A DNA stretch of 64,000 bases from assembly GCA_011364985.1 (NCBI GenBank), contig RDOC01000001.1, forward strand, positions 256,001 to 320,000, in the 5' to 3' direction. Of this stretch, positions 1 to 64,000 are shown piece by piece. A program made the translations under genes and the position numbers. The stretch is from Candidatus Thorarchaeota archaeon. Lineage in GTDB: Archaea; Asgardarchaeota; Thorarchaeia; Thorarchaeales; Thorarchaeaceae. A model generated the notes under the pieces. It was given only the letters and a program-made list of their open reading frames with translations. It had not been told where the DNA came from and made no database searches. Each line of letters begins with the position of its first letter. Within the stretch, counting starts at the first letter, position 1.

Positions 1-2
1 GT

Positions 3-275
3 GTAGCCGAAAAGCGCGCTAAGGAAATAAGGGAGAAAGCGGATAAGGACGCAAAAGAGATTATCACAGCTGCTCAGAAAGAGGCGCAAATGATTCTGCA
101 AAGACACTCGAATGGCCTCCAAGATAGGAAGAGGGAGATTGAGCAAAGTACTCTGAACGAGTCCGAGAAGATTACGAAGCAAATAGAGAAATCTGCACGT
201 GGAAGATTTGATGACGCAGTAAAGCAAGCCGTTCGGATGATTACTGGAGTGGATGAGCAGGATGGAAGGCGTTGA
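3..275 (+). CDS. A/V-type ATP synthase peripheral stalk subunit H (5'-partial)
   Basis: Frame is open from the window edge: VAEKRAKEIREKADKDAKEIITAAQKEAQMILQR...ARGRFDDAVKQAVRMI. Charged coiled coil overlapping the subunit E gene. Confidence 0.7.
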   Translation, partial: VAEKRAKEIREKADKDAKEIITAAQKEAQMILQRHSNGLQDRKREIEQSTLNESEKITKQIEKSARGRFDDAVKQAVRMITGVDEQDGRR

Positions 276-888
276 GAATATCATAGACATAATCAAAGCC
301 AAAACAACCCAACAGACCGACAAGATTGTTGCTGATGCGAATGCATACAAGAATGAGCGAATCAAACGTGCCAAGGAGCAGGCAAAGACCATTGTTGAGA
401 AGGCCACTTCAAGAGCCGAAAATGAAACTCATTTGGAGGTTTCAAAGTATCAAGCGGGCGCAATTCTCAAACATAAGTATATGATTCTCAATACGAAAGA
501 ATCCATAATGAAAGAGGTCCTAGATAGCGCATGGGACCAAGCGATGAAGAAGGTTGGCAAAGCCGATTACAAAGTAATCCTAACCCGTCTTGCTGTGTAT
601 GGAGGCGCAACCCTCAATGTTGATGAGATAGAGATTCTTCTTCCCGATGGCATCAAATCCACAGTGGATGAAGAAGAGGTAGCAAAGGGAATTGAAGAGC
701 GGATCGGGAAAAAGACGAAGGTCAAAATGTCCAAAGAAAAGATTCGAGCTTCAGGTGGACTTATCGTACGAGCTACCGATGGGACCAAGTGGGTGGATAA
801 TACATTCGAAGCAAGACGAGAGAGGAGAGAAGAAGATATCCGCGATATGATTGCTTCGGTTCTCTTTGGGAAAGAAGAAAAATCTTAG
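253..888 (+). CDS. atpE: A/V-type ATP synthase subunit E
   Basis: N-terminal coiled coil; C-terminal SGGLIVRATDGTKWVDNTFEAR motif typical of subunit E. Confidence 0.93.
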   Translation: MSRMEGVENIIDIIKAKTTQQTDKIVADANAYKNERIKRAKEQAKTIVEKATSRAENETHLEVSKYQAGAILKHKYMILNTKESIMKEVLDSAWDQAMKKVGKADYKVILTRLAVYGGATLNVDEIEILLPDGIKSTVDEEEVAKGIEERIGKKTKVKMSKEKIRASGGLIVRATDGTKWVDNTFEARRERREEDIRDMIASVLFGKEEKS

Positions 889-936
889 AGAGAACGGGTG
901 ATATCGCGTCCATCCCTAGGTGACATGTTCTACTTC

Positions 937-1332
937 CTAGACCAGAGTACCAATATATCCCACTAAGAGGAAGGCAATAACAAATCCGTAGATTGCAATG
1001 GCTTCGATGAAAACAACGTAGAGAATACTCTTACCAAAGGTCTCTGGTTTTTCAGTGATTGCACCGAGAGCTGCGGCTGATGCAGTACCCATTCCAACGC
1101 CACCACCGATACCAGCAAGACCAATCGCCAAACCTGCTCCAATCGCAAGGCCAAGGATTGCCAAACCATTACCTTCGGTCTGCAATGGCATAAAGCCAGG
1201 ATTGGCGGGCGTACCCAAAGCATGCAAAGTAGAGGGGAGGTTGAACGTGACAAGAGCCACCATTACAAATAGGAATCCTACAAAGCCCAAGATAAATATG
1301 AAAAGGCTGCTTGTCCGCGTATCGATCTTCAC
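937..1332 (-). CDS. atpK: A/V-type ATP synthase proteolipid subunit K (c)
   Basis: GLAGIGGGVGMG...ITEKPETFGKSILYVVFIEAIAIYG hairpin with the catalytic Glu. Start placed at GTG 1332, 10 nt after GGAGG. Confidence 0.95.
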   Translation of the reverse strand: MKIDTRTSSLFIFILGFVGFLFVMVALVTFNLPSTLHALGTPANPGFMPLQTEGNGLAILGLAIGAGLAIGLAGIGGGVGMGTASAAALGAITEKPETFGKSILYVVFIEAIAIYGFVIAFLLVGYIGTLV

Positions 1333-1349
1333 TGAATTCCATCCTCCAA

Positions 1350-2408
1350 TTACCAAATTGTGATCATTCTTCTAATGTTGTCTGCTGCCATTCCTCTTTC
1401 TAAACCTACCGCAATAGACCGAAGGTTGCGAATTTCATAGTGCTTCAGGCTAAAGAAGCCAAGAATAGTACCTATGTGAAAGGGGTATGCAGTGAGCTGG
1501 AGTTTGACACGCATGGCGATGTAGTCTTCAATTGCCAATTCCAGTTCGGAGATGTCGTTGGTTTCTTCGTACAAACGTGCCAGTCTGCCAGCAAGCTGTG
1601 CGTAACGTGTTTCGTTGAGTTTGTTTATGGCTTCTCTCCAAGAAGGGCTATTCATTATCGACTCTGTCAGTGCATTTCGAGTGAATCGAATCATTGACAT
1701 CTCGATAGCTCTGGTGTCTAGTTGAAGAGCCAAAGCTCGAATCATTGTAAGGAGATTTCGCAGGTCCACACGGGCCTCCAAGACATCAAGGGCTCTTTCC
1801 CTATCTTGTTGCGGAAACTTCTTCAGCACTTCAAGAACGGAACGGAGATACCATTCTTCGACGGCGACCTCAAGAGGTGCCGTTGAGTCAAGCTCTTCAT
1901 ACGCTGGCAACCGTGTTAGAAGAGCGATTTTTGGTTCCCAGTATGGCATCATCTCAATGGCACGATTCACAGAGCCCTGATCAACAAGAGACTCGAACTC
2001 CTGTGTCTGACTGGGGGATGTGGGGACAAGGTATGCCAGTATCTCATTCCTATCAAGACCTACATGCAGCCCTCGAAGGATAGACTTGATATTCTCTGCC
2101 AAGAACATATCAAGGTAGGTTTCTGTAAAGGCCCGAGCCTTTCCTGTAAGTGTTCGAGTTAGGCGATAGCTCACATCTGCATAGTCCTTTGCCAGAATCT
2201 GACCAAGCTCTGCAGCATTGGGAACTTCTTGTGGATATTCTCCGGCAATCAGTGGGCCGTAGTATGTTTCAGATAGGCCTCGTATGAACTCGACATAGCT
2301 GGGAGATTGCAGGAGCCTTTCATAATCCCCGACCGTTAGAAATCGCGCCTTTAGACCTCTTATTCGTGTGTTAACATATGCGTATTCACTTACTGCACGA
2401 AAGGCCAT
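1350..2408 (-). CDS. atpC: A/V-type ATP synthase subunit C (d)
   Basis: YAYVNTRIRGLKARFL N-terminus, ENIKSILRG, EIRNLRSIAVG C-terminus. Confidence 0.95.
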   Translation of the reverse strand: MAFRAVSEYAYVNTRIRGLKARFLTVGDYERLLQSPSYVEFIRGLSETYYGPLIAGEYPQEVPNAAELGQILAKDYADVSYRLTRTLTGKARAFTETYLDMFLAENIKSILRGLHVGLDRNEILAYLVPTSPSQTQEFESLVDQGSVNRAIEMMPYWEPKIALLTRLPAYEELDSTAPLEVAVEEWYLRSVLEVLKKFPQQDRERALDVLEARVDLRNLLTMIRALALQLDTRAIEMSMIRFTRNALTESIMNSPSWREAINKLNETRYAQLAGRLARLYEETNDISELELAIEDYIAMRVKLQLTAYPFHIGTILGFFSLKHYEIRNLRSIAVGLERGMAADNIRRMITIW

Positions 2409-2561
2409 TTACTTGCCCATCCAAATAAACAGGTAAAAGAGGGAACAACGAGCATCTTCCGAGAGGATGATATAAGGTTGACGACATAGGGCCTTGGTCT
2501 TCACTCACCTCAGTAGAAGAATTCAAATAACCGGTGAAGTATTTGTTGATGGGAGATAACC

Positions 2562-3146
2562 ATGACTGACGAGGCCAGCACATATACGAAAAGAGATGTC
2601 TTTGACCTGGGCAGTATGTTCAGAAGCTCAGCAACCATATCTTTTGTGATACAAATCGCAGCTGTCATTCTTATGATTGGGTCCTTGATCGCCTTTGCGA
2701 TTGGAGACTTGTTTCTTGCTCTAAACGATGAACTGAAGGTACTTCTGTTTCTGATCATATCCATTCTCTTTCTAGCCATGTTCCTGGCTGCAATCAGCAT
2801 CTTTGTTAGATTCTCCAGACGTATTGGAAACACAGTCGTGGGTCCAGGCATTGAGCAGGTGCGATTCGACACTCCCGGGGTAAAGGGAGTTGTCATTCTC
2901 TACGGAGTCTTGGTGGCCTTGATGGCTATTCTGGGAATCTATGGCTGGTACCTGATTGACATCTACTATCTGACACCCTTTGCTGCTTCCTTTAACTCCA
3001 TATCACTCAGAATCTTTGGACTTGCATTGGGAGCTTTCTTCATTGCTTTTCTGGTTCAGATAATCATAGCAGGTGTTGGTAGAAGCGCAACGAAAGTGAT
3101 AATCGAAGTGCTAGATGCAGACGATGATGAGGAGTTTCTCAGGTAG
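2562..3146 (+). CDS. hypothetical 4-TM membrane protein
   Basis: 194 aa, four hydrophobic segments, acidic tail, GGGAG upstream of the ATG. Confidence 0.7.
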   Translation: MTDEASTYTKRDVFDLGSMFRSSATISFVIQIAAVILMIGSLIAFAIGDLFLALNDELKVLLFLIISILFLAMFLAAISIFVRFSRRIGNTVVGPGIEQVRFDTPGVKGVVILYGVLVALMAILGIYGWYLIDIYYLTPFAASFNSISLRIFGLALGAFFIAFLVQIIIAGVGRSATKVIIEVLDADDDEEFLR

Positions 3147-3474
3147 AATCAGAGATACCCATCCTGTCTGAGAAATCAAACTCCTCATAGATTTCTTCAA
3201 GAGGCGGACTCCAAGTTCGCTTCATCGTTGACTGTTGGTCCATTCGATCATAGTATCCAACTGTCACATATACACTGTAAATGCCAAAAAGGAAGCCGAC
3301 TAGGAGACCCCCTAAAGACCCCCATAATGCACCCTGAGGGCCCCACCATGTAGAGCCGAGATAATTCCCAATGGAGAGCATGATGATTATAGAACAGGGA
3401 AGCTCAGAAGCCACTGCAAGCCATCGCCCAATTCCGGTCATTCCTGAAGATACTGAGTCGGTATCACTGCTCAT
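3139..3474 (-). CDS. AtpZ/AtpI-like (ATPase_gene1-type) 2-TM protein
   Basis: WLAVASELPCSIIIMLSIGNYLG...GGLLVGFLFGIYSVY resembles the AtpZ/AtpI pattern by eye; lies beside ATP synthase genes. Confidence 0.55.
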   Translation of the reverse strand: MSSDTDSVSSGMTGIGRWLAVASELPCSIIIMLSIGNYLGSTWWGPQGALWGSLGGLLVGFLFGIYSVYVTVGYYDRMDQQSTMKRTWSPPLEEIYEEFDFSDRMGISDST

Positions 3475-3589
3475 GACAGTATTGTATCATCTAGCACGGA
3501 TATAGCTGTTGGTTATTGTAGTTTAGCAGCTGTGCAGCTGAGCCAAGGCTTTTGTGTGGATTGTGCAATAAATTGCACAGGTTCAAGCT

Positions 3590-4876
3590 ATGACGATGGA
3601 CCTCAGATACGGAAATCGAACCATAAATCTCAATATCCCAGACAAAAACATCGCCGGGATGATAGAGCCAAGGAAAGCACATGTACTCTCTAACATCGAC
3701 GAGGAATTGTCTAGAGTGCTTGCCAATCCTCATGGACCACAGCTTGAGGAGATTGTGAGAAGCAAGAGCATTTGTGTACTGGTAGAGGATCATACTCGTG
3801 ATGAGCCACATTATGCCTTGCTTAATGCAATAGCACCACTTCTGAGGGACGCAAACAGAATACAATTCATTATTACCACTGGGTCCCACGAGGTTGAGCA
3901 TCCTGGCAATCTTGAGATTGTAGAGCTGATCAGACGTGTAGCGCAGGATGTCAAGCTTGGCAATTTCGATATTGTGATCAACGACTGCCATAACAGCGAA
4001 ATGACTCACCTCGGAGAAACTAGCCGTGGAACCCCTCTTATAGTGAATTCAGCAGCTGTAGGACATGATGTATACGTAGTGGCCGCTGATATGAAAGCGC
4101 ATTATTTCGCTGGCTACTCTAATGCCCTCAAGAACTTCCTTCCCGGAATCTGTGCCTTTGAAACTATTGAAGCAAATCATTCAATGGCTCTGAATCCCAG
4201 CTCTACCTTTGGAAGGCATCCATACCATCCAGACCCTGATAGAAGAGACAACCCATTAGCCGAGGATATGAGAGAGGCCATGGAGATTATCACGAAGGAT
4301 GCAAAGGTCTTCACTTTGTCAGTGATTACAGATGAAGGGAAGCTGATTTGGGCAGACGCAGGGAAAGTTGAACCGGTGGTGGCTGGAGGGATAGAGATTC
4401 TGGACGAAACAGCTAGCTTCATCGTTCAGCCTGTTTCAAGGATCATTGTTTCACCGGGAGGTTATCCGCAAGACAAGAGCCTGTACCATGCCCAGAGAGG
4501 CCTCGAACTCACAAAGAATGCTGTGGAAGATGATGGTGAGATTCTGTTCTTGGCAGAATGTCGTGACGGAGTTGCACCCCCTGAAGCGACAGAGAACTTC
4601 TACAATAAGCTAGTTGTTCCATTGGATGATGTCATTGCCTCCATCAGCGGAAAATACCATCTCTATGAGCATAAAGCGTACAAGTTTGCCGAGCTTCTCA
4701 AGAGAGTTGCCAGTATTAAGATGTACACTGAGTTAGAGAAGGATGTTGTAGAGTCAGCTCATCTGGAAAAGGTGACAAACCTGCAAAAGGTCATTGATGC
4801 ATGGATAGAAGCGGATCCGGAAGTAAAGATTCTTGTTCTTGACAAGGCCAACAAGATTGCGGTCTATGCCAAGTGA
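3590..4876 (+). CDS. larA: LarA-family nickel-pincer-dependent hydroxyacid racemase/epimerase
   Basis: DHTR, TGSH, HYFAGYS..KNFLPG, ANH, GGYPQD, AECRDG motifs. Confidence 0.85.
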   Translation: MTMDLRYGNRTINLNIPDKNIAGMIEPRKAHVLSNIDEELSRVLANPHGPQLEEIVRSKSICVLVEDHTRDEPHYALLNAIAPLLRDANRIQFIITTGSHEVEHPGNLEIVELIRRVAQDVKLGNFDIVINDCHNSEMTHLGETSRGTPLIVNSAAVGHDVYVVAADMKAHYFAGYSNALKNFLPGICAFETIEANHSMALNPSSTFGRHPYHPDPDRRDNPLAEDMREAMEIITKDAKVFTLSVITDEGKLIWADAGKVEPVVAGGIEILDETASFIVQPVSRIIVSPGGYPQDKSLYHAQRGLELTKNAVEDDGEILFLAECRDGVAPPEATENFYNKLVVPLDDVIASISGKYHLYEHKAYKFAELLKRVASIKMYTELEKDVVESAHLEKVTNLQKVIDAWIEADPEVKILVLDKANKIAVYAK

Positions 4877-4894
4877 GATATTGGCGTCAGACGC

Positions 4895-6406
4895 TTACCA
4901 GTGGATTGACTTTATTGCTTCATAGAGAGTTCTATATCGTGTGTATCCGGCATCGTAAATCGATCGCGTTTCATCCCTTGGATTGAGAGGCGTTAGCGGT
5001 CTGACCATGCAATCCGCTGTTTCAACGAGCGAATCATAGATACCGATGCCCAAATATGCAAGCATGGCCGCCCCCAATGCAGTTGCCTCTTCTATCTCTG
5101 TTCTAATCACAGGCTTGTTCACAACATCAGCTTGAATCTGCATCCAAGTTTCACTACGAGCGGCGCCACCGGTGACCCTCATCTCCCTCGCTGCAACTCC
5201 CAGGTCATTCATGACATCGAGATTTGTCTTAATCTCATACGAAACTCCTTCCAGAATTGCACGAATCAGATGATGACGTGTGTGTCCAAGAGCGAGCCCT
5301 GCGAAAATTCCGCGGGCATACGGATTCCAATAGGGAGCACCTGCACCTGCGAAGTGAGGAATATGAACAATTCCCTCCGAACCAGGAGGGACATCAGCTG
5401 CGCACTCTGTAATGACCTCGTAAGGATCAATGCCTCTTTCCTCTGCGATTTCTCTCTCAGGACTGCCCAGCTGGTCTCTAAACCATCGCAGTGCCGAGCC
5501 AGTTGTAAACATGCTAGCTTCGATGACAAAAGAATTAGGGACTACATGTCTACTGCAAAGCACGCGTCGTGAGGCATCTAGTTTCTTCTCTCTTGAAAAT
5601 GCCAGTATGAAAGTTCCAGTGCCGGTTGTGGACTTCAACGAGCCAGGATGAACAACACCAACACCCAGAGCAGCACACTGCTGATCGCCTCCACCTGCCA
5701 CAACAGGTGTGCCTGTCTCCAGTCCGCATACCTTTGAGGCTTCTGAAGAAACCTCGCCCAAGATTGTTCCGGATTGTACTGGTGTGGGAAGCTTTTCTCC
5801 AGGTAGTTCGAGAGCATCAAGCATCCTTTTTGACCACTTTGCCTGTTCTATGTCAAAGAGAAGAGTCCTGCTAGCATTGGAGAAGTCTGTTGTCATCGTT
5901 CCAGTTAGGCAGAACACAAGGTAGTCATGGACAAGGAGGAACGCATGTGCATCCTCGTATATTACGGGTTCATGTTCCTTGAGCCAGAGAAGCTTTGGCG
6001 CAGTGAAGTAGGGATCCACCGTAAGTCCAGTTATCGTGTAGACATCATTATCAGGGATCTGCTCCTTTATCCATTCGCATTGAGGAACCGTTCGCCTGTC
6101 TTGCCAGACGATTGCATTGTATAGGGGTCTCCCGTTCTCTCCAATTGGAACTACCGTTTCACGTTGGTTCGTGACGCTCACAGCTGCAATTCGAGAACAA
6201 GGGGTGCTGCTAGACTGAAGACATAAGTCTATGGTTGCGCACGTTGCATTCCACCAATCATCAGCGTTCTGCTCTACCCAGGACGGTCGAGGAAAAATAC
6301 TCTCGAACTCCTCGTATGCCCTTGCCTTGACAGTTCCATCAGGAGCAAAGAGCATGGAACGCACACCAGTCGTGCCTGCATCTATTGCAAGAACAAGCTC
6401 ACTCAT
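4895..6406 (-). CDS. FGGY-family carbohydrate kinase (glycerol/xylulose/gluconate kinase-like)
   Basis: IDAGTTG, TNQRET, WQDRR, GDQQ, GTGTF, GAPYW, TGGAARS, EATALGAA motifs. Confidence 0.92.
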   Translation of the reverse strand: MSELVLAIDAGTTGVRSMLFAPDGTVKARAYEEFESIFPRPSWVEQNADDWWNATCATIDLCLQSSSTPCSRIAAVSVTNQRETVVPIGENGRPLYNAIVWQDRRTVPQCEWIKEQIPDNDVYTITGLTVDPYFTAPKLLWLKEHEPVIYEDAHAFLLVHDYLVFCLTGTMTTDFSNASRTLLFDIEQAKWSKRMLDALELPGEKLPTPVQSGTILGEVSSEASKVCGLETGTPVVAGGGDQQCAALGVGVVHPGSLKSTTGTGTFILAFSREKKLDASRRVLCSRHVVPNSFVIEASMFTTGSALRWFRDQLGSPEREIAEERGIDPYEVITECAADVPPGSEGIVHIPHFAGAGAPYWNPYARGIFAGLALGHTRHHLIRAILEGVSYEIKTNLDVMNDLGVAAREMRVTGGAARSETWMQIQADVVNKPVIRTEIEEATALGAAMLAYLGIGIYDSLVETADCMVRPLTPLNPRDETRSIYDAGYTRYRTLYEAIKSIHW

Positions 6407-6470
6407 TGTGATGTCACAAATCAGGCATTGCTCAATCCTTGATAAGAAAGCTTCGACGTGTAGGAAGGTG

Positions 6471-6767
6471 CTACGATCTATAACTTCGTTCAGATTCGAT
6501 GACCTCTCGTAGGTCTCTGCGGAATCCGGATCCTACCAGATGAAGTTTGAGACTTCGATTGTTCTGAATCTGTTTCTCTCGACGCGTTGCATTGCCTCGG
6601 TCATCGCACTCCTCAAGATAGACCAGATACTTTGGCTTGTGAGCACGAAGATAAGCAGCCCCCTTTGGGCTTCCCGAAACATGTTCCGAAAAACGTCTTT
6701 GCAGATCGTTGGTTTGGCCTGTGTAGTAGGTACCATCTTCAGTTTCAATAATATAGACGAAGTACAT
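6471..6767 (-). CDS. GIY-YIG nuclease family protein (UPF0213-like)
   Basis: YFVYII...YYTGQTNDLQRRFSEH...KGAAYL...RREKQI. Start placed at ATG 6767. Confidence 0.88.
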   Translation of the reverse strand: MYFVYIIETEDGTYYTGQTNDLQRRFSEHVSGSPKGAAYLRAHKPKYLVYLEECDDRGNATRREKQIQNNRSLKLHLVGSGFRRDLREVIESERSYRS

Positions 6768-6858
6768 TGATCTGCGACCAGCTATGTCAGTCAGTTGACC
6801 GGATATAGGCCTTTGCAATACCGAAAATGCGTGCAGGTTCTTGGAGCCTCATTCATGG

Positions 6859-8439
6859 TTATGGACTCAATGCACCAGTAATTCCAGTGATGAAAGCTTC
6901 AACTTGAAATAGGGCAGATCCGGCTGCCTCTGCAATAGAATAGACTGGAGCAGGATATACTCCTATTACAACCAGCGCAATTGCCAGTAGAGCCATTGCA
7001 CACAGCATGGATGTACTTGATCTGTGGGCGTTTTCAACATTCTCTGTTGGGTCCTTCAGCCATACCACGTTGAGCATCCTCAGATAATAGCCAAGAGCCA
7101 GAAGAGCATTGAACACTGCAACCAATGTGAACAGCAGATAGGGACTGCCTATTACAAGACCTGCATCAACACCAGCGGCTAGGATAAGGAGCTTGGCGTA
7201 GAATCCAGCAAAGGGAGGCATTCCCATCAGCGAAAGCACTCCAATTGCAAAGAATGCTGAAGTAAGAGGCATTTTCTTTCCAATTCCCTGAAGGGCATCG
7301 AGGTCTCTAGTGCCAACCGCATGCAGAAATGCTCCGGCGCAAAGGAACAACAACCCCTTCGTGAAGGCATGAACCACCACATAGAAGGCACCCGTTTCAT
7401 AGCCAAAGGCGGTTCCGGCATAGGGCGTTGCGGCAAATGCAAATAGGATGAAGCCAATTTGTGTGATTGAGCTGTACGCCAACATTCGTTTCAAGTCAGT
7501 CTGTGTGAGAGCATAGAAGTTGCCTGCAGTCATTGTGACTGCCGCAAATATCGCGAGAAGGAGAGGCCAATTGACCATCTCGAAGGGGAAGAGAACGGCG
7601 TTCATTCGCACTATACCGTAAATCCCGACCTTGATTACCACACCTGAGAGCATCGCACTAATCCCACTTGGTGCTGCTGGGTGAGCATCAGCTAACCATG
7701 CTGCGAAGGGGACAATGGCACCCTTTACTCCGAAGCCGGCTGTCATCAGCGCCACAAGTATCGGAATCAGTGGGTGTCCAGAGCCAGCTCGTATCGCTGT
7801 CGCCATGACCCCTAGATTCAGAGTGCCTGTAAGACCATAGAGATAGCTTGCAGAAAGTAGTACCAATGTAGACCCAATAGCGGACATCATCAGGTACTTG
7901 ATTGAAGCTTCCAGACCCTCCCAAGTTCTTCTAAAGGCCACAAGAATGAAACTGCAAATGCTCATCGTTTCATAGAACAGGAATAATGTAAAGAGGTCCC
8001 CAGAAACCACGACGCCATTCATTGCTCCTACCATGATGAGAAGCAGCATGTAATATCTGGGCAGCCCAGTGTCATTCTTCATGTATCCAATCGAGTAGAC
8101 CGAAACCACAAATCCAAGGACGGTGAAGATGCCCATTAGCAGGACTGAGAACTGGTCTGCGATCATTACCACTGAACACGGTTCGGTATGTGAAGCGTCT
8201 AAGGGCCAAGTAAATGTTTGGAGACCACCAGTCCAGACAGCGATTCCAAGGTAGTAGACATAGATGAATGTCAAAGCAAATCCAAGTATTGCTATGATAG
8301 CGGGCATGGTGGCGGCGCGTTTCTTCCTTGCGAAGAGATGGATCTCAGACAGAATTGCAATCAGTATCGCTGTTGCTACAGGAATAACGACCGGTATAAC
8401 GGCAGCCAACTCGGGAATATAGAGAAAGTCAGGTTGCAT
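6859..8439 (-). CDS. proton-conducting antiporter-like subunit (MrpD/NuoN family)
   Basis: DLFTLFLFYE, EASIKYL, GFGVKGAIVPFAAWLADAHPAAP, KRMLAYSS, GMPPFAGF. ATG 8439 follows GGAGG. Confidence 0.88.
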   Translation of the reverse strand: MQPDFLYIPELAAVIPVVIPVATAILIAILSEIHLFARKKRAATMPAIIAILGFALTFIYVYYLGIAVWTGGLQTFTWPLDASHTEPCSVVMIADQFSVLLMGIFTVLGFVVSVYSIGYMKNDTGLPRYYMLLLIMVGAMNGVVVSGDLFTLFLFYETMSICSFILVAFRRTWEGLEASIKYLMMSAIGSTLVLLSASYLYGLTGTLNLGVMATAIRAGSGHPLIPILVALMTAGFGVKGAIVPFAAWLADAHPAAPSGISAMLSGVVIKVGIYGIVRMNAVLFPFEMVNWPLLLAIFAAVTMTAGNFYALTQTDLKRMLAYSSITQIGFILFAFAATPYAGTAFGYETGAFYVVVHAFTKGLLFLCAGAFLHAVGTRDLDALQGIGKKMPLTSAFFAIGVLSLMGMPPFAGFYAKLLILAAGVDAGLVIGSPYLLFTLVAVFNALLALGYYLRMLNVVWLKDPTENVENAHRSSTSMLCAMALLAIALVVIGVYPAPVYSIAEAAGSALFQVEAFITGITGALSP

Positions 8440-8444
8440 ATGTA

Positions 8445-9995
8445 TTAGCCTCCTCCCATCATAGACAGCAGAACAGGATTCACAATCTGCCAGAGCAACC
8501 AAGGCCAGATTCCCAGAATAACGACAAGTAGAGTCATTAGAATGGTGATTGAAAGAATGATCTTGGAGGGATCAGATACGCCTTCAAGTGCCTCCGGCAC
8601 TTGCCCGAAAAACACACGTCTAATGGCCCATAGATAGTATCCGGCAGTTAGCCCTGTCGCCACAACGCCAACAACTGTCAGAACCAGAAAAGCGGTGGAG
8701 ACACCCCCTGCCTCCACAGCCCTCTCGGCTGCTCCTGCGAAGATCATCCATTCTCCTGCAAAGGCAGATAGAGGAGGTGTTCCTGCGAGAGCCAACGCAC
8801 CTATGACAAAAGTAGTTGCCAAAACAGGCATCTTTGGAGCAAGGCCCCCGAGCCTATCGAAGTCCATGGTTCCTGTCTTCATCTTGATTGCGCCCGCACA
8901 GAAGAACATCAGACTTGCAAGGATGCCGTGATTGATCAGCTGAAACGCAGCCCCACTGAGTCCAATCGTGGTCATGGTTGAGTAGCCAAACATTAGATAG
9001 CCGAGCTGGCTTATGCTGGAATATGCTAGCATCATCTTCAGGTCCTTTTGTGCAATGGCAAGCATTGCACCGTAGAACATCGTAATTACAGAAATGGTCA
9101 TGAGCCCTGTTGAGTAATCGTACAATGCTGTCGAAAAAATCGGGATCACAATTCGTATGACTCCATAGGCTGCAGTCTTTGTCATCGCCCCGCTGAGGAG
9201 TACCAATACTGGGATTGGAGCTTCGCCGTAGACAGGTGGTGCCCAGACATGTAGTGGGACAAGCCCCAGTTTAATTCCGAACCCCAATAAGAAGATGAGA
9301 CCGATTGTCTTTGCCAAATCAACCTTCATTGGATCCACGGCTAGGGAGGACGAATAGAGGGTCACAATATCGAGGGACCCAGCATCTGCAAAGAGCATGA
9401 AGACGGCGATAAGTGAAATAAGCCCTCCAACTGCGGTCCAAATCCAGAATTGAAATGCGTTTCTTGACCGTCTAGTAGGATCATCAGACACGCCATAGAG
9501 ATAGACCAGCAGAAAGGCAGGAATTAGCATTACTTCATAGAATAGAAAGAACTGGAGTAAGTCTGTTGCATAAACAACCCCGACCATGGCCGCGACAAAC
9601 CACACCATTAGAGCATAGTAGTGGCCAGAATTAGTCAAGTTCTTCATGTAAACATAGGAGAAGGTGACTGAGAATAGACCAAGGCTAAGGATTAGGATAG
9701 CAACAGGGGCACTCAATCCATCGCCTCTGAATCCAAATGTCATTATCGCTGAATCTCCAGAGCCGATCCAATCAAACACATGCAGAATCTCATTATGGGA
9801 CCATACTTCAGGACTGAACAGAAGAAGGAAATTGAGAAACAAAGCGCCAAGTAATGACAGGCCAGCAAGTGTCTTTGATGCTTTTTCAGACCAACGACCT
9901 GCTACAAGAGTGAGTAGGCCACCGAGGAGGAGGAGCACTACGGAGAGTATCATTGGATATTCTGAGAGAACAGGAATGGAAAGTAGTCCTTGCAT
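8445..9995 (-). CDS. nuoM: complex I/Fpo subunit M
   Basis: DGLS, FFLFYEVMLIP, GFGIKLGLVPLHVW, LAYSSISQLG, NHG, GTPPLSAFAGEW motifs. Confidence 0.85.
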   Translation of the reverse strand: MQGLLSIPVLSEYPMILSVVLLLLGGLLTLVAGRWSEKASKTLAGLSLLGALFLNFLLLFSPEVWSHNEILHVFDWIGSGDSAIMTFGFRGDGLSAPVAILILSLGLFSVTFSYVYMKNLTNSGHYYALMVWFVAAMVGVVYATDLLQFFLFYEVMLIPAFLLVYLYGVSDDPTRRSRNAFQFWIWTAVGGLISLIAVFMLFADAGSLDIVTLYSSSLAVDPMKVDLAKTIGLIFLLGFGIKLGLVPLHVWAPPVYGEAPIPVLVLLSGAMTKTAAYGVIRIVIPIFSTALYDYSTGLMTISVITMFYGAMLAIAQKDLKMMLAYSSISQLGYLMFGYSTMTTIGLSGAAFQLINHGILASLMFFCAGAIKMKTGTMDFDRLGGLAPKMPVLATTFVIGALALAGTPPLSAFAGEWMIFAGAAERAVEAGGVSTAFLVLTVVGVVATGLTAGYYLWAIRRVFFGQVPEALEGVSDPSKIILSITILMTLLVVILGIWPWLLWQIVNPVLLSMMGGG

Positions 9996-10007
9996 TTTCG
10001 TATCCTC

Positions 10008-12059
10008 CTAAAACAAAATAACAATGAGGAGAAACGCGATGATGCCTATCATCATGCCCAACACATTTGTATTGAGCACACCAGTCATGGTGCGTCTCCA
10101 TCCTCTCGAAATGGTATCCATGCCGCCGCTCACTGACTCGCTAAAGGAGAGGAGCGCCGACTCGACTCTTGTTCTTAGTCCATTGCTGAGCCAAAGATAA
10201 CCATCCACAAAGATGCGATTATAGGCTGCGTTGATATACCAACGGTTCTCCAGAAACCGTCCAAGTGGTCCATTTCGAAGACCAGTGAAATCGCCTCGTC
10301 CCTTGAAGTAGATGACGTAGGCAGGGATAATTCCAGCGCACCAGACTCCAACCGTGAAAAGCGTAGTAAACCCGAGGCTCCATACAGGCAGACTAGACCA
10401 GTCAAATGGATGAAGGAGTAGGCTCCCAAAGGGTGCAAAGGTGTTGAAGAAGATTGGCTGAAGAAGCATACCTCCTGCTGCAAAGGCAGCAAGAATCACC
10501 AGAGGAACCTTCATTGTGATAGGTGCCTCATGGATATGATGCCCATGGGATTCTAGGCCTCTGATGTGGGCGGATTTCTCGCCAAAGAAAGTCATTCCCA
10601 CCATTCTGAAGGTGTAGAAGGCCGTAAGGATAGCGGTAACAAAGGTCACCATGAAGAGAAGAGTCTCACCCTCGTGCCACAGAGCCTCGAATATCATCTC
10701 CTTTGACCAGAATCCTATGGTTGGAGCAACGCCGGCCAAAGCCAGTGCTCCGACAATGAATGTTGTCGCAGTGATCTTCATGTCTTTCCAGAGTCCGCCC
10801 ATGTCCTTCATGGATTTGCTCTGAACAGCATGAAGTACTGAGCCAGCAGCAAGAAAAAGGAGGGCTTTGAAAATGGCATGAGCCAGAAGATGGAACGCAC
10901 CGGCACTGTACGCAGCAACGCTCTCCGCCACTAAGCCAGAGGCCCCAAGAGCAACGAACATGTATCCCAGCTGTGAGATAGTTGAATACGCCAGAACCTT
11001 CTTGATCTCATCCTGAACCAAGGCCATTGTTGCCGCCATAAATGCCGTAAAGGCACCTATCCATGCTACTACTTGAAAGAAGATGGTGATGCTGACAAAC
11101 GTGAGTGCAATCTCAATGAAAATGGGAACTACCCTTGCCACAAGATAGACTCCTGCCTTCACCATGGCTGCAGCGTGAATCAAGGCGCTGACGGTTGTGG
11201 GACCTGCCATAGCTTCTGGAAGCCATGTGTGTAGAGGAAACTGGGCACTCTTTCCAATGGGTCCTGCAAGAATGAGCAATGCAGCAATAGGTAGCAGCAA
11301 GGATAGCATTTGGGCGAAATCGGCAGTAAGATGAAGTTCTGGGAGAGAGCGTGCAAATGCGAAGAGCTCGGTGTAATTGAATGTCCCTGCCATGAAGTAG
11401 ATCAGAAGAATGCCAGCAAGGAGGCCGATATCGCCAACTCGTGTGACCATGAACGCCTTCATTCCACAAACAGCATTGTAGTCTCCCTCTGTTTCATACT
11501 CTGGAACGGGACTAGGGGTCTTGACATTGTGCCAGAATCCGATAAGAGCATAGCTACAGAGCCCGACTATTTCCCAGCCAATGAAGGTCTGCAAGAGGTT
11601 GTTAGACATCACCAGCAGTACCATGCCAGCAACGAAGAACTGCATGAAGAAGTAATAACGGGTAAGACTGGGGTCCTTCACTAGCTTGCCTTCCTCGTCA
11701 TGTCCCGTCATATATCCGACACTGAAGAGAATGATCAGAGAACCAATCCCTGCGGCGATCATGGCCATTAGAACGCTGAGGGCATCAATCAGGACACCGA
11801 ACTCGATGGGAGCTAAATCACCAGCTACTACCCAAGTGAAGAGAATCACATCAGGAAAGGGTGCAGTCTGTACAATTGCTGGGTCTAGAACTAAGGTGAT
11901 AACCATGTCAACTGCAATGAAAGCTGTAACAAAACCAACTAGAACTGCCATAAAGTCCCTGAGGGCTCCATGGATTCTTGCAAAGACAGGAGTCAGCAGT
12001 GCTCCAATAGCTGGCACTACAATGACTAACCATCCAGCCATCTCAAGTGGGAGCATCAT
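10008..12059 (-). CDS. nuoL: complex I/Fpo subunit L
   Basis: GWEIVGLCSYALIGFW, GKSAQFPLHTWLPEAMAGPTTVSALIHAA, KKVLAYSTISQLG, HAIFKALLFL, His-rich HIHEAP. Confidence 0.92.
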   Translation of the reverse strand: MMLPLEMAGWLVIVVPAIGALLTPVFARIHGALRDFMAVLVGFVTAFIAVDMVITLVLDPAIVQTAPFPDVILFTWVVAGDLAPIEFGVLIDALSVLMAMIAAGIGSLIILFSVGYMTGHDEEGKLVKDPSLTRYYFFMQFFVAGMVLLVMSNNLLQTFIGWEIVGLCSYALIGFWHNVKTPSPVPEYETEGDYNAVCGMKAFMVTRVGDIGLLAGILLIYFMAGTFNYTELFAFARSLPELHLTADFAQMLSLLLPIAALLILAGPIGKSAQFPLHTWLPEAMAGPTTVSALIHAAAMVKAGVYLVARVVPIFIEIALTFVSITIFFQVVAWIGAFTAFMAATMALVQDEIKKVLAYSTISQLGYMFVALGASGLVAESVAAYSAGAFHLLAHAIFKALLFLAAGSVLHAVQSKSMKDMGGLWKDMKITATTFIVGALALAGVAPTIGFWSKEMIFEALWHEGETLLFMVTFVTAILTAFYTFRMVGMTFFGEKSAHIRGLESHGHHIHEAPITMKVPLVILAAFAAGGMLLQPIFFNTFAPFGSLLLHPFDWSSLPVWSLGFTTLFTVGVWCAGIIPAYVIYFKGRGDFTGLRNGPLGRFLENRWYINAAYNRIFVDGYLWLSNGLRTRVESALLSFSESVSGGMDTISRGWRRTMTGVLNTNVLGMMIGIIAFLLIVILF

Positions 12060-12385
12060 CCTCGTAACCTCCTGAGCTTGCGAATGTCAAGTGTACCGTA
12101 GTGCTCGTAGGCATTCTTGATCAGACTAATGGCCACCACAGCAATTGCGCCGCCAACGCAGATGGAAAGAATCACGAAGACCTGAACCATTGGGTCAATA
12201 GGGCCCAAGGTGGAAGGTCCGGTTAGAAAGGCACCGAATGCGAGGAAGTTGAGATTCACTGCTGCAACCAAGATTTCAATTCCAATAACAAGCTTCACCA
12301 TGTTTCGATTGCTTGCCAGTGTGTATATGCCGATAATGTATAGAACCAGTGAGAAGAGCAAGTAGATTTGGAGCATATCAAGCAT
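12056..12385 (-). CDS. nuoK: complex I/Fpo subunit K
   Basis: 3-TM protein with RNMVKLVIGIEIL and a YGTLDIRKL C-terminus. Confidence 0.88.
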   Translation of the reverse strand: MLDMLQIYLLFSLVLYIIGIYTLASNRNMVKLVIGIEILVAAVNLNFLAFGAFLTGPSTLGPIDPMVQVFVILSICVGGAIAVVAISLIKNAYEHYGTLDIRKLRRLRG

Positions 12386-12388
12386 CGC

Positions 12389-12652
12389 CTACTCATTCCT
12401 CCTCATGGTTCTGAACATTGCAGAGGCTCCGATGACTGCTGCGAATAGCAGGGTTACTTGCACAAGCAAGTCAATGGACCGATAAGACCAGAGCCAGTCA
12501 CCGACCATACGCCCTATACCCTCCCAGTCATTGATGGCAAATGTAGTTCCACCAGGGGCGGCCAATTCAAAGGCCGTGAGGTCCAACAGGCTGACTCCAA
12601 CGATTAAAAGGAGGATTACGGAAAGAAATGCTGCTGCGATTTTGTACTTCAT
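12389..12652 (-). CDS. NuoJ C-terminal half (FpoJ2-like)
   Basis: IGRMVGDWLWSYRSIDLLVQVTLLFAAVIGA resembles the last helix of NuoJ; sits immediately before K. Confidence 0.65.
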   Translation of the reverse strand: MKYKIAAAFLSVILLLIVGVSLLDLTAFELAAPGGTTFAINDWEGIGRMVGDWLWSYRSIDLLVQVTLLFAAVIGASAMFRTMRRNE

Positions 12653-12948
12653 TGTGAAGCCACCTCTACTTCGTCACCGGTTTTGGGTTCGGTTTCCGCT
12701 TCACCGGGCTCATCTAGGTTCATTGTGGTAAGAAAGAGAATTGCAAAAGCTCCAGAGAATACCGTGCAGTTGAAGAATGCCACATATGGTGCTCCCAAGA
12801 TAACGAATGAGAGACTGAGTATGCCATTTGCCAGCGCAAATGCAATGACTGAGAAGGAGAGCTTGCGATACTCTATTGCAACAATGAAGAATACTACGGT
12901 AAGTACCAAGATTAACAGTTGGATGACTTCAGACAATGATGATATCAT
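12649..12948 (-). CDS. NuoJ N-terminal half (FpoJ1-like)
   Basis: 3 TM helices with LGAPYVAFFNCTVFSGAFAILF; ATGA overlap with the next gene. Confidence 0.7.
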   Translation of the reverse strand: MISSLSEVIQLLILVLTVVFFIVAIEYRKLSFSVIAFALANGILSLSFVILGAPYVAFFNCTVFSGAFAILFLTTMNLDEPGEAETEPKTGDEVEVASQ

Positions 12949-13152
12949 CAGTTTTCCCTGCCTTGACCGCACCTAAGATGCGCGAATAAGCCGCACGAAA
13001 CGAATTCAAAATAAAAGTAACGGATGGGGATACTCTGGAAATATGCCGACCAGCAGAGCACTCTGGGATTCCATCCAAATGGATCTCTAGATGGTGACCT
13101 AAAACTGAGTATGAAGCGGTGCAGGAACGACACGACGAATGTAATCCAACTG

Positions 13153-16100
13153 CTAAGTCACCGTAAGAAACAGGCTTAGCTTATCAACAACTCCTTCTTC
13201 AGTTCGGAGCACCAACTGGACAAGATACTGCGCCATTACCACTCCAGCCGGCAAATTCACTGCTACTAAAGCTGTCGTTCCGTACAAGTCACCAGGACCC
13301 ACCGAACCGATATCGAGTGTGAAAGTGGAGTTCGTTGGATTTTCCACGGGAGTAATGGAGGTCCCATGCCATTCGATCGAGAAATTCCCAGTAGTTACTA
13401 CGAAATTAAGGCAAATATCGTGGCTCACATTGTCGTTATTACGGAAGAGCATAACTAGATCAGCAAATTCACCGGAATCAATCGTGATGGGGCTAAAGAC
13501 AGCACTCTCGATACCTACTTCTCCGGATTCAATGATGGTCTGGTTCAGTAGACCAAACATGCTGTAATATGCCTCCACGATATTCCTACCCAGTTCTACG
13601 CGTTCCCCAGTTTTAGCATCCACAAGTCCAACGCCGCCGAGCTTCTCTATAACCCTGTTCGATGAGGTTTCCACTTCTAAGAACACAGGAATCACAAAGA
13701 ACAGATCACCACCAAGATGATACAGGAGGCGGTTTCCATACCTGTGAGTCCCCCAAAGCTGAAGTTGGGTGCGGACCACATCGTTGGTTTCAAAGGCCTG
13801 TTGAGCTGCATTTGGCCCGAGAAGTGTGGATGTGCCTTCCTCTCCTGCTTTGTAAAATGCTAACTTGCCAAACTCCTTGTTTCCACAGCCCATCACATAG
13901 ATTCCGGCCAGATTCCGTCCGGCAGAATCACGAAACTCGCTATTGTGCATGGCCACAAATCGCTCTTCTCCCCCGATTCGCATGATTATGTAGCGTGTGT
14001 CAGAATCTTCCGGCATCTGATGAAAATCGAGGCCACTTCGCCAAATCAGTCCATTGGTGACATGATAGATGTAAGCAACCTCCAGCTGGCGTTCATACAA
14101 GTCCTCAGGCCATTTCATCTGCGACTGCAGCCAGTCTGGAGAGTCCTGCCATGGATAATAACTCATGTAGGTTGAATCCAAGAAGAAGCCAGCTTCTTCA
14201 GAAGGGGATTTATAGAACTGCAGAGTGCCAGATGCTATATCGACCAATACAACGCCGATGAAGCGCATGTAGTCTTCTTGTGCATAGGCAGTCGCTAAGC
14301 GATAGTCAATGAAGACCGAAACAGCATAGAAAATGTTGCCGTTTTCATCCACGACTATGTAAGGGTCAGCATCAGCCTCAAGTCCCTGCAGAAGAACGGA
14401 GTCCACACGAGAAACAACATCCCTCTCAAACAACATATCCATCTCTCGTCCCAAAAACGACCACGCATCAAAGCCCATTGTTAGCATGTAGAAGAAGGAT
14501 TCAAACCCACCCAAGACGTAATCGGGAAAAGCCGAAAATGTAACGTTGCCGACTTCTGTGAAGCCAGGTACGTTTACAAATGTGACACCCCGAAAACCGT
14601 TTCCTTCCCCATAGTACATATTGATGTCTTGAGTTCGATTCAAAAGGGCAACAAGGTTCTCATTCTCAATGATATCGCCACTGTAGGCATCCAACACTAC
14701 AAGGCCTTTAGTGTGAGTGTAGATTAAGTGCTGGCTGATGAAATCGGATGTAACACGTTGAAAATCAAAGGTAAGAGGGGCAATCCAGTACTCGTGCTCC
14801 TTAATGTACACAATGTCGGAGTCCGCAAGTTCCATCCAGTTCGTTCCAATTTGATTCTTCATCCGTAAATAACTCGCAGTTTGGTCCCATTGACGAACGG
14901 TAGTTAGTGATTCAACCTCTCCCTCGGGAGTCGCATTCACAGTCAAGTCTTCAAGAGGAAGAATCCGCATATCTTCAAGACCAGCGGCCCAAGTTGTTAT
15001 CTCGATTTCCTTTGCAGTTTCAGTATTGAATTTCCATTCAACATACTTGTCGCCCTCCATCTGGATTCCGTAGTACACAGCCTGAATCGCAGGCAAGGTA
15101 ACGACAACTACTATGAGAAAGAGGGCAAAAATACCAAATCTCCGTGGCGAACCAATGAGAGGAATCATTCGTTCTAGCTTCAGTCGCCGCAGTTCATTGC
15201 CTACGCTGGCTCTGTCGTGCATAAGAAGCTCAACACGCTGTCGATAATCCTGTGCATCAATCGCACCCGATTCATATTCCTGCCTAATGGATATGAGTTC
15301 ACCTTGAAGTCTAGCCAAATCACCTTCAAGTTGAACTATCTTACTTCGCAGCCGCTGTTGCGCATCACCACTTCGAAGACGAAGGGTCATAAACAGAAAT
15401 GAGCCAATGAGGCATACACCCATAGCAATAATCAGCGCTATATAGGACATCCATGTACCTGCATTCACAGTCCACATAGGAACGCCAAGTAGCTCCAGTG
15501 CAATGCCGAAGGTTACAGCCAGAAGCCCCTTTGCTATTACGACAAAGGGATCTCGATTGCTCGTCATTAGGTCCGTGATAATGCTCAGCACCAGACGAGC
15601 TGCGCTCATCAAAAGAAATGTACCCAGAAGACCTACATAGAGCTGGTATGCTTCCATTGCTGGAATAAGACTCTCAACATAGCTGGCAGGTGTATTCGGA
15701 GCAAAGGGCAATTGAAAGAGCGTTGAAAGCTCACCAGACGACAACGAGATTGATCCATTGTCCATTAGAAACATTAAGAACGCAACATTTTGGCCAGTTA
15801 GTGAATACCCTCCAGTTGCGACATAGTAAAGAAAGAACCCACCAAACTGAAAGACTCTCCATAGGATGGTGGTGGGCACATCCAGACTCTTTCTGACAGG
15901 TCCGGTTTGGGACAGCGCAGATATAAACGAGATGAATGATGACCGCCAAGGTATCGTGATCAAACTCAGGATTGCAAGAAAGACCGACGCAATGAATATG
16001 TTCCAGTCAAGGGTCCAGGTGTTCCAGTAACTCACGCCAGATTTTGTATCATACATTGACCCGTAGATTATTTGACCAAGCCACCATCCGTAGATGGCTG

Positions 16101-16179
16101 AAGCAATAGATATGGCAACACCAGTGATAATGGCCACGATTAGAAGGGTTCTTCTCAATTCCATCGTGAGTTCCTCCAT
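13153..16179 (-). CDS. UPF0182 (COG1615) family membrane protein
   Basis: Multi-TM N-terminus, then VRQWD, HLIYTH, YYGEG, DPY, PEDL..Q..YHVTN and GNRLLY motifs. Confidence 0.8.
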   Translation of the reverse strand: MEELTMELRRTLLIVAIITGVAISIASAIYGWWLGQIIYGSMYDTKSGVSYWNTWTLDWNIFIASVFLAILSLITIPWRSSFISFISALSQTGPVRKSLDVPTTILWRVFQFGGFFLYYVATGGYSLTGQNVAFLMFLMDNGSISLSSGELSTLFQLPFAPNTPASYVESLIPAMEAYQLYVGLLGTFLLMSAARLVLSIITDLMTSNRDPFVVIAKGLLAVTFGIALELLGVPMWTVNAGTWMSYIALIIAMGVCLIGSFLFMTLRLRSGDAQQRLRSKIVQLEGDLARLQGELISIRQEYESGAIDAQDYRQRVELLMHDRASVGNELRRLKLERMIPLIGSPRRFGIFALFLIVVVVTLPAIQAVYYGIQMEGDKYVEWKFNTETAKEIEITTWAAGLEDMRILPLEDLTVNATPEGEVESLTTVRQWDQTASYLRMKNQIGTNWMELADSDIVYIKEHEYWIAPLTFDFQRVTSDFISQHLIYTHTKGLVVLDAYSGDIIENENLVALLNRTQDINMYYGEGNGFRGVTFVNVPGFTEVGNVTFSAFPDYVLGGFESFFYMLTMGFDAWSFLGREMDMLFERDVVSRVDSVLLQGLEADADPYIVVDENGNIFYAVSVFIDYRLATAYAQEDYMRFIGVVLVDIASGTLQFYKSPSEEAGFFLDSTYMSYYPWQDSPDWLQSQMKWPEDLYERQLEVAYIYHVTNGLIWRSGLDFHQMPEDSDTRYIIMRIGGEERFVAMHNSEFRDSAGRNLAGIYVMGCGNKEFGKLAFYKAGEEGTSTLLGPNAAQQAFETNDVVRTQLQLWGTHRYGNRLLYHLGGDLFFVIPVFLEVETSSNRVIEKLGGVGLVDAKTGERVELGRNIVEAYYSMFGLLNQTIIESGEVGIESAVFSPITIDSGEFADLVMLFRNNDNVSHDICLNFVVTTGNFSIEWHGTSITPVENPTNSTFTLDIGSVGPGDLYGTTALVAVNLPAGVVMAQYLVQLVLRTEEGVVDKLSLFLTVT

Positions 16180-16715
16180 TCACCTGCGGATAAGATTCTA
16201 CAGAATTGCACATATGAGCATATGGTTGTAAGAAAGTTGTTTCATCTGAGGCTCTGAATAGCTCCCATTTCGTTGCAAAGAGCAAGAGATCTTCCGTCAA
16301 TTGATCGCGAACTACGGAACGTTCATTGATTCATGAGACAGTCCGTGAAATTCTGCACAATGGGCAGATGTGCACCAGAATCAACAATAATGAGCAAAGG
16401 AGAGTAAGGAAGAACAGAAATCAACAACGTGAATGTTGGAATTAGTGCAGCAACAGACATCGTTAATGCTACTCTGTCCGTATTGAAGCGAGACAATATC
16501 AGCACTTTTCTTCATGCCATTGCCAGCAATCAAGTTAGAGCTGTACATTTTTCGAGAGAACAGATCATCAGAGCTTTGACCAATCGCTTTTTGGCAGCTT
16601 ATCCCTCTTGAGCTAGTACAACGATGATTTTAGAGGAATCCTTTAATGTGAAACACAAAGACCTGTGAATTGCATCTTCAATTGCCTCTCATGGTTTTCA
16701 GGACGCGTGTTTGAG

Positions 16716-18062
16716 TTGACAAAAAAAGTAGTTGTAATCGGGATGGGATATGTTGGGATTCCTGCAGCGGCACTTCTGGCTGATGTGAATGGATTTGATG
16801 TTACGGGCCTTCAGCGAAGATCCAAACGTTCAGGATGGAAAATCGATATTTTGAATAAGGGCAAATCGCCATTTGAAGGAGATGAACCAGGTCTCGACGA
16901 GCTCATAGAGAGAGTGGTGAAGAAAGGCAGCTTCCGTGCGACTGACGATGTAGAGGTTCTTACAGAAGCAGATGTCATTCTGATAGATGTTCAGACACCA
17001 ACAGATGCACAGAACATGCCTCGGTATGATTCTCTAAGAGAAGTAAGTGCACAGATTGGCCAACGCATAAAGAAAGGGGCTTTCGTAATTGTTGAGTCGA
17101 CTGTTGCTCCAGGAACAACTGAAAACGTGGTTCAGAAGATCATTGAGAAGGAGTCAGGACTCAAGGGAGGTGTGGATTTCAATCTTGCATTCTCTTATGA
17201 GCGAGTAATGCCTGGAAAACTCCTAGAATTCATAACAAACATGCCGCGTGTCGTAGGGGGAATAACGCCGGAATCCACTCAGCTCGCAGTTGATTTCTAT
17301 TCTACCATCGTAAAGAAGAAGATATACACTACCGACACCCTCAGCGCTGAGCTCTCCAAGACCATCGAGAATGCATATAGAGATGTTAACATCGCTTTTG
17401 CCAACGAGATGGCACTTGTGTGTGAAAGTCTTGGGGTGAATGTCTATGAGATTATTGAGCTGATCAATGCTAGAGATGACAGGCATATGCACATTCCTGG
17501 AGCGGGAGTAGGGGGACACTGCTTGCCGAAGGACCCGTGGCTCCTGCGCTTTGGCCTATACGAATATGGATCATGGAAAATTGAGCCCGAGTTCATCTCT
17601 TTGGCTCGGCGAATAAATGATCACATGCCCATACATATGGCAGATCTAATCGAGAACGCACTCGCTTCTCGTGGAGTGTCAATACATAATGCGAGAGTGA
17701 CTATACTTGGGCTTGCTTACTTGGAAGACTCTGATGACACGCGGAATAGCCCGGCGGCAACACTTGTTGGAGCACTTCAGGCAAAAGGGGCTGAGATTGT
17801 CCTACATGATTCTTACGTCCGTGAATGGGACTTGGGACCACAGGAGATCGAGAGAAACCTGATGAAGGCAGTCAAAGATTCTGATTGCTTGGCTCTGGTC
17901 ACCAAACACAAGGAGTATTTTGAACTCGATTTTGATGGGATTAAAGCCGAAATGAGAACGCCCACAATAGTCGATGGACGGAATGTATTTGATGCGAGAG
18001 AAATTGAGTCGAAGGGCTTTGAGTATAGATGCATTGGCAAGGTAGGAATAAGACGAGGCTAG
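16716..18062 (+). CDS. nucleotide-sugar 6-dehydrogenase (WecC/WbpA-like)
   Basis: GMGYVG, VQTP, ESTVAPGTT, ERVMPG, KTIENAYRDVNIA, GVGGHCLPKDP. Start placed at TTG 16716. Confidence 0.92.
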   Translation: MTKKVVVIGMGYVGIPAAALLADVNGFDVTGLQRRSKRSGWKIDILNKGKSPFEGDEPGLDELIERVVKKGSFRATDDVEVLTEADVILIDVQTPTDAQNMPRYDSLREVSAQIGQRIKKGAFVIVESTVAPGTTENVVQKIIEKESGLKGGVDFNLAFSYERVMPGKLLEFITNMPRVVGGITPESTQLAVDFYSTIVKKKIYTTDTLSAELSKTIENAYRDVNIAFANEMALVCESLGVNVYEIIELINARDDRHMHIPGAGVGGHCLPKDPWLLRFGLYEYGSWKIEPEFISLARRINDHMPIHMADLIENALASRGVSIHNARVTILGLAYLEDSDDTRNSPAATLVGALQAKGAEIVLHDSYVREWDLGPQEIERNLMKAVKDSDCLALVTKHKEYFELDFDGIKAEMRTPTIVDGRNVFDAREIESKGFEYRCIGKVGIRRG

Positions 18063-19300
18063 GCACCCAGTTTTGGAATATGTCCAGCATATCCGAGTAA
18101 TAAAGGCATGAGGTCTTGTCCAATAATCATTTTGAGAACGCCATGGGCACAGTCAAACTCGGAAAACGCCCTCACGTCATCGGGTCTAATGAAACTACTC
18201 CATAGAAGAACTGGGACCGGATCACATGTATGCTCGCCAATCTCGATTGGCGTTGTATGATCGCCAGATACAGCAATAACAAGCTTGTCACCAACGGCAT
18301 CAATTATCTTCTGTACCATCATATCGGTGCGTTCGATGGCAAGCACCTTTTCCTGTGCATTACCATCATGACTTGCATTGTCAGTTGCCTTCACATGGAT
18401 GAAAACATAATCATAATCTCCTTGGACACACTCAATTGCCCTTTCTGCAATTCCCTCGAAGTTTGTATCAATCGTTCCAGTTTGTCCTTTGACTTTCACA
18501 TGCTCCATTCCGACGTATTTTGCAGTGCCTATATAGAGAGAACCTCCGGCAAGAGCGGCACTCTTGATTCCATATCTCTCCGACAAGGTGGGCATCTTCT
18601 TATGCTGTCCAGGCCCTCTAAGAAGGATGATATTGGCGGCAGGTAACCCTCGTTCGATGCGGTTCTTGTTCACTCTAATGTCCTTCAAACGCTCGTGTGC
18701 AATCTTTGTCAGGCTGTTAACTATCTTGGCAGTCTTCTGTGCTTCAGAAGTGAGAGCCTTGGAGTTGAGAATTATTTCTCCCGTTTCATGAGGGTCCGTA
18801 TCCGTTACTTCACCTGAAAGCCCAGGACCTTCAAAGACTACTGCACCCCGATGTTGACTAGTCGCTGTGAAATGTACCTTGACTCCGTCAATCTCAATAC
18901 CAGCCAGCGCCTCCTCGAGCGCTCTGTGTTCCTCATTGGTGAAATCTCGACCAGCCCTGCGGTCAATGACACGTAATTCAGTATCCACCGTAGCAAAATT
19001 GGCGCGAAAAGCCACGTCACCAGGTTTAGAAGCCAGTCCGGCCCCAAGAGCTTCAAGAGGACCGCGGCCTGGATAGGTGGCAATTGGATCGTATCCAAAG
19101 AGCGCAAGGTGAGCTGCATCACTGCCAGGGGTTATTCCAGGTCCAATCACATCCATGAGACCAGTCTGCCCTTCAAGGGCCAGTTTGTCAAAAGTGGGCG
19201 TCTTTGCTGCTTGAAGGGGAGTCACACCCTTCAGATCCTTGCAGGCCCGGTCTCCTAAGCCATCAAGAATCACTAACATGGCAGTGTGCTTAGTGGGCAT
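18059..19300 (-). CDS. apgM: cofactor-independent phosphoglycerate mutase (archaeal type)
   Basis: LDGLGDR, PGSD..HL, GRGPLEA, DRRAGR, HVKATD.ASHDG, GDHTTP motifs. Confidence 0.95.
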   Translation of the reverse strand: MPTKHTAMLVILDGLGDRACKDLKGVTPLQAAKTPTFDKLALEGQTGLMDVIGPGITPGSDAAHLALFGYDPIATYPGRGPLEALGAGLASKPGDVAFRANFATVDTELRVIDRRAGRDFTNEEHRALEEALAGIEIDGVKVHFTATSQHRGAVVFEGPGLSGEVTDTDPHETGEIILNSKALTSEAQKTAKIVNSLTKIAHERLKDIRVNKNRIERGLPAANIILLRGPGQHKKMPTLSERYGIKSAALAGGSLYIGTAKYVGMEHVKVKGQTGTIDTNFEGIAERAIECVQGDYDYVFIHVKATDNASHDGNAQEKVLAIERTDMMVQKIIDAVGDKLVIAVSGDHTTPIEIGEHTCDPVPVLLWSSFIRPDDVRAFSEFDCAHGVLKMIIGQDLMPLLLGYAGHIPKLGA

Positions 19301-19303
19301 CTT

Positions 19304-20602
19304 CTAATAGTTCCTCCAAATGGTATTGAACTCCTTACCAGGGTATCCGCATTCTCCTCCGAGTAATGAGTATATCTCCAGTAAGCGGTTGTACTTCTCT
19401 ACACGGTCGCTCCTTGCAGGGCCGCCTGTCTTAATCTGTCCTGTCGATAGCGCCACTGCAAGGTCAGCGATGAATGTGTCACCAGTCTCTCCACTTCTAT
19501 GGCTCACGACGACTGGCCAGTTTGCACCATTAGCTACCTTAGCTGCATCGATTGCCTCAGAAACACTCCCAATTTGATTCAACTTCAACAGAAGAGCATT
19601 TCCAGCACCCATATCTATTGCCTTCTTGACGGTTTCTGGATTTGACACAGTAAGGTCATCTGTGACTATTTGTGCGCGCGACTTCTTGGTGTACTCGGCG
19701 AAATCATCAAAGGCGTTCTCATCAAAGGGATCTTCCACAGTCATCAACGGGAAGGTCTTCTCAAGGTCAAGATAGAACTCCAGCAACTCGCCCGAGTCAA
19801 GGGTCTTACCATCGACTGTGTATTCTCCGTTTTCATAGAACCCGCTTGCAGCGGCATCAATACCCAGCACAACGTCTTTGCCAGGGGTGTAACCTGTCTC
19901 CACCGCTGCATCCAGAATCTCAGAGAAAGCATCACTGGTGTTCTTGAGCCCAAATCCGCAATAGCCGCCCTCGTCGCCCACATGCTTTGCCATCCTTCCA
20001 TGTTTGGATATCATTCGTTTACCGAGGGTATGGTAGACTTCGCTAATGCACTGAATTGCCTCTTGGACATCAGCAGCTCCAACGGGCAGAATCATGAACT
20101 CCTGAATAGCGAGCTCGTTTCCCGCATGAGCACCGCCGTTGATTACATTAGATAATGGAACAGGCTGCAGATATTTTTCCTCCTTGCCAATAACGTTCAT
20201 TCGAAGATACTGGAAAAGATCCATGCCAAGATGTTTTGCTGCAGCCACAGCAGTTGCCATGGAAACCGAAAGAATGGCATTTGCACCGAGTTTCCCTTTT
20301 CCGGGAGTCGGGTCTGCTTTTAGGAGGACGTCATCTACTGCTCGTTGGTCAAGGGGGTCCACCGATGTCACGGTTCCAGCAATTGTAGTGTTTACATTCC
20401 CAACTGCCTTTTCGACCCCCTTACCTCCATACCGTTTGCCGCCGTCTCTGAGTTCCAGAGCTTCTCGGACACCAGTTGAAGCCCCACTTGGAATCCGTGC
20501 CATTCCGACTGTGCCATCGGAGAGATAGACTTTCGTCATGAGTGTCGGATTCCCACGAGAATCCAGAATTTCGATTGCTTTGACATCGATAATGCGTGTC
20601 AT
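19304..20602 (-). CDS. eno: enolase
   Basis: DSRGNPT, PSGASTG, QEFM, GDEGG, EDPF, LLKLNQIG, SHRSGET, QIKTG motifs. Confidence 0.98.
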   Translation of the reverse strand: MTRIIDVKAIEILDSRGNPTLMTKVYLSDGTVGMARIPSGASTGVREALELRDGGKRYGGKGVEKAVGNVNTTIAGTVTSVDPLDQRAVDDVLLKADPTPGKGKLGANAILSVSMATAVAAAKHLGMDLFQYLRMNVIGKEEKYLQPVPLSNVINGGAHAGNELAIQEFMILPVGAADVQEAIQCISEVYHTLGKRMISKHGRMAKHVGDEGGYCGFGLKNTSDAFSEILDAAVETGYTPGKDVVLGIDAAASGFYENGEYTVDGKTLDSGELLEFYLDLEKTFPLMTVEDPFDENAFDDFAEYTKKSRAQIVTDDLTVSNPETVKKAIDMGAGNALLLKLNQIGSVSEAIDAAKVANGANWPVVVSHRSGETGDTFIADLAVALSTGQIKTGGPARSDRVEKYNRLLEIYSLLGGECGYPGKEFNTIWRNY

Positions 20603-20753
20603 CTTTGAACACCTTGTATTTGCAGTTGTACCCTCTGCTCTTTAGTCCTGCCTAAAGGGATTTACGCAATGGCTATGCACATACTGCATCAGAGAAGTCC
20701 TATTATGCCAGATTTCCCTAATGAATCTTCAAAGATAATGGATCGAGATTGAG

Positions 20754-22202
20754 ATGGCAATTGAGAAACGCAACCGAACCAAAATTGTATGTACCATAGG
20801 GCCGGCCTCAAGGTCCGGAGAAACCCTAGCAAGAATGATTGAGGCAGGTATGGATGTTGCACGACTCAACCTGTCCCATGATACTCATGCAATCCACAGA
20901 AAGACCTTCGAAACCATTAGGTCAGTCGACGATTCGATCCCGATTCTATTTGATATTCAAGGCCCGAAGATCAGGATAGGCGATATGAAAAAGGCAGTAG
21001 AACTGCAGACAGGGGATTCCTTCACGTTATCAATCAAGGACTTTGTTGGGAACAGAGAGCGAGCATCAATATCGCACAAGGACCTTCCGAGGGATGTGAA
21101 ACCTGGGGATGTCATAGCTATCAATGATGGGATTGTAAGACTCAGGGTTAAGGAGATTGATGATGATGAGGTGCGTACTGAGATAACGCACGGTGGTCCC
21201 ATCTCAAGCAGAAAAGGAGTGAATGTACCAGGAATACGATTGTCTTGTGGAGTGCCAACAGAGAAAGACCTGAAGGACTTGGACCTCGCAGCTGAACTGG
21301 AGCCCGATCTAATTGCCATCTCCTTTGTTGTTGACGAGAACGACGTGAGACGCGTCAATAAGATTCTGAAATCGAATGGACCAAAGAATGTCGATGTGAT
21401 AAGCAAGATTGAGCATACTTTGGCTGTAAAGAATTATCCCGCCATTCTTGAGGAGTCACATGGTGTGATGATTGCCCGTGGTGATCTGGGTATAGAAGTT
21501 CCAATTGAAGAGGTCCCGATTCTTCAAAGAGACCTGATTCGCGAGGCAAACATGTGGGCTCGAGCAGCTATAGTTGCAACGCACATGCTGGAATCAATGA
21601 TACATGAGCAGATGCCCACCAGAGCTGAAGTAAGTGATGTTGCCCACGCCGTTTTTGATAGAGCAGATGCAGTGATGCTCAGTGGCGAAACGGCCATTGG
21701 ACACGATCCTGTTGGCGCCATTGAAATGATGAAACGCGTCGCAGGAAGGGCCGAGAAACGAATTACTCCCATCAAACCAGATGATATCACATCGCCAAAG
21801 AAGCTTATTGTGGAGGTCATAGGCAGCCTTGTCTACAATACAGTGGCCCTTCTTCCCGACAAGATTGGCGGGGTGATTACTGCAACCAGAAGCGGATTCA
21901 CAGCAAGATGGATCTCAAAGTTCAGACCACCCACGAACATCTATGCAGTCACCAACGATCCAGCAGTCGTAAGGCGACTTAGACTCTGGTGGGGTGTGTA
22001 TCCTGTGAAATACGACCAGGACATCCAAAGCGTTGATGACTTGGTTATGGAGGCAGTTTGCGCAGCCCATGAAAGAGAACTCATCAGTATAGACAAGGAT
22101 GTCGTATTCACATCTGGAGTGAGGCACATCCCTGGAAAGACTAATGTTGTTGGAGTGTTTCATGTGCGCGATCTGGTACAACTCCCCAAGTCTAGATACT
22201 GA
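20754..22202 (+). CDS. pyk: pyruvate kinase
   Basis: TKIVCTIGPAS, RLNLSH, KIE, ARGDLG, MLESM, PTRAEVSD, MLSGETA motifs. Confidence 0.98.
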   Translation: MAIEKRNRTKIVCTIGPASRSGETLARMIEAGMDVARLNLSHDTHAIHRKTFETIRSVDDSIPILFDIQGPKIRIGDMKKAVELQTGDSFTLSIKDFVGNRERASISHKDLPRDVKPGDVIAINDGIVRLRVKEIDDDEVRTEITHGGPISSRKGVNVPGIRLSCGVPTEKDLKDLDLAAELEPDLIAISFVVDENDVRRVNKILKSNGPKNVDVISKIEHTLAVKNYPAILEESHGVMIARGDLGIEVPIEEVPILQRDLIREANMWARAAIVATHMLESMIHEQMPTRAEVSDVAHAVFDRADAVMLSGETAIGHDPVGAIEMMKRVAGRAEKRITPIKPDDITSPKKLIVEVIGSLVYNTVALLPDKIGGVITATRSGFTARWISKFRPPTNIYAVTNDPAVVRRLRLWWGVYPVKYDQDIQSVDDLVMEAVCAAHERELISIDKDVVFTSGVRHIPGKTNVVGVFHVRDLVQLPKSRY

Positions 22203-22215
22203 TTACAGAGATAGG

Positions 22216-22283
22216 ATTATTGCAGGTGGAACTTAGATGTGGCAGCAACTGTCATCGTCTTTGTGGTCCTAAGGAAGAGATGA
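22216..22283 (+). pseudogene. possible relic of a C-terminal membrane anchor
   Basis: IIAGGT* followed, after a 2-nt shift, by VAATVIVFVVLRKR*. No upstream ORF. Confidence 0.3.
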
Positions 22284-22557
22284 GCCAAAGAAGGTGCTGC
22301 GGGAGGCACAGTCTGACCGTGTGACTCATATCACTGGCACAACCCTTGATGTTGTCGGAGAACCAAATAGCACGCCGCTCAGACCCGAAGCTCATTTGTC
22401 ATTTGAGGAAAGGGAGATTCGGAGAAGATTCTCAGTGGGAGCTACAACAAGAAACGCTATCCTCATTGGTACGAAAGAGAGATATAGTGTGCTCATTTCG
22501 ACCTATGTGGTGTCACGCTAAAGGACAGAAAAGCAGGATTTTCTCTCAGAGGATGAG

Positions 22558-25500
22558 ATGATGAACAGAAATCAATCTGCGGTGTTTCTTGTCACAATAT
22601 CAGCCGTTGTCTTGGCAACAACACTCCTGATTCTCTATTTCTTGTCCACCCTTCCACTGACCATCGGACCTATTGCCCTGCTGATCCCAGTCTCTATGGT
22701 TGCACTTACGTATCTTGGAATAAAGAATGATACAGAGAGAACATTTCGTATTGATATTGGGAATAGATTACCATGGGAATTGCTCATTGTTGGGATCTGG
22801 GCGGCTCTACTTATTCTGGCCCTATTGCCGAGAGAGACGATGAGCCTGATTTTTGTACCATGGGAAAGTCTGGATGTTTTAGACTTAATACTCTCCGTTT
22901 TCTTTTTGCCGCTCACTTCATTCTTTCCGGGTTATGCAATCCTGAAAGTGGGATTTGACGATATGGACCTTGGGATTCCAGTAAAGCTTCTGATAGCCTA
23001 TATTCTTAGTTGGTTCACCTCGGCTCTATCTGGCTATGTAAGTGTCCTGTTTTTCAGGAGCTCAGGTTTTGCAGGAACCATTCATCTAGCTTTAAGCATT
23101 ATTCTCCTTGCACTCCTTTCCTTGCGCATCTTACTTGAAACGCCAATAGAAGACTCTGAAACAATCGAGGTTCCATTAAGTCTAGTCTTAGTTCTCGTGC
23201 CCATCATCATCGTAGTATTGGCCTCTACTATAGTAAGCAACTTCCCGTTCATAGCCGTCCCCTACAATGACCAGTGGGTTATTTTCGGGGCCACTCTGAG
23301 AATGATGGACAGCACGGTCGCGTATAGTTTTCCGTACTACTGGCCTCAGCTGCATTATTCCACAGTACTTGGTATTAGCAGAATCAATGCTATGAATACC
23401 TACATGTTCCTGCCATTCTTCTCTATCCTAACACCTTTCTGTTTCTATTATTTTGCCAGAGCTTTTGTTGACAGCAGAATCGCAGTGCTTTCCACTCTTG
23501 TTTATACTCTTTTCAGTGGATTAGGATGGATTGCAATTATTGGCTTGACTACCATACAATATTCAGACCTCGCGTTTCTAGGTGATGAGATGGGACTGCA
23601 TCCAATGGTCAGGCCGTTATTTTTTATATATCCCAAGATCTTCTCATCTGCCTGCATCTTCATTGCGATGTATCTAGCCTTTAGAAAGAATAGGGGAAAT
23701 GGTAATTGGAAAACCCCTTTGTTGATTGGAACTCTAATCGCCATATCATACCTATGGCATTTACTTGAGGCGCTGTTGCTCATCTATATGCTAGTCCCAT
23801 TAGCGATTATTATCTATCGCGAGAGAGATTCGGTTAGGCTGCTAACCACAGGCTCCGCATTTGGCATGGTTCTAATTGCCATATTCGGGACGATGAACTC
23901 TGACATATGGAGCTCTAATTTTCCGAGGCTATTTCCGGTCTACCTATCACCCTTGGTCATAGTCGCCATATCAGCAATCATCATTTCATTTGTTGTGCTA
24001 TTGCTGAGAAGTAGAGTGTCGTTTGATTTAGGAAGATATCAAAGAATCACAGACATGGCATCCTCAAGAAGACTTGCAGGAGTAGTGTCTGGAGTACTAC
24101 TGATGATTAGTGCCGTTCTGGTTATTCAAGGACTCGCAGACCTCTATCAGAGTATATCTGACTTGTATGCGATGCGACTGAATTTGTATCCTGTGAAATT
24201 GGGCATATCACTCTTCCTTTTCGTTGCTGCGATTGGGATCGCTCATGAAGAATCAAGGCCCATGACGATTGCAATAACTTTCGTTGCAATCATCTTCTTG
24301 GTGGGGCATACTTATGGATACATTCTTTCGCTCACAGCGAGCGAGGGAAATACGATTCTTTTCCACGACCTTTCGATTCCAATTCTGCCGGAATGGAGAT
24401 TCGTTAGGCAGTATTGGCATTGGATCGCCCTAGCAGCAGGTATTGCTATTCATCGTATCATCTCTCTCGGACGAATTAAAATGCCTAGAATAAGGCCCCA
24501 GCTCCCCAAGATTGCATCAATCACAATCATACTTTGTATTTCGCTAGTTGGAGTATGGGATACGGTCTTGGTCACAGACTATGTGATGAGGGATACATAC
24601 GCTAGTATCAGCCAAGAGGAACTAGGAGGGATATCTTTCTTGAATAACCTGCCGTCAATTGGAACTTGCCTAGCTCCGGGACTATCGATATCAAATCCAC
24701 GAATAGTGACAAGGTTCACCAAGTTAATCCTTGATTCCTACAATAATGACGTATTCTCTTCGACTACTCCCGAAGAGCTTGCGTTGTTGGCATCCATTCT
24801 ATATAGGGAGTCGATTGGAATGGTCCCTGTGTACTATTTCGAATTGGACAGGCTACGTAACACATTGGACTACCATGCTGAGGAGTATTTCTATCAATAC
24901 ATAGTGTCATTTCTTCAATTTATGTATCAGGATGAATTCTCTAGGGTGGGAAGTGTCCCGACATTTTTCCCACCTGACGATTCACCGAGGATCTTACTGC
25001 TTGTCCCTAGTCTTCATGACAGTAGCTACTCTGAGTATTCGGATGCATTCTACACGCATTTCTTGCCTGCAAATATGCTCATGTTCTCGGGCACATCCTA
25101 CGATGTTCGAACCGAATCGGATCTCAGGATTGATGAACAGACGAGTTTTATCATCTCAAGCAATCTGTCTCTAGCCTCTGAACCGTACATCGTGTCATGG
25201 ATTAACAACGGCAATACCTTCATTTTGCTAAACACAACTATGCCTTATGCTTCCTCAATTCGATTGGGAGCTGCTGACGAATTGGTGGCAGCTGGTTCGG
25301 AAGTCAATTGCACTTCTGTGGAGGTGGACTACTCACTAGAGGTATCTCCGGATTGGAGTATCTTGGCGTGGTACTACAACAAGGATGTTCCAGTATCACC
25401 TCTTGCCACCTCGAAGAAATCTGGTGCTGGGGAGATATGGACACTAAAGATGTGGCCATTTACAAACCTATTGAATCCTATGTTCGGGCAGGATGTGCCA

Positions 25501-26139
25501 TGGCTGGTCGCGAATGCACTGACAAAAATCCCTTTTCTTCTAAGCTTACCTAGATTTCATGATGTAAGTGAGCAAATCGAACTTGAAATAGTATATAGCC
25601 CTCTGAATTGCGTGGGCAATATTTCCATTGAGAGCACAAGTCTTGTTCTTCGGAATTGTCCAATAACCAGTTTTGTCTTAGATTATCAAAATGGCACTCT
25701 ATTTGAACATCCTCTTGAATTGGCCACAGTAATCAGGAATTTGGCCCTACGAGGAACCTATAGCATTTCAATCTCTACTAGTTCATGTAGATTATCGACC
25801 AATCATTATACTTGGTATAGTACGTTGTCTTCATCTGATGCTATTCATGTTGAAATTGACTTGAGTGCCGGATCACTAGCCAGATTTGACCTAATAAGCA
25901 GCGCACAAACAAATTCGATTGAAATTGGCGAGGGGATGATTCATTTTGTCTTGGACTCGCCTAACAGACAAGTGGCATTGAACTTGAAATCTGCAGTGTT
26001 TTCGGTGGAGGGACAAGTCAGCTACTTTGATAGGAATTTGCAGCGAAGAAGTGCTAGTGGGTTGATTGAATTTCAGATACTTGGCAGTGGATCTAGTATT
26101 ATTTGTAGCGAATGGAGTGTTGAGCACCCAAGTCCATAG
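22558..26139 (+). CDS. large polytopic membrane protein, putative GT-C glycosyltransferase with extracellular C-terminal domain
   Basis: ~670-aa multi-TM region (FFPGYA, NDQW in the first large loop), then a soluble beta-rich region with N-x-S/T sequons. Paralog of 28336-32262. Confidence 0.65.
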   Translation: MMNRNQSAVFLVTISAVVLATTLLILYFLSTLPLTIGPIALLIPVSMVALTYLGIKNDTERTFRIDIGNRLPWELLIVGIWAALLILALLPRETMSLIFVPWESLDVLDLILSVFFLPLTSFFPGYAILKVGFDDMDLGIPVKLLIAYILSWFTSALSGYVSVLFFRSSGFAGTIHLALSIILLALLSLRILLETPIEDSETIEVPLSLVLVLVPIIIVVLASTIVSNFPFIAVPYNDQWVIFGATLRMMDSTVAYSFPYYWPQLHYSTVLGISRINAMNTYMFLPFFSILTPFCFYYFARAFVDSRIAVLSTLVYTLFSGLGWIAIIGLTTIQYSDLAFLGDEMGLHPMVRPLFFIYPKIFSSACIFIAMYLAFRKNRGNGNWKTPLLIGTLIAISYLWHLLEALLLIYMLVPLAIIIYRERDSVRLLTTGSAFGMVLIAIFGTMNSDIWSSNFPRLFPVYLSPLVIVAISAIIISFVVLLLRSRVSFDLGRYQRITDMASSRRLAGVVSGVLLMISAVLVIQGLADLYQSISDLYAMRLNLYPVKLGISLFLFVAAIGIAHEESRPMTIAITFVAIIFLVGHTYGYILSLTASEGNTILFHDLSIPILPEWRFVRQYWHWIALAAGIAIHRIISLGRIKMPRIRPQLPKIASITIILCISLVGVWDTVLVTDYVMRDTYASISQEELGGISFLNNLPSIGTCLAPGLSISNPRIVTRFTKLILDSYNNDVFSSTTPEELALLASILYRESIGMVPVYYFELDRLRNTLDYHAEEYFYQYIVSFLQFMYQDEFSRVGSVPTFFPPDDSPRILLLVPSLHDSSYSEYSDAFYTHFLPANMLMFSGTSYDVRTESDLRIDEQTSFIISSNLSLASEPYIVSWINNGNTFILLNTTMPYASSIRLGAADELVAAGSEVNCTSVEVDYSLEVSPDWSILAWYYNKDVPVSPLATSKKSGAGEIWTLKMWPFTNLLNPMFGQDVPWLVANALTKIPFLLSLPRFHDVSEQIELEIVYSPLNCVGNISIESTSLVLRNCPITSFVLDYQNGTLFEHPLELATVIRNLALRGTYSISISTSSCRLSTNHYTWYSTLSSSDAIHVEIDLSAGSLARFDLISSAQTNSIEIGEGMIHFVLDSPNRQVALNLKSAVFSVEGQVSYFDRNLQRRSASGLIEFQILGSGSSIICSEWSVEHPSP

Positions 26140-26144
26140 TAGTG

Positions 26145-27191
26145 CTACCATAACCCAGCACTTGGACCCAGTGATTCAACAACATTCTCTCTATTGGTTT
26201 CAAGCCAGTTGTAGACCGTTACTAGACCTTCTTTGAAATCCTTCTTCGGATTGTACCCAAGAATCCTTTTCGCTTTCTCAATCGAAGCTAACCTGCGATT
26301 TGATCTGTCCCAATCTCTCTTTGGTTTTTGTATCCATCCGCCCTTACTACCCGTTATCTCAATGACCAAGTCCGCAAGACTCCTGACTGAGGTTTCTGTG
26401 CCCGATGCTAAGTTCATTGCCTCACCAACGGCACCATCTATGACGCCCATTCGAAGAATACCATCCACGATATCATCGACATAGGCAAAATCACGAGTTT
26501 CTTCGCCCTTGCCCATTACTGGTAATGGTCTGTCGTGCATAGCAAGCCACATGAATACTGGAATTACGTTCCGATACTGACCTGGAACCTCGCCAGGCCC
26601 ATAGACATTGAAGAAGCGTCCAATTACTGTGGGCAGACCAAATATTTCATGATAGTGATTGCAGTATAGTTCTCCAAGTAGTTTGTGAATCTGGTATGGA
26701 GTGTCGAGAGTTAGAGATACTGTGCCCTCCTTGAATGGAATCTCAGCATGACTCCCGTAGACAGAACATCCCGAGCCTGCAAATATGACGCGTTTAGGTT
26801 CCATGAGCCGTGAATATTCGAGGACTCTTAAAAGACCTAGACCATTCACCATCAGGTCGGTCTCAGGATGGTCGATGCTGTTCTGATTGGCAAAGTGTGC
26901 AGCCAGATGGATAACGAAATCTGGATTTTCATAGAATACCTGCTTCAGCTTTTGTTCGTCCAGCACGCTTCCCTCAATCACTTGCAAGAGAGGGTGTTTT
27001 GGCAGATTCCAAGGAAATGATGCTGAGAAATCATCAAGGACGGTGATCTTGGCAGGGTCCACAGAAAGCAGTGTTCGCACCAAATTACTTCCGATACATC
27101 CTGCTCCCCCAGTGATCAGAATCTTCTTGTCATTGTAATGAGAAAGAACCTGGCCGCTGTCCAAACTATTACTCTCCAATCCGATAAGCAA
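26145..27191 (-). CDS. NAD-dependent nucleotide-sugar epimerase/dehydratase (extended SDR)
   Basis: TGGAGCIG, HLAA, YQIHK, RFFNVYGP, RDFAYVDD. True start probably a few codons in. Confidence 0.9.
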   Translation of the reverse strand: MLIGLESNSLDSGQVLSHYNDKKILITGGAGCIGSNLVRTLLSVDPAKITVLDDFSASFPWNLPKHPLLQVIEGSVLDEQKLKQVFYENPDFVIHLAAHFANQNSIDHPETDLMVNGLGLLRVLEYSRLMEPKRVIFAGSGCSVYGSHAEIPFKEGTVSLTLDTPYQIHKLLGELYCNHYHEIFGLPTVIGRFFNVYGPGEVPGQYRNVIPVFMWLAMHDRPLPVMGKGEETRDFAYVDDIVDGILRMGVIDGAVGEAMNLASGTETSVRSLADLVIEITGSKGGWIQKPKRDWDRSNRRLASIEKAKRILGYNPKKDFKEGLVTVYNWLETNRENVVESLGPSAGLW

Positions 27192-28098
27192 GTTTGAACC
27201 AGTCTACCGTCCTTTTTATACCTTCATCCAATGTAATGGTCATCTTGTGGCCAAGGTCAGCCTTTGCCTTTGATGAGTCTGCTATCTTGAATCTGGTAGT
27301 AAAGGGTTCTTCTTCTTTGAAAGTGATTTTTGACGGGTCGGCTCCTGTGTGTTTCACGACAATATCGGATAGCTCTTCGATGGAGTATTGTTTTTCGCTT
27401 CCGAGATTGTACACTTCACCGGGCTTGAAATCGTCAATGATGTTTGCCAGAGATCGGCAGATGTCTTCCACGTATTCGAAGGTTCTCTTGTGCCCCTTGT
27501 GAACGGTATAGGGAAGACCATGGAGAGCACGGTAGATGAAAACGGGGACAACTCCTCTGAAGGGGCTATAGTGTTCATGTGGTCCATATACGTTGAAGAG
27601 ACGTACCCGGACGGATTCAGTGCCATCCATCTTACTGGAGTTCAGGATTTGGAGCTCATTGACCCATTTTGACAGAGCATAGTCGTTCATCTGTTTGATG
27701 GGGATCCTCTCCATGACATCTTCAGCCATGACCCCGTCATAATCCCCGTAGACCTCAGCACTGCCAAAGAAGATTAACTTGAAGCCGTATTCCTTTTGCG
27801 CCGTCAAAATGTTTTTTGTCCCTACTGCATTGGTATTCCAAAGGTTCTCATAATGTGCCTCCCCGTTCCACCGGCCATATTCGGCTGCGGCGTGGTAGAC
27901 ATAGTCAAACTCCTTTCCTTCGAATATTCTCTGAATCTGTCTGTAAGATGCTACATCACATCGAAGAAATCGGAGATCTTTCGATTGGAGGATGTCCGCG
28001 GACCAAGCATCATACCCTCTCTTTTGGAGCTCCGAAACAAGATTTACACCAATGAACCCTTGCCCACCAGTCACCAACACTAGAGTCAAAACCGTCAA
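27169..28098 (-). CDS. NAD-dependent nucleotide-sugar epimerase/dehydratase (extended SDR)
   Basis: TGGQGFIG, HAAAEYGRWNGE, SAEVYG, YALSK, RLFNVYGP motifs. Confidence 0.9.
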   Translation of the reverse strand: MTVLTLVLVTGGQGFIGVNLVSELQKRGYDAWSADILQSKDLRFLRCDVASYRQIQRIFEGKEFDYVYHAAAEYGRWNGEAHYENLWNTNAVGTKNILTAQKEYGFKLIFFGSAEVYGDYDGVMAEDVMERIPIKQMNDYALSKWVNELQILNSSKMDGTESVRVRLFNVYGPHEHYSPFRGVVPVFIYRALHGLPYTVHKGHKRTFEYVEDICRSLANIIDDFKPGEVYNLGSEKQYSIEELSDIVVKHTGADPSKITFKEEEPFTTRFKIADSSKAKADLGHKMTITLDEGIKRTVDWFKLAYRIGE

Positions 28099-28335
28099 CC
28101 GCCTTTGCTTTCTCCCAGTCGGATTTGTCCCTCCAAATCGTCCTTAAAAGACTAGTGGAGCACTAAGGCACTTTGCTGCTTCATCTGAATCTCCATTACG
28201 ATTAAAAATGGTCCACACCTTTCAAAGAACAGGGTATGAAATGTACCCCATATCGACATTAAGTTCTGTGGATCTCAGATGGATATAGGCGCCATCCTAA
28301 TATTGTGTTCTTGAACATCCACTAGGTGTGATATA

Positions 28336-31300
28336 ATGGGAGATTGGTATGAAGCAATTGGCTATCAGCAGAGAAGAAGTGAGAAACTAGCAAGACATCT
28401 ATTGAATGCAATTATGGCAGCAATATTCCCGTTTCTGATAGTTATCCTTCTTCCTTATGCAATCCCCTTCAGATTCGGATTTGCCGTCATTGTTTCAGTC
28501 ATTGCAGGACTGACTGCAATCATCATCACAGACACTGAAACCATTATTGTCTATTCTAATACGATAAAGAGAAGTCAACTAATGTTTGTTATGCTCTATA
28601 CAGGGCTAATCCTCATTACTGCATTGTCATTGGGAACCCCTTTCGAACCGGTTGTTCTGGCATCCAGAGATCTGACTCGCTATTTGCCCAGTTTCCTAGT
28701 AACGGTATTGCTTACATCGTTCATGCCAGGATATGCAATTGTTGTATCTGTTATGGAAGATGCAACAGACACCACAGAGAGATTGGTGTATTCAATTCTA
28801 AGTAGCTTCTTGGTTACAGGATGCATCGGATTCATCTCGTGGAATTTGAGTGCTATGGCACTCTCCAAGCCGATTCTTGTCGCAACGAATCTTCTAATTC
28901 TGGCAGTATACGTGATCTACAACATAATCAGTGAAAGGCCCGATTCGATTTCATCGGAGCGTTCCAAGACTAAAATGAGCATAATGAATGCAATTGTGCT
29001 TGTTGTGCTATCTCTATTCTTGTATTTGACATATTTCACTGTGCACAATATATTCGAATCATCACTCCCAATTGTAGGGGATGAGTTCGATCATGTTGCG
29101 TATATTGCAAAGCTTCTTTCTAATTCAGTCACATGGCAAGAAGATAAGCTGGGGATACTCACAACACCGTCATACCCGTACCTTTTCCATCTGTTCATGG
29201 CCGTCTGTGTGACTATATCTGGAATCGCTGTTGCAGATTATCTCCTGCTCAGTGCCTTGATACTACTACCCTTACCAATGTTGGCATTCTATGTCATGAG
29301 TAAGACAGTAACTGGAAATTCCAAGCAGTCCATTGTTGCTACTGTACTCTTCCAAGTTACTTCCGACTTCGGTTGGCTCATTGCCATTTCTTCATACTCA
29401 GGCACCAATGACCTTCAGACAATCCTAAGTGTATCAAATGATACCTGTAGCATTATCTTTTCTCTGTGGCTGCCGATTATTGTTGCACCCTATCTGATAG
29501 ATCTAGCCGCGTTCTTGTTGATTATGGGACTGATGTTCAACAAGAATGCAGACTCAGGGAAACTAGTGACAATCTCGACTATTCTTCTTATTATTAGCAT
29601 ACTTAGCCATATGGAGAAAGCATTAATCATAGCGGGACTCACTGGTATCCTTTCACTGATTGGAGTCATAACAAGTAAACGGGGCATTAGGACAAAAGAG
29701 ATAGGAGCTGCCCTAGTTCTCGCCTCGATAGTTGTTATTGTCATCGATCTAGTGGCCCTCAGAAGGCTGTTCACAGCATATTACATAGCCACCTTGGTTG
29801 TTTGTATTGTTGCAGGGGAGTTGGCCTATCTCGTAAGCGACAGGCATTTCAATTCCAAATCCATTCAAAATTGGCTGACTTACAATTATAAACCAACAGC
29901 AATCGTTGCGACTTTGCTTTTTGTGGGAACTGCATATTTGGAGTTCATCTTTGGTAAGACTCCAGGTGCACATTGCTCCTGGATTCCCCTCTTTCTTATT
30001 CCACTTAAGCTAGGTATTGTCGGAGTACTAGCCGGTATTTGGCTCCTAAAATTGGACTTTCGCAACGCCAGAAAACACGGAGTTCTACTTGTGCTGGTGT
30101 CCTGTGTAATTCTGGGGGAGATAGGTCTATATCACGCGGGCATACCATTTGCATTGATCGTAGGCTCCATTTTGGATGAGTTCAGATACGTCAGAGATGT
30201 TGTATGGCCGATTTTTTCATTAGCTGGGTCTGTGGCACTCTTCGTGCTAGTGGAAAGAATACAGAGGTTCCGCGCTCCATCCTTTATGAGAAAGATAACC
30301 AAAGGATTGGTTCCAAGTCTGGTCATTGGATTGCTCCTTGCCTCAAGTATACCATCCCATCTACTGAAGATTCAGTACAATGCTGCTAATAGCGGGATAA
30401 ATCAAAACATTGAGCCGGTTGTAGAATTCATGGATACACTGAATATCACAGATGGAGGCACAGTTTATGCCCCCGCAAATCTGGCAAGAAGTGTCGCTGC
30501 AGTCACCGGAGCAATTGTATATTCTCCATCAACGTCAGTTTATGGTCCATTGCTTTCCGACGGGTCAGACATATACACAACACTGTGGCTTTTAAATTAC
30601 CTCAACGTGCAATACATGATTCTCGACAAGCCAAATTCGATAGTGGGAATTGGACCTGTTGCAGAGATGTCACCTATCCTGTATAGCGATAGTGCATATC
30701 GGGTCTGCCAAGTACTCACACAGTCAGGCCCCACATTGACATCAAGTACCGCTCTTGTTGATGACCATGTCGTAGAACGCTTTGGAGAGGAAATTGGATT
30801 CGGCATGAAGCCAAGTTGGCAAGAATCATTTTCGAATGTTTCGAACTGGGTGGCAGCTCCCATGACGTTCACTAATGTCTTAGAGTACTCGTTGACGACA
30901 AATGAGGACGGGGAAGCTCAGCTGATGGCATCTGGAGTGGCAGGAAGCAAAACGGTCATGCTATATCAGATGCTCTTTGATGCTGGACTACAAGTGGAGA
31001 AGGGAACGTATATTGGTGTTAGGTTCAAAACTTCGCCCGGTGCAAAATTACTTGTTCAGATTCTTTACAACGATAGGACAATGAGCAATGCGCGCCTTGG
31101 AAGCACACCGTATCTGCAGTCAGAAGACTGGATATCATTAACCACATATCTTGATAATGTTGGGGCTAACGTAACAGGGCTAAGAATCGGTCTTACCAAC
31201 ATATACAATGAAGATGTATCCGAGTTGAATGGGAGTATTGACTATCTAGTGATTAATAGAGAGGATTCTAATCGTGCTGATGCGGCCATACTTCTTTCCA

Positions 31301-32262
31301 TGACGAATCTCAATTTCACGACTATATCAAGTTGGGATTCCATCCTTGAAGCTCAGCCTTCAGTAATCATAGCATCAGAGGATTCAACTTACGGGAATCT
31401 GACTAGCTTCTTCGCACGCATCAATGAAGACTCAAGAGTGATTCTTCTCGGAAATCTAAATGAAAGCAGTAGCATCCAAGACTATATCGACATCACAAAC
31501 CTCAACTGCTCAACAGTAGCTGATTCCCTTGTTGCATCTGATGAAACATGGAATATTCCTTCTATGCGAGTTGATTGCATATCAATATCAGGCGGACTGG
31601 TGCTTAGTACATATGCTGGAAATCAGAACCTGCCCTTTCATGTAAGATTATTTGTCAACGACACAAGGCAAATAGACTATCTGAATGTGTGGCCTCTTAT
31701 CGAAGCTATAAGGGGAACAGGTAATGAAGACGCTTTGGGAGAAGCACAGCTGGCATTGACCGAATACCTCCAGATTCAGTTGATGCTTCCAAGTTGCTCA
31801 TATATTGAACGAAAATTCTATTTGAAGAACTCAGGATTTGTTAGATATGCTGGTACTCTTGAAATAGAAACAACAGGATTGATTCTGCCGCATATCTTAC
31901 AGAATGAATCCTTAGGAAGCTTAACTAACGCCAGCATTTTGGTGGTTGAAGGGGAAGCGAGATTTGAGCCCGCACAATTTGGCTACTTGATCATCTCTAT
32001 ATCCGGCAGAATTCAGGTTTATGGCAATGCTGGTATTCTGAATGATCTTGAGGTGGAAGAGTGGAGTGCAATTGCTAGGATTGTAAGAATTTCAGCCAAT
32101 GCCTCAGTTCATTTCAGCTCCTTCACATCATCTTTCCCATATGCTTTCGAGATATATTCATCTGAATATGTATTAGAAGGCCTCAGTAATCTGTCGTATT
32201 TGCCTATGTCTCAAGGCGTCCTGCTCATCTATGCAAACGACCCGACAGTATTTGGTTGGTAG
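28336..32262 (+). CDS. large polytopic membrane protein, putative GT-C glycosyltransferase with extracellular domains
   Basis: FMPGYA...ERLVYSILSS, GDEFDH acidic loop motif, YPYLFH; ~630-aa soluble C-terminal region rich in sequons. Confidence 0.65.
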   Translation: MGDWYEAIGYQQRRSEKLARHLLNAIMAAIFPFLIVILLPYAIPFRFGFAVIVSVIAGLTAIIITDTETIIVYSNTIKRSQLMFVMLYTGLILITALSLGTPFEPVVLASRDLTRYLPSFLVTVLLTSFMPGYAIVVSVMEDATDTTERLVYSILSSFLVTGCIGFISWNLSAMALSKPILVATNLLILAVYVIYNIISERPDSISSERSKTKMSIMNAIVLVVLSLFLYLTYFTVHNIFESSLPIVGDEFDHVAYIAKLLSNSVTWQEDKLGILTTPSYPYLFHLFMAVCVTISGIAVADYLLLSALILLPLPMLAFYVMSKTVTGNSKQSIVATVLFQVTSDFGWLIAISSYSGTNDLQTILSVSNDTCSIIFSLWLPIIVAPYLIDLAAFLLIMGLMFNKNADSGKLVTISTILLIISILSHMEKALIIAGLTGILSLIGVITSKRGIRTKEIGAALVLASIVVIVIDLVALRRLFTAYYIATLVVCIVAGELAYLVSDRHFNSKSIQNWLTYNYKPTAIVATLLFVGTAYLEFIFGKTPGAHCSWIPLFLIPLKLGIVGVLAGIWLLKLDFRNARKHGVLLVLVSCVILGEIGLYHAGIPFALIVGSILDEFRYVRDVVWPIFSLAGSVALFVLVERIQRFRAPSFMRKITKGLVPSLVIGLLLASSIPSHLLKIQYNAANSGINQNIEPVVEFMDTLNITDGGTVYAPANLARSVAAVTGAIVYSPSTSVYGPLLSDGSDIYTTLWLLNYLNVQYMILDKPNSIVGIGPVAEMSPILYSDSAYRVCQVLTQSGPTLTSSTALVDDHVVERFGEEIGFGMKPSWQESFSNVSNWVAAPMTFTNVLEYSLTTNEDGEAQLMASGVAGSKTVMLYQMLFDAGLQVEKGTYIGVRFKTSPGAKLLVQILYNDRTMSNARLGSTPYLQSEDWISLTTYLDNVGANVTGLRIGLTNIYNEDVSELNGSIDYLVINREDSNRADAAILLSMTNLNFTTISSWDSILEAQPSVIIASEDSTYGNLTSFFARINEDSRVILLGNLNESSSIQDYIDITNLNCSTVADSLVASDETWNIPSMRVDCISISGGLVLSTYAGNQNLPFHVRLFVNDTRQIDYLNVWPLIEAIRGTGNEDALGEAQLALTEYLQIQLMLPSCSYIERKFYLKNSGFVRYAGTLEIETTGLILPHILQNESLGSLTNASILVVEGEARFEPAQFGYLIISISGRIQVYGNAGILNDLEVEEWSAIARIVRISANASVHFSSFTSSFPYAFEIYSSEYVLEGLSNLSYLPMSQGVLLIYANDPTVFGW

Positions 32263-32547
32263 GATAGATGACCACGAAAAGACAGCGTAATTGTCAATCA
32301 CGAGTTTCAATCTCAAATTGAGTAGTTGCAGGTCTTGACTGTCGCATATGTCACATTTGTTAGAAACGTTGAGTCCTGCAGACATGTGCATGATGTCAGG
32401 AGGATTGCCAAACTAGATAAGGAAGGGACTATTCGCCTTTCATGCGATCTACTTCGGCACAGACTGCCGGACAGAAGCTCCCGATAGATAGCATTCGATA
32501 TATTCTAGAAGAGCGATTAATCTGTGTTGTGAAGAAGAAACTGAAAA

Positions 32548-33693
32548 GTGATTGACTTGAGCATAAGTATCTGCTTCGTATCAGGACTGCTGCCGCCAAT
32601 CTCTGTTGGAGGTGTGGAAAGGTACGTCCTAAATCTTGTAGAGGAACTCCCGAATACAAAGTACAAATCGCTTATCATTAGTCATCATTATCGTGGATTA
32701 GGAAAGCTTGAAAGAAAACACAATTGCCGTATCTATCGAGTTGGCTGGAACCCATTGCCATATAGTCAGGTTCGCATAATCGGTTCTATCTCCAGAGAGC
32801 TTAGCAACTTAACGTCCCTTCTTGACAATGTAAAGAATCATTGGTCATTCGATATTGTTCATTCTCAATTTGGTGAGTTCAGTGATGTTGTGTATGGGAC
32901 AAAGATTTGCAGAGAAAACGAGGCAAAGCATGTGGTTACCATTCATGGGAGATTCGGTACGCAATTCGAAGATATAAGAATGAATTCCAGAAGACTAGAT
33001 GTTCTCAGAAAAGCGGATTACCTAATTACGAATAGGCAGCAAACATTTCAGTACTTGTTGAAAATGGGCTTTGAGAAACTTGCTCTCCTTCGCAATCCTA
33101 TACCTGTTTCGAAATACAAACGCCCAGATCAAGAAACACCCCCAAGAGAAAGGAAGAACATCGAACTCCTTTTCTTGGGTCGCCTAAGTCTACGAAAAGG
33201 ACCATTTTTGGCAATTCAAGGATTTGCCTATGCCGCGAAGAAAGACCCCAATCTGAATCTCTGCATGGTTGGTGGTGGTGTGCTTGAAAAGCAACTAAGA
33301 GCATTTGCTGAGAAGATGGACTTGAAAGATAGGGTCCATTTTACGGGACCTCGGCTTGATATCAGACCATTTCTTTGGAAATCGGATGTGTTCCTTGCGA
33401 CATCTCCGACAGCGAACTCACCGAGCCTTTCACTTCGAGAAGCTATGGCCGCAGGTATACCTGTTATCGCGACTGATGTAGAAGAAACCGGTACTGTTGT
33501 AAGAGATGGGAAAACAGGGCTGCTAGTAAAACCCAATCCAAGGGCTCTAGGAGAGGCTATTCTTAAACTGACTGGAGATGAAAACATGATGAAACGATAT
33601 CGAATGGCTGCGGCCAAACAAGCTGAAATCGAGTTTGATCTCAACGGGTACGTTAGCGCTTTGGACAGAATCTATGATGCAATTATGGAGTAG
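32548..33693 (+). CDS. glycosyltransferase family 4
   Basis: GGVERY, VVTIHG, FLGRLSLRKG, N-x7-E(AMAAGIPVIATDV). Stop overlaps the murA start (TAGTG). Confidence 0.92.
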   Translation: MIDLSISICFVSGLLPPISVGGVERYVLNLVEELPNTKYKSLIISHHYRGLGKLERKHNCRIYRVGWNPLPYSQVRIIGSISRELSNLTSLLDNVKNHWSFDIVHSQFGEFSDVVYGTKICRENEAKHVVTIHGRFGTQFEDIRMNSRRLDVLRKADYLITNRQQTFQYLLKMGFEKLALLRNPIPVSKYKRPDQETPPRERKNIELLFLGRLSLRKGPFLAIQGFAYAAKKDPNLNLCMVGGGVLEKQLRAFAEKMDLKDRVHFTGPRLDIRPFLWKSDVFLATSPTANSPSLSLREAMAAGIPVIATDVEETGTVVRDGKTGLLVKPNPRALGEAILKLTGDENMMKRYRMAAAKQAEIEFDLNGYVSALDRIYDAIME

Positions 33694-34988
33694 TGAAGTT
33701 CCTTATGGTGAAATCTCTGAGAATTAGGGGTAAAGAGCCGCTTGATGGAAACGTAATGATTAGCGGCAGTAAGAATGCTGCAATTCCTTGCATTGCAGCA
33801 GGAATCCTCACCGATGAACCCATAATACTTCATAACGTTCCTGCAATTGAAGACATACATACTCTATGTGAAATTCTTGCAGCCATGAGTGTGAAGGTGT
33901 CATATGATGATGAGAGGACTACTCTGAGGATGCAGTGTATCAACCCTTCTTCCGATATACCTCCTTTGCTTTCCACGAAAATGAGAGGTGCCACTCTTCT
34001 TATGGGAACTCTCCTGGCCCGTTGTGGAGAGGTGATTTTCGAATCCTATGGGGGATGCCCCATTGGGGAAAGACCAATTGACTACCACCTTGATGCATTT
34101 AGGAAACTTGGAGCCAAGATAGATACGAAAGGAAACCAAATCAGAGTATCTGCGAAGAAACTCAAGGGAACACTCATTGAACTCCCATTTCCAAGTGTCG
34201 GTGCTACCGAAAATTCGATACTTGCAGCATGTTGCGCCAAAGGCATGACCACAATAGTCAACATGGCAGTTGAGCCAGAAGTCATGAATCTTATTGAGAT
34301 GCTTGGCAAAATGGGAATGCAGTACACCTTTGATGTGGCCAAATCACGAATTGATATCGAAGGAAAGACAAATCTTCAAGGCATAAGGCATTCGATAATT
34401 CCAGATAGACTTGAGGCGGGAACGTATTCTGTTGCAGCGGCAATCACCAAAAGTAGCATAACGATTCATCCTGTTGTAGAAGCTCACATCAGTCAAGTCA
34501 TTCAGGCGCTAAGGGATGCACGAGGGACTATTGAACTGGAATCCGGAATGACCATGAGAGCAGATTTCTCCGACATATGCTTAAGTCCATTCAAAATCGA
34601 AACCGGACCCTTTCCAGCCTTCCCTACTGACCTGCAACCACAGTTTACATCGCTAAGCACTCAAGCAGAAGGCAGGACTTCAATCATTGAAACGGTCTTT
34701 GAAAATCGATTTGGGCATGTTCCCGAGTTGCAGAAGATGGGAGCCAAGATCCAGATCTCTCAAAGAGAATTAACAATAGATGGACCTGTGAGTCTCAAAG
34801 GTGCACATGTAACGGCAACAGATATCCGGGGAGGAATGGCGCTGATTCTTGCCGCGCTTTGCGCAGAGGGTTCAACTACTGTCAATGGATTTGAAATCAT
34901 TGAAAGGGGTTACGACTCTCTAGAGAGCAAATTGAGCAATCTAGGAGCGAATATTGAGGTGATAGAGGACGAGGAACAACATAAGTGA
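33693..34988 (+). CDS. murA: UDP-N-acetylglucosamine 1-carboxyvinyltransferase
   Basis: SGSKNAA, MRG, GGCPIGERPIDYH, PSVGATEN, EPEV, PDRLEAGT, FPTDLQ, FENRF, TDIRGG, ERGY all present. Confidence 0.95.
   Translation: MKFLMVKSLRIRGKEPLDGNVMISGSKNAAIPCIAAGILTDEPIILHNVPAIEDIHTLCEILAAMSVKVSYDDERTTLRMQCINPSSDIPPLLSTKMRGATLLMGTLLARCGEVIFESYGGCPIGERPIDYHLDAFRKLGAKIDTKGNQIRVSAKKLKGTLIELPFPSVGATENSILAACCAKGMTTIVNMAVEPEVMNLIEMLGKMGMQYTFDVAKSRIDIEGKTNLQGIRHSIIPDRLEAGTYSVAAAITKSSITIHPVVEAHISQVIQALRDARGTIELESGMTMRADFSDICLSPFKIETGPFPAFPTDLQPQFTSLSTQAEGRTSIIETVFENRFGHVPELQKMGAKIQISQRELTIDGPVSLKGAHVTATDIRGGMALILAALCAEGSTTVNGFEIIERGYDSLESKLSNLGANIEVIEDEEQHK
34956..34963 (+). promoter_or_regulatory. archaeal Shine-Dalgarno GAGGTGAT
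   Basis: Lies 5 nt upstream of the in-frame ACG at 34969 of the FrhB-like gene. Confidence 0.5.
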
Positions 34989-36264
34989 AGTAGTCCGAGA
35001 TAATCAATGCGTGGGGTGTGGCGCCTGCGAATTGGCGTGCCCTCATCAGGCCATAGCAATGGCAGTTGAACATAATCGAGGTGTTTACAACGCGATCGTG
35101 GATGAAACAAAATGCGTTTATTGCGGAGCTTGCATCGACGTTTGCTTTGGTGCAGCAATAGAACATCACGAACCAAAGGAATCTTTGCAGCGTCTTATTC
35201 AAAAAGGAAGAGGAATGGAAGTAGCCCGCTATGGATATGCCACAGATTCAAATCTCAGGTTTCGGGCATCATCGGGAGGGGCAGTTACAGCTCTGCTGAC
35301 TCACCTGCTCGATGAGGGGCATATTGACGCTGCAATTGTCGTGAAACTTGCGAGCACTGATCCAGCTCTTGGAGTTTCATTGATTGCCGAGTCCAAAGAA
35401 GCCATTCAAGAAGCAATGGGGTCGAAGTATTGTCCTGTGAGGATCAGCACTGCCCTAAAGCAGATGAAAACGGGAGCCAAGTATGCATTTGTTGGACTGC
35501 CTTGTCAGATATACGCAACTAGGAAACTTCAGGAGAAGGGAAGACTAAATGGCGAAATCAGTATCTATATTGGATTGTTTTGTGGAGGCACGCTTAGCTA
35601 TCATGGAACGAGGTATATTCTCAGACAGAATGATGTTGAATTCAGTAATATACAGGCAATCGGATACAGGGGATTCGGATGGCCTGGACGATTCTATGCA
35701 GAAACGAAAGATGATGTTATTTCTCTCCCATTTGTTACGTATTGGCCAAATATAGCTAGATGGTTCTATCTTGATCGTTGCCTGACATGTCTTAGTGGAC
35801 TGAACCTAAATGCGGATGTCAGTTTTGGGGACTTTTTCTCAAGGGAACATATTTCAACTGATCCTCTTGGCACATCTGTTATGTTAGTCATGTCTGGAAT
35901 TGGAGCTGAAGCTCTATCATCAACTGAGAACGCAGGTCATTTGCATCTCAAATACACAAGCATCAAGAAGGTCATTGAATCACAATCATCCATGTTTCTC
36001 AAGCATAGGAGATACCCAACAAGACTTCTGATATTGAAATTGCTCAGAATGGGAAGACCCTCAAAGGGCCGGTATGAATCAAAACTAGGTTTCAGAATTA
36101 GAGACGCTTTGGATGAGCTTCTTCTTCATTCAGGTCGAGCCCTCGCCTCTAGACCGGGACTATGGCCCTTTTTTGATGTCTTTAAGAGTCTCATGACTGT
36201 GTATAGTCGGATTGTGATGATTATTGGCAAGATTATTGTGCGAAATTCAAGTCTGAATCTCTAG
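34969..36264 (+). CDS. FrhB/FdhB-family (F420 hydrogenase/dehydrogenase beta-like) oxidoreductase with N-terminal 2x[4Fe-4S] domain
   Basis: CVGCGACELACP and CVYCGACIDVC, then ASSGGAVTALL, GSKY, VGLPCQ, IGLFC, YRGFGWPG, RCLTC, ADVSFGD. The first Cys lies upstream of the track's GTG 35011, so the start is extended to 34969. Confidence 0.85.
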   Translation, partial: TRNNISEVVRDNQCVGCGACELACPHQAIAMAVEHNRGVYNAIVDETKCVYCGACIDVCFGAAIEHHEPKESLQRLIQKGRGMEVARYGYATDSNLRFRASSGGAVTALLTHLLDEGHIDAAIVVKLASTDPALGVSLIAESKEAIQEAMGSKYCPVRISTALKQMKTGAKYAFVGLPCQIYATRKLQEKGRLNGEISIYIGLFCGGTLSYHGTRYILRQNDVEFSNIQAIGYRGFGWPGRFYAETKDDVISLPFVTYWPNIARWFYLDRCLTCLSGLNLNADVSFGDFFSREHISTDPLGTSVMLVMSGIGAEALSSTENAGHLHLKYTSIKKVIESQSSMFLKHRRYPTRLLILKLLRMGRPSKGRYESKLGFRIRDALDELLLHSGRALASRPGLWPFFDVFKSLMTVYSRIVMIIGKIIVRNSSLNL

Positions 36265-36317
36265 GTAGTCTTGAATAAGGATAGTTCCCTATGCCTTAGG
36301 AAATACAGGAAAGCGTT

Positions 36318-37856
36318 TTGCATGTAGAAAATACCGCCGAGGTGCAAGGTAGCTTGGATTTGTCCAACGTAATCAAGAGTGCTGTTTTCATATATATAGG
36401 AGGATTGGTCACGAATATTCTGGGTTTCGTATTCTGGCTAGTTGCATCTAGTTACGTACCCCCAGATGTTGTTGGATCGGCTTCGGCCATCATAGCCCTT
36501 CAGGCACTTCTCATGACCATAATGACCATAGGTCTTCCTACAGGATTGCGTCGCTTCGTTGGAAAAGGCGGCAGTGAAGAAAGATATGATTTGATTTCTG
36601 AATACTTCGCAACAAGTATGGGCGTTAACCTCCTTCTCAATCTGCCTGTTTCACTGATTCTGATAGCTGCACCCGCTCTTCACTATAGTGGTTATGGATT
36701 ATCTGCAATAGAACTTGCATTTGTGGGGACTCTTATTCTACTTAGTTTTTGGGCACCAACTCTAGTTTCATTGTTCGATTCATTGTTGAAAACTGAAATC
36801 ACTGCCCTAGCCCAAGTACTCTCTTCGATTGTAAAACTTCTTCTCGGGCTAATGATGCTGATTCTCGGTTATGGATTCTTGGGAGTCATGATGGCATTCA
36901 TAGCGGCATCAATTACAACTGATTCAGTATTGCTATACCACGCGCGGAACATGTTCAGAGAATTTGGATATCAACCTAGGTTTGAATCAGACCGTATAAG
37001 AGAACTAGTGGAATCTGGACTGCCTGCATGGATTCCGAATATGTTGACGATAGCAGGACAATCCGTTGCCGTTCTTGTAATCTATGGATTAGTTGGAGAG
37101 AGCCAAACGGGCCTCTATTACTTAGCTTTCGCCATGGCACAAGTTGTATACACGATACCAACAAGCATTCAGAGTCTAATGTACCCAGTTTTGAGTGGTA
37201 TGAAAAGCGGACGAGAGGATGCCATTCGCCGCACTACACGTGTTTCTCTTATAGCCACAGCGCCCATTGCATTAGCTGTCGCATTGTATTCTGAAATTCC
37301 ATTCTCCGTAATAGGACCAGCATACTCAGATGCAGGTCCTCTTCTGGCAATACTCGTAGTCGGAGCGATGTTCTGGTCAATTTATGTTGGATATTATGGA
37401 TATCTATATGCAATAAAGGAATACAGGCATGTGACTGGATTGGGACTTGTTCTTAATGGAACAAGGCTGGCTTTGTATTTCCTTCTTGCTTCGTTGTTTG
37501 GTGCCATGGGAGTCGCCTTTTCCTTCATCGGGGGAATTCTCGTTGCAATGATCGGCCTTGCGTTTTCCTCAATTAGCATTGGTTACAAACCAGATTGGAA
37601 GAAGTACTTCCTAGCAATTATTATCCCGAGTACTTCCGTCATACTTGTCTGGCATCTCAGTGTAGAATGGATACTGGGAATTCCATTCATTCTTATTTGG
37701 TCATTCATCTTGTATGGAAGACTGAAGATTATGACGAGGACAGACATCTTTGAGGTGTTCTGCGGTTTGTTCACTCCTGAGAAAGCCTTGAGTATAGCAT
37801 TGCGTCTTAGGCCAGTATCAAGAATAGTGTTTGGAAAACAGAACGTAGATGAATGA
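36318..37856 (+). CDS. oligosaccharide flippase (MOP/Wzx family)
   Basis: ~14 TM; GLPTGLRRF, TGLYYLAF, SLMYPVLS, FGAMGVAFS motifs. Confidence 0.85.
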   Translation: MHVENTAEVQGSLDLSNVIKSAVFIYIGGLVTNILGFVFWLVASSYVPPDVVGSASAIIALQALLMTIMTIGLPTGLRRFVGKGGSEERYDLISEYFATSMGVNLLLNLPVSLILIAAPALHYSGYGLSAIELAFVGTLILLSFWAPTLVSLFDSLLKTEITALAQVLSSIVKLLLGLMMLILGYGFLGVMMAFIAASITTDSVLLYHARNMFREFGYQPRFESDRIRELVESGLPAWIPNMLTIAGQSVAVLVIYGLVGESQTGLYYLAFAMAQVVYTIPTSIQSLMYPVLSGMKSGREDAIRRTTRVSLIATAPIALAVALYSEIPFSVIGPAYSDAGPLLAILVVGAMFWSIYVGYYGYLYAIKEYRHVTGLGLVLNGTRLALYFLLASLFGAMGVAFSFIGGILVAMIGLAFSSISIGYKPDWKKYFLAIIIPSTSVILVWHLSVEWILGIPFILIWSFILYGRLKIMTRTDIFEVFCGLFTPEKALSIALRLRPVSRIVFGKQNVDE

Positions 37857-37913
37857 AATTAATCCAAATTGAACGAATTGTGAGTATAGTGCAAATCAGT
37901 CATCCGTTACAAG

Positions 37914-39044
37914 CTAGGGATTCAGGATAACAGATGAAATCACCGATTTCCATTTCCTAGCTGTGGTAGCGAAATCGAAATCTTGGCGTACGAACTTCAT
38001 CGCATGCTCGCTGACAAGTTCCAGTAATTCCGGATCCTTCAGAAGTGAGCATATTTGGTTGGCCAACCCTCTTGGAGCCGTAGATGTTATTATGAAGCCA
38101 GTATGTGCGTCAGCAATGAAATCACTTATACTCCCCACCCGAGAAGCAAGAATAGGAGTGCCACAGGCCATAGCCTCAAGAAGGACATTAGGCAATCCTT
38201 CAGTTTTGGACGGCACAACTAGAAGTTTCAATGAGTTGAGAATTGGGGCAATTTGGATATGTGGCACTCTACCTGTGAACGTCACAAATGAATCAATTCC
38301 ATGATCTAGTACTCGCTGCTTAGCTTCATCAAACAATGGGCCATCTCCAACGACAATGACTCTAATGGGTTTTCCAGAATCCAGAATCAATGAAATAGCA
38401 TCAATCAAAGGGATTACGCCTTTTTCTGAACTCAGGCGTCCGATGAATCCAATCTGGTCAAGCCGTTCAACAATACGACTTGTCCTGAAAAACACGCTGA
38501 AATCAACGAAATGCTCATGAGCTATGAGAACCTTTTTGCTGTGTCTGTTGAAAGGAGATTCTTTCATCATCTGCTTCGAGTAAAGAATGATCTTCATGCT
38601 CAGTCCAAGTACAATGTTCATGACTGCCGCAATGATTCGGGTAAACCGATCATTCTTGGATTGAGCTACTTGAACTGCATTGCCCCCAGGCATAAACGCA
38701 ATTGTATTGCCACTGAGTTTCAATGCAATCATTGGCAATAGCAGAGTTTCACCTCCAATTGTAAACAAAAACATGTCAACATGCTTGGCCAACCTCAATG
38801 CTCTAATTGTGACTCTCATTTGCATTGCCAAGTTGTTTATGATTCTTAGAAGCACATTTGATACGTTTCTGTGTCTAATTGCTGTTGCGTGAAGATTCGG
38901 AAACTGACCTAAATTTCCTATATCAAGTCCAGGAATTAGTACATGTACTGTGTTTGCAATACTAGAGAGAAGTCTAATGATGTTTGCAATTGGAGTAAGT
39001 CCAGGACTTAGTCCGACAACACATATCCGGGGTCTCCCTTTCAT
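37914..39044 (-). CDS. glycosyltransferase family 4
   Basis: FIGRLSSEKG, EGLPNVLLEAMACGTP. Confidence 0.92.
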   Translation of the reverse strand: MKGRPRICVVGLSPGLTPIANIIRLLSSIANTVHVLIPGLDIGNLGQFPNLHATAIRHRNVSNVLLRIINNLAMQMRVTIRALRLAKHVDMFLFTIGGETLLLPMIALKLSGNTIAFMPGGNAVQVAQSKNDRFTRIIAAVMNIVLGLSMKIILYSKQMMKESPFNRHSKKVLIAHEHFVDFSVFFRTSRIVERLDQIGFIGRLSSEKGVIPLIDAISLILDSGKPIRVIVVGDGPLFDEAKQRVLDHGIDSFVTFTGRVPHIQIAPILNSLKLLVVPSKTEGLPNVLLEAMACGTPILASRVGSISDFIADAHTGFIITSTAPRGLANQICSLLKDPELLELVSEHAMKFVRQDFDFATTARKWKSVISSVILNP

Positions 39045-39546
39045 AGGTCTACCTCTTTTCAGAACACCGTCAAAGGTATGTCTGATGCAGTTTCATTTGC
39101 CTTACATATACTTATAGATAGACTTGATTCATTCATTTCTTATTCCTCAGTTTGGGGACCTTCTAGACATTCGGTTCTTGTACTCTGAACGCAGTGAAAC
39201 CAAAACGAATCAAGAATGGCTGTTGTTACCTTTCTCAATTCAAGAAGCAAGTGTGACTAGTAAGCCCTTTTCATGCGATTGTGTAAAGACCAACTTATTT
39301 CAGATTATGCGCCGTCCAGCCAGTCCATCCAAATATTCACCTCAACTATTCCCGAAGTTAGATTCAGTAATTCATTCTTGTGAATTCTTCTTCGGTTATA
39401 GGGAGAAGAAACGGCTGATCTGTGGGAGCGACCATGAGGACGCCGAGATTCAAAAGAAAGTGGTTTTCTATAATTCATCCACACATACTTTAGAAGATAA
39501 TACGATGGCTAAACACAGACTCCATCCCATGTTATATTCATTAACT

Positions 39547-40974
39547 TCAAGATAACTTAGAGATTATGAACTTCAGCTTCCCTCCCTGACTGGGAATGTC
39601 TTCGGTTGCTTCCATTAGAACAGGAACTTGTTGCTGCGTTTTCTCCAGCAGGATGTTTCTGACTTTTCCTATTGCGCCACGATAGTCTCTATAAGATTTA
39701 TTGGGAACAAAACGAAGAACGATCGAGTAGTCTGCATTTTGAATGAATTGAAACATTTTTACAGCTTCCGGACAAGCATCGAAGATGGTGGTGAGGAAAT
39801 CGCCACTCAATACGGTACCATTTGGAAGTCGTATCATATCTGACTCACGCCCTCTAACATGGTCCATAAGTGGAAAAGGAAGACCACATGGACACTGCCC
39901 TTCAATTAACCGACCGCGGTCCTCGTTCAGATATCGGATTATCGGGAATGCATAGTTCTCTAAATCTGTTACAACAATATCTCCGAACTCTCCCTCTGCA
40001 CATATCTCCCCATTCTTCACGAATTCGATATGGCGTATATCAGATTCTATGTGAAGACCAGTATGTTGGTTGCATTCAGCGGCAAGCCAGTAGACTTCTC
40101 CGCAACCGTATTGATCATAGACCGGAGCATTGAAGACTTTTTCAACAAGGTTTCGTTGAACCTCACTTATAGGAGAAGAGGTTAACCATACAGCTTTGGG
40201 CGGTGGAAGTTCTATGCAGTGATCATCCACGTACTCGGCCAGATGACATATGGCTCCAACGTAACCTTGTAATAGTCGAGGCTTGATGCATTTGTATTTT
40301 CTTATGAAACATCGTATGGAACTCTCTGTCATTGAAGCCGCGTCAAGTAGTACTCTTTTTGTCGGCCACCAGAATGCACAATACGCTAGGTCTTGAAATC
40401 TGGATTGGCGAACATCCCTGAAAACAAAAGCACCGTCATCCCAGGGTGCCAAATCCCATCTTGCCAAGAGCCTCCATCCAATTGCATGCAAAGGAACTCT
40501 TCTGTCGTGATATACTCTGAGTGGTATGCCGGTAGATCCACCAGTAGTCGACACTTGGAAATATCGCTTGTCCACTTCCATAGCCATGATATCGGCCAAG
40601 TTCTCTCGAATATCGTTCTTCGTGAGGAAAGGTATTTTCAGGAAATCATCAGGCGTTTTTACGTCATCTGGAATTATGCCTGCAGCCTTGAATTTCCTTC
40701 TATAGAAAGGGACTGATTTGTATGCATAACGGAGCAGTTTCTTTCGCTTTCGCCAGTTCAATTCTGCTAGTTCTCTTGAACTAAGACATTGGTTTCTTAT
40801 CAGGCGTTCATAGTACGCTGAGGAGTTGGTGTTCAGAAGAAAGAATTTTGAGTAGAAGTACGAACTCGTGAGTGAACGAAACAATCGATACTTGGCTCCT
40901 TTTAGGTCTTGATTCCATTCTAATGAGCAATATAAATGATAATAGCACTGCTGCAAACAGAGGCATGTTTTCAA
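39547..40974 (-). CDS. phenylacetate-CoA ligase/CapK-family adenylate-forming enzyme
   Basis: VPFYR, TTGGSTGIP, YDQYGCGE, PIIRY, GRESD, GGKLK. Start uncertain, likely up to ~30 codons downstream. Confidence 0.88.
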   Translation of the reverse strand: MKTCLCLQQCYYHLYCSLEWNQDLKGAKYRLFRSLTSSYFYSKFFLLNTNSSAYYERLIRNQCLSSRELAELNWRKRKKLLRYAYKSVPFYRRKFKAAGIIPDDVKTPDDFLKIPFLTKNDIRENLADIMAMEVDKRYFQVSTTGGSTGIPLRVYHDRRVPLHAIGWRLLARWDLAPWDDGAFVFRDVRQSRFQDLAYCAFWWPTKRVLLDAASMTESSIRCFIRKYKCIKPRLLQGYVGAICHLAEYVDDHCIELPPPKAVWLTSSPISEVQRNLVEKVFNAPVYDQYGCGEVYWLAAECNQHTGLHIESDIRHIEFVKNGEICAEGEFGDIVVTDLENYAFPIIRYLNEDRGRLIEGQCPCGLPFPLMDHVRGRESDMIRLPNGTVLSGDFLTTIFDACPEAVKMFQFIQNADYSIVLRFVPNKSYRDYRGAIGKVRNILLEKTQQQVPVLMEATEDIPSQGGKLKFIISKLS

Positions 40975-41195
40975 GAAACAATATCCAAGTAATGACTCAT
41001 TTCATAGCTGCCAGCATCATCAATTGCCATTTCCGAACCAGTTCAAGGAGGACCGTGATATACCAATAGTAGGACAAGGCGAACATACAAGATGCCATTA
41101 TCACAGTATTAGGTGGAGTAATACTAAACCCAAACTATGGTGCGATGTTGTGGACTAGGGAATCCCACATTGGATTTCGGAATATTCCAAGAACC

Positions 41196-42383
41196 TCACT
41201 TGTGAGATTCTGTTTTCGACAAAGTTGAGTAGAGATGCTCCAGACGGTCCACAGTCTTTTCGATGGTCAATTCATCGGCAAGATATTTATTAGCTTTATC
41301 TCCCATGAGCTTTGAATCTTTAGGATTTTCAAGTAACCATTCTATTGCTCTAGCGAGTTGAAGAACATCGCCACTTCTGACAAGGAAACCAGTGTCACCG
41401 TGGCGAACAAGATCAGGAATACCTCCCACATCTGTTGCTAGTACTGGTTTTGAACAAGCAAAAGCTTCCAGAATCACATTTGGAAATGTCTCATACCTTG
41501 AAGGCAGAATCACAATGTCAGAGTCAACGTATGCAGATATCTTCTTATTTCCAAAAAGAGGCCCCGTGAAACGCACGTAATTCGCAAGTCCCAGTTTTGT
41601 TGAAAGGGATTTCAAATACCCTAAGTGACCTCCATCTGGACCCACAACAATCAGGTTAACATTCTTTTGTGAGCGCAGGATGCTTTGTAGGGATCGAAGC
41701 AGGCGGTCAATTCCTTTGATGCTGTGTACCCTACCTACAAAGAGGAGTAGGCGTGTGTCATCACTAATATTGTACGCGTATCTGAATGTCCCAGGCTCCG
41801 GAGTATCTTTGAATTCAGACAAGTCAATGCCATTTGGAATAACACTGATCTTCTCATCTGGAATGCCAAGTTTTCGACCGGTTTTCATTTCGAATTGACT
41901 AAGTGCAATTAGTGCCGAAGCATCATGAAGCAGATTCATACCGAAGAGGGTATCATAGATACTCTTAGCTCTCTGCCAACGCACCATGCGCGGTAACGAA
42001 CCACGGGGTTGAATGCAATAAGGAATTCCAGTCTTCCTTAACCAATGATGTGCCACAACATTGTGAAAAGTACGAAATTCATGGAGATGAGCAACATCGA
42101 AATCCTTGAACAAGTTCCTTCCATCTATTGCTAGTTGAGGAGAAATGAGGAACAATCGAGTGCGATGCAAGCCAATATTCCTGTAATAACGAATCTCCAT
42201 TTCGTCTGTTATTGTGACAAAATCACAATCTAACCTATCCTTCAGATTCTTGGCATCGCTTGTGGCGATCACAACATCATGACCTCTTCTCGCAAGTTCC
42301 TTGGAAACCAGATAGGCTGCACGGGGAGCCCCACCAAAAGCTGTGGCGGGAGGAAAATACGATACTACTTCTAGAATCCGCAT
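41196..42383 (-). CDS. glycosyltransferase family 4
   Basis: MRILEV..YFPP, IPNGID, FVGR..IKG, ETFPNVILEA. Confidence 0.93.
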   Translation of the reverse strand: MRILEVVSYFPPATAFGGAPRAAYLVSKELARRGHDVVIATSDAKNLKDRLDCDFVTITDEMEIRYYRNIGLHRTRLFLISPQLAIDGRNLFKDFDVAHLHEFRTFHNVVAHHWLRKTGIPYCIQPRGSLPRMVRWQRAKSIYDTLFGMNLLHDASALIALSQFEMKTGRKLGIPDEKISVIPNGIDLSEFKDTPEPGTFRYAYNISDDTRLLLFVGRVHSIKGIDRLLRSLQSILRSQKNVNLIVVGPDGGHLGYLKSLSTKLGLANYVRFTGPLFGNKKISAYVDSDIVILPSRYETFPNVILEAFACSKPVLATDVGGIPDLVRHGDTGFLVRSGDVLQLARAIEWLLENPKDSKLMGDKANKYLADELTIEKTVDRLEHLYSTLSKTESHK

Positions 42384-42459
42384 GACTCTTGTTACATCCT
42401 GTTTTCAGACAGCTGTGCAATTTCCTATGAAGAAGTAATTCATCATTTCTGACTGCCCT

Positions 42460-43566
42460 TTGTATCTTGAGATTCAATGGGGAGTATTGACAGCTGCATG
42501 TACTCTGCCTATGTATGAAGATTTAAAGAGAAGGTTTGACATCGAAAAGGTCAGCAGAATCATGGGTGTGGGCAGGGTAAAGGAATTCAGTGTTTACATA
42601 GAGAACTCAAAGCCGCTAAACCAGAAACTCAACGATGGTTTAGGTCACATACAATGGAGACAAATTATCAGAACTGATGACCACGTATTTCTGAAACCAA
42701 ACTTCACTTTTCCATCATACCGTTATGGTGTGACGACATCTCCGTGTCTTCTTGAAGCTCTATTAGGAATTCTGAAGAATCGAGCTTCAGAAATAACAAT
42801 AATAGAATCAAATGGTGGAAACAATGTCTTCACAGCTGACGAAGCCTTCAGAGGACATGGCATTCCAAAGCTGTGCAAAGAATTCGGAATAGACGCTGTA
42901 AACCTATCAGACTGTCCTTCTACAAAGGCTAAGGATAAGATTGGTTCAAGAACGGTAGAAGTGAGCGTACCCAGATTTCTGCCGAATGAAGTGGATTGTT
43001 TTGTATGTGTGCCCGTTCTGAAGGTACATGCAATGACCTTGGTTTCGCTGGGAATCAAGAACCTGTGGGGGTGTCATCCAAATCCCATGAGATGCCTCTA
43101 TCACGAGGATATCGACAAGAAACTTGCGCTTCTCACCAAGCTCTGGAATCCGCGAATCTGCATTATAGACGGGACCTATGCACTAGACGGACATGGACCA
43201 ATGTTTGGCCAACCTGTTGAAATGAATCTGCTGATTGTTGGGAACAATGTTGTAGCAAGCGATAGCGTCGGAGCGAGTGTGATGGGCTTCGATCCCCATC
43301 ACATCAAGCACATAAGAGTGGCGTCGGAGGAGAAACTCGGTCCTATCGATTTAAGGTCGATTAGAGTAAACACAGATTGGAGAAGGTTCTGCAGGGTTTT
43401 CTCGTTCAAGAGAACGCCGCTTGATTATTTATCTTTGGTACCATTTCACAGCGAACTTCTTGCAAAGATTATTTTCAACTCACCATTCACTTCCGGGATT
43501 CGAAGAATGGTAGACATAATCAGGACTTCTGACGAAAAGGAAGACCTAAGAGGGTACGTAAATTAA
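42460..43566 (+). CDS. DUF362 domain protein
   Basis: LKPN, GVTTSP, VPVLKVH, LGIKNLWG, IIDG..GHGP, ASD, MGFDP. Probable start ATG 42562. Confidence 0.82.
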   Translation: MYLEIQWGVLTAACTLPMYEDLKRRFDIEKVSRIMGVGRVKEFSVYIENSKPLNQKLNDGLGHIQWRQIIRTDDHVFLKPNFTFPSYRYGVTTSPCLLEALLGILKNRASEITIIESNGGNNVFTADEAFRGHGIPKLCKEFGIDAVNLSDCPSTKAKDKIGSRTVEVSVPRFLPNEVDCFVCVPVLKVHAMTLVSLGIKNLWGCHPNPMRCLYHEDIDKKLALLTKLWNPRICIIDGTYALDGHGPMFGQPVEMNLLIVGNNVVASDSVGASVMGFDPHHIKHIRVASEEKLGPIDLRSIRVNTDWRRFCRVFSFKRTPLDYLSLVPFHSELLAKIIFNSPFTSGIRRMVDIIRTSDEKEDLRGYVN

Positions 43567-43737
43567 GTAGTAGCTGATCGAATTCTCCTTTTCCATAAAA
43601 AGGACTCTAGTTCGAAGACTCTAATTGGCGTTCTCTTGAACGCATTCTAGTAGGTGAACATCATAAATGAGTACTGGATTCCGCTCCAACACCAAAATGT
43701 CGTTTACTAGGTTTAGCATAGCAGACAATATGCTCCT

Positions 43738-44958
43738 CTACCGGTATCTTCTCGTAACATTACCCAAGACATTCTTCAGTTCTTCTCCTATTCGCTCAAT
43801 ACTGAGGTTGCGCTCTACAAAAGACCTACCGCTCTTGCCCAGAGATGAAACAATGCTTGGATTCTCACTAAGTAATAACACTGATTCTGCAAGAGCAATG
43901 TAATCGCCGGGCTTGATTACAATGCCAGAGTTTGTTTTGGATACATATATGCCAGGCTGTCCGCTAGAACAGCAAAGAATTGGTTTTCCCATGGCTTGAT
44001 ACTCATAGATCTTGGAGGAGATTCCTAGCTCAATCGAGCCGTATCCAGACAAGGGTAGGAGTAGAACGTCTGCATCTTTCATTGCTTCGACGACTTCGAC
44101 TCTCGACACGATCTTCTCAATGACCTTCACGTTTGGCAGTCCAAATTCGGATTGCATCCGATTCAGCTGGCTGGCCATCTCACCCCCACCTTGAAGAATG
44201 ATTTCGATCCCGTCATGCTTGGAAAGCTCTTGCGCGGCGTCAAAGACTTGGCGAAAATCATAAGCTGGAGAGAAAGCCCCAATATACAGAACCCTGAATC
44301 TACTAAGGGGCCGCTTCTGATGGTCTGTAGATACTTGAAATGATTCCATATTCACGCCTGCCTTGATAACATGAATTGCATTAGATGCTATGCCATACTT
44401 GGAAACAACAGCTTTCACATAACCGGGACTAATCGGAGTCACTAAGCTGGCAAATCGGTATGCTATCTTTGCCAGAATCTCCCCAGCTCTTCCGATAAGG
44501 GATCTCTTGCTTATTCCCAAGTCGTAGAGAGCTTCGGGCCACAGGTCATCAACATTCATGGCGATAGGACACTTCTTAACCTTTGAAATCATTATTCCTG
44601 GAAACATTGCAGTGATATTCGGATTTGCAGCCCAAATGACATCGACTTTACCTAAAAAGGGAATAGATAGCATTGATGACAGGATGAATGAAATGAAGAG
44701 CACCATACGCTTCGCATACCCCTCTGATGCCAATGGTGGCACATAAGTCCGGATTAGCCTGAGACCATTGGTGGCTTCAAGAACGAATGCCTTCCTTCGA
44801 TAGCCCTGCGGAATGTTTCCAGAAGGATAATGAGGGAAGGCAGATACGACTGTCACATCGCAACCAGCTTTTCGCAGGCCCAATGAAGCATTGAAAGCAC
44901 GTGTGGCACCTCCGCCCATGTCGGGAGGAAAGTATTGAGCGATGACTAGCACCCTCAT
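43738..44958 (-). CDS. glycosyltransferase family 4 (WbuB-like)
   Basis: QYFPPD.GG, FPHYPSG, DLWPE, SKIYEYQAMGKP. Confidence 0.93.
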   Translation of the reverse strand: MRVLVIAQYFPPDMGGGATRAFNASLGLRKAGCDVTVVSAFPHYPSGNIPQGYRRKAFVLEATNGLRLIRTYVPPLASEGYAKRMVLFISFILSSMLSIPFLGKVDVIWAANPNITAMFPGIMISKVKKCPIAMNVDDLWPEALYDLGISKRSLIGRAGEILAKIAYRFASLVTPISPGYVKAVVSKYGIASNAIHVIKAGVNMESFQVSTDHQKRPLSRFRVLYIGAFSPAYDFRQVFDAAQELSKHDGIEIILQGGGEMASQLNRMQSEFGLPNVKVIEKIVSRVEVVEAMKDADVLLLPLSGYGSIELGISSKIYEYQAMGKPILCCSSGQPGIYVSKTNSGIVIKPGDYIALAESVLLLSENPSIVSSLGKSGRSFVERNLSIERIGEELKNVLGNVTRRYR

Positions 44959-45138
44959 ATTCTGATCACTCCCATTGGACCAATGTAAGGCAAAGATTCG
45001 TGATATGGCGCCATTGTTTTTATCTTCTTTTTAGGCAAGTTCATGATATCCGAGAAAACTCCTATCATTGCTCTGAGCGAAACGCAATGATAACAGCCTA
45101 CACTTAAGCTATCCGTATCCACTGCTAACACGAGCAGG

Positions 45139-46272
45139 TCATTGTCCAAGAGAGAAATATAAGTCATTGATGACGGAGGCAATACGTTCAAGACTAAACT
45201 CCTTCTCAATCATTTTTCTGGCGTTTTTGGCAATCTTCTGCGACAATTCTTCATTTTCAAACAGGCTAAAGACGGCGCTTCTGAAACTATCCACTGAGTT
45301 CTCAAAAAGGAGTCCATTATGATTGTGCTGAACGAATGTAGGAATGTCACCCACCCGTGTGGATATCACTGGAGTTCCTGATGCCATTGCCTCCAGTACC
45401 ACCGTTGGCATTCCCTCCCAGAAAGAGGGGAGAACCAACGCATCTGCAGACTTTAGAATTTCAGGAATTTCAGAGTGCTTCCGTTGGCCAAGAAGATCAA
45501 TCTCAATGGGGTGGCCATTCTTCTGCAATTCATTTCTAAGCCTAGCAAGCGATGGATAAAGAGATCCTTGGCCAACAAATCTAATTCTAAAACTCTGACC
45601 ATCCCAATTCCTCTTCTCACGAATCCACTGAATGAGAGACCCAACACCCTTCCATCTCTCTAGGTCACCAACATAAAGTAGGGTCTTCTTAGATGCTGCA
45701 TCCCGTAATGAGAACGAGAATTGGTCTGTATCAACAACATTCGGAACATAGCAGAGCTTGCAGGTAGGAACATTGTACACAGAAGAGATGGTTTCTAGAT
45801 CTGTCTTGGACACAGATGCAATCAGGTCACTCTTGTCAATGGTGAATTGGCCCAAGGAGTGGTCATAGATTTGTTTGACCCATCGTCTTCTTAGAGAGGT
45901 TCGATAGGGAGGGTTTCCGACCCCACCATGTAGTTGAAGCAAAGCCTTTCCTCTCTTCAGGAGTCTTGCCAGTACTGCTTGATTGGATGTGAAATACAGG
46001 TATGAATGAATATGAAACACGTCTGCATCTGACTTACAAAGCTGGCTTAGCATTAAGTTCAGGGGATTGATATTCCAAATAACTGCTGGAGAATAGAACC
46101 TGTGATATGTGACACCATTCTTCTTCGAAACACCGACGCGGCTCAGGTGTCTCGTAGTCGTATACACATGAACGTCGTGCTCCTTCGACTGCATCGTTGA
46201 TATATTATGGACATATCTCTCAGACCCACCCAAGTGTTCTCCGACAAAGGGACAGATATGTGCAAGCCTCAA
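45139..46272 (-). CDS. glycosyltransferase family 4
   Basis: GGSERY, VPNVVD, WKG, EGMPTVVLEAMASG. Confidence 0.93.
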   Translation of the reverse strand: MRLAHICPFVGEHLGGSERYVHNISTMQSKEHDVHVYTTTRHLSRVGVSKKNGVTYHRFYSPAVIWNINPLNLMLSQLCKSDADVFHIHSYLYFTSNQAVLARLLKRGKALLQLHGGVGNPPYRTSLRRRWVKQIYDHSLGQFTIDKSDLIASVSKTDLETISSVYNVPTCKLCYVPNVVDTDQFSFSLRDAASKKTLLYVGDLERWKGVGSLIQWIREKRNWDGQSFRIRFVGQGSLYPSLARLRNELQKNGHPIEIDLLGQRKHSEIPEILKSADALVLPSFWEGMPTVVLEAMASGTPVISTRVGDIPTFVQHNHNGLLFENSVDSFRSAVFSLFENEELSQKIAKNARKMIEKEFSLERIASVINDLYFSLGQ

Positions 46273-46539
46273 CTAGTATTCTCCATGTGCTAACTTCATT
46301 AACCGCGCATTACCAGTGCTAACAGCTTTGTGCAATCATCTCCGAAGGTACAATTAAGTCTTGTTGGAAGCACTCCGTTTTTGCAGACAATACATCAGGA
46401 AGTTGGGTTTAGCGGCAAGCTAATACGCTTGAATGCTTTTGAAGCTTGAATCATTAGGAAATGATAAGTGTGGGATTTGGCGTCTGCATATTCCAACCTA
46501 GAAGATACTCAGCCGAGCTGGATGAGAGGCGATGCATAA

Positions 46540-49095
46540 TTGGAGAATGAACAAGGAATGGTATCAATCGCGTCGGATGCTCTGGTCAGGTTCCATAATC
46601 CAGTGAAGCTCATTCTTCTGTTTCTTGTTTCATTTCTTGTGTATTTCACCATGAGAGATTCTTCTTGGCCTCTAGCTCAAATGCTGTTAGGAATTCCAGC
46701 TGGACTTGTTTCCATTCTTCTCCTGCCAGGTATAGTTGCGTCAAGAATACTGATTCCTTTGAAATACCAAAACCTTGGAACATCTGTGTTCCTTGGGCTG
46801 GTAATTCAGATGCTCCTTATGCAACTACGATTTTTGTTGAGCTTCTTCTATTTCGCTACTCCCCCAATAAAGATCTGGGTTTTTGGAGGCAATTTATTTC
46901 TTCTAGTGCTGGGTGCGACTGTTCTCCAGTTGAAGAATGATTATGGCTGCTTGAAGACACCCATCAGATTCAACTATGGATGGCAATTTGCTATTCTTCT
47001 GGCAGTTTCACTAATCCTGAGGTTTGTTCTGCTGAGCCAGGTCCAAGGATCAATTTCACCAGACTCCGCACTTTATGCCGATTTTGCACGGCAGTTGGTC
47101 AATGGAAAATACGATTCGCTTGTCCTCAATGATTCTGCAGTAGTCGAATTGAGAGAAGGATTTGACTACATGGCGCATCATGCGTTCACTTATGTCTTTG
47201 CCCTGTCATATCTCCTCATCGAACCATCAACATCAGGGCCCATATTCATATTGGTCGTCATTGGAGTGTCGGTTCTGTTTCCAATATTTGAGATCGGCAA
47301 GGACTTATTCGGCGAGAGAGCGGCACTCTGGATTTGCGGATTGGTTTCTGTTCATCCTCTTTTTGTTTTTCATTCAGTTGTAGGATATGGTCCAGAAATC
47401 ACAAGTCTGCTGTATGTATTGTATGCAGTCCTCTTATTGAGGGATGAGAGGAGCACAATTCTGAGCTTGGTCATGGCTGGAGTCCTAGTGGGTCTTGTGG
47501 ATGTGACGTGGTACGCGAATTTCTACATTATATGCTTCATGCTACCTGTTGCGGCTATTCTCCAGCATTTCTGGTCAGGAAAACAGAACATGAGATTCGT
47601 ATTGCTTCTTCCAATTGTCCTGATAGCGAGATTGTACTATCTCAATGCGCCTATCTTCATGTTGTTGTGGGCGGCAATCTTTAGTCTAATCCTTCTTGGA
47701 AGAGGTACTCTGGATTGGGAGATTCAGAAACCAGTTTCCTTCTATGCAGCTCTTCTTATCATGACAGTTGTATTCCGTTTTCCTTTGCAGATTGTTTCAG
47801 AATCGATTCCTAGCGGCATACGTAATCTCGAAGCGCCATCCTTTCTATCTGCACTGCTGGTCACAGACTGGACTGGAAAGATGTTACAATTCATGTTCTT
47901 TCTTACTTGGCATTTGGGTCCAGTCATACTAATCATCCTTATTTCAACACTCATTGCAACTAGGAATAAGAATACAATTGGTCTTTCAATACTGGGTATG
48001 GTAGTCGCCTTCGGAACATTCGTTGTTCTAGGGACAATACCAGAGAGTCTTAAGATCATCTACTTCTACTCTGATTCTAGGTTCTTCATTCTGGCTGTGC
48101 TGCTATTCATATTTGCAGCCGGGGAGTTCTTCCGTAGACTATCTGCAACGCATCAAATCCATATACCTCGTATTGGCCAACTTCGAAGAGGAACTGTAGC
48201 AGTTCTGACTTTGTCGGCCATTGTCATTGGTTTCATTCCAGCATATCAGATGTATCCATCAGGACTTAGTTTAATCCACATGGAAGATAGATACGGATGG
48301 GATGGGTTTCAGGCAATTGTAGAAGACCTTGGAGATGAGGACTCCATATTCCTTGCAAATAGGGTAAGAGAGTTCTCATGGCTTACAGGAAGAAAGTGCG
48401 TCTTTCTGGCGTTCACTGACACTGCCCTACCCAATTCAAATGCCACTTCAGAGATCATGTCGTTGACGGGAGAATTCTCTGTTGATTTTTTGATTATAGA
48501 TATGTATACCACAACAAGATGGCAGACGTTAATCTTTCTCCTACATCAATCAATGGAGATCGGAGATTCGGTCTTACTCAACGGCTCAATAATCCCTGAA
48601 TGTGTTGGGGAAGGAACCTTCGGACCTGTCCAGTCATTGACTCTTGTTGTGCAAAATGAACCAAATGATGCGGGTAGATTCTCAAGAATCTTCAAAGTTG
48701 ATGAGAGCTATTTCTCATTGAATCAATCAATATCGGTAGTGGATCCAGGCTGGGAGGCTTCGGACAACGGAGAAATTCTGAACCAATCCGATAATGCACA
48801 AGTGATCATCGGAGCTGAAGCTTCACAAACGATTATTCACCGTGATGTTAGTCTCAATCTCTTGCCAGAAACAGGATTCATTCTATTCAGTATAGATGAG
48901 ATAGACGCAAATGTGACATCAATTGAAATGCTTTCAGACAATAATAGCTTAATTGGCCATGGCGAACGAATCGCCGAGGGACTCTTCATATGCTACCACG
49001 GAGAGGAACTCATCAATGACATTCGGATAACTGTTGAGGGCGAAGCTGGAGAATCTGTTGTGATTGAGTCAATCTCATTCTGGACTGACGACTAG
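46540..49095 (+). CDS. GT-C (PMT_2/ArnT-like) membrane glycosyltransferase with C-terminal soluble domain
   Basis: SPDSALYADFARQL first-loop motif, FGERAAL..HPLFVFHS..PE, many TMs. Confidence 0.7.
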   Translation: MENEQGMVSIASDALVRFHNPVKLILLFLVSFLVYFTMRDSSWPLAQMLLGIPAGLVSILLLPGIVASRILIPLKYQNLGTSVFLGLVIQMLLMQLRFLLSFFYFATPPIKIWVFGGNLFLLVLGATVLQLKNDYGCLKTPIRFNYGWQFAILLAVSLILRFVLLSQVQGSISPDSALYADFARQLVNGKYDSLVLNDSAVVELREGFDYMAHHAFTYVFALSYLLIEPSTSGPIFILVVIGVSVLFPIFEIGKDLFGERAALWICGLVSVHPLFVFHSVVGYGPEITSLLYVLYAVLLLRDERSTILSLVMAGVLVGLVDVTWYANFYIICFMLPVAAILQHFWSGKQNMRFVLLLPIVLIARLYYLNAPIFMLLWAAIFSLILLGRGTLDWEIQKPVSFYAALLIMTVVFRFPLQIVSESIPSGIRNLEAPSFLSALLVTDWTGKMLQFMFFLTWHLGPVILIILISTLIATRNKNTIGLSILGMVVAFGTFVVLGTIPESLKIIYFYSDSRFFILAVLLFIFAAGEFFRRLSATHQIHIPRIGQLRRGTVAVLTLSAIVIGFIPAYQMYPSGLSLIHMEDRYGWDGFQAIVEDLGDEDSIFLANRVREFSWLTGRKCVFLAFTDTALPNSNATSEIMSLTGEFSVDFLIIDMYTTTRWQTLIFLLHQSMEIGDSVLLNGSIIPECVGEGTFGPVQSLTLVVQNEPNDAGRFSRIFKVDESYFSLNQSISVVDPGWEASDNGEILNQSDNAQVIIGAEASQTIIHRDVSLNLLPETGFILFSIDEIDANVTSIEMLSDNNSLIGHGERIAEGLFICYHGEELINDIRITVEGEAGESVVIESISFWTDD

Positions 49096-49320
49096 GGAAC
49101 ACTCATGTTGCTCTCACAAAGATTCCTAAACATGGAAGATGGCCCTGAGGGATTTTAAGTGGTAATTCGGCATTATTGTCTTCGTTGTCCTCTGTACCAT
49201 CTAATTGGGTCAATTCTAATGTGTGATAAGAGAGATTAAAAGGAAAATGAAGTGCGACGCAAAGGAGTACAAGTGCAATCAGTTTTTGACACCACATAGG
49301 AAGCACATACCAATAGGAGT

Positions 49321-50289
49321 ATGGACAACTTGAAGGAGCTTAATGGCGCAAGAACCCTTGTGACCGGGGGTGCTGGGTTTATCGGATCACATATTGTGGA
49401 TGGCCTGATTGAACAGGATGCAGAAGTCATTGTCTTGGACGACATGAGTAATGGAGATCTGAAGAATATAGCAAGGTGGGAAGACAATAAGCGACTCAAA
49501 CTCATCAAGGGCGACATTCGAAATCAGGAGACTGTGAGGAATGCGATTCGAGATGTTGAGTATCTTTTTCATCAAGCCGCAAGGGTGAGTGTGCCCTACT
49601 CGGTGAGGAACCCTCACCTTGTGCTAGAGGTCAATGTCATGGGAACAACAGTACTCCTAGAAGAGAGCCGCAAAGCTGACGTGGAGAAGATAGTGGTGGC
49701 CTCGTCCTCATCGGTATATGGAGATACTCCTACATTGCCAAAAGTGGAAACCATGTGTACAAACCCCATCTCTCCGTACGGCGTTTCCAAACTCGCACAA
49801 GAGCAACTTGGAAAAGCATTTCATGAAACATACAACATGAATATTACATCTTTGAGATACTTCAATGTCTATGGCCCAAGGCAAAGAGGAGGGAGCTATG
49901 CAGGAGTCATTTCTATATTCTTCAAAAAGGCATTTGAGAATCAGGCCCTCCCCATTTTTGGGGATGGAACGAGTACTAGAGACTTCACCTATGTGGAAGA
50001 CGTGGTTCAGGCCAATCTCCTTGCGGCTGCCAAGCCCGTCTCGAAAGGCAGAATATACAATGTCGCAAGAGGCGAACAAACCTCTATCGATGGATTGACC
50101 GATGAGATAATCAGGTTGAGCTCTTCAAAGTCCAAGAAGGAATACCTTGCATCTAGACCAGGAGACATTCATGACAGTCTTGCAGACTTAACACTAATTT
50201 GCAGAGAGTTGGGATACGACCCGAAATATGGCATATCCGAGGGACTAAGAAAGACCTTCAACTGGATTAGCAATGAATTACAGCTCTAG
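49321..50289 (+). CDS. UDP-glucose/UDP-GlcNAc 4-epimerase-like SDR
   Basis: TGGAGFIGSH, HQAA..SVP.S, ASSSSVYG, SPYGVSK, LRYFNVYGPRQ, RDFTYV, RPGDI. Confidence 0.92.
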   Translation: MDNLKELNGARTLVTGGAGFIGSHIVDGLIEQDAEVIVLDDMSNGDLKNIARWEDNKRLKLIKGDIRNQETVRNAIRDVEYLFHQAARVSVPYSVRNPHLVLEVNVMGTTVLLEESRKADVEKIVVASSSSVYGDTPTLPKVETMCTNPISPYGVSKLAQEQLGKAFHETYNMNITSLRYFNVYGPRQRGGSYAGVISIFFKKAFENQALPIFGDGTSTRDFTYVEDVVQANLLAAAKPVSKGRIYNVARGEQTSIDGLTDEIIRLSSSKSKKEYLASRPGDIHDSLADLTLICRELGYDPKYGISEGLRKTFNWISNELQL

Positions 50290-50386
50290 TAGCTGAGCAG
50301 TGTGTGTGGCACACTCGAAATGAGGTTTTCAACCTCAGAAAGACATTTCTTTGGAAGCTGGGCAGGAAAGGAAGGCCAAATGAGGA

Positions 50387-51418
50387 TTGACGTTGCGCGA
50401 TCTGCTATTCCTATCTCACAACATTCGACATCCGCGCTGTGAGTATCTTGTGCGCAGCCTTTGTGATGGCTTCAATGTCGTCGCACCCCGTTTCTCAATG
50501 GCTCAAAGCAACAGACTTTCTCTGAGCTCGCGGTCAGCCTCAAATATGTTCAATCTCGGTCTTTCAGCCATGGTACGTAAGATACCAATGCATCTTGATG
50601 GCATCGATGTGTTCATTACACCTTTCATGCGAAATGCTACTTTCGTCCATGACTATCACGTCCCGCTTGTCCCGGAATTGATTTGGCTTGGATACTTGCC
50701 AGTTGCAGCTATTGCCCGAGCACTCCTTCCTGACAGTATCAGACAAGCAAAGGCCATTATCTCACCAAATTGGCGAATGCTCTCACATGCCTCTGAATAC
50801 GCAAGGTTGCCTGACTTCTATGTCGTTCCTAACTATCCTCTAAAGAGATTTTACATTGATATCTCTATCGAGAAGGCGAGGCTCGAGCTGGATCTGCCGC
50901 AGGACAAGCAGATCGTCCTCTTTGTTGGGGGAGGAAGGCTGAGAGAGATCTATGGCATCGACCTGCTGATTGATGCTTGGAGAGAGGTGCATAGGCAGAA
51001 GCCAGACGCACGCCTCTATATACTGGGACCCAAACACAAAGTCGGGCTAACAGCAAGCGAATTCAAAGACCTTGCAAAGAAAGAGCTCATTTTTCCAGGG
51101 ACTATCCCGCACAAGGAGATTCCAATCTGGATCGCCTCCGCCGACTTGTGCGTGTCGCAGCGTACGCGAGGCTTTCCTGTTGAGTTCTACAACATCTATG
51201 ACAGCTTGAAACTGTCTGAGTACGCGCTGTTTGAGAAACCAATTGTGGCTGCCGGATACTCACCAGGAAAGGACTATATCTCAACTGATACGAGAACTGA
51301 GCTGTATGCAAGAGGCATCGTGGAAGGGCTGAATGGTGGTGCTCCAAAGCCGATTCCGCATTATTGGGAGGAGAATATTCCAACCCTAAAGAAGGCATAT
51401 GAAGCTCTACAGAGTTAG
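50387..51418 (+). CDS. divergent glycosyltransferase family 4
   Basis: VVPNYP, VLFVGG, GIDLLIDAW, ADLCV, KLSEYALFEKPIV. Confidence 0.75.
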   Translation: MTLRDLLFLSHNIRHPRCEYLVRSLCDGFNVVAPRFSMAQSNRLSLSSRSASNMFNLGLSAMVRKIPMHLDGIDVFITPFMRNATFVHDYHVPLVPELIWLGYLPVAAIARALLPDSIRQAKAIISPNWRMLSHASEYARLPDFYVVPNYPLKRFYIDISIEKARLELDLPQDKQIVLFVGGGRLREIYGIDLLIDAWREVHRQKPDARLYILGPKHKVGLTASEFKDLAKKELIFPGTIPHKEIPIWIASADLCVSQRTRGFPVEFYNIYDSLKLSEYALFEKPIVAAGYSPGKDYISTDTRTELYARGIVEGLNGGAPKPIPHYWEENIPTLKKAYEALQS

Positions 51419-51422
51419 AGGC

Positions 51423-52133
51423 CTAGTTGGCCAAGAGAAGTCGAAGATACGCCCTAATTGTTCTAGGTACATTCATCTTACTGGCTCCACGCTTCAGGCC
51501 GTAGTCTAGACAAATTGGATATTCGAATGGCCTTGCTCCGACACTCTGCAATCGGAGAAGTACCAAGACCGCCGAGGTGAACTCGCGAGTATTGATGAAG
51601 TTCCCGCCAAACTTCTCAATCGCCTTTTTCAACACGGCATAGCGAATGCATCTGAATCCAGATGTGTTGTCGCGCACCTTACTCCCTTTCATCCTGATGA
51701 GCATGTTGATTCCCCAGCTGAGAGTACGTCGAGAGAGAGGAAGATTGAGTTGTTCTCCGCCAGCAACATATCTTGAAGCAACGACAATGTCATAGCCCGA
51801 ATTCAGTATCTTAAGCATGGGAACGATAAGTTGCGGATCATGGGTCAAGTCTGAGTCCATGGTCACAACGGCAGAATCCTCTTTGCCCTCCCTAGCAATG
51901 TGAATAAGGCCAGTACGAAGGGCGCCCCCAAGTCCTTTATTCACGTCATGGTCTATGACAGTAATGGGCATTTCTTTGGCGAATTCTCTGGCGATTTCGC
52001 CTGTTCTATCAGAGGAGCCATCATTTACGAGGACTATCTCGTATTCAATGGGCACTTGAGCTATTGCCTTGAGCAGATCAGGCAAGTTCTCCTCTTCATT
52101 GTAGGCAGGAAGCATATAGTATACAAGTGTCAT
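51423..52133 (-). CDS. GT2, polyprenol/dolichol-phosphate glycosyltransferase (DPM1-like)
   Basis: PAYNEEEN, VNDGSSD, MDSDLTH, ASRY..GG, DNTSGFR, GASKM. Confidence 0.93.
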   Translation of the reverse strand: MTLVYYMLPAYNEEENLPDLLKAIAQVPIEYEIVLVNDGSSDRTGEIAREFAKEMPITVIDHDVNKGLGGALRTGLIHIAREGKEDSAVVTMDSDLTHDPQLIVPMLKILNSGYDIVVASRYVAGGEQLNLPLSRRTLSWGINMLIRMKGSKVRDNTSGFRCIRYAVLKKAIEKFGGNFINTREFTSAVLVLLRLQSVGARPFEYPICLDYGLKRGASKMNVPRTIRAYLRLLLAN

Positions 52134-52242
52134 TGGGATAATCCCCCAAATAGATCAGGAGAATTACTGGGTTCTTTGGAGGGCCTTATGCAAATCTCGC
52201 TACGTAATAAATTCCTCTTAAGAATGGAACTACACATACAGA

Positions 52243-54498
52243 TCACATCTCGGAAACCTTCATTTTGAACACAAGGTATTGGCCTTCGCTGTATACTAGG
52301 ATTAAAAAGGGACTTGATTCGAACTTGGAATAGCCATGCGGAAATAGGTTGAATTCAGTAGGAGTAAATAAGACCAGACTCACCTCATATTCAAGGAATA
52401 GGTCCATTACCTCATCCATTGCAGTGGCATTATACATGGCAAAGTAGGCTTGATAGCGTGGATCAGAGGCGTTCGCTACTCTGTAGCCAGAATACAGTAT
52501 CTGGCGCCCGATAATGGCGCTCAGCTCCCAGTTCTCAGGTGCACATAACACTACCTCATCTGGTTCGGAATTCTCATAGATCCATCTTAGCATTGACCGT
52601 TCCTCGAGTGTGACCTTGGGGACCGTGCCGTAGAAGTTCTCATTGAACTCACCCAGATTGTACTGATAGAACCAAGAGGTTTGAAGACTGCCTAACAGCA
52701 GAAGGGACAAAATGAATATCATTTTTCCTGCGGCTATCGCTTTTGGTGCATGCCTCACAATGCTCTCTTTCTGTAACTTCATTCTCTGGTCGGATTGCTT
52801 CAGATTGCGCCACCAATTCTGTGAACCAAATGACCGTTCAAGTAGCTGTAAAGCATCATTTTTATTTGAACTCCAATAAGACACGCCCAGAGCAAAAGCC
52901 AGCAGAACCGATGTCTGCAGGTTGAATAGTGGGAAGTAGTCTGTGGGCATGTAGCCAATTCCCGAGTCTCGAGCCATGGAGAATAAGATGGTCGATAACA
53001 GAGTGAATTCAAGCCATACTATGGATAGCCACTTTCCCGGGCTGTCAGGAAGAGAGTGAAGAGCAATGTAGCCAATCAGGCCAAGAAAAACAAAGGGTCC
53101 CAAATAGGTTCCTAGCCCGTTAAGGATTGCAGTGCCAGTGAATCGGGGTGTTATCACGACAAGGCTCGACACCACACTACGAATGAGGAATAATCCAACT
53201 ACTCCGATGAAGATCAGAGCTTTGTACAATAGTAGGCGTTGGCACATCCTGCTTCTGGAAATGGGCCTGAGAAGAACTATGCCAACGAAGAAGATACCAA
53301 CGCTCACTAGGGGAAAGAAGCCAAGCCCGATATGGAAGAAGGGTAGCTCTACTATGCTGACAGCGATGGCAATGGTAGCACCGCCTTTCCAATTCGTCAC
53401 TCTAAAGAGTAAAGCAATGATAAAGACAAAGAAGAGAAGAGGAAGGAGATGATGAAAACTTGCTAGGAATGATTCATAGCCAAGGCCAGGGACAAAGAAA
53501 TCTGCAGGAACTCCGTCTGGCCGATCCCAAGGAAAAGAAACGCCCCTATTAATTTCGTTTGTCACTGTATAATTGAGGCCATCGTCATACACCCCAAGGA
53601 AGCGGAAGAGAGGAGCAAGATCCATAGTGACTCCGAGGCCTAGTGTGGAAATGACCATGATCCATCCTGGTATTTTCTCAGAAATGCTACGAACTGCATA
53701 GTAGATTACAGGAACAACAGCAGAATGCATTACCATCTTGACGACAATAATGAAGATGTCGCCATAACCCTGCAAGTTCATGGTTGCCATTAATATGGCG
53801 GTATAGCCAAGAGAGAGAGTTAGAGCGATTGGGTTCTCAGAGAGGGTGGAACCAAAGAAAGTGAGATTGGGGGGCGGGTAGACTCCTGTTGCAATTGACT
53901 GAATGATAGTGAGGTTATTGGTCAGGTCTCCAAACATGAAAAAAGTATCAGAAAATGAGCCATAGTACATGTGAAATGAATATGCCAAATCGAGAACACC
54001 AAGAGAGAGCCAGAGAAGAACTACAATCCATGCAGATACTGCCGGAAAACCTCTCTCCTTGTCCCCACCAGCTTTTCCTTCGAGTGTTTCAGAAGATTCA
54101 TCATGACGAAGATAACTTCCAATGCACGTCAGAAGTACTGTGATTATGAAGACCATTACTAGGAAATTGACCTGTCCAAACAGAAAGGGGCCAATATAGG
54201 CGAGAGGCGCCAAGAGAAGAGCACTGAACATGAAGGACTCCGTGAATCCTGTCAAGAGATGGTCAGGTAAACGAGGGTTCCAGTGAGGATTCCCTAGAAG
54301 GATGGTCCTGACAAGTGCGCCGCACATGAGAACAAGTAGCAATCCAGATGCGACTGAAAAGTACATGCCAAGAAATGAGAATATGAAAAGGAGGAAGGCA
54401 AGAGCAACCTTCCGCAATGCAGTTACCTGCATATATGTCAGTCTCGATCGCAGGCCAGCACACTTTGGATCAAAGATTGAATCGCCCATTATACTCAT
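52243..54498 (-). CDS. polytopic membrane protein, putative GT-C with AglB/STT3-like C-terminal domain
   Basis: GDL..NL..IQSI..G.YPP loop; C-terminal MLRWIYENSEPDEVVL...SAIIGRQIL...EYEVSLV; no WWDYG. Confidence 0.6.
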   Translation of the reverse strand: MSIMGDSIFDPKCAGLRSRLTYMQVTALRKVALAFLLFIFSFLGMYFSVASGLLLVLMCGALVRTILLGNPHWNPRLPDHLLTGFTESFMFSALLLAPLAYIGPFLFGQVNFLVMVFIITVLLTCIGSYLRHDESSETLEGKAGGDKERGFPAVSAWIVVLLWLSLGVLDLAYSFHMYYGSFSDTFFMFGDLTNNLTIIQSIATGVYPPPNLTFFGSTLSENPIALTLSLGYTAILMATMNLQGYGDIFIIVVKMVMHSAVVPVIYYAVRSISEKIPGWIMVISTLGLGVTMDLAPLFRFLGVYDDGLNYTVTNEINRGVSFPWDRPDGVPADFFVPGLGYESFLASFHHLLPLLFFVFIIALLFRVTNWKGGATIAIAVSIVELPFFHIGLGFFPLVSVGIFFVGIVLLRPISRSRMCQRLLLYKALIFIGVVGLFLIRSVVSSLVVITPRFTGTAILNGLGTYLGPFVFLGLIGYIALHSLPDSPGKWLSIVWLEFTLLSTILFSMARDSGIGYMPTDYFPLFNLQTSVLLAFALGVSYWSSNKNDALQLLERSFGSQNWWRNLKQSDQRMKLQKESIVRHAPKAIAAGKMIFILSLLLLGSLQTSWFYQYNLGEFNENFYGTVPKVTLEERSMLRWIYENSEPDEVVLCAPENWELSAIIGRQILYSGYRVANASDPRYQAYFAMYNATAMDEVMDLFLEYEVSLVLFTPTEFNLFPHGYSKFESSPFLILVYSEGQYLVFKMKVSEM

Positions 54499-54501
54499 CC
54501 C

Positions 54502-57138
54502 CTATGTCACCAGCTCTATTCGGTCAATCTCCAACTGCAATGTCGCTGTGTCATCTAAGATGGGATCATACACCGTGACTTTTATTTCATTGTAGCTTTC
54601 GAGAGAGAAGATTCCTGCTGTCGAGAAATTCAAGGCAATAGAGAACGAGATTCCAGTTTCTACATTTGGTGATATCCGAACCTCTTCACAAGCAGTCGAA
54701 TTGCACAGCGAAATAGTGATTCTTGGGAGTATCTCGTAGGTGCCATTCATGGTCATATGAAACAGGAAGATTGCTTCATCTATCGTATAGGCTCGTGTCA
54801 AATTCAGGGAGAGCTGTGAGTATTCAGTTCCAGTCAGGTTTGCGGGGTACGTGAAGGTGCCCGATATAGAATCGGATTCAATTGTCAGATTACCTGCAGT
54901 GCTATTCCCAGACACACTCACACCACTCGCCAAGAGACTATCACCTGCTAAGCCATCATGCAGAACTCGATTAACGTAGAGATCAATTGTTGGAATACCT
55001 CTTTCTGACAGGCTATGAGCAAGACGGAACGCACCAGAGTTCATCAAGAGAGAAACCCATTGAGGCGAATCTGGAAAGAGCTCGAACCATCCTTCCGAGA
55101 GAACAAAGACATCAACGGGAAGAGACATGATGAGAGCCAGAGATGCAAGAGAACTCTCTTGACTGGCTAGATATGAGGGGGGGATTATGATTCTTCTGCT
55201 AGGTATATAATAGTTTAGAACATGAGGTGCTCTGACAGTCATTAGATACCCTAGATCCGGATATGTGCCGATCAGCATGCTAGCTTCCATCAGACTATAG
55301 GTGGGCTCAAAGTAGTTGGGACCATCATATACAAGATGCAACGAGTTTTGATACATTCCTGTATAGCTTACTTGAGGCATTACAAGTGTGATGTTGATAC
55401 TAATCGCGATGACAATGAAGTATCGCTTCAGGTCCTTTCGACTCAATCTTGTGCGGATGAGTCTAATCGAATCGATGAGCTTTGTCAGAACTACTGCTGA
55501 AATCAGAAGAAATGACCATAGACAGTAGACCATATGATGCTGAAGAAGCCTCGTTTCCATTACATAGAAGGGAATGTGTGCAAGAAAAATGGCAACTGGC
55601 AGGTCTCTTGTCATATGGTCATTGTATCTCTTTGAAACCCAAGGAGTGAGAAACACTAATCCCAACACAAGCAGTGGAGTTTGGAATATCAGAAAGAAAG
55701 CAAAGAAGCCCATGTTGTGAAGGACCAGCAGTCCCTCACTAGCAACCCAGTTGGTCTGTGAGTATCCCAGCAGCTTACTAATCGGATTTGTCCATCTTAG
55801 AGGATAGCTGATGAAATAGAAGCAGAGAGAGATGATGCTCAGTAGACCAAGCGAGATAAATCCTCTGGAGAAGTATTCAGTATTCCACTCCTTCTTGTTC
55901 GTATTGATGAGAAGTACCAGAAATAGGCCAAATATGAAGGGGAAAAGGATCAAGATTGATTTGAACATCGAGGAAATCCCAAGGAATATTGCTGACAGAA
56001 CAAGGTTGATGCTACCGTTATTTGAGGCACGAATCAGGAAATAGAGTGCTAGAGCCATCATGGCACTCAGGGGAATCTCTTGATAGAGCGAACGGGAGTA
56101 CTCCAGCAGGATGGGATTTGTAATGATGAATAGAACAGCAATGTAGAACGACTTTCTGTCTCGAATCAATGCTTGAGCGATTAGACCTACCGCTCCGGCG
56201 AGAATTATGAAGAAGAATCGAACCGTCACGCGGTAGATAGCAAACACACCAATTCCAGTTACATAGGAGAGAAATCCGACAAGAAGGGACAGGCCTATGT
56301 TCTTTGACGAACCATGAATCATGGCCCAAGCAGTATAGGAGAAGTCGCCATCGACGAGATTGGAACGCACCATCTCTGCAAAATCGAGATAGCCCCAAGC
56401 CACATAGTTCCAAATCTCTGAGAATTGGCCTTCTGGGCCAGAAAGGCCCATGCCGACAGAGTCATTGTGCACGTATCCAGTATCTGTGACGCTAAGAAAG
56501 ATGAATATCACGACCAGAAACACAACGGCTACAATGAGATGGGATTGCTTGGGCAGGAGCGTACTCAACTTGCTTCCAGAGCCCTCAATATCCTCCTTGG
56601 AGTTGGCTTTCTGCTCTCTCAGCCTAAGAAGGTCAAAGGGTATTATTTGTAGTATTAGTAGAAACCCAGCCGCAATCAGAAGTAGACCAATTGGAAAGAA
56701 CTGTACGTAGGGATAGGAGCAAGTCTCCAGCCAGTAGGTGGTCGTAATTTCTTCGTTGTAAGAGTCCACATATATCCAGAAGGAATAGTTGGAGAATCCA
56801 TCCACGAAGAATGTGAGTCGAGGCTCATGCATCCATGCAGTCATGGCTATTGTACGATTGACATACCGAATGCTGAGAATGCCCGTTCCATTTGACATCT
56901 CCACACGGATTCCGAGAATCTGGTCGACTTCGAGATACTGTCTGCTAATTAGGACGGTAGTATTCTCTTGGATATTTGTGATTGTGATTGAGTCATGTGA
57001 GTATTCACTGACTGTCGTCTGGGAAATTCCAATGAATACGGAACCAAATGCAACGAGTGAAACGATAAGAAGAACGCGGCCAACTTTGATGTGACTAGGA
57101 AGAATCTGATTCAAACTTCGTCGCTTCAAAGATATCAC
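54502..57138 (-). CDS. GT-C (PMT_2-like) membrane glycosyltransferase with extra N- and C-terminal soluble domains
   Basis: NPILLEYSRSLYQEIP, SAIFLGISSMFK; C-terminal beta-sandwich-like tail. Confidence 0.65.
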   Translation of the reverse strand: MISLKRRSLNQILPSHIKVGRVLLIVSLVAFGSVFIGISQTTVSEYSHDSITITNIQENTTVLISRQYLEVDQILGIRVEMSNGTGILSIRYVNRTIAMTAWMHEPRLTFFVDGFSNYSFWIYVDSYNEEITTTYWLETCSYPYVQFFPIGLLLIAAGFLLILQIIPFDLLRLREQKANSKEDIEGSGSKLSTLLPKQSHLIVAVVFLVVIFIFLSVTDTGYVHNDSVGMGLSGPEGQFSEIWNYVAWGYLDFAEMVRSNLVDGDFSYTAWAMIHGSSKNIGLSLLVGFLSYVTGIGVFAIYRVTVRFFFIILAGAVGLIAQALIRDRKSFYIAVLFIITNPILLEYSRSLYQEIPLSAMMALALYFLIRASNNGSINLVLSAIFLGISSMFKSILILFPFIFGLFLVLLINTNKKEWNTEYFSRGFISLGLLSIISLCFYFISYPLRWTNPISKLLGYSQTNWVASEGLLVLHNMGFFAFFLIFQTPLLVLGLVFLTPWVSKRYNDHMTRDLPVAIFLAHIPFYVMETRLLQHHMVYCLWSFLLISAVVLTKLIDSIRLIRTRLSRKDLKRYFIVIAISINITLVMPQVSYTGMYQNSLHLVYDGPNYFEPTYSLMEASMLIGTYPDLGYLMTVRAPHVLNYYIPSRRIIIPPSYLASQESSLASLALIMSLPVDVFVLSEGWFELFPDSPQWVSLLMNSGAFRLAHSLSERGIPTIDLYVNRVLHDGLAGDSLLASGVSVSGNSTAGNLTIESDSISGTFTYPANLTGTEYSQLSLNLTRAYTIDEAIFLFHMTMNGTYEILPRITISLCNSTACEEVRISPNVETGISFSIALNFSTAGIFSLESYNEIKVTVYDPILDDTATLQLEIDRIELVT

Positions 57139-57161
57139 TCCATCATACCAATTGACCGCAG

Positions 57162-58334
57162 CTATCCAACTTCAGCTGTCCTCTTCATCATCACAGATAA
57201 CTTATGCGCGACTATATTCCAGTCGTATTCCTTTACGCAAACATTCCTAGCTCTATGACCCATAGACGCAAACTCATCTGGATTGTCTCTGCATAGTCTG
57301 AAGAGCCGAGAGATGCCATTCGCCAGTGAATGTGGGTCTTCTGGCGGCACTATAAGTCCGAAATCGTTCCGAACAAATGTACGAGGGCCGGGTATGTCTG
57401 TCACCAAAACGGGCGTACCCGAAGCCATGGCTTCCATGGCCACCAAGCCAAACGTTTCTCTACGCGAGGGCATCAGACAAAGGCTCGCTGACCTGTAATG
57501 CTGAAGCAATTCTTCATCCGAAACGTAACCCAGGTAGGTAACATTGCTTCGGGATTCTGTGAATTTCTCGACCATCTGACCCATGGGTCCTGTGCCGCAG
57601 ATCTTGTAAACAATCTGGGAGGCGATCTCAGGTTCAGACGCCTCAAGTTCTTCTATTGCACCAAGGATGATGTCAATCCCCTTTTGATAGTCGAGTCGGC
57701 CCACAAAGAACACGGTGAATTCGCTCAAGTCCTTCTGGACTAGGGGAGTAAATCTCTTGGTGTCAACACCATTGGGAATCATGTGAACATTCCGGAGACC
57801 CCATGACCGGTAGATTGTGGAGTCTTCATTGTTCAACACATGGTATGCATCAAATACCCGAAGCAGGCGTTTCGTGACCAGACGGATGTAGAGATTGTGT
57901 AAGTAGCCCTCTTGAAAGATTGTGGAATGCTGTGAACTTATCACACGTGCTTTTCCAGACAGGTTCTTTGCGATCCAGACAGTCAAGTCTTGTAGAGCGT
58001 AGGCATTCATGAAATACGTTACGTCATGACTTTGCATAAGACGTGTTAGCTCTTTCAGCGCCTTAGTTTTCAGAGCAGGCAGATTCATTCGGTGGAAAAT
58101 CTTCATTGATGGTATCTCTTTGTAAGTGATTCCATCTTTACGCAATTGCTTGACAAACCATGGAGTTGTACTTTTGCAATAGCTTCTAGCCACGAAATCA
58201 GAAGCGACAACGGTTGGCCGTACGCCACTACGAAGGAGTCTTGGAGCCACCTCTATGAGCCACCGATCCCCTCCAGCGCCCATCGTGAGACTAAGGGGGC
58301 TGTACATCAAGAGACTCAATTCTTCGTCAGTCAT
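57162..58334 (-). CDS. glycosyltransferase family 4
   Basis: IPNGVD, FVGRLDYQKG, ETFGLVAMEAMASG. Confidence 0.93.
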   Translation of the reverse strand: MTDEELSLLMYSPLSLTMGAGGDRWLIEVAPRLLRSGVRPTVVASDFVARSYCKSTTPWFVKQLRKDGITYKEIPSMKIFHRMNLPALKTKALKELTRLMQSHDVTYFMNAYALQDLTVWIAKNLSGKARVISSQHSTIFQEGYLHNLYIRLVTKRLLRVFDAYHVLNNEDSTIYRSWGLRNVHMIPNGVDTKRFTPLVQKDLSEFTVFFVGRLDYQKGIDIILGAIEELEASEPEIASQIVYKICGTGPMGQMVEKFTESRSNVTYLGYVSDEELLQHYRSASLCLMPSRRETFGLVAMEAMASGTPVLVTDIPGPRTFVRNDFGLIVPPEDPHSLANGISRLFRLCRDNPDEFASMGHRARNVCVKEYDWNIVAHKLSVMMKRTAEVG

Positions 58335-58440
58335 CGCTGAACACCCCGTTTCATAGGCTAGCTTCCGGCATATGCGTCCTTACCAGAATCACCTTGGGAC
58401 TACACTAGACTTGGCCTCCAGTGCTAACTTAAGAGCGTTT

Positions 58441-59994
58441 TCAAGACAGCTGATTTGGGTGGTATTCTGGGCTCTTGAAGTAAATCCTCTCAACACGAGA
58501 TACCAGCCCATGCAAGGAAGATGGAAGAACTGCCCTTGCAAGCTGGAAATCGATGTCTTTCATCTCCCGAAATAGAAATAGGAAGATGCTGTACGCAAAG
58601 ATTGAAACTAGAAGCCATAAGCCCAGTTCGATTATTCCTGAGGGCGATGCGATAAAGACAATGAGACCTGCTAGAGCGGAGGCCGTTCCGACCTTGCCAA
58701 GAGATATAACGGTTCGACCCAAGCCGCGAAGACCCCTTTGCTTCAGCCGAGCCCACGAAGCAATAAAGAGTAATGTAATGTATGTACATCGTACCAACAC
58801 AGAACCAAGAAGACCAAACAGAGACGTTAGATACCAGCAGCCAACAATCTCAAAGGCGATAATGAAGACTCCAACGATGATGAAGAACCTTGCTTCACCC
58901 ATCGACCTAAGTGCGGTGTGAATGGCATAGACAACTCCCCAAAGGGTGTACACCAAGACAAGAAGAGAGAAGGAGAGAACAGCATCAGGGAAATCAGCGT
59001 AGGGAAGTCCAAAAAGGACTTCAAGAACAGTGAAGGAGTTCAGAGCAATTATTACCGCCACTGGAAGTAGGAGGATAATGATATAGCGAACCAGCGCAAC
59101 AACGACACCTCCCATCGCACTTCCTGAATCATCCTTCTCTTCAAGTTTCAGACGTATTCTTGTAAGGACAGGATAGATTGAGGATGCAATCGTAAGTGAC
59201 ACCAGACTAAACATGTAGAGGATTCTGAGAAAGACATCGAACACACCAAGAGCTGTGAGCCCCATGAGGTTCAGAAGGATAAGGCGATCAGTACTCTGAA
59301 TCGCAACATCAATGGTCTGGAATGCCAGGTTGGGCAACGCGAATGCCAATACTGGCCCCATTTTGATAGCGGTAGAGGAATATTCCAGATTTCTGCTGGC
59401 TGCAGTCACAAAGACAAGGACTGCTACAAGTTCGCCTCCCAACCATCCGAGCATTACTCCTGCCACGCCAAAACCGGCAAGCACAAGGCCAATTGTACCC
59501 ACGATCCGTGTGGTATCAAAGACAATGCGTCCAAGTGTCAGACTGCGAACATAGTATCTTGCCAAGAGGAAGGAATCAAGAAATGTTTCCATTGCTGAGA
59601 AGGGGCCAATGATTAGGACCAAATGAATTAGGGACTCTGGAACGCCACTGATCCCGAAGAGGAAAGGGGTGAGCAGGAACACAAGAAGTACCAATATCGA
59701 GGATGAAATCAAGATTATGGCAGCCGACCGCTTCAGAAAGTTTCTGACAGCACCTGAGGTGCCCTTGCCCTCCTCTTCAGGCACCACGAGGGGAGCTGCG
59801 TGGTTTAAGCCTGCGGCTCCGAGAAATTGCATAAATCCGTAGATAATCCCAAGGAATCCAATTTGCCCCATCTCTGATTGCAGAAGAAGTCTGGTGAGTA
59901 TCACAAGATTGAGAACTCGCAGAATACCAGTTATTGCTGCTTGAAACATGAATACGGAAGTTCCACGTGCTGCAGTCAAGGCGGTTTCTGTCAT
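58441..59994 (-). CDS. oligosaccharide flippase (MOP/Wzx family)
   Basis: AARGTSVF, ILTRLL, TDRLIL...LGVF, YPVLTR, FGLLG. Start at ATG 59994 or the upstream TTG 60075. Confidence 0.88.
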   Translation of the reverse strand: MTETALTAARGTSVFMFQAAITGILRVLNLVILTRLLLQSEMGQIGFLGIIYGFMQFLGAAGLNHAAPLVVPEEEGKGTSGAVRNFLKRSAAIILISSSILVLLVFLLTPFLFGISGVPESLIHLVLIIGPFSAMETFLDSFLLARYYVRSLTLGRIVFDTTRIVGTIGLVLAGFGVAGVMLGWLGGELVAVLVFVTAASRNLEYSSTAIKMGPVLAFALPNLAFQTIDVAIQSTDRLILLNLMGLTALGVFDVFLRILYMFSLVSLTIASSIYPVLTRIRLKLEEKDDSGSAMGGVVVALVRYIIILLLPVAVIIALNSFTVLEVLFGLPYADFPDAVLSFSLLVLVYTLWGVVYAIHTALRSMGEARFFIIVGVFIIAFEIVGCWYLTSLFGLLGSVLVRCTYITLLFIASWARLKQRGLRGLGRTVISLGKVGTASALAGLIVFIASPSGIIELGLWLLVSIFAYSIFLFLFREMKDIDFQLARAVLPSSLHGLVSRVERIYFKSPEYHPNQLS

Positions 59995-60146
59995 GAGTCC
60001 GGCATCCTGTTCTGGACCGAGTTGGCTTGATTGATACTCCGAGTATCGCTGGTTGTTCCGTGGCGTGTATGACAAATAGAGTTGTCGGATTGCTACTCCG
60101 GAAAATCTTTTGAGTGAGATGCAGCCTAAGCATCTCGGTTCTCACA

Positions 60147-61361
60147 ATGCGTATCGCAATTATCTCCACACTTCCACCACAAGAGACAGGAGAATCGCCG
60201 TACGCGGCTCGATTAATAGAGAGCCTAGTCAAGAATAATGGCGTTCAGATTGTAGCTGTGACAGGAAAGGATGCTGACGCATTAGACAGTCACAGTGGGA
60301 GAATTCAGACCCAGAGGATATGGGACAGTAGGTCCCTATTGTATCCAATAACCTTGGCGAAGTGTATCAAAGAGCAAAGAGTAGATATCGTTCATGTGCA
60401 ATTTGGACCATATGGAAAGGTCTATGGAGGACTCTTCGGGGAGATAATGCTCTTTCTCCTTATCCTCTTGCGTGCTATGGGAATCAAGACGACCATAACC
60501 CTTCATAGTACATGGATGCCGGAGCAAGTATCAGAAAGAGTGAAAGGATATGGTGTGCTTAGCAATCTCCTGCCATTCGCCCAAGCATTCTTTCGCCTCT
60601 ATATGAGGCTGTTAGATTGGGGAACAAGCACAATCCAGCTAAGCACGGTGAGAATGAACTCTGCCCTTCGGACTGCCTTTCGTAGGAACTACGAGTTTAT
60701 CGATCCAGAGAAGATTCTCGAAATACCTCATCCTTGTGCGCAGCTTGGAAAACCACTAGAGCAGAGCATTGCAGCACAAAAGCTTGGTCTTGAGGGAAAG
60801 ACCGTCGTTCTGATGTTTGGTTTCATTCGAAGAGGAAAAGGATTTGATATCGCACTTCATGCGATTAGTAAAGTGAGAGAATCGAGGCCAGAGACGCTGC
60901 TGCTTATTGCAGGTCGACCACAGGGATTTGATTCCGAAGAGTATATGCAGGAACTTCGAGGAATATGCCAAGAATTCAACTTATCAGATAATGTACGCTT
61001 TGATGCCAGATTCATTCCGGAGGAGGAGATATCAGACTATTTCGCAGCTAGTTCAATTCTTCTAATCCCATACACCGAAAGTGTCGGAGCCAGCGGACCA
61101 ATACATAACTATGCAGGCTATGGTGTACCAATTCTCGCCTCTGATGTGGGATATCATAATCGAGATAGTGTAGGCGGAAACCTCTTTCTATTCAAAGCAG
61201 GAAGCGCTGACGACCTTTCAAGGAAGCTTACCGAGATACTGGACAACTTGGAAGAAACACGGTTGGTGAGCCGGAAACAGGTAGAATACACACGGAAAGA
61301 AACTTGGGACCTTGCAGGAGAAAGAACGCTGTCACATTATAGGAAGACACTGAAGACGTAG
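60147..61361 (+). CDS. glycosyltransferase family 4
   Basis: MRIAIISTLPP..G, VHVQF, IPHP, FGFIRRGKG, FIPEEE, LIPY...GASG. Confidence 0.9.
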   Translation: MRIAIISTLPPQETGESPYAARLIESLVKNNGVQIVAVTGKDADALDSHSGRIQTQRIWDSRSLLYPITLAKCIKEQRVDIVHVQFGPYGKVYGGLFGEIMLFLLILLRAMGIKTTITLHSTWMPEQVSERVKGYGVLSNLLPFAQAFFRLYMRLLDWGTSTIQLSTVRMNSALRTAFRRNYEFIDPEKILEIPHPCAQLGKPLEQSIAAQKLGLEGKTVVLMFGFIRRGKGFDIALHAISKVRESRPETLLLIAGRPQGFDSEEYMQELRGICQEFNLSDNVRFDARFIPEEEISDYFAASSILLIPYTESVGASGPIHNYAGYGVPILASDVGYHNRDSVGGNLFLFKAGSADDLSRKLTEILDNLEETRLVSRKQVEYTRKETWDLAGERTLSHYRKTLKT

Positions 61362-61362
61362 G

Positions 61363-63492
61363 CTAGTAGACATCCTCCAAGTTTGTTTTCCAGCTTGGAA
61401 GTATTCGTTCAAGCATGAAGATAGACACAAGACTGGGGACAGCCAGAAGAACGCCGAGAACAATGGTGGCCGGAGTAAACTTGTAGACCTCAGTCGTATA
61501 GATGAAATCTATCAGAACGGATAGATAATGCTCCTGAATATTGTCGATTACAAGAATGAATTTCGTTAATTCCACCGGATGGACTGCCATCCCAGTTCCT
61601 TGGAAGCTAAATCGCCATAGAACGTAAGTGATGTTCTTTGGAGAGAACTGCCATTCAGCGATGACAGCATCGGATATAATCTGACCCGTTTCGTTTATGC
61701 CTTGGAAATAGAGTTCCACATCAGCATATCGGCCGAATGTCGGATCCCAATCTGATGAAATAAGAAGAACAATCTCTGTATCGATAGTGACATCTATGGT
61801 TACATCTCGAGAATAGATCGCTCTTATTCTACTCAGCTGTTCTAGCGATGTGTCTTCAGTCGCACTAACAGAGAACGCACCGATTCCGTTCTTAGATTCT
61901 ATCTGGGCAGATACTTGACTTCCATTAAGCCCGCTGTCTGTGAAGTCCAGATAAGCATCCCAAGCATCGACGTCAATGAATTCATCATTCCAAGTACGAT
62001 TCTCTTCATATCCAAGAGAGAGGAAATTGTCATGTGTGTAGCTTGGATAGAGTAATAACATGCAGGCAAGAATAAGGCAGACAACTCTTCTATCATCAAG
62101 GAAGAGCAGTGGTATAAGAGGCCACAGAAGATACCATCCATAGAACACCTGCTTTGAGAGAGTAATGAGAAGTAGCATTGTCACGGACGCAACCAAACCA
62201 AGGGATGCAATGGACACCTTTCGGTCGGATGCAAAGCGCCATCGTTTCCAGGCAGTGATCATGAGCAGGAGAGCAATGGACGAGGCGGCTACGCCACGGG
62301 AGAGGGCAATGTTTGTAGGATATCTCCAGAATACTCCAAGTGCTGGCGGAATGAAGGGATAGACAATGGCAAGAAAAGACATGAACACGAAGAGAAAGCC
62401 GATGCAGAAAGTGAGGACGTTATAGGTTAGCGTCGTAGGCAAAGATACAGCTCCGGTCGAACGACCGATAAAGAAGCCGAGCAGCAAAAGCACTGCAATT
62501 CCAATCATCGAGATAGTGACTAAATGGATAGGACCAAGCTCGAAGATGAATCCAATCATGGCATCAAAGAAACCAGTCTGCAAACCCGGCATAGCAGTTC
62601 CTGGAAAAAGAAGATCGCCTCGCAGCCATACTGGAATTGAGAATGGGATGAATGTCAAAAAGAATATAGCTGTCGTACCAAGCATGAACTCGACCTTCTT
62701 CCGATTGCCCGCTATGGATAGAAGAAGTATAGGAAGAATGAATACGGGATAGATTTTCGTAGCAATGCTTAGCCCAAATGGTATTGTTCCGAGAAGTGCA
62801 CGATTTTCAAACAAGCAACACAAAGCAATCAAAAGGAACAGGTTGGCCAGAGGTTCAAAATGCCCGTTCAGTCCGGATTCTATCACCGAAAAAGGCAGAA
62901 AGGCGTAGAAGAAAGGAGCAATCTGCAGTGTGTGATTTGCAGGATGGCTCTGCTTCATCCACCAGAGAGTTGTAACGATTAAGACATCAAGCGCTATTGC
63001 TAGTATTCTATACGAGTCAACAGTGGGAGCTATAAGCATGATTCCGTAGATGAAATACCCGAAAACGGGGGGGTATGGAAAATAGAAGTCCGCATAAGGC
63101 ATATCACCCCAAGACATGAAATCCCCAAAGTCCAGATACCAGAGGGCATCAAGCGAAATGAGTACTTCCGAACCGAGGAACACAGTTCGAGGTATCACTG
63201 TGAGTACTATCAATATCACTAGGGATTTTCGCGACCATAGAATTACTCCGTGTAGGGAGCTGTCCTTCTCTAGCAGATAAAGAATCAGGCCCATCGTTAG
63301 AATATACAGGGCAGCCCAGACAAAGATTACTATGAAGAAAGGCATCATGGAGTCGCATACAATGCGCATAGATATCGAAGGTATGAGATTCAGTGCGAGA
63401 AGCAAAAGGAGAATTGAAACACCTCTTAGGTCAGAAGGAGAACCTCTAATTGAATTGTCGATCTCAGGCTTAAAGACATCTTCTATCTCCAA
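61363..63492 (-). CDS. GT87/PIG-M-like GT-C glycosyltransferase with C-terminal soluble domain and anchor
   Basis: SLDALWY...GDMPYADFYFPYPP, GHFEPL, IATKIYP, KQVFYGWYLLW. Confidence 0.72.
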   Translation of the reverse strand: MEIEDVFKPEIDNSIRGSPSDLRGVSILLLLLALNLIPSISMRIVCDSMMPFFIVIFVWAALYILTMGLILYLLEKDSSLHGVILWSRKSLVILIVLTVIPRTVFLGSEVLISLDALWYLDFGDFMSWGDMPYADFYFPYPPVFGYFIYGIMLIAPTVDSYRILAIALDVLIVTTLWWMKQSHPANHTLQIAPFFYAFLPFSVIESGLNGHFEPLANLFLLIALCCLFENRALLGTIPFGLSIATKIYPVFILPILLLSIAGNRKKVEFMLGTTAIFFLTFIPFSIPVWLRGDLLFPGTAMPGLQTGFFDAMIGFIFELGPIHLVTISMIGIAVLLLLGFFIGRSTGAVSLPTTLTYNVLTFCIGFLFVFMSFLAIVYPFIPPALGVFWRYPTNIALSRGVAASSIALLLMITAWKRWRFASDRKVSIASLGLVASVTMLLLITLSKQVFYGWYLLWPLIPLLFLDDRRVVCLILACMLLLYPSYTHDNFLSLGYEENRTWNDEFIDVDAWDAYLDFTDSGLNGSQVSAQIESKNGIGAFSVSATEDTSLEQLSRIRAIYSRDVTIDVTIDTEIVLLISSDWDPTFGRYADVELYFQGINETGQIISDAVIAEWQFSPKNITYVLWRFSFQGTGMAVHPVELTKFILVIDNIQEHYLSVLIDFIYTTEVYKFTPATIVLGVLLAVPSLVSIFMLERILPSWKTNLEDVY

Positions 63493-63630
63493 GAGACTCG
63501 CCTCATTGTTGTTAGGATATGAACACGTTCAAGATAGCAAATTATCTGCTTTTCGCAAAATGTATACATATCAGTCTATTGTAGAAAGCCTCGGGCATTG
63601 TCCTAAAAGGTAATGGTGCTTCATCTATGG

Positions 63631-63999
63631 TCAAGCGCTCTTCCAATTCAACAGTCCTGAGAGGAAAGCTCTTCCCACCATTGCCAGATAGAATAGCATG
63701 AGCTGAATACTCATCTTACTCTCTCCACGCCTTCGATTCTCAAAGTTGATTGGAATCTCTGCATAGCGAAGAGAGCAATTTCCAATGATTACCTCCAGAA
63801 CAAACTTAGAACCAGGATTCTTAATGCTCTCAATGAGAATGTCACTCGATCTCACTGCCACAAAACCACTCATCGGGTCTTTGACTGGCATTCTGAACAG
63901 CGCTTTTGCAATTGCAGTTGCACCTTTACTCATGACAACTCGATAAGCTGGCCAGCCTTTCACACCACCGCCAAGAATGTACCTTGATCCGATTACAAC
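63631..63999 (-). CDS. GT2 DPM1-like polyprenol-phosphate glycosyltransferase (5'-partial)
   Basis: VVIGSRYILGGGVKGW...KDPMSGF...EIPINFENRRRGESKM; runs off the window end. Confidence 0.9.
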   Translation of the reverse strand, partial: VVIGSRYILGGGVKGWPAYRVVMSKGATAIAKALFRMPVKDPMSGFVAVRSSDILIESIKNPGSKFVLEVIIGNCSLRYAEIPINFENRRRGESKMSIQLMLFYLAMVGRAFLSGLLNWKSA

Positions 64000-64000
64000 A

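Follow-up and report, generated by a model that had tools for sequence, protein, structure and literature searches.

A bacterial-type MurA gene in an Asgard archaeal cassette that may build a lactyl-ether sugar for surface glycans

We describe an archaeal gene cassette in which a bacterial-type MurA is encoded beside an iron-sulfur flavoprotein of the FrhB family, a glycosyltransferase, a flippase and a large membrane protein. On balance, we favor the view that this cassette is a system for modifying surface glycans, in which a lactyl-ether amino sugar is formed while still attached to its nucleotide. N-acetylmuramic acid, a sugar of this kind, has long been regarded as a bacterial hallmark.

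Results

The cassette lies 290 kb inside a 471-kb contig, within a glycan island. Coordinates are those of the window, the whole stretch of 64,000 nucleotides that was analyzed:

28336..32262, + strand: large membrane protein, 1308 aa, first gene of the cassette (hydropathy, conserved position)
32548..33693, + strand: GT4 (GT-B, retaining-type) glycosyltransferase (PF00534, PF13439)
33705..34988, + strand: MurA, UDP-N-acetylglucosamine 1-carboxyvinyltransferase, 427 aa (TIGR01072, NF006873, PF00275)
34956..34963, + strand: Shine-Dalgarno-like GAGGTGAT within the end of the MurA gene, 5 nt upstream of the ACG (read from the sequence)
34969..36264, + strand: FrhB-like Fe-S flavoprotein, 431 aa if the start is ACG (PF04422, PF04432, Fer4)
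36318..37856, + strand: Wzx-type (MOP superfamily) flippase (PF01943)

A preliminary description of this DNA had proposed four co-oriented genes, from GT4 to the flippase. Searches with Pfam and NCBIfam profiles agreed with all four identities, and each gene is an intact ORF on the + strand. The accompanying claim that the first three genes overlap was correct only in part. The GT4 gene stops at 33691-93 and is separated from MurA by 11 nt, given a MurA start at ATG 33705; an overlap between MurA and the FrhB-like gene requires ACG 34969 to be the start of the latter. Although the MurA ORF is open from 33693, we take ATG 33705 as the true start because it aligns with the N termini of E. coli MurA and of the relatives.

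By every sequence criterion, the protein appears to be a canonical, bacterial-type MurA. It scored 462 bits against the TIGR01072 equivalog (cut-off 392.7) and 479 bits against NF006873 (cut-off 297), its PF00275 match spans 2-417 of 417, and its best match among solved structures was the MurA entry 6q03 (E 4e-96). Alignment with E. coli MurA (NC_000913) showed that K22, N23, R91, C115, R120, D305, R331, D369, R371, and R397 are kept, bearing out every residue listed earlier (K22/N23, C115, R120, D305, R331, D369/R371, and R397); the catalytic cysteine codon is the TGC at 34056. Catalytic and substrate residues are kept in all 16 members of the MurA clade, except for D123 (Asp in 11, Asn in five), and the clade retains 60 of 65 bacterially conserved columns. 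The source genome contains one MurA copy, which is 44-47% identical to housekeeping Bacillota MurA, as high as between bacterial phyla. A MurA phylogeny, which the preliminary description had suggested, likewise points to a bacterial (Bacillota-type) origin. The MurA and FrhB-like trees contain the same subgroups, and thus the two genes travel together.

These data bear on an alternative that we consider unlikely, in which the cassette works in the same way but MurA uses a different acceptor (for example UDP-GalNAc, UDP-ManNAc(A) or, as in NikO, some other nucleotide), so that the product is not muramic acid but another lactyl or enolpyruvyl sugar. Such a shift would fit the presence in the island of a UDP-ManNAc-dehydrogenase-like enzyme and several epimerases or dehydratases, the UDP-GlcNAc 2-epimerase-type gene carried by one of the other cassette loci (L005), and the clade-specific changes in MurA, most notably E. 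coli P112 to Tyr or Phe in the catalytic loop. There is also precedent, since NikO is a MurA homologue recruited outside peptidoglycan synthesis (PMC6801904). However, all 16 clade members retain the residues that contact UDP-GlcNAc in E. coli MurA (N23, R91, R120, S162-G164, D305, R331, D369, and R371), and both the score above the NCBI equivalog cut-off and the identity to Bacillota enzymes argue for an unchanged acceptor.

The FrhB-like protein is predicted to consist of an N-terminal 2x[4Fe-4S] ferredoxin domain followed by an FrhB/FdhB core with a third cluster. It is a member of the FrhB/FdhB family, with both domains present (104 bits for PF04422 and 76 bits for PF04432). Of twelve conserved cysteines, 11 are invariant and C14 is nearly so; the four cysteines of the core cluster (C179, C205, C271, and C274) are among the invariant ones, and the SSGG motif of the flavin site is also invariant. 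An AF2 model (pLDDT 91.7) matched FrhB-family subunits in Foldseek searches (8riu_B, 7np8, 6qgr_B, and 4ci0_C; E 1e-22 to 1e-16), as well as Arabidopsis HCAR. This gene is the sole FrhB_C gene of the source genome. We rejected the idea that it encodes a MurB homologue, given the PF04422 and PF04432 matches, the FrhB-type model and the lack of any TIGR00179 match in the genome; the protein can only be a MurB analogue with an unrelated fold.

As the N-terminal domain is predicted to carry two [4Fe-4S] clusters, the electron donor is probably ferredoxin rather than F420. The one F420 biosynthesis gene for which we searched, cofD, was not found in the source genome or in a second genome of the same family that has the cassette (G329). 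In BciB, an FrhB-family FAD/Fe-S enzyme, ferredoxin and not F420 drives reduction of a vinyl to an ethyl group (PMC4836224).

The FrhB-like gene has no canonical start codon in the stretch from the TAG at 34963 to its first cluster cysteine (TGC 35008). In alignments, ACG 34969 matches the ATG of the homologues in loci L008 and L009 and falls in a column with at least 90% Met. The L006 homologue also has GAGGTGAT ahead of its start codon, a GTG. The ACG could make for weak expression, or it could reflect an error in the assembly.

A search for the synteny of murA with frhB-like, GT4 and flippase genes, another suggestion of the preliminary description, located the cassette (large membrane protein, GT4, MurA, FrhB-like protein and usually the flippase) on at least seven other contigs, including metagenomic ones. 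In L005, L006, L008, L009, and G329, the order is large protein, GT4, MurA, FrhB-like, and the last two genes overlap by 4-17 nt. The MurA and FrhB-like pair also occurs as consecutive accessions (MEM2507462.1 and MEM2507463.1) in a MAG labelled Nitrososphaeria. Within the phylum, two of 400 genomes, and none of 16 congeners, carry the cassette, and MurA is present in three of the 400. The third MurA, that of G156, has DUF285 and further unrelated genes as neighbors on a short contig and could be contamination. Rather than a general feature of archaea, the cassette is an accessory trait of few genomes.

The relatives of the FrhB-like protein outside the cassette are linked to another transferase, the PF04230 pyruvyl transferase. 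The four next-closest proteins (31-36% identity, one from Methanoculleus) each come after a PF04230 gene, and all of the nearest relatives directly follow, or are fused to, PF04230; in three cases the same flippase family comes next. Twelve of 18 other full-length Asgard homologues adjoin or are fused with PF04230, and none adjoins MurA. The MurA-linked proteins form one clade (SH-aLRT 100), nested in a larger one (SH-aLRT 100) whose other members of known context are PF04230-linked and include two genomes of the same family. One genome, G392, matches the cassette in gene order (large membrane protein, PF04230, FrhB-like protein and flippase), and its flippase shares 38% identity with the one in the window. 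PF04230 was not found in the MurA cassette loci, where the partner is MurA (PF00275).

As the nearest FrhB-like relatives follow or are fused to PF04230, it appears that GT4 and MurA displaced the pyruvyl transferase as the partner of one reductase clade. The MurA product is only ever an enolpyruvyl ether, and therefore this would be the substrate class common to both cassette types. Since MurA and PF04230 transferases can both make enolpyruvyl ethers, the reductase most likely fills the role of MurB. The acceptor in pyruvyl-transferase cassettes is probably a lipid-linked sugar, in which case the reductase must have changed substrate class. In Klebsiella, the K66 locus (pyruvyl transferase and "F420 hydrogenase") and the K22/K37 loci (pyruvyl transferase and nitroreductase) contain pyruvyl-transferase genes, yet the capsules are unpyruvylated (PMC4616057).

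We consider it improbable that, once MurA has made enolpyruvyl-UDP-GlcNAc, the FrhB-like protein catalyzes a reaction other than vinyl-ether reduction, leaving a glycan with an enolpyruvyl (carboxyvinyl) or otherwise processed group. Reactions in the family are varied (F420 reduction, sulfite reductase coupling, HCAR, BciB), and the ACG start might mean that the reductase is dispensable here. Nonetheless, no cassette seen lacks the reductase or its translational coupling to MurA, and vinyl reduction has a precedent in BciB. In addition, the clade switched between two unrelated PEP-dependent transferases with its position kept, which is hard to explain unless the reductase acts on their common product.

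The other cassette proteins are predicted to act on glycans. GT4 orthologues, 39-44% identical, are directly upstream of MurA in L005, L006, L008, L009, and L012. In the window GT4, N-x7-E replaces the usual E-x7-E; all five cassette GT4s that we aligned have N/D-x7-E (Asp in L006), and four other GT4s of the island retain E-x7-E. The flippase, a multi-pass protein in a glycan locus, scored 49.5 bits against PF01943 (Polysacc_synt; cut-off 28.2) and is 36-44% identical to its counterparts downstream of the pyruvyl-transferase/FrhB-like pairs in G392, G041, and G314. In G329, the flippase occupies the same position as in the window. Its putative role is export of a lipid-linked glycan.

Hydropathy analysis of the 1308-aa protein predicted ~17-20 membrane helices in the first ~680 residues, followed by a soluble part of ~620 residues. 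Homologues of 1302-1322 aa are directly upstream of GT4 in L006, L008, L009, and L012, and an invariant "GDEF..H" loop motif is common to all of these proteins. A Pfam search with this protein gave no match, and its feature-based matches, to DUF6541, PTPS_related and DUF6311 membrane proteins, were all <0.9 and are leads only. Its AF2 model was of poor quality. The protein is probably a GT-C-like glycan transferase or polymerase of the extracytoplasmic side.

Several observations place the cassette in an archaeal genome. The SSU rRNA of the source genome scored 943 bits against the archaeal model. The flanks, whose taxonomy the preliminary description had left to be confirmed, are archaeal: A/V-ATPase E and C subunit genes (A-type ATPase) are at the start of the window, and the contig encodes a eukaryote-type (Asgard-type) actin (443 bits), which was found in none of 14 control prokaryotes. 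The tetranucleotide profile of the cassette correlates with that of the genome (r = 0.94, the 89th percentile among the genome's own windows), making a chimeric join unlikely. For these reasons it is very unlikely that the genes are not functional host biology, whether as mis-assembled or mis-binned bacterial DNA or as the decaying leftover of a transfer. The bacterial origin of MurA and its rarity in the phylum, the possible contaminant in G156 and the non-canonical FrhB-like start would be compatible with such an artifact. Against it are a composition indistinguishable from that of the genome, a mid-contig position between archaeal genes, four intact ORFs with conserved catalytic residues, the recurrence of the cassette in another genome of this family as well as in the Nitrososphaeria-labelled MAG, and the Asgard genomes in which the nearest relatives of the FrhB-like and flippase genes reside.

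MurA was the sole mur gene found in the source genome. The preliminary description had noted that murB, Mur ligase, mraY and murG are missing from the window, an absence that now extends to the whole 74%-complete genome: the profiles for MurB (TIGR00179), Mur_ligase_M, MurG and the PBP transpeptidase matched nothing there, and the MraY profile gave just an AglH-type match of 52 bits (cut-off 192). In G329, which is 95% complete, searches for MurB, Mur ligase and MraY were negative as well. For each mur family, nine to 12 of the 14 control genomes scored above the cut-off. Incompleteness of the source genome notwithstanding, these absences make it barely conceivable that the organism builds a murein-like wall, with MurA catalyzing the first step and the rest of a full peptidoglycan pathway encoded in another part of the genome.

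Discussion

The proposal that MurA has been recruited to a glycan cassette stands uncontradicted and is strengthened by the comparative data: this apparently canonical enzyme, the only mur gene found, is co-inherited with GT4, the FrhB-like gene and the large membrane protein. We suggest that MurA transfers enolpyruvate from PEP onto O-3 of UDP-GlcNAc. The FrhB-like protein would then pass electrons, probably from ferredoxin, via its two ferredoxin-type clusters and the third cluster to the flavin, reducing the C=C bond of the vinyl ether to give the lactyl ether of UDP-N-acetylmuramic acid or its (S)-epimer. That it does the job of MurB is suggested by gene linkage and phylogeny. GT4, with its donor-pocket Glu replaced by Asn, would add the acidic sugar to a polyprenol-linked glycan, which the flippase would export and the large membrane protein would transfer or polymerize outside the cell. 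No peptide stem would be added and no murein made. The product identity, the lactyl configuration, the GT4 donor and the final acceptor (S-layer or other) are all inferences. The cassette may have evolved from an older archaeal one, consisting of membrane protein, pyruvyl transferase, FrhB-like protein and flippase, in which a bacterial murA and GT4 replaced the pyruvyl transferase.

Compared with the bacterial route from UDP-GlcNAc through enolpyruvyl-UDP-GlcNAc to UDP-MurNAc, the first enzyme is a true MurA by sequence and the proposed second step is the same chemistry, a flavin-mediated conversion of vinyl ether to lactyl ether. However, an FrhB-family flavoprotein with three predicted [4Fe-4S] clusters would take the place of the NADPH/FAD MurB fold. 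We also found no Mur ligases, MraY, MurG or PBPs, and we propose that GT4 uses the product directly for a flipped surface glycan. BciB, a ferredoxin-dependent 8-vinyl reductase, and HCAR, a structural match, are likewise FrhB-family FAD/Fe-S enzymes, but they are distant kin (HCAR, 15-18% identity) that act on tetrapyrroles and have no link to sugars.

The PF04230/FrhB-like pairs and fusions of Klebsiella K66 (wcqF and HG203, "coenzyme F420 hydrogenase"), Methanoculleus and Asgard archaea contain the same reductase clade. They also lie in glycan loci, in the order transferase, reductase and often the same flippase family. The MurA cassette differs in that the PEP-dependent transferase is MurA (EPSP-synthase fold), GT4 is added and the modification has apparently been shifted to the stage of the nucleotide sugar. 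What the PF04230 pairs do is likewise only a deduction.

The expected product class, a HexNAc with a 1-carboxyethyl ether outside peptidoglycan, resembles that of bacterial O-antigens: lactyl-ether GlcNAc occurs in E. coli O69 and O150, and other "glycolactilic acid" sugars include lactyl-Glc in O124/O146 and lactyl-Rha in O58 (PMC7685785). In the literature that we searched, no biosynthetic enzymes are established for these sugars and there is no archaeal example. Sporadic archaeal MurA matches are already in print, unexplained (PMC10117817). Like the pseudomurein pathway of Methanobacteriales and Methanopyrales, which uses Mur-type ligases and MraY-like enzymes without MurA and MurB (PMC10117817), the cassette is an archaeal envelope pathway with bacterial mur-gene ancestry. 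It is the reverse case, with MurA only and no ligases found.

A bolder reading, which we advance tentatively and think somewhat more doubtful than not, is that genuine N-acetylmuramic acid (the R-lactyl ether of GlcNAc) decorates the surface glycans of some Asgard and other archaea, which would make it with a MurB-independent, ferredoxin-driven Fe-S flavoprotein, and that the same reductase family is the missing lactyl-ether enzyme in many bacteria and archaea. If so, muramic acid would be made in archaea by a route that bypasses MurB, and the FrhB-like reductases would explain lactyl-ether sugars across many members of both domains.

A MurA gene within an archaeal glycan island

The window comes from well within a 471-kb contig, which belongs to a metagenome-assembled genome (MAG) of 1.7 Mb (22 contigs, 74% complete). 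Between 28.3 and 37.9 kb of the window, we identified five genes on the + strand:

Genes of the MurA cassette in the window
28336-32262, +, 1308-aa protein without a Pfam family
32548-33693, +, GT4 glycosyltransferase
33705-34988, +, MurA
ending at 36264, +, FrhB-like Fe-S flavoprotein
36318-37856, +, Polysacc_synt (Wzx-type) flippase

As proposed in the preliminary description, the GT4, MurA, FrhB-like and flippase genes are co-oriented, all on the + strand at 32548-37856. The overlap that it proposed between the GT4 and MurA genes does not exist, as the true start of MurA is the ATG at 33705.

The surrounding glycan island spans ~40 kb and contains many GT4 and GT2 genes, sugar epimerases/dehydratases, a nucleotide-sugar dehydrogenase, a PMT_2-type GT-C protein, other large membrane proteins without Pfam families and a second flippase. 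At its edge (window 18059-22202) are genes for phosphoglycerate mutase, enolase and pyruvate kinase, which catalyze PEP-making and PEP-consuming steps; their location beside the island may be a coincidence. A 475-aa PaaK/F390-synthetase-like adenylating enzyme is encoded 1.7 kb from the flippase (39547-40974, -). It has NCBIfam matches below cut-off and no Pfam match, and could act on the carboxylate of a sugar by amidation or acylation. This gene was not seen on the cassette contig of G329, a second genome carrying the same genes. Both genomes have a DUF362 gene close to the cassette (window 42460-43566, +; L012, the G329 locus, 3050-3997, -), which in G329 is directly 3′ of the flippase. A LarA-like protein (window 3590-4876) gives a weak DUF362 match.

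The 1308-aa protein is conserved as part of the cassette and has a GDEF..H loop motif that is invariant. It had zero Pfam matches even at E = 1, its Atlas feature matches were all below 0.9, and an AF2 model of its first 700 residues (pLDDT 48) was too poor for a fold search. A second multi-pass membrane protein without a Pfam family (1193 aa, 22558-26139) and the 1308-aa protein bracket two SDR epimerase/dehydratase genes. The two proteins share a short LTSF.PGYAI motif and a marginal BLASTP match (E 0.026).

The host is an Asgard archaeon. The SSU rRNA of the genome scores 943 bits on the archaeal model, and A/V-type ATPase E and C subunits are encoded at the start of the window. Eukaryote-type actin is a hallmark of Asgard archaea, and the same contig encodes one outside the window (L080, G000:C11:432205-433308; PF00022, 443 bits); this match was absent from all 14 control prokaryote genomes. 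These markers bear out the archaeal setting that had been proposed for the operon. The tetranucleotide profile of the cassette correlates with that of the whole genome (r = 0.94; 89th percentile among the genome's own 5.3-kb windows). This host-like composition, together with the actin gene on the same contig, led us to reject a chimeric join to bacterial DNA.

MurA is conserved in the absence of a murein pathway

The MurA protein reaches 462 bits on TIGR01072, above the equivalog cut-off of 392.7, versus 79 bits on the aroA model, so we rejected misannotation of an AroA. Among solved structures, its best matches are MurAs (e.g., 6q03, E 4e-96). To number residues, we aligned the window MurA and 15 other members of its clade to E. 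coli MurA from NC_000913. K22, N23, R91, C115, R120, H125, S162-V163-G164, E188, D231, R232, T304, D305, R331, D369, R371 and R397 are kept in all 16. These include the residues listed in the preliminary description, among them C115, whose TGC codon is at 34056. Moreover, of 65 columns with at least 90% conservation among 39 bacterial MurAs, the clade keeps 60. Near the active site, only one change stands out as specific to the clade: in the catalytic loop, E. coli P112 (window 34038-34040), a proline in 38 of 39 bacterial MurAs, is replaced by Tyr or Phe in 15 of 16 members of the cassette clade. On sequence grounds, the protein appears to be an ordinary UDP-GlcNAc enolpyruvyl transferase that is probably fosfomycin-sensitive.

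Searches of the whole genome (74% complete) gave zero matches to MurB, Mur_ligase_M, MurG or PBP transpeptidase profiles, and the MraY search returned only a 52-bit AglH-type match versus a cut-off of 192. In each mur-pathway search, 9-12 of 14 control genomes scored above cut-off. MurB, Mur ligases and MraY were likewise not found in G329, which is 95% complete, belongs to the same family and carries the same cassette. The lack of murB, Mur ligase, mraY and murG first described for the window thus extends to the genome. With the mur-pathway profiles searched in each genome unmatched or below cut-off, we rejected a full murein pathway.

The MurA cassette recurs in other archaea

Within the phylum, MurA is rare, occurring in three of 400 genomes and in none of 16 congeners. 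The gene order in G329 is identical to that of the window (1302-aa protein, GT4, MurA, FrhB-like, flippase). The closest MurAs in public metagenomes (46-51% identity) are also part of the cassette on the four contigs we examined (L005, L006, L008 and L009). At least two further contigs carry it, including one from a MAG labelled Nitrososphaeria, where the MurA and FrhB-like proteins have consecutive NCBI accessions (MEM2507462.1/MEM2507463.1). The synteny of murA, frhB-like and GT4 genes, usually with a flippase gene, is found repeatedly.

In a tree whose background included the housekeeping bacterial MurAs that were the sole yield of a related-locus search in genome contigs, the cassette MurAs group in a single clade (SH-aLRT 90) that falls within the Bacillota-type MurAs. 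This placement indicates a single transfer from bacteria, with subsequent spread among archaea. The third MurA of the phylum, in genome G156, branches outside the cassette clade and is likely a bacterial contaminant of the MAG or a separate event or transfer. It lies on a 12.9-kb contig (L013, G156:C176:2000-12915) without the cassette, where its neighbors encode an eight-repeat DUF285 protein, Band 7, an OMP-decarboxylase-like protein and NUDIX.

The FrhB-like protein is a candidate vinyl reductase

The FrhB-like gene is the sole member of its family in the genome. An AF2 model built from 69 sequences (pLDDT 91.7) matches FrhB-type subunits (8riu_B, Fsr 7np8, 6qgr_B and 4ci0_C; E 1e-22 to 1e-16), and Arabidopsis HCAR is also among the structural matches. 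Of its twelve conserved cysteines, all are invariant except C14, which is nearly so; together they are predicted to bind two clusters of the ferredoxin type and the FrhB cluster. As cofD was not found in either G000, the genome of the window, or G329, ferredoxin is the likelier electron donor. There is chemical precedent within the family for the vinyl reduction proposed here: BciB, annotated 'frhB', is a FAD/Fe-S enzyme that converts vinyl to ethyl groups with reduced ferredoxin (PMC4836224).

The start of this gene is unusual. The frame opens after a TAG at 34963 and reaches its first cluster cysteine at 35008 without an intervening ATG, GTG or TTG. Translation from the first canonical start, GTG 35011, would leave the first [4Fe-4S] motif without its initial cysteine. 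An ACG at 34969, 5 nt past a strong GAGGTGAT Shine-Dalgarno-like site, coincides in the alignment with the ATG of the homologues in L008 and L009, in a column that is at least 90% Met. Since this ACG occupies the position of the relatives' ATG, the difference is one base, T to C. The ACG may be an unusual start codon, a sign that the gene is weakened, or a variant that arose in assembly or exists in the population.

GT4 and MurA occupy the place of a pyruvyl transferase

The MurA-linked FrhB-like proteins form one clade (SH-aLRT 100), nested in a larger clade (SH-aLRT 100) whose other members of known context are linked to PF04230, the polysaccharide pyruvyl transferase family. These include proteins of G314 and G392, genomes of the same family as that of the window. 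The next-closest FrhB-like proteins beyond the MurA-linked clade share 31-36% identity and include one from Methanoculleus; each is encoded directly downstream of a PF04230 gene. Among 18 other full-length Asgard homologues, 12 adjoin or are fused to PF04230 and none adjoins MurA. We also noted 725-874-aa frames containing an FrhB-like module and extra sequence at five loci (L052, L055, L058, L060 and L064, in G122, G162, G236, G234 and G183, respectively). In L052, L058 and L060 the extra part matches the PF04230 profile, making these natural two-enzyme fusions. No MurA-FrhB fusion was found among the longer proteins searched, which contained three unrelated MurA fusions; this is weak evidence. 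A complex prediction for MurA and the FrhB-like protein scored 0.00, which carries no weight for or against binding.

Gene order tells the same story. G392 encodes a large membrane protein, PF04230, FrhB-like protein and flippase, in what is presumed to be the ancestral cassette order, and its flippase is 38% identical to that of the window. In G041 and G314, PF04230, FrhB-like and flippase genes occur in that order. The nesting and the matching gene order argue that GT4 and MurA took the place of the pyruvyl transferase, while the reductase, flippase and membrane protein were retained.

MurA and PF04230 transferases have unrelated folds but both use PEP, and the only product of MurA is an enolpyruvyl (vinyl) ether. 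As the reductase is common to both cassette types, the simplest joint substrate would be an enolpyruvyl ether. The FrhB-like protein would reduce this to a lactyl ether, the reaction catalyzed by MurB. PF04230 (CsaB/WcaK-type) enzymes are thought to modify carrier-borne sugars. Because MurA acts on a nucleotide sugar, a dedicated transferase would be needed for the modified donor, which would account for the extra GT4. All five cassette GT4s aligned have N (or D)-x7-E at the site where four others from the island have retained E-x7-E; loss of the acid may accommodate the carboxylate of the donor. The reactions downstream of MurA are inferences, as are the electron donor, the configuration of the lactyl group, the donor used by the GT4 and the acceptor that finally receives the sugar. 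The analysis itself shows the identities of the genes, the conservation of residues, the linkage, the nesting in the tree and the missing mur pathway. The original interpretation of a muramic-acid-like glycan operon is supported, and the comparative evidence for it is stronger than the window alone could reveal.

Discussion

The capsules of Klebsiella K66, K22 and K37 carry 1-carboxyethyl ethers. These are among four K types that have pyruvyl-transferase genes yet unpyruvylated capsules; K66 encodes a pyruvyl transferase with a 'coenzyme F420 hydrogenase', and K22/K37 a pyruvyl transferase with a nitroreductase (PMC4616057). Lactyl ethers of GlcNAc, Glc and Rha also occur in E. coli O-antigens (PMC7685785). 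Our literature searches found no description of murA in Asgard or Bathyarchaeota papers, nor of the enzymology of enolpyruvyl/carboxyethyl reductases in polysaccharide synthesis. The cassette is a natural experiment that points to a function for the widespread, uncharacterized PF04230 and FrhB-like pair. It makes the FrhB-like protein a candidate, open to direct test, for an analogue of MurB that is not its homologue, and for an enzyme of lactyl-ether sugar biosynthesis.

Muramic acid serves as a bacterial chemical marker in sediments, soils and fossils, and textbooks use it to separate bacterial from archaeal envelopes. If archaea do have a route to muramic acid or its epimer, both uses would need to be qualified. 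A previous survey reported only six MurA matches in archaea and called their role unclear (PMC10117817); the cassette is a possible explanation for these sporadic matches, in which a bacterial cell-wall gene would have been domesticated by archaea for glycan decoration.

Follow-up and report, generated by a model that had tools for sequence, protein, structure and literature searches.

Muramic acid is absent from Archaea as a textbook trait, and MurB is, to our knowledge, the only enzyme known for the step in which an enolpyruvyl ether is reduced to a lactyl ether. One stand-alone member of the FrhB family, the divinyl reductase BciB, uses electrons from ferredoxin to reduce a C=C bond. Lactyl ethers of GlcNAc are known in bacterial surface glycans other than peptidoglycan, as in the O antigens of E. 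coli O69 and O150, where the ether varies in position and configuration from one serogroup to another (PMC7685785). The plain glucose of E. coli O164 corresponds to lactyl-glucose in O124, the change being due to a frameshift in wfeP (PMC7685785). Klebsiella K66 carries a "coenzyme F420 hydrogenase" gene and a pyruvyltransferase gene, Klebsiella K22 and K37 carry a nitroreductase and a pyruvyl transferase, and the capsules of all three lack pyruvate (PMC4616057); to judge from the title of a paper cited in PMC3857182, the K22 capsule bears a lactyl (1-carboxyethyl) ether. In enterobacteria, FrhB-like genes are tied to lactyl ethers by correlation. Our literature search retrieved no paper testing this FrhB-like family, none on archaeal MurA and none on what pairs of FrhB-like proteins and pyruvyl transferases do.

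Here, a stretch of 64,000 nucleotides from a Candidatus Thorarchaeota genome (the window) was analyzed. It contains, within a glycan operon, a bacterial-type murA gene whose 3′ end is overlapped by the 5′ end of an FrhB-like gene, an overlap already stated in a preliminary description of this DNA. The relevant features are the following.

28336..32262, + strand: polytopic membrane protein of 1308 aa (hydropathy scan; no Pfam or NCBIfam match)
32548..33693, + strand: GT4 glycosyltransferase (Pfam Glycos_transf_1, 110 bits; Glyco_transf_4, 56 bits)
33693..34988, + strand: murA, UDP-GlcNAc 1-carboxyvinyltransferase (TIGR01072, PF00275; start GTG 33693)
34956..34962, + strand: GAGGTGA, Shine-Dalgarno-like, within the murA 3′ end and 6 nt 5′ of ACG 34969 (read from the sequence)
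34969 or 34981 to 36264, + strand: FrhB-like Fe-S flavoprotein gene (Pfam; start ACG 34969 or ATA 34981)
36318..37856, + strand: Wzx-type flippase (Polysacc_synt, PF01943, 49.5 bits; multiple TM segments)
42460..43566, + strand: DUF362 protein (Pfam PF04015, 136 bits)

We propose, with a probability of about 0.6, that the FrhB-like protein is a ferredoxin-driven enolpyruvyl-ether reductase, which would be equivalent to MurB in function though not homologous to it and would feed a surface glycan and not peptidoglycan. With equal confidence, MurA and the FrhB-like protein are taken to form a putative two-step module that would supply this glycan with an amino sugar bearing a lactyl ether, either UDP-MurNAc or the epimer at the lactyl group.

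The upstream gene encodes a true MurA. Its product scored 462 bits against TIGR01072 (NCBIfam cut-off 392.7) and 287 bits against PF00275 (Pfam), and alignment to chain A of PDB 6q03 located the equivalents of Lys22, Cys115, Arg120, Asp305 and Arg397 in the conserved catalytic motifs SGSKNAA (Lys), GGCPIGERPID (Cys and Arg), FPTDLQ (Asp) and ERGY (Arg). The public gene call for murA, of 427 aa, is about 4 residues shorter than the product read from GTG 33693. No other gene of the EPSP-synthase fold was found in the whole assembly. The proposed second step resembles that of the bacterial MurA/MurB pair in being a flavin reduction of an enolpyruvyl to a lactyl ether. By contrast to MurB, the FrhB-like protein is non-homologous, has three predicted [4Fe-4S] clusters and would likely use ferredoxin rather than NADPH as donor; the host, moreover, is an archaeon devoid of Mur ligases and penicillin-binding proteins, in which the product would enter a Wzx-type glycan.

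The FrhB-like ORF ending at 36264 matched FrhB_FdhB_N (PF04422, 76 bits), FrhB_FdhB_C (PF04432, 104 bits) and a 4Fe-4S dicluster domain in Pfam; Fer4 and FrhB_FdhB_N/C were its only matches, neither FAD_binding_4 nor MurB_C being detected in it. It is the only full-length FrhB-family gene of the assembly. The protein consists of an N-terminal 2x[4Fe-4S] ferredoxin domain, an FrhB core, which is expected to bind FAD and a [4Fe-4S] cluster, and a C-terminal extension of about 90 residues that forms long helices (residues 336–426) in the AlphaFold2 model (pLDDT 91.5). All 25 columns that are invariant in an alignment of 76 relatives are preserved, including the eight cysteines of the ferredoxin domain and C175, C201, C267 and C270. 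The best Foldseek matches of the model were the FrhB-family chains 8riu_B, 7np8, 8rja_E, 9r51_B and 5dqr, the TM-scores of the best matches being 0.45–0.61 when normalized by the query and 0.41–0.77 when normalized by the target; the Foldseek probability was 1.00 against 8riu_B, 7np8, 9r51_B and 6qgr_B. By domains and fold (Pfam, Foldseek) the protein belongs with FrhB, FpoF and FdhB. Its three-part architecture and its glycan locus are those of a polysaccharide-locus type of FrhB-like protein, a family of 3,519 representatives at E ≤ 1e-30, within which it was also placed by phylogeny. Like HCAR (7-hydroxymethyl chlorophyll a reductase, PDB 5dqr), it would be a stand-alone FrhB-family enzyme reducing an organic substrate and not F420, although the two proteins share only 15–17% identity in the Foldseek alignment and the substrates of HCAR are unrelated tetrapyrroles.

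The order murA followed by an FrhB-like gene was observed in 10 loci: the window, L006, L007, L008 (the same as L010 and L013), L012, L092, L093, L094, L095 and L097. In the nine other loci the two genes abut or overlap by 8–17 nt, and this recurrence indicates that the junction is not due to chance; the FrhB-like proteins of these loci are only 37–43% identical to that of the window. The recurring module reads, from 5′ to 3′, polytopic membrane protein of about 1300 aa, GT4, MurA and FrhB-like protein. The GT4 gene is immediately 5′ of murA in every full cassette, its stop touching the murA start at 33693 in the window, and GT4 is likely the user of the modified UDP-sugar. The content 3′ of the pair differs among loci, the adjacent pair itself being constant in all ten. 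In L012, murA comprises only the C-terminal ca. 185 residues and is preceded by a GC-rich stretch of roughly 1 kb in which no long ORFs occur; the contig appears chimeric or truncated.

Trees of the FrhB-like and MurA proteins, both unrooted and drawn with a midpoint root, were compared. In the FrhB-like tree, all members of known context in one clade are linked to murA (SH-aLRT 98, then 100 with more rows). The sister of this clade (SH-aLRT 99) is formed by the PF04230-adjacent L014, L015 and L096, and the two together (SH-aLRT 99–100) are nested among PF04230-linked members. The murA-linked clade is small, with about five or six 50%-identity clusters scoring well above the rest, and is archaeal wherever taxonomy is known. 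The cassette MurAs likewise form one clade (100), separate from the MurAs of Bacillota; a grouping of the window with L007 and L008 is common to both trees, the branching of which is partly congruent. Synteny kept in 10 loci and this partial congruence support the view, already put forward in the preliminary description, that MurA is the PEP-dependent partner of the FrhB-like protein. The pairing of FrhB-family genes with polysaccharide pyruvyl transferases, also claimed there, was confirmed: PF04230 was adjacent, fused or within 9 kb in 41 of the 76 other loci sampled from the best 80 of 264 relatives, and at least nine natural fusions of the FrhB-like domain to PF04230 were found. In the murA-linked clade the neighbor is instead MurA (PF00275), in 10 of 10 loci. 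A fusion of MurA to an FrhB-like protein was sought among the longer relatives and none was present, the fusions seen being to PF04230, GT4 and heparinase II/III; bacterial murA and FrhB-like pairs replacing MurB in real walls were absent from the loci of the best 80 of 264 relatives.

MurA and PF04230 partners have in common the use of PEP to modify a sugar hydroxyl. The FrhB-like clade appears, in these midpoint-drawn trees, to have swapped its usual PF04230 partner for a MurA from bacteria, nearest in Bacillota, which would mean that murA passed from bacteria to archaea long ago and acquired a new role there. Compared with the pairs and fusions of PF04230 with FrhB-like proteins (e.g., HG203 and wcqF of Klebsiella K66), the module of the window shares the reductase family, its architecture, the kind of locus and the presumed outcome, a lactyl ether. 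The difference lies in the PEP-using partner, here a MurA of the EPSP-synthase fold, and therefore the acceptor is probably O-3 of UDP-GlcNAc.

Genome content was surveyed in the assembly containing the window (G000) and in the genomes G329 and G400. No match to MurB (MurB_C, TIGR00179) was found in any of the three, the three FAD_binding_4 genes of G000 encoding proteins of 477–549 aa that are not MurB-sized. Since G000 is only 74% complete, the absence of murB from it is weak evidence when taken alone, and most of the argument is carried by G329, a carrier genome that is 95% complete. Mur ligases (Mur_ligase_M) gave no match in G000, G329 or G400 either, nor did the penicillin-binding protein domain PF00905 in G000. 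MurA is therefore not accompanied by the Mur ligases and transpeptidases of a peptidoglycan pathway, and a housekeeping role in peptidoglycan synthesis was rejected, Mur ligases, penicillin-binding proteins and MurB all being missing. The proposal that the FrhB-like protein replaces MurB, made from the sequence of this locus, agrees with our preferred reading in its chemistry and in that the carrier genomes lack MurB, but does not hold in a cell-wall sense, and the absence of Mur ligases and penicillin-binding proteins from the archaeon suggests that the product would go into the glycan handled by GT4 and the flippase. Genes CofD and CofH for F420 biosynthesis were not found in G000 or G329, which makes F420H2, one of the donors suggested earlier, unlikely. 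A wide spread of MurA in Asgard archaea was also discarded, only 3 of 400 species genomes exceeding the MurA cut-off. Two MurA copies may represent bacterial contamination: that of G156 (contig C176) has a context unlike the cassette, the partial one of G158 (contig C84) adjoins a lipoprotein-like gene, and both are devoid of an FrhB-like neighbor.

The following sequence of events is envisaged. The first step, supported by strong homology, is the MurA reaction, in which PEP donates its enolpyruvyl group to O-3 of UDP-GlcNAc. Single electrons, probably from reduced ferredoxin, would then pass through the 2x[4Fe-4S] N-domain and the core cluster to FAD, and the reduced flavin would deliver a hydride to the C=C bond of the enolpyruvyl ether in a pocket equivalent to the F420 site of FrhB; this would be MurB chemistry on an unrelated fold. 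Gene content further suggests that the upstream GT4 would place the lactyl sugar on a lipid-linked glycan, that the Wzx-type flippase would export this glycan and that the membrane protein of about 1300 aa would transfer or polymerize it. For the FrhB-like protein, we infer the substrate level (UDP-sugar versus lipid-linked), the stereochemistry and the electron donor.

It is more tentatively suggested that some Thorarchaeota make a muramic-acid-type sugar (3-O-lactyl-GlcNAc or an epimer) for a surface glycan by means of a bacterial-type MurA and a ferredoxin-dependent reductase of the FrhB family. If so, Archaea would gain their first muramic-acid-like sugar and the MurB reaction its first alternative enzyme, a second, oxygen-sensitive and ferredoxin-linked solution for the enolpyruvyl-to-lactyl step, and there would be an explanation for the intact catalytic motifs of a MurA in an archaeon without a cell wall. 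Enolpyruvyl-UDP-GlcNAc, which any MurA makes, would then be a clean, soluble assay substrate for the large, uncharacterized FrhB-like family of polysaccharide loci, to which the lactyl ethers of bacterial capsules and O antigens are tentatively ascribed.

The same gene content could be accommodated by a different order of reactions, in which GT4 transfers unreduced enolpyruvyl-UDP-GlcNAc and the FrhB-like enzyme reduces the group on a lipid-linked or polymer-bound sugar. The PF04230 pyruvyl transferases that are the usual partners of the family often act on lipid-linked or polymeric acceptors, and the long helices 336–426 could, judging from the model, lie on the membrane. However, no transmembrane segment is predicted in the FrhB-like protein, and its tight coupling is with murA rather than with GT4 or the flippase. 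Moreover, wfeP has been placed in UDP-sugar synthesis (PMC7685785). This order is considered unlikely, even if it is the most probable of the alternatives. Ranking below it, and rather doubtful, is another redox task in the glycan pathway, such as delivery of electrons to the DUF362 protein or another enzyme or action on another sugar; adjacency to MurA would then reflect a shared pathway only, the enolpyruvyl group being left unreduced or processed otherwise. The function of the FrhB-like protein is indeed putative, the uncharacterized family DUF362 recurs in some cassettes, and 35 of the 81 loci placed in the FrhB-like tree (best 80 of 264 relatives) have neither PF04230 nor MurA within 8 kb according to our own HMMs. 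Against this, MurA and the FrhB-like protein remain adjacent in 10 of 10 loci despite variable downstream content, ketal pyruvylation requires no reductant, and the switch from PF04230 to MurA, together with the PF04230 fusions, points to a PEP-derived group as the common substrate. Least probable of all, with hardly any likelihood left, is a conventional role as the F420-dependent subunit (FrhB, FpoF or FdhB) through which electrons enter a hydrogenase, a dehydrogenase or a formate dehydrogenase. Fold and cofactor motifs are those of FrhB, FpoF, FdhB, the N-terminal half of F420-dependent sulfite reductase (Fsr) and F420-reducing CODH/Fmd modules (4ci0, 6qgr, 7bkb, 7np8, 8riu, 8rja), with FpoF and that half of Fsr being similar in architecture as well. 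Nevertheless, the protein scored only 50.2 bits against TIGR03289 (frhB; cut-off 331.5) and 62.6 bits against NF040616 (FpoF; cut-off 475). It also differs from these subunits in its C-terminal helical extension, in the lack of an F420 pathway in the host and in the lack of catalytic subunits: in agreement with the preliminary description, a scan of the ORFs of ≥150 aa at 13–64 kb of the window revealed no subunit of a hydrogenase or formate dehydrogenase, the neighbors being GT4, MurA and the flippase rather than FrhA/G, Fpo or FdhA, and the context is a glycan operon at every locus. A true FrhB or FpoF role was accordingly rejected.

The reductase reading also has to contend with the start of the gene. 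The FrhB-like frame is open from 34966, preceded by TGA 34960 and TAG 34963, and from there no ATG, GTG or TTG lies ahead of the first cluster Cys codon. Because the first canonical start, GTG 35011, follows this Cys codon (35008) of the CxxCxxCxxxCP motif, the frame must start upstream, overlapping murA (stop TGA 34986–34988); in the public annotation the protein (P0001, 401 aa) has its start more 3′ and loses the first Fe-S cluster. ACG 34969 is close to the position of the start codons in relatives, ATA 34981 is the other candidate, and the GAGGTGA at 34956..34962 may act in initiation. TAG 34963 occupies the site where the two closest relatives, L007 and L008, start with TTG. For want of a canonical start before the first cluster cysteine, expression of the gene is uncertain here, and it could have been disabled or be poorly expressed through loss of the start codon, the module decaying in this genome. 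Decay is, however, improbable, more so than the other redox task: the frame of 432 codons is otherwise open, the family-invariant residues are all kept, Shine-Dalgarno-like GAGG stretches lie 5′ of both ACG 34969 and ATA 34981, and a single-base assembly error at the start is possible.

As for the remaining genes of the operon, the 1308-aa membrane protein stands first in the conserved cassette and shows many predicted TM helices in its first ca. 680 aa, followed by a tail of about 630 aa. A gene of about 1260–1300 aa without Pfam match occupies the equivalent position in L006, L007, L008, L092, L093 and L097. The Atlas clusters nearest to the 1308-aa protein were DUF6541, PTPS_related and DUF6311; their scores, all below 0.9, offer a lead only. 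The protein may be a glycan transferase or polymerase of GT-C-like type. The Wzx-type flippase gene is the last of the + strand operon; a Polysacc_synt gene is found 3′ of the FrhB-like gene in L007, L008 and L097, and nearby on the opposite strand in L094. Membership of the DUF362 protein in the module is possible but unproven; its gene directly follows that of the flippase in L007 and L008.

The ferredoxin + FrhB-family gene lies at the 3' end of murA, in an operon of contig C11 of the 1.70-Mb assembly G000 (completeness 74%), as follows:

28336-32262, plus strand: polytopic membrane protein of 1308 aa, no Pfam match
32548-33693, plus strand: GT4 glycosyltransferase
33693-34988, plus strand: murA
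ending at 36264, plus strand: ferredoxin + FrhB-like gene
36318-37856, plus strand: Polysacc_synt flippase

murA, the assembly's sole gene of the EPSP-synthase fold, reached 462 bits with the MurA equivalog model (cut-off 392.7), and its product could be aligned over its full length with experimental MurA structures, with the motifs of the catalytic Lys, Cys, Arg, Asp and Arg retained. By Pfam, the FrhB-like protein, the one full-length FrhB-family member of the assembly, comprised a 2x[4Fe-4S] domain carrying the CxxCxxCxxxC motif twice, along with FrhB_FdhB_N and FrhB_FdhB_C. No hydrogenase or formate dehydrogenase subunits were found among the ORFs scanned around it. Domains, MurA score and ORF scan thus confirmed the preliminary description of a murA-overlapping ferredoxin + FrhB gene with no such subunits nearby.

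The pair was found to be conserved. murA followed by an FrhB-like gene, abutting or with an overlap of 8–17 nt, was present in nine further loci (L006, L007, L008, L012, L092, L093, L094, L095 and L097), of which L008, identical to L010 and L013, is from the Thorarchaeota genome G329, the nearest cassette-bearing genome, of the same family as the organism studied. A GT4 gene was immediately 5' of murA in all seven further loci with a readable upstream flank, preceded in six of them by a gene for a membrane protein of ~1260–1300 aa; in L094 the gene 5' of GT4 is cut off by the contig end. Because the FrhB-like proteins of the further loci were merely 37–43% identical to that of the window, the arrangement has survived long divergence. 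In L012, from a MAG labelled Sulfolobales, murA is partial: positions 1-1600 encode no more of MurA than its ~185 C-terminal residues, which come after some 1 kb of GC-rich sequence devoid of long ORFs, and the contig appears to be chimeric or truncated. A UDP-GlcNAc 2-epimerase gene (Epimerase_2) was observed near two cassettes, at 10005-10932 in L006, where it is split into two ORFs, and at 8721-9803 in L094.

The closest relatives of the MurA were those of other cassettes (46–51% identity), followed by Bacillota MurAs (44–48%), and in the tree cassette MurAs formed a single clade (SH-aLRT 100) separate from bacterial MurAs. The MurA cut-off was exceeded in three of 400 Asgard species genomes, and the cassette was present in G000 and G329 only. 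The only other MurA-type genes in these 400 genomes, L009 (G156:C176) and L011 (G158:C84), lay on short contigs in a context unlike the cassette (DUF285 repeats; lipoprotein-like signal peptide), with no FrhB-like neighbour, and may represent bacterial contamination of MAGs.

In an alignment with 76 relatives, the FrhB-like protein kept all 25 invariant columns, including the eight ferredoxin-domain Cys, SSGG, GSKY, GLPC, C201, YRGxGWPG, CxxC (267/270) and DxSxGD. Its AlphaFold2 model was confident (pLDDT 91.5, pTM 0.91), and significant Foldseek matches were to FrhB-family chains only: CODH and Fmd modules that reduce F420 (8riu_B, 8rja_E), F420-dependent sulfite reductase in its N-terminal half (7np8, 7npa), FrhB (9r51, 6qgr, 4ci0), FdhB (7bkb) and HCAR, a substrate reductase of plants (5dqr). 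The C-terminal ~90 residues of the FrhB-like protein make up long helices with no counterpart in FrhB, which is about 280 aa long. The FrhB and FpoF equivalogs were ruled out (50 bits versus a cut-off of 331, and 63 versus 475, respectively), so that the true FrhB/FpoF identity that would have told against the preliminary description was not seen.

When 1.84 billion representatives were searched exhaustively with the profile, some five or six 50%-identity clusters (480–627 bits) stood out as a small group at the top, below which murA-linked members and members linked to polysaccharide pyruvyl transferase (PF04230) interleaved in a continuum, as illustrated by P0258 (458 bits, PF04230-linked) and P0259 (434 bits, murA-linked). 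The family profile recovered 78 other genome loci, 76 of them placeable in the tree; by our own HMM, PF04230 was adjacent, fused or within 9 kb in 41 of the 76, Pfam confirming it for four loci, and at least nine longer proteins were natural FrhB-like/PF04230 fusions. Further fusions, in P0122, P0123, P0125 and P0130-P0132, combined an FrhB-like domain with a GT4 glycosyltransferase or a heparinase II/III-like domain.

Members of known context were all murA-linked in one FrhB-like clade (SH-aLRT 98, then 100 with added rows). Its sister (99), comprising L014 from Bathyarchaeota, L015 from Thorarchaeota and L096, was PF04230-linked, and both together (99–100) were nested inside the PF04230-linked family. 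The simplest reading of these sequence relationships would be that the partner was exchanged once, MurA taking the place of PF04230, a direction that is likely under roots that are midpoint only. The clade with MurA as partner represents a rare form of the pyruvyl transferase + FrhB-like module, archaeal where taxonomy is known. PF04230 and MurA have unrelated folds; common to both is the use of PEP to add a three-carbon carboxyvinyl or pyruvyl unit onto a sugar hydroxyl. That both exchanged partners add a PEP-derived unit is the strongest argument that the reductase acts on this unit.

In enterobacteria the module has a genetic link, correlative in kind, to lactyl ethers. A 'coenzyme F420 hydrogenase' gene adjoins the pyruvyltransferase gene in Klebsiella K66, and a nitroreductase gene does so in K22/K37; these three and K8 are the types with a pyruvyl transferase gene yet a pyruvate-free capsule (PMC4616057). 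To judge by the title of a reference in PMC3857182, K22 bears a lactyl ether in the form of 4-O-[(S)-1-carboxyethyl]-glucuronic acid. In E. coli, a wfeP frameshift converts the lactyl-glucose of O124 to the plain glucose of O164, and GlcNAc lactyl ethers are present in O69 and O150 (PMC7685785). No paper assaying the FrhB-like family or treating an archaeal MurA of this kind was found in the searchable literature.

Searches of G000 gave no match to MurB_C or to the PBP transpeptidase domain, and neither TIGR00179 nor Mur_ligase_M matched in G000, G329 (95% complete) or the compared genome G400; the FAD_binding_4 genes of G000 (477–549 aa) were not MurB-like. Given these results for murB, Mur ligases and PBPs, the MurA product has neither a MurB nor a peptidoglycan pathway, and the FrhB-like enzyme is the sole redox protein tied to MurA. 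Judged from gene order and phylogeny, this protein is very probably the working partner of MurA and the strongest candidate for the role of enolpyruvyl-ether reductase, the chemistry of which we infer throughout. The proposal of a non-homologous MurB replacement is therefore supported in part, as a probable functional MurB analogue, and falls for a peptidoglycan MurB substitute, there being no Mur ligases; the protein would serve a surface glycan in a wall-less archaeon.

CofD and CofH were absent from G000 and G329 and, to our knowledge, many bacterial hosts of the family (e.g. Klebsiella, Acidobacteria) make no F420, which would leave the F420-binding flavin site of FrhB free for substrate. 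The substrate would thus occupy the flavin site that holds F420 in FrhB, and electrons would most plausibly pass from ferredoxin through the N-terminal dicluster domain. Of the two donors initially suggested, ferredoxin is accordingly more likely than F420H2. Since the enolpyruvyl-ether substrate can be produced with any MurA, the chemistry is simple to assay.

The 40 kb around the operon form a glycan island, rich in GT4 genes and also encoding epimerases and dehydratases of sugars, another flippase and several large membrane proteins. Six very large proteins (709–1308 aa; 22558-26139, 28336-32262, 46540-49095, 52243-54498, 54502-57138 and 61363-63492) had nil or marginal Pfam matches, PMT_2 matching only at 54502-57138, and all three scanned for hydropathy were polytopic; the island seems to carry a series of glycan transferases or polymerases of GT-C-like type. 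A PaaK/F390-synthetase-like adenylate-forming enzyme encoded within the island (39547-40974, minus strand; DVU_1553 family, 127 bits), not kept in other cassettes, could activate the carboxylate of a sugar, for instance that of a lactyl group, so that it can be amidated. Phosphoglycerate mutase, enolase and pyruvate kinase genes, whose products make or consume PEP, lie immediately 5' of the island with its PEP-using MurA (18059-22202), which may be coincidence. A DUF362 gene (42460-43566) is found 4.6 kb 3' of the flippase, and directly after it in L007 (10923-11804) and L008 (10910-11791); its product may be part of the module.

The FrhB-like reading frame is open from 34966, and no ATG, GTG or TTG precedes the first Fe-S cysteine (34960-35011); the first canonical start, GTG 35011, is 3' of the first cluster Cys codon at 35008. 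The start codon of relatives, ATG, TTG or GTG, lies a few codons 5' of the conserved motif N[IV]xx[IV]V, which reads NISEVV here, and TAG 34963 occupies the position of the TTG start of the closest relatives, L007 and L008. Two start candidates, both overlapping the murA stop TGA (34986-34988), are ACG 34969, the start initially assigned, 6 nt after GAGGTGA, and ATA 34981, with GAGG ahead. The public gene call (401 aa) begins at a downstream ATG and drops the first cluster. The missing canonical start, of minor weight as a rival explanation, is a genuine peculiarity of the copy in this genome.
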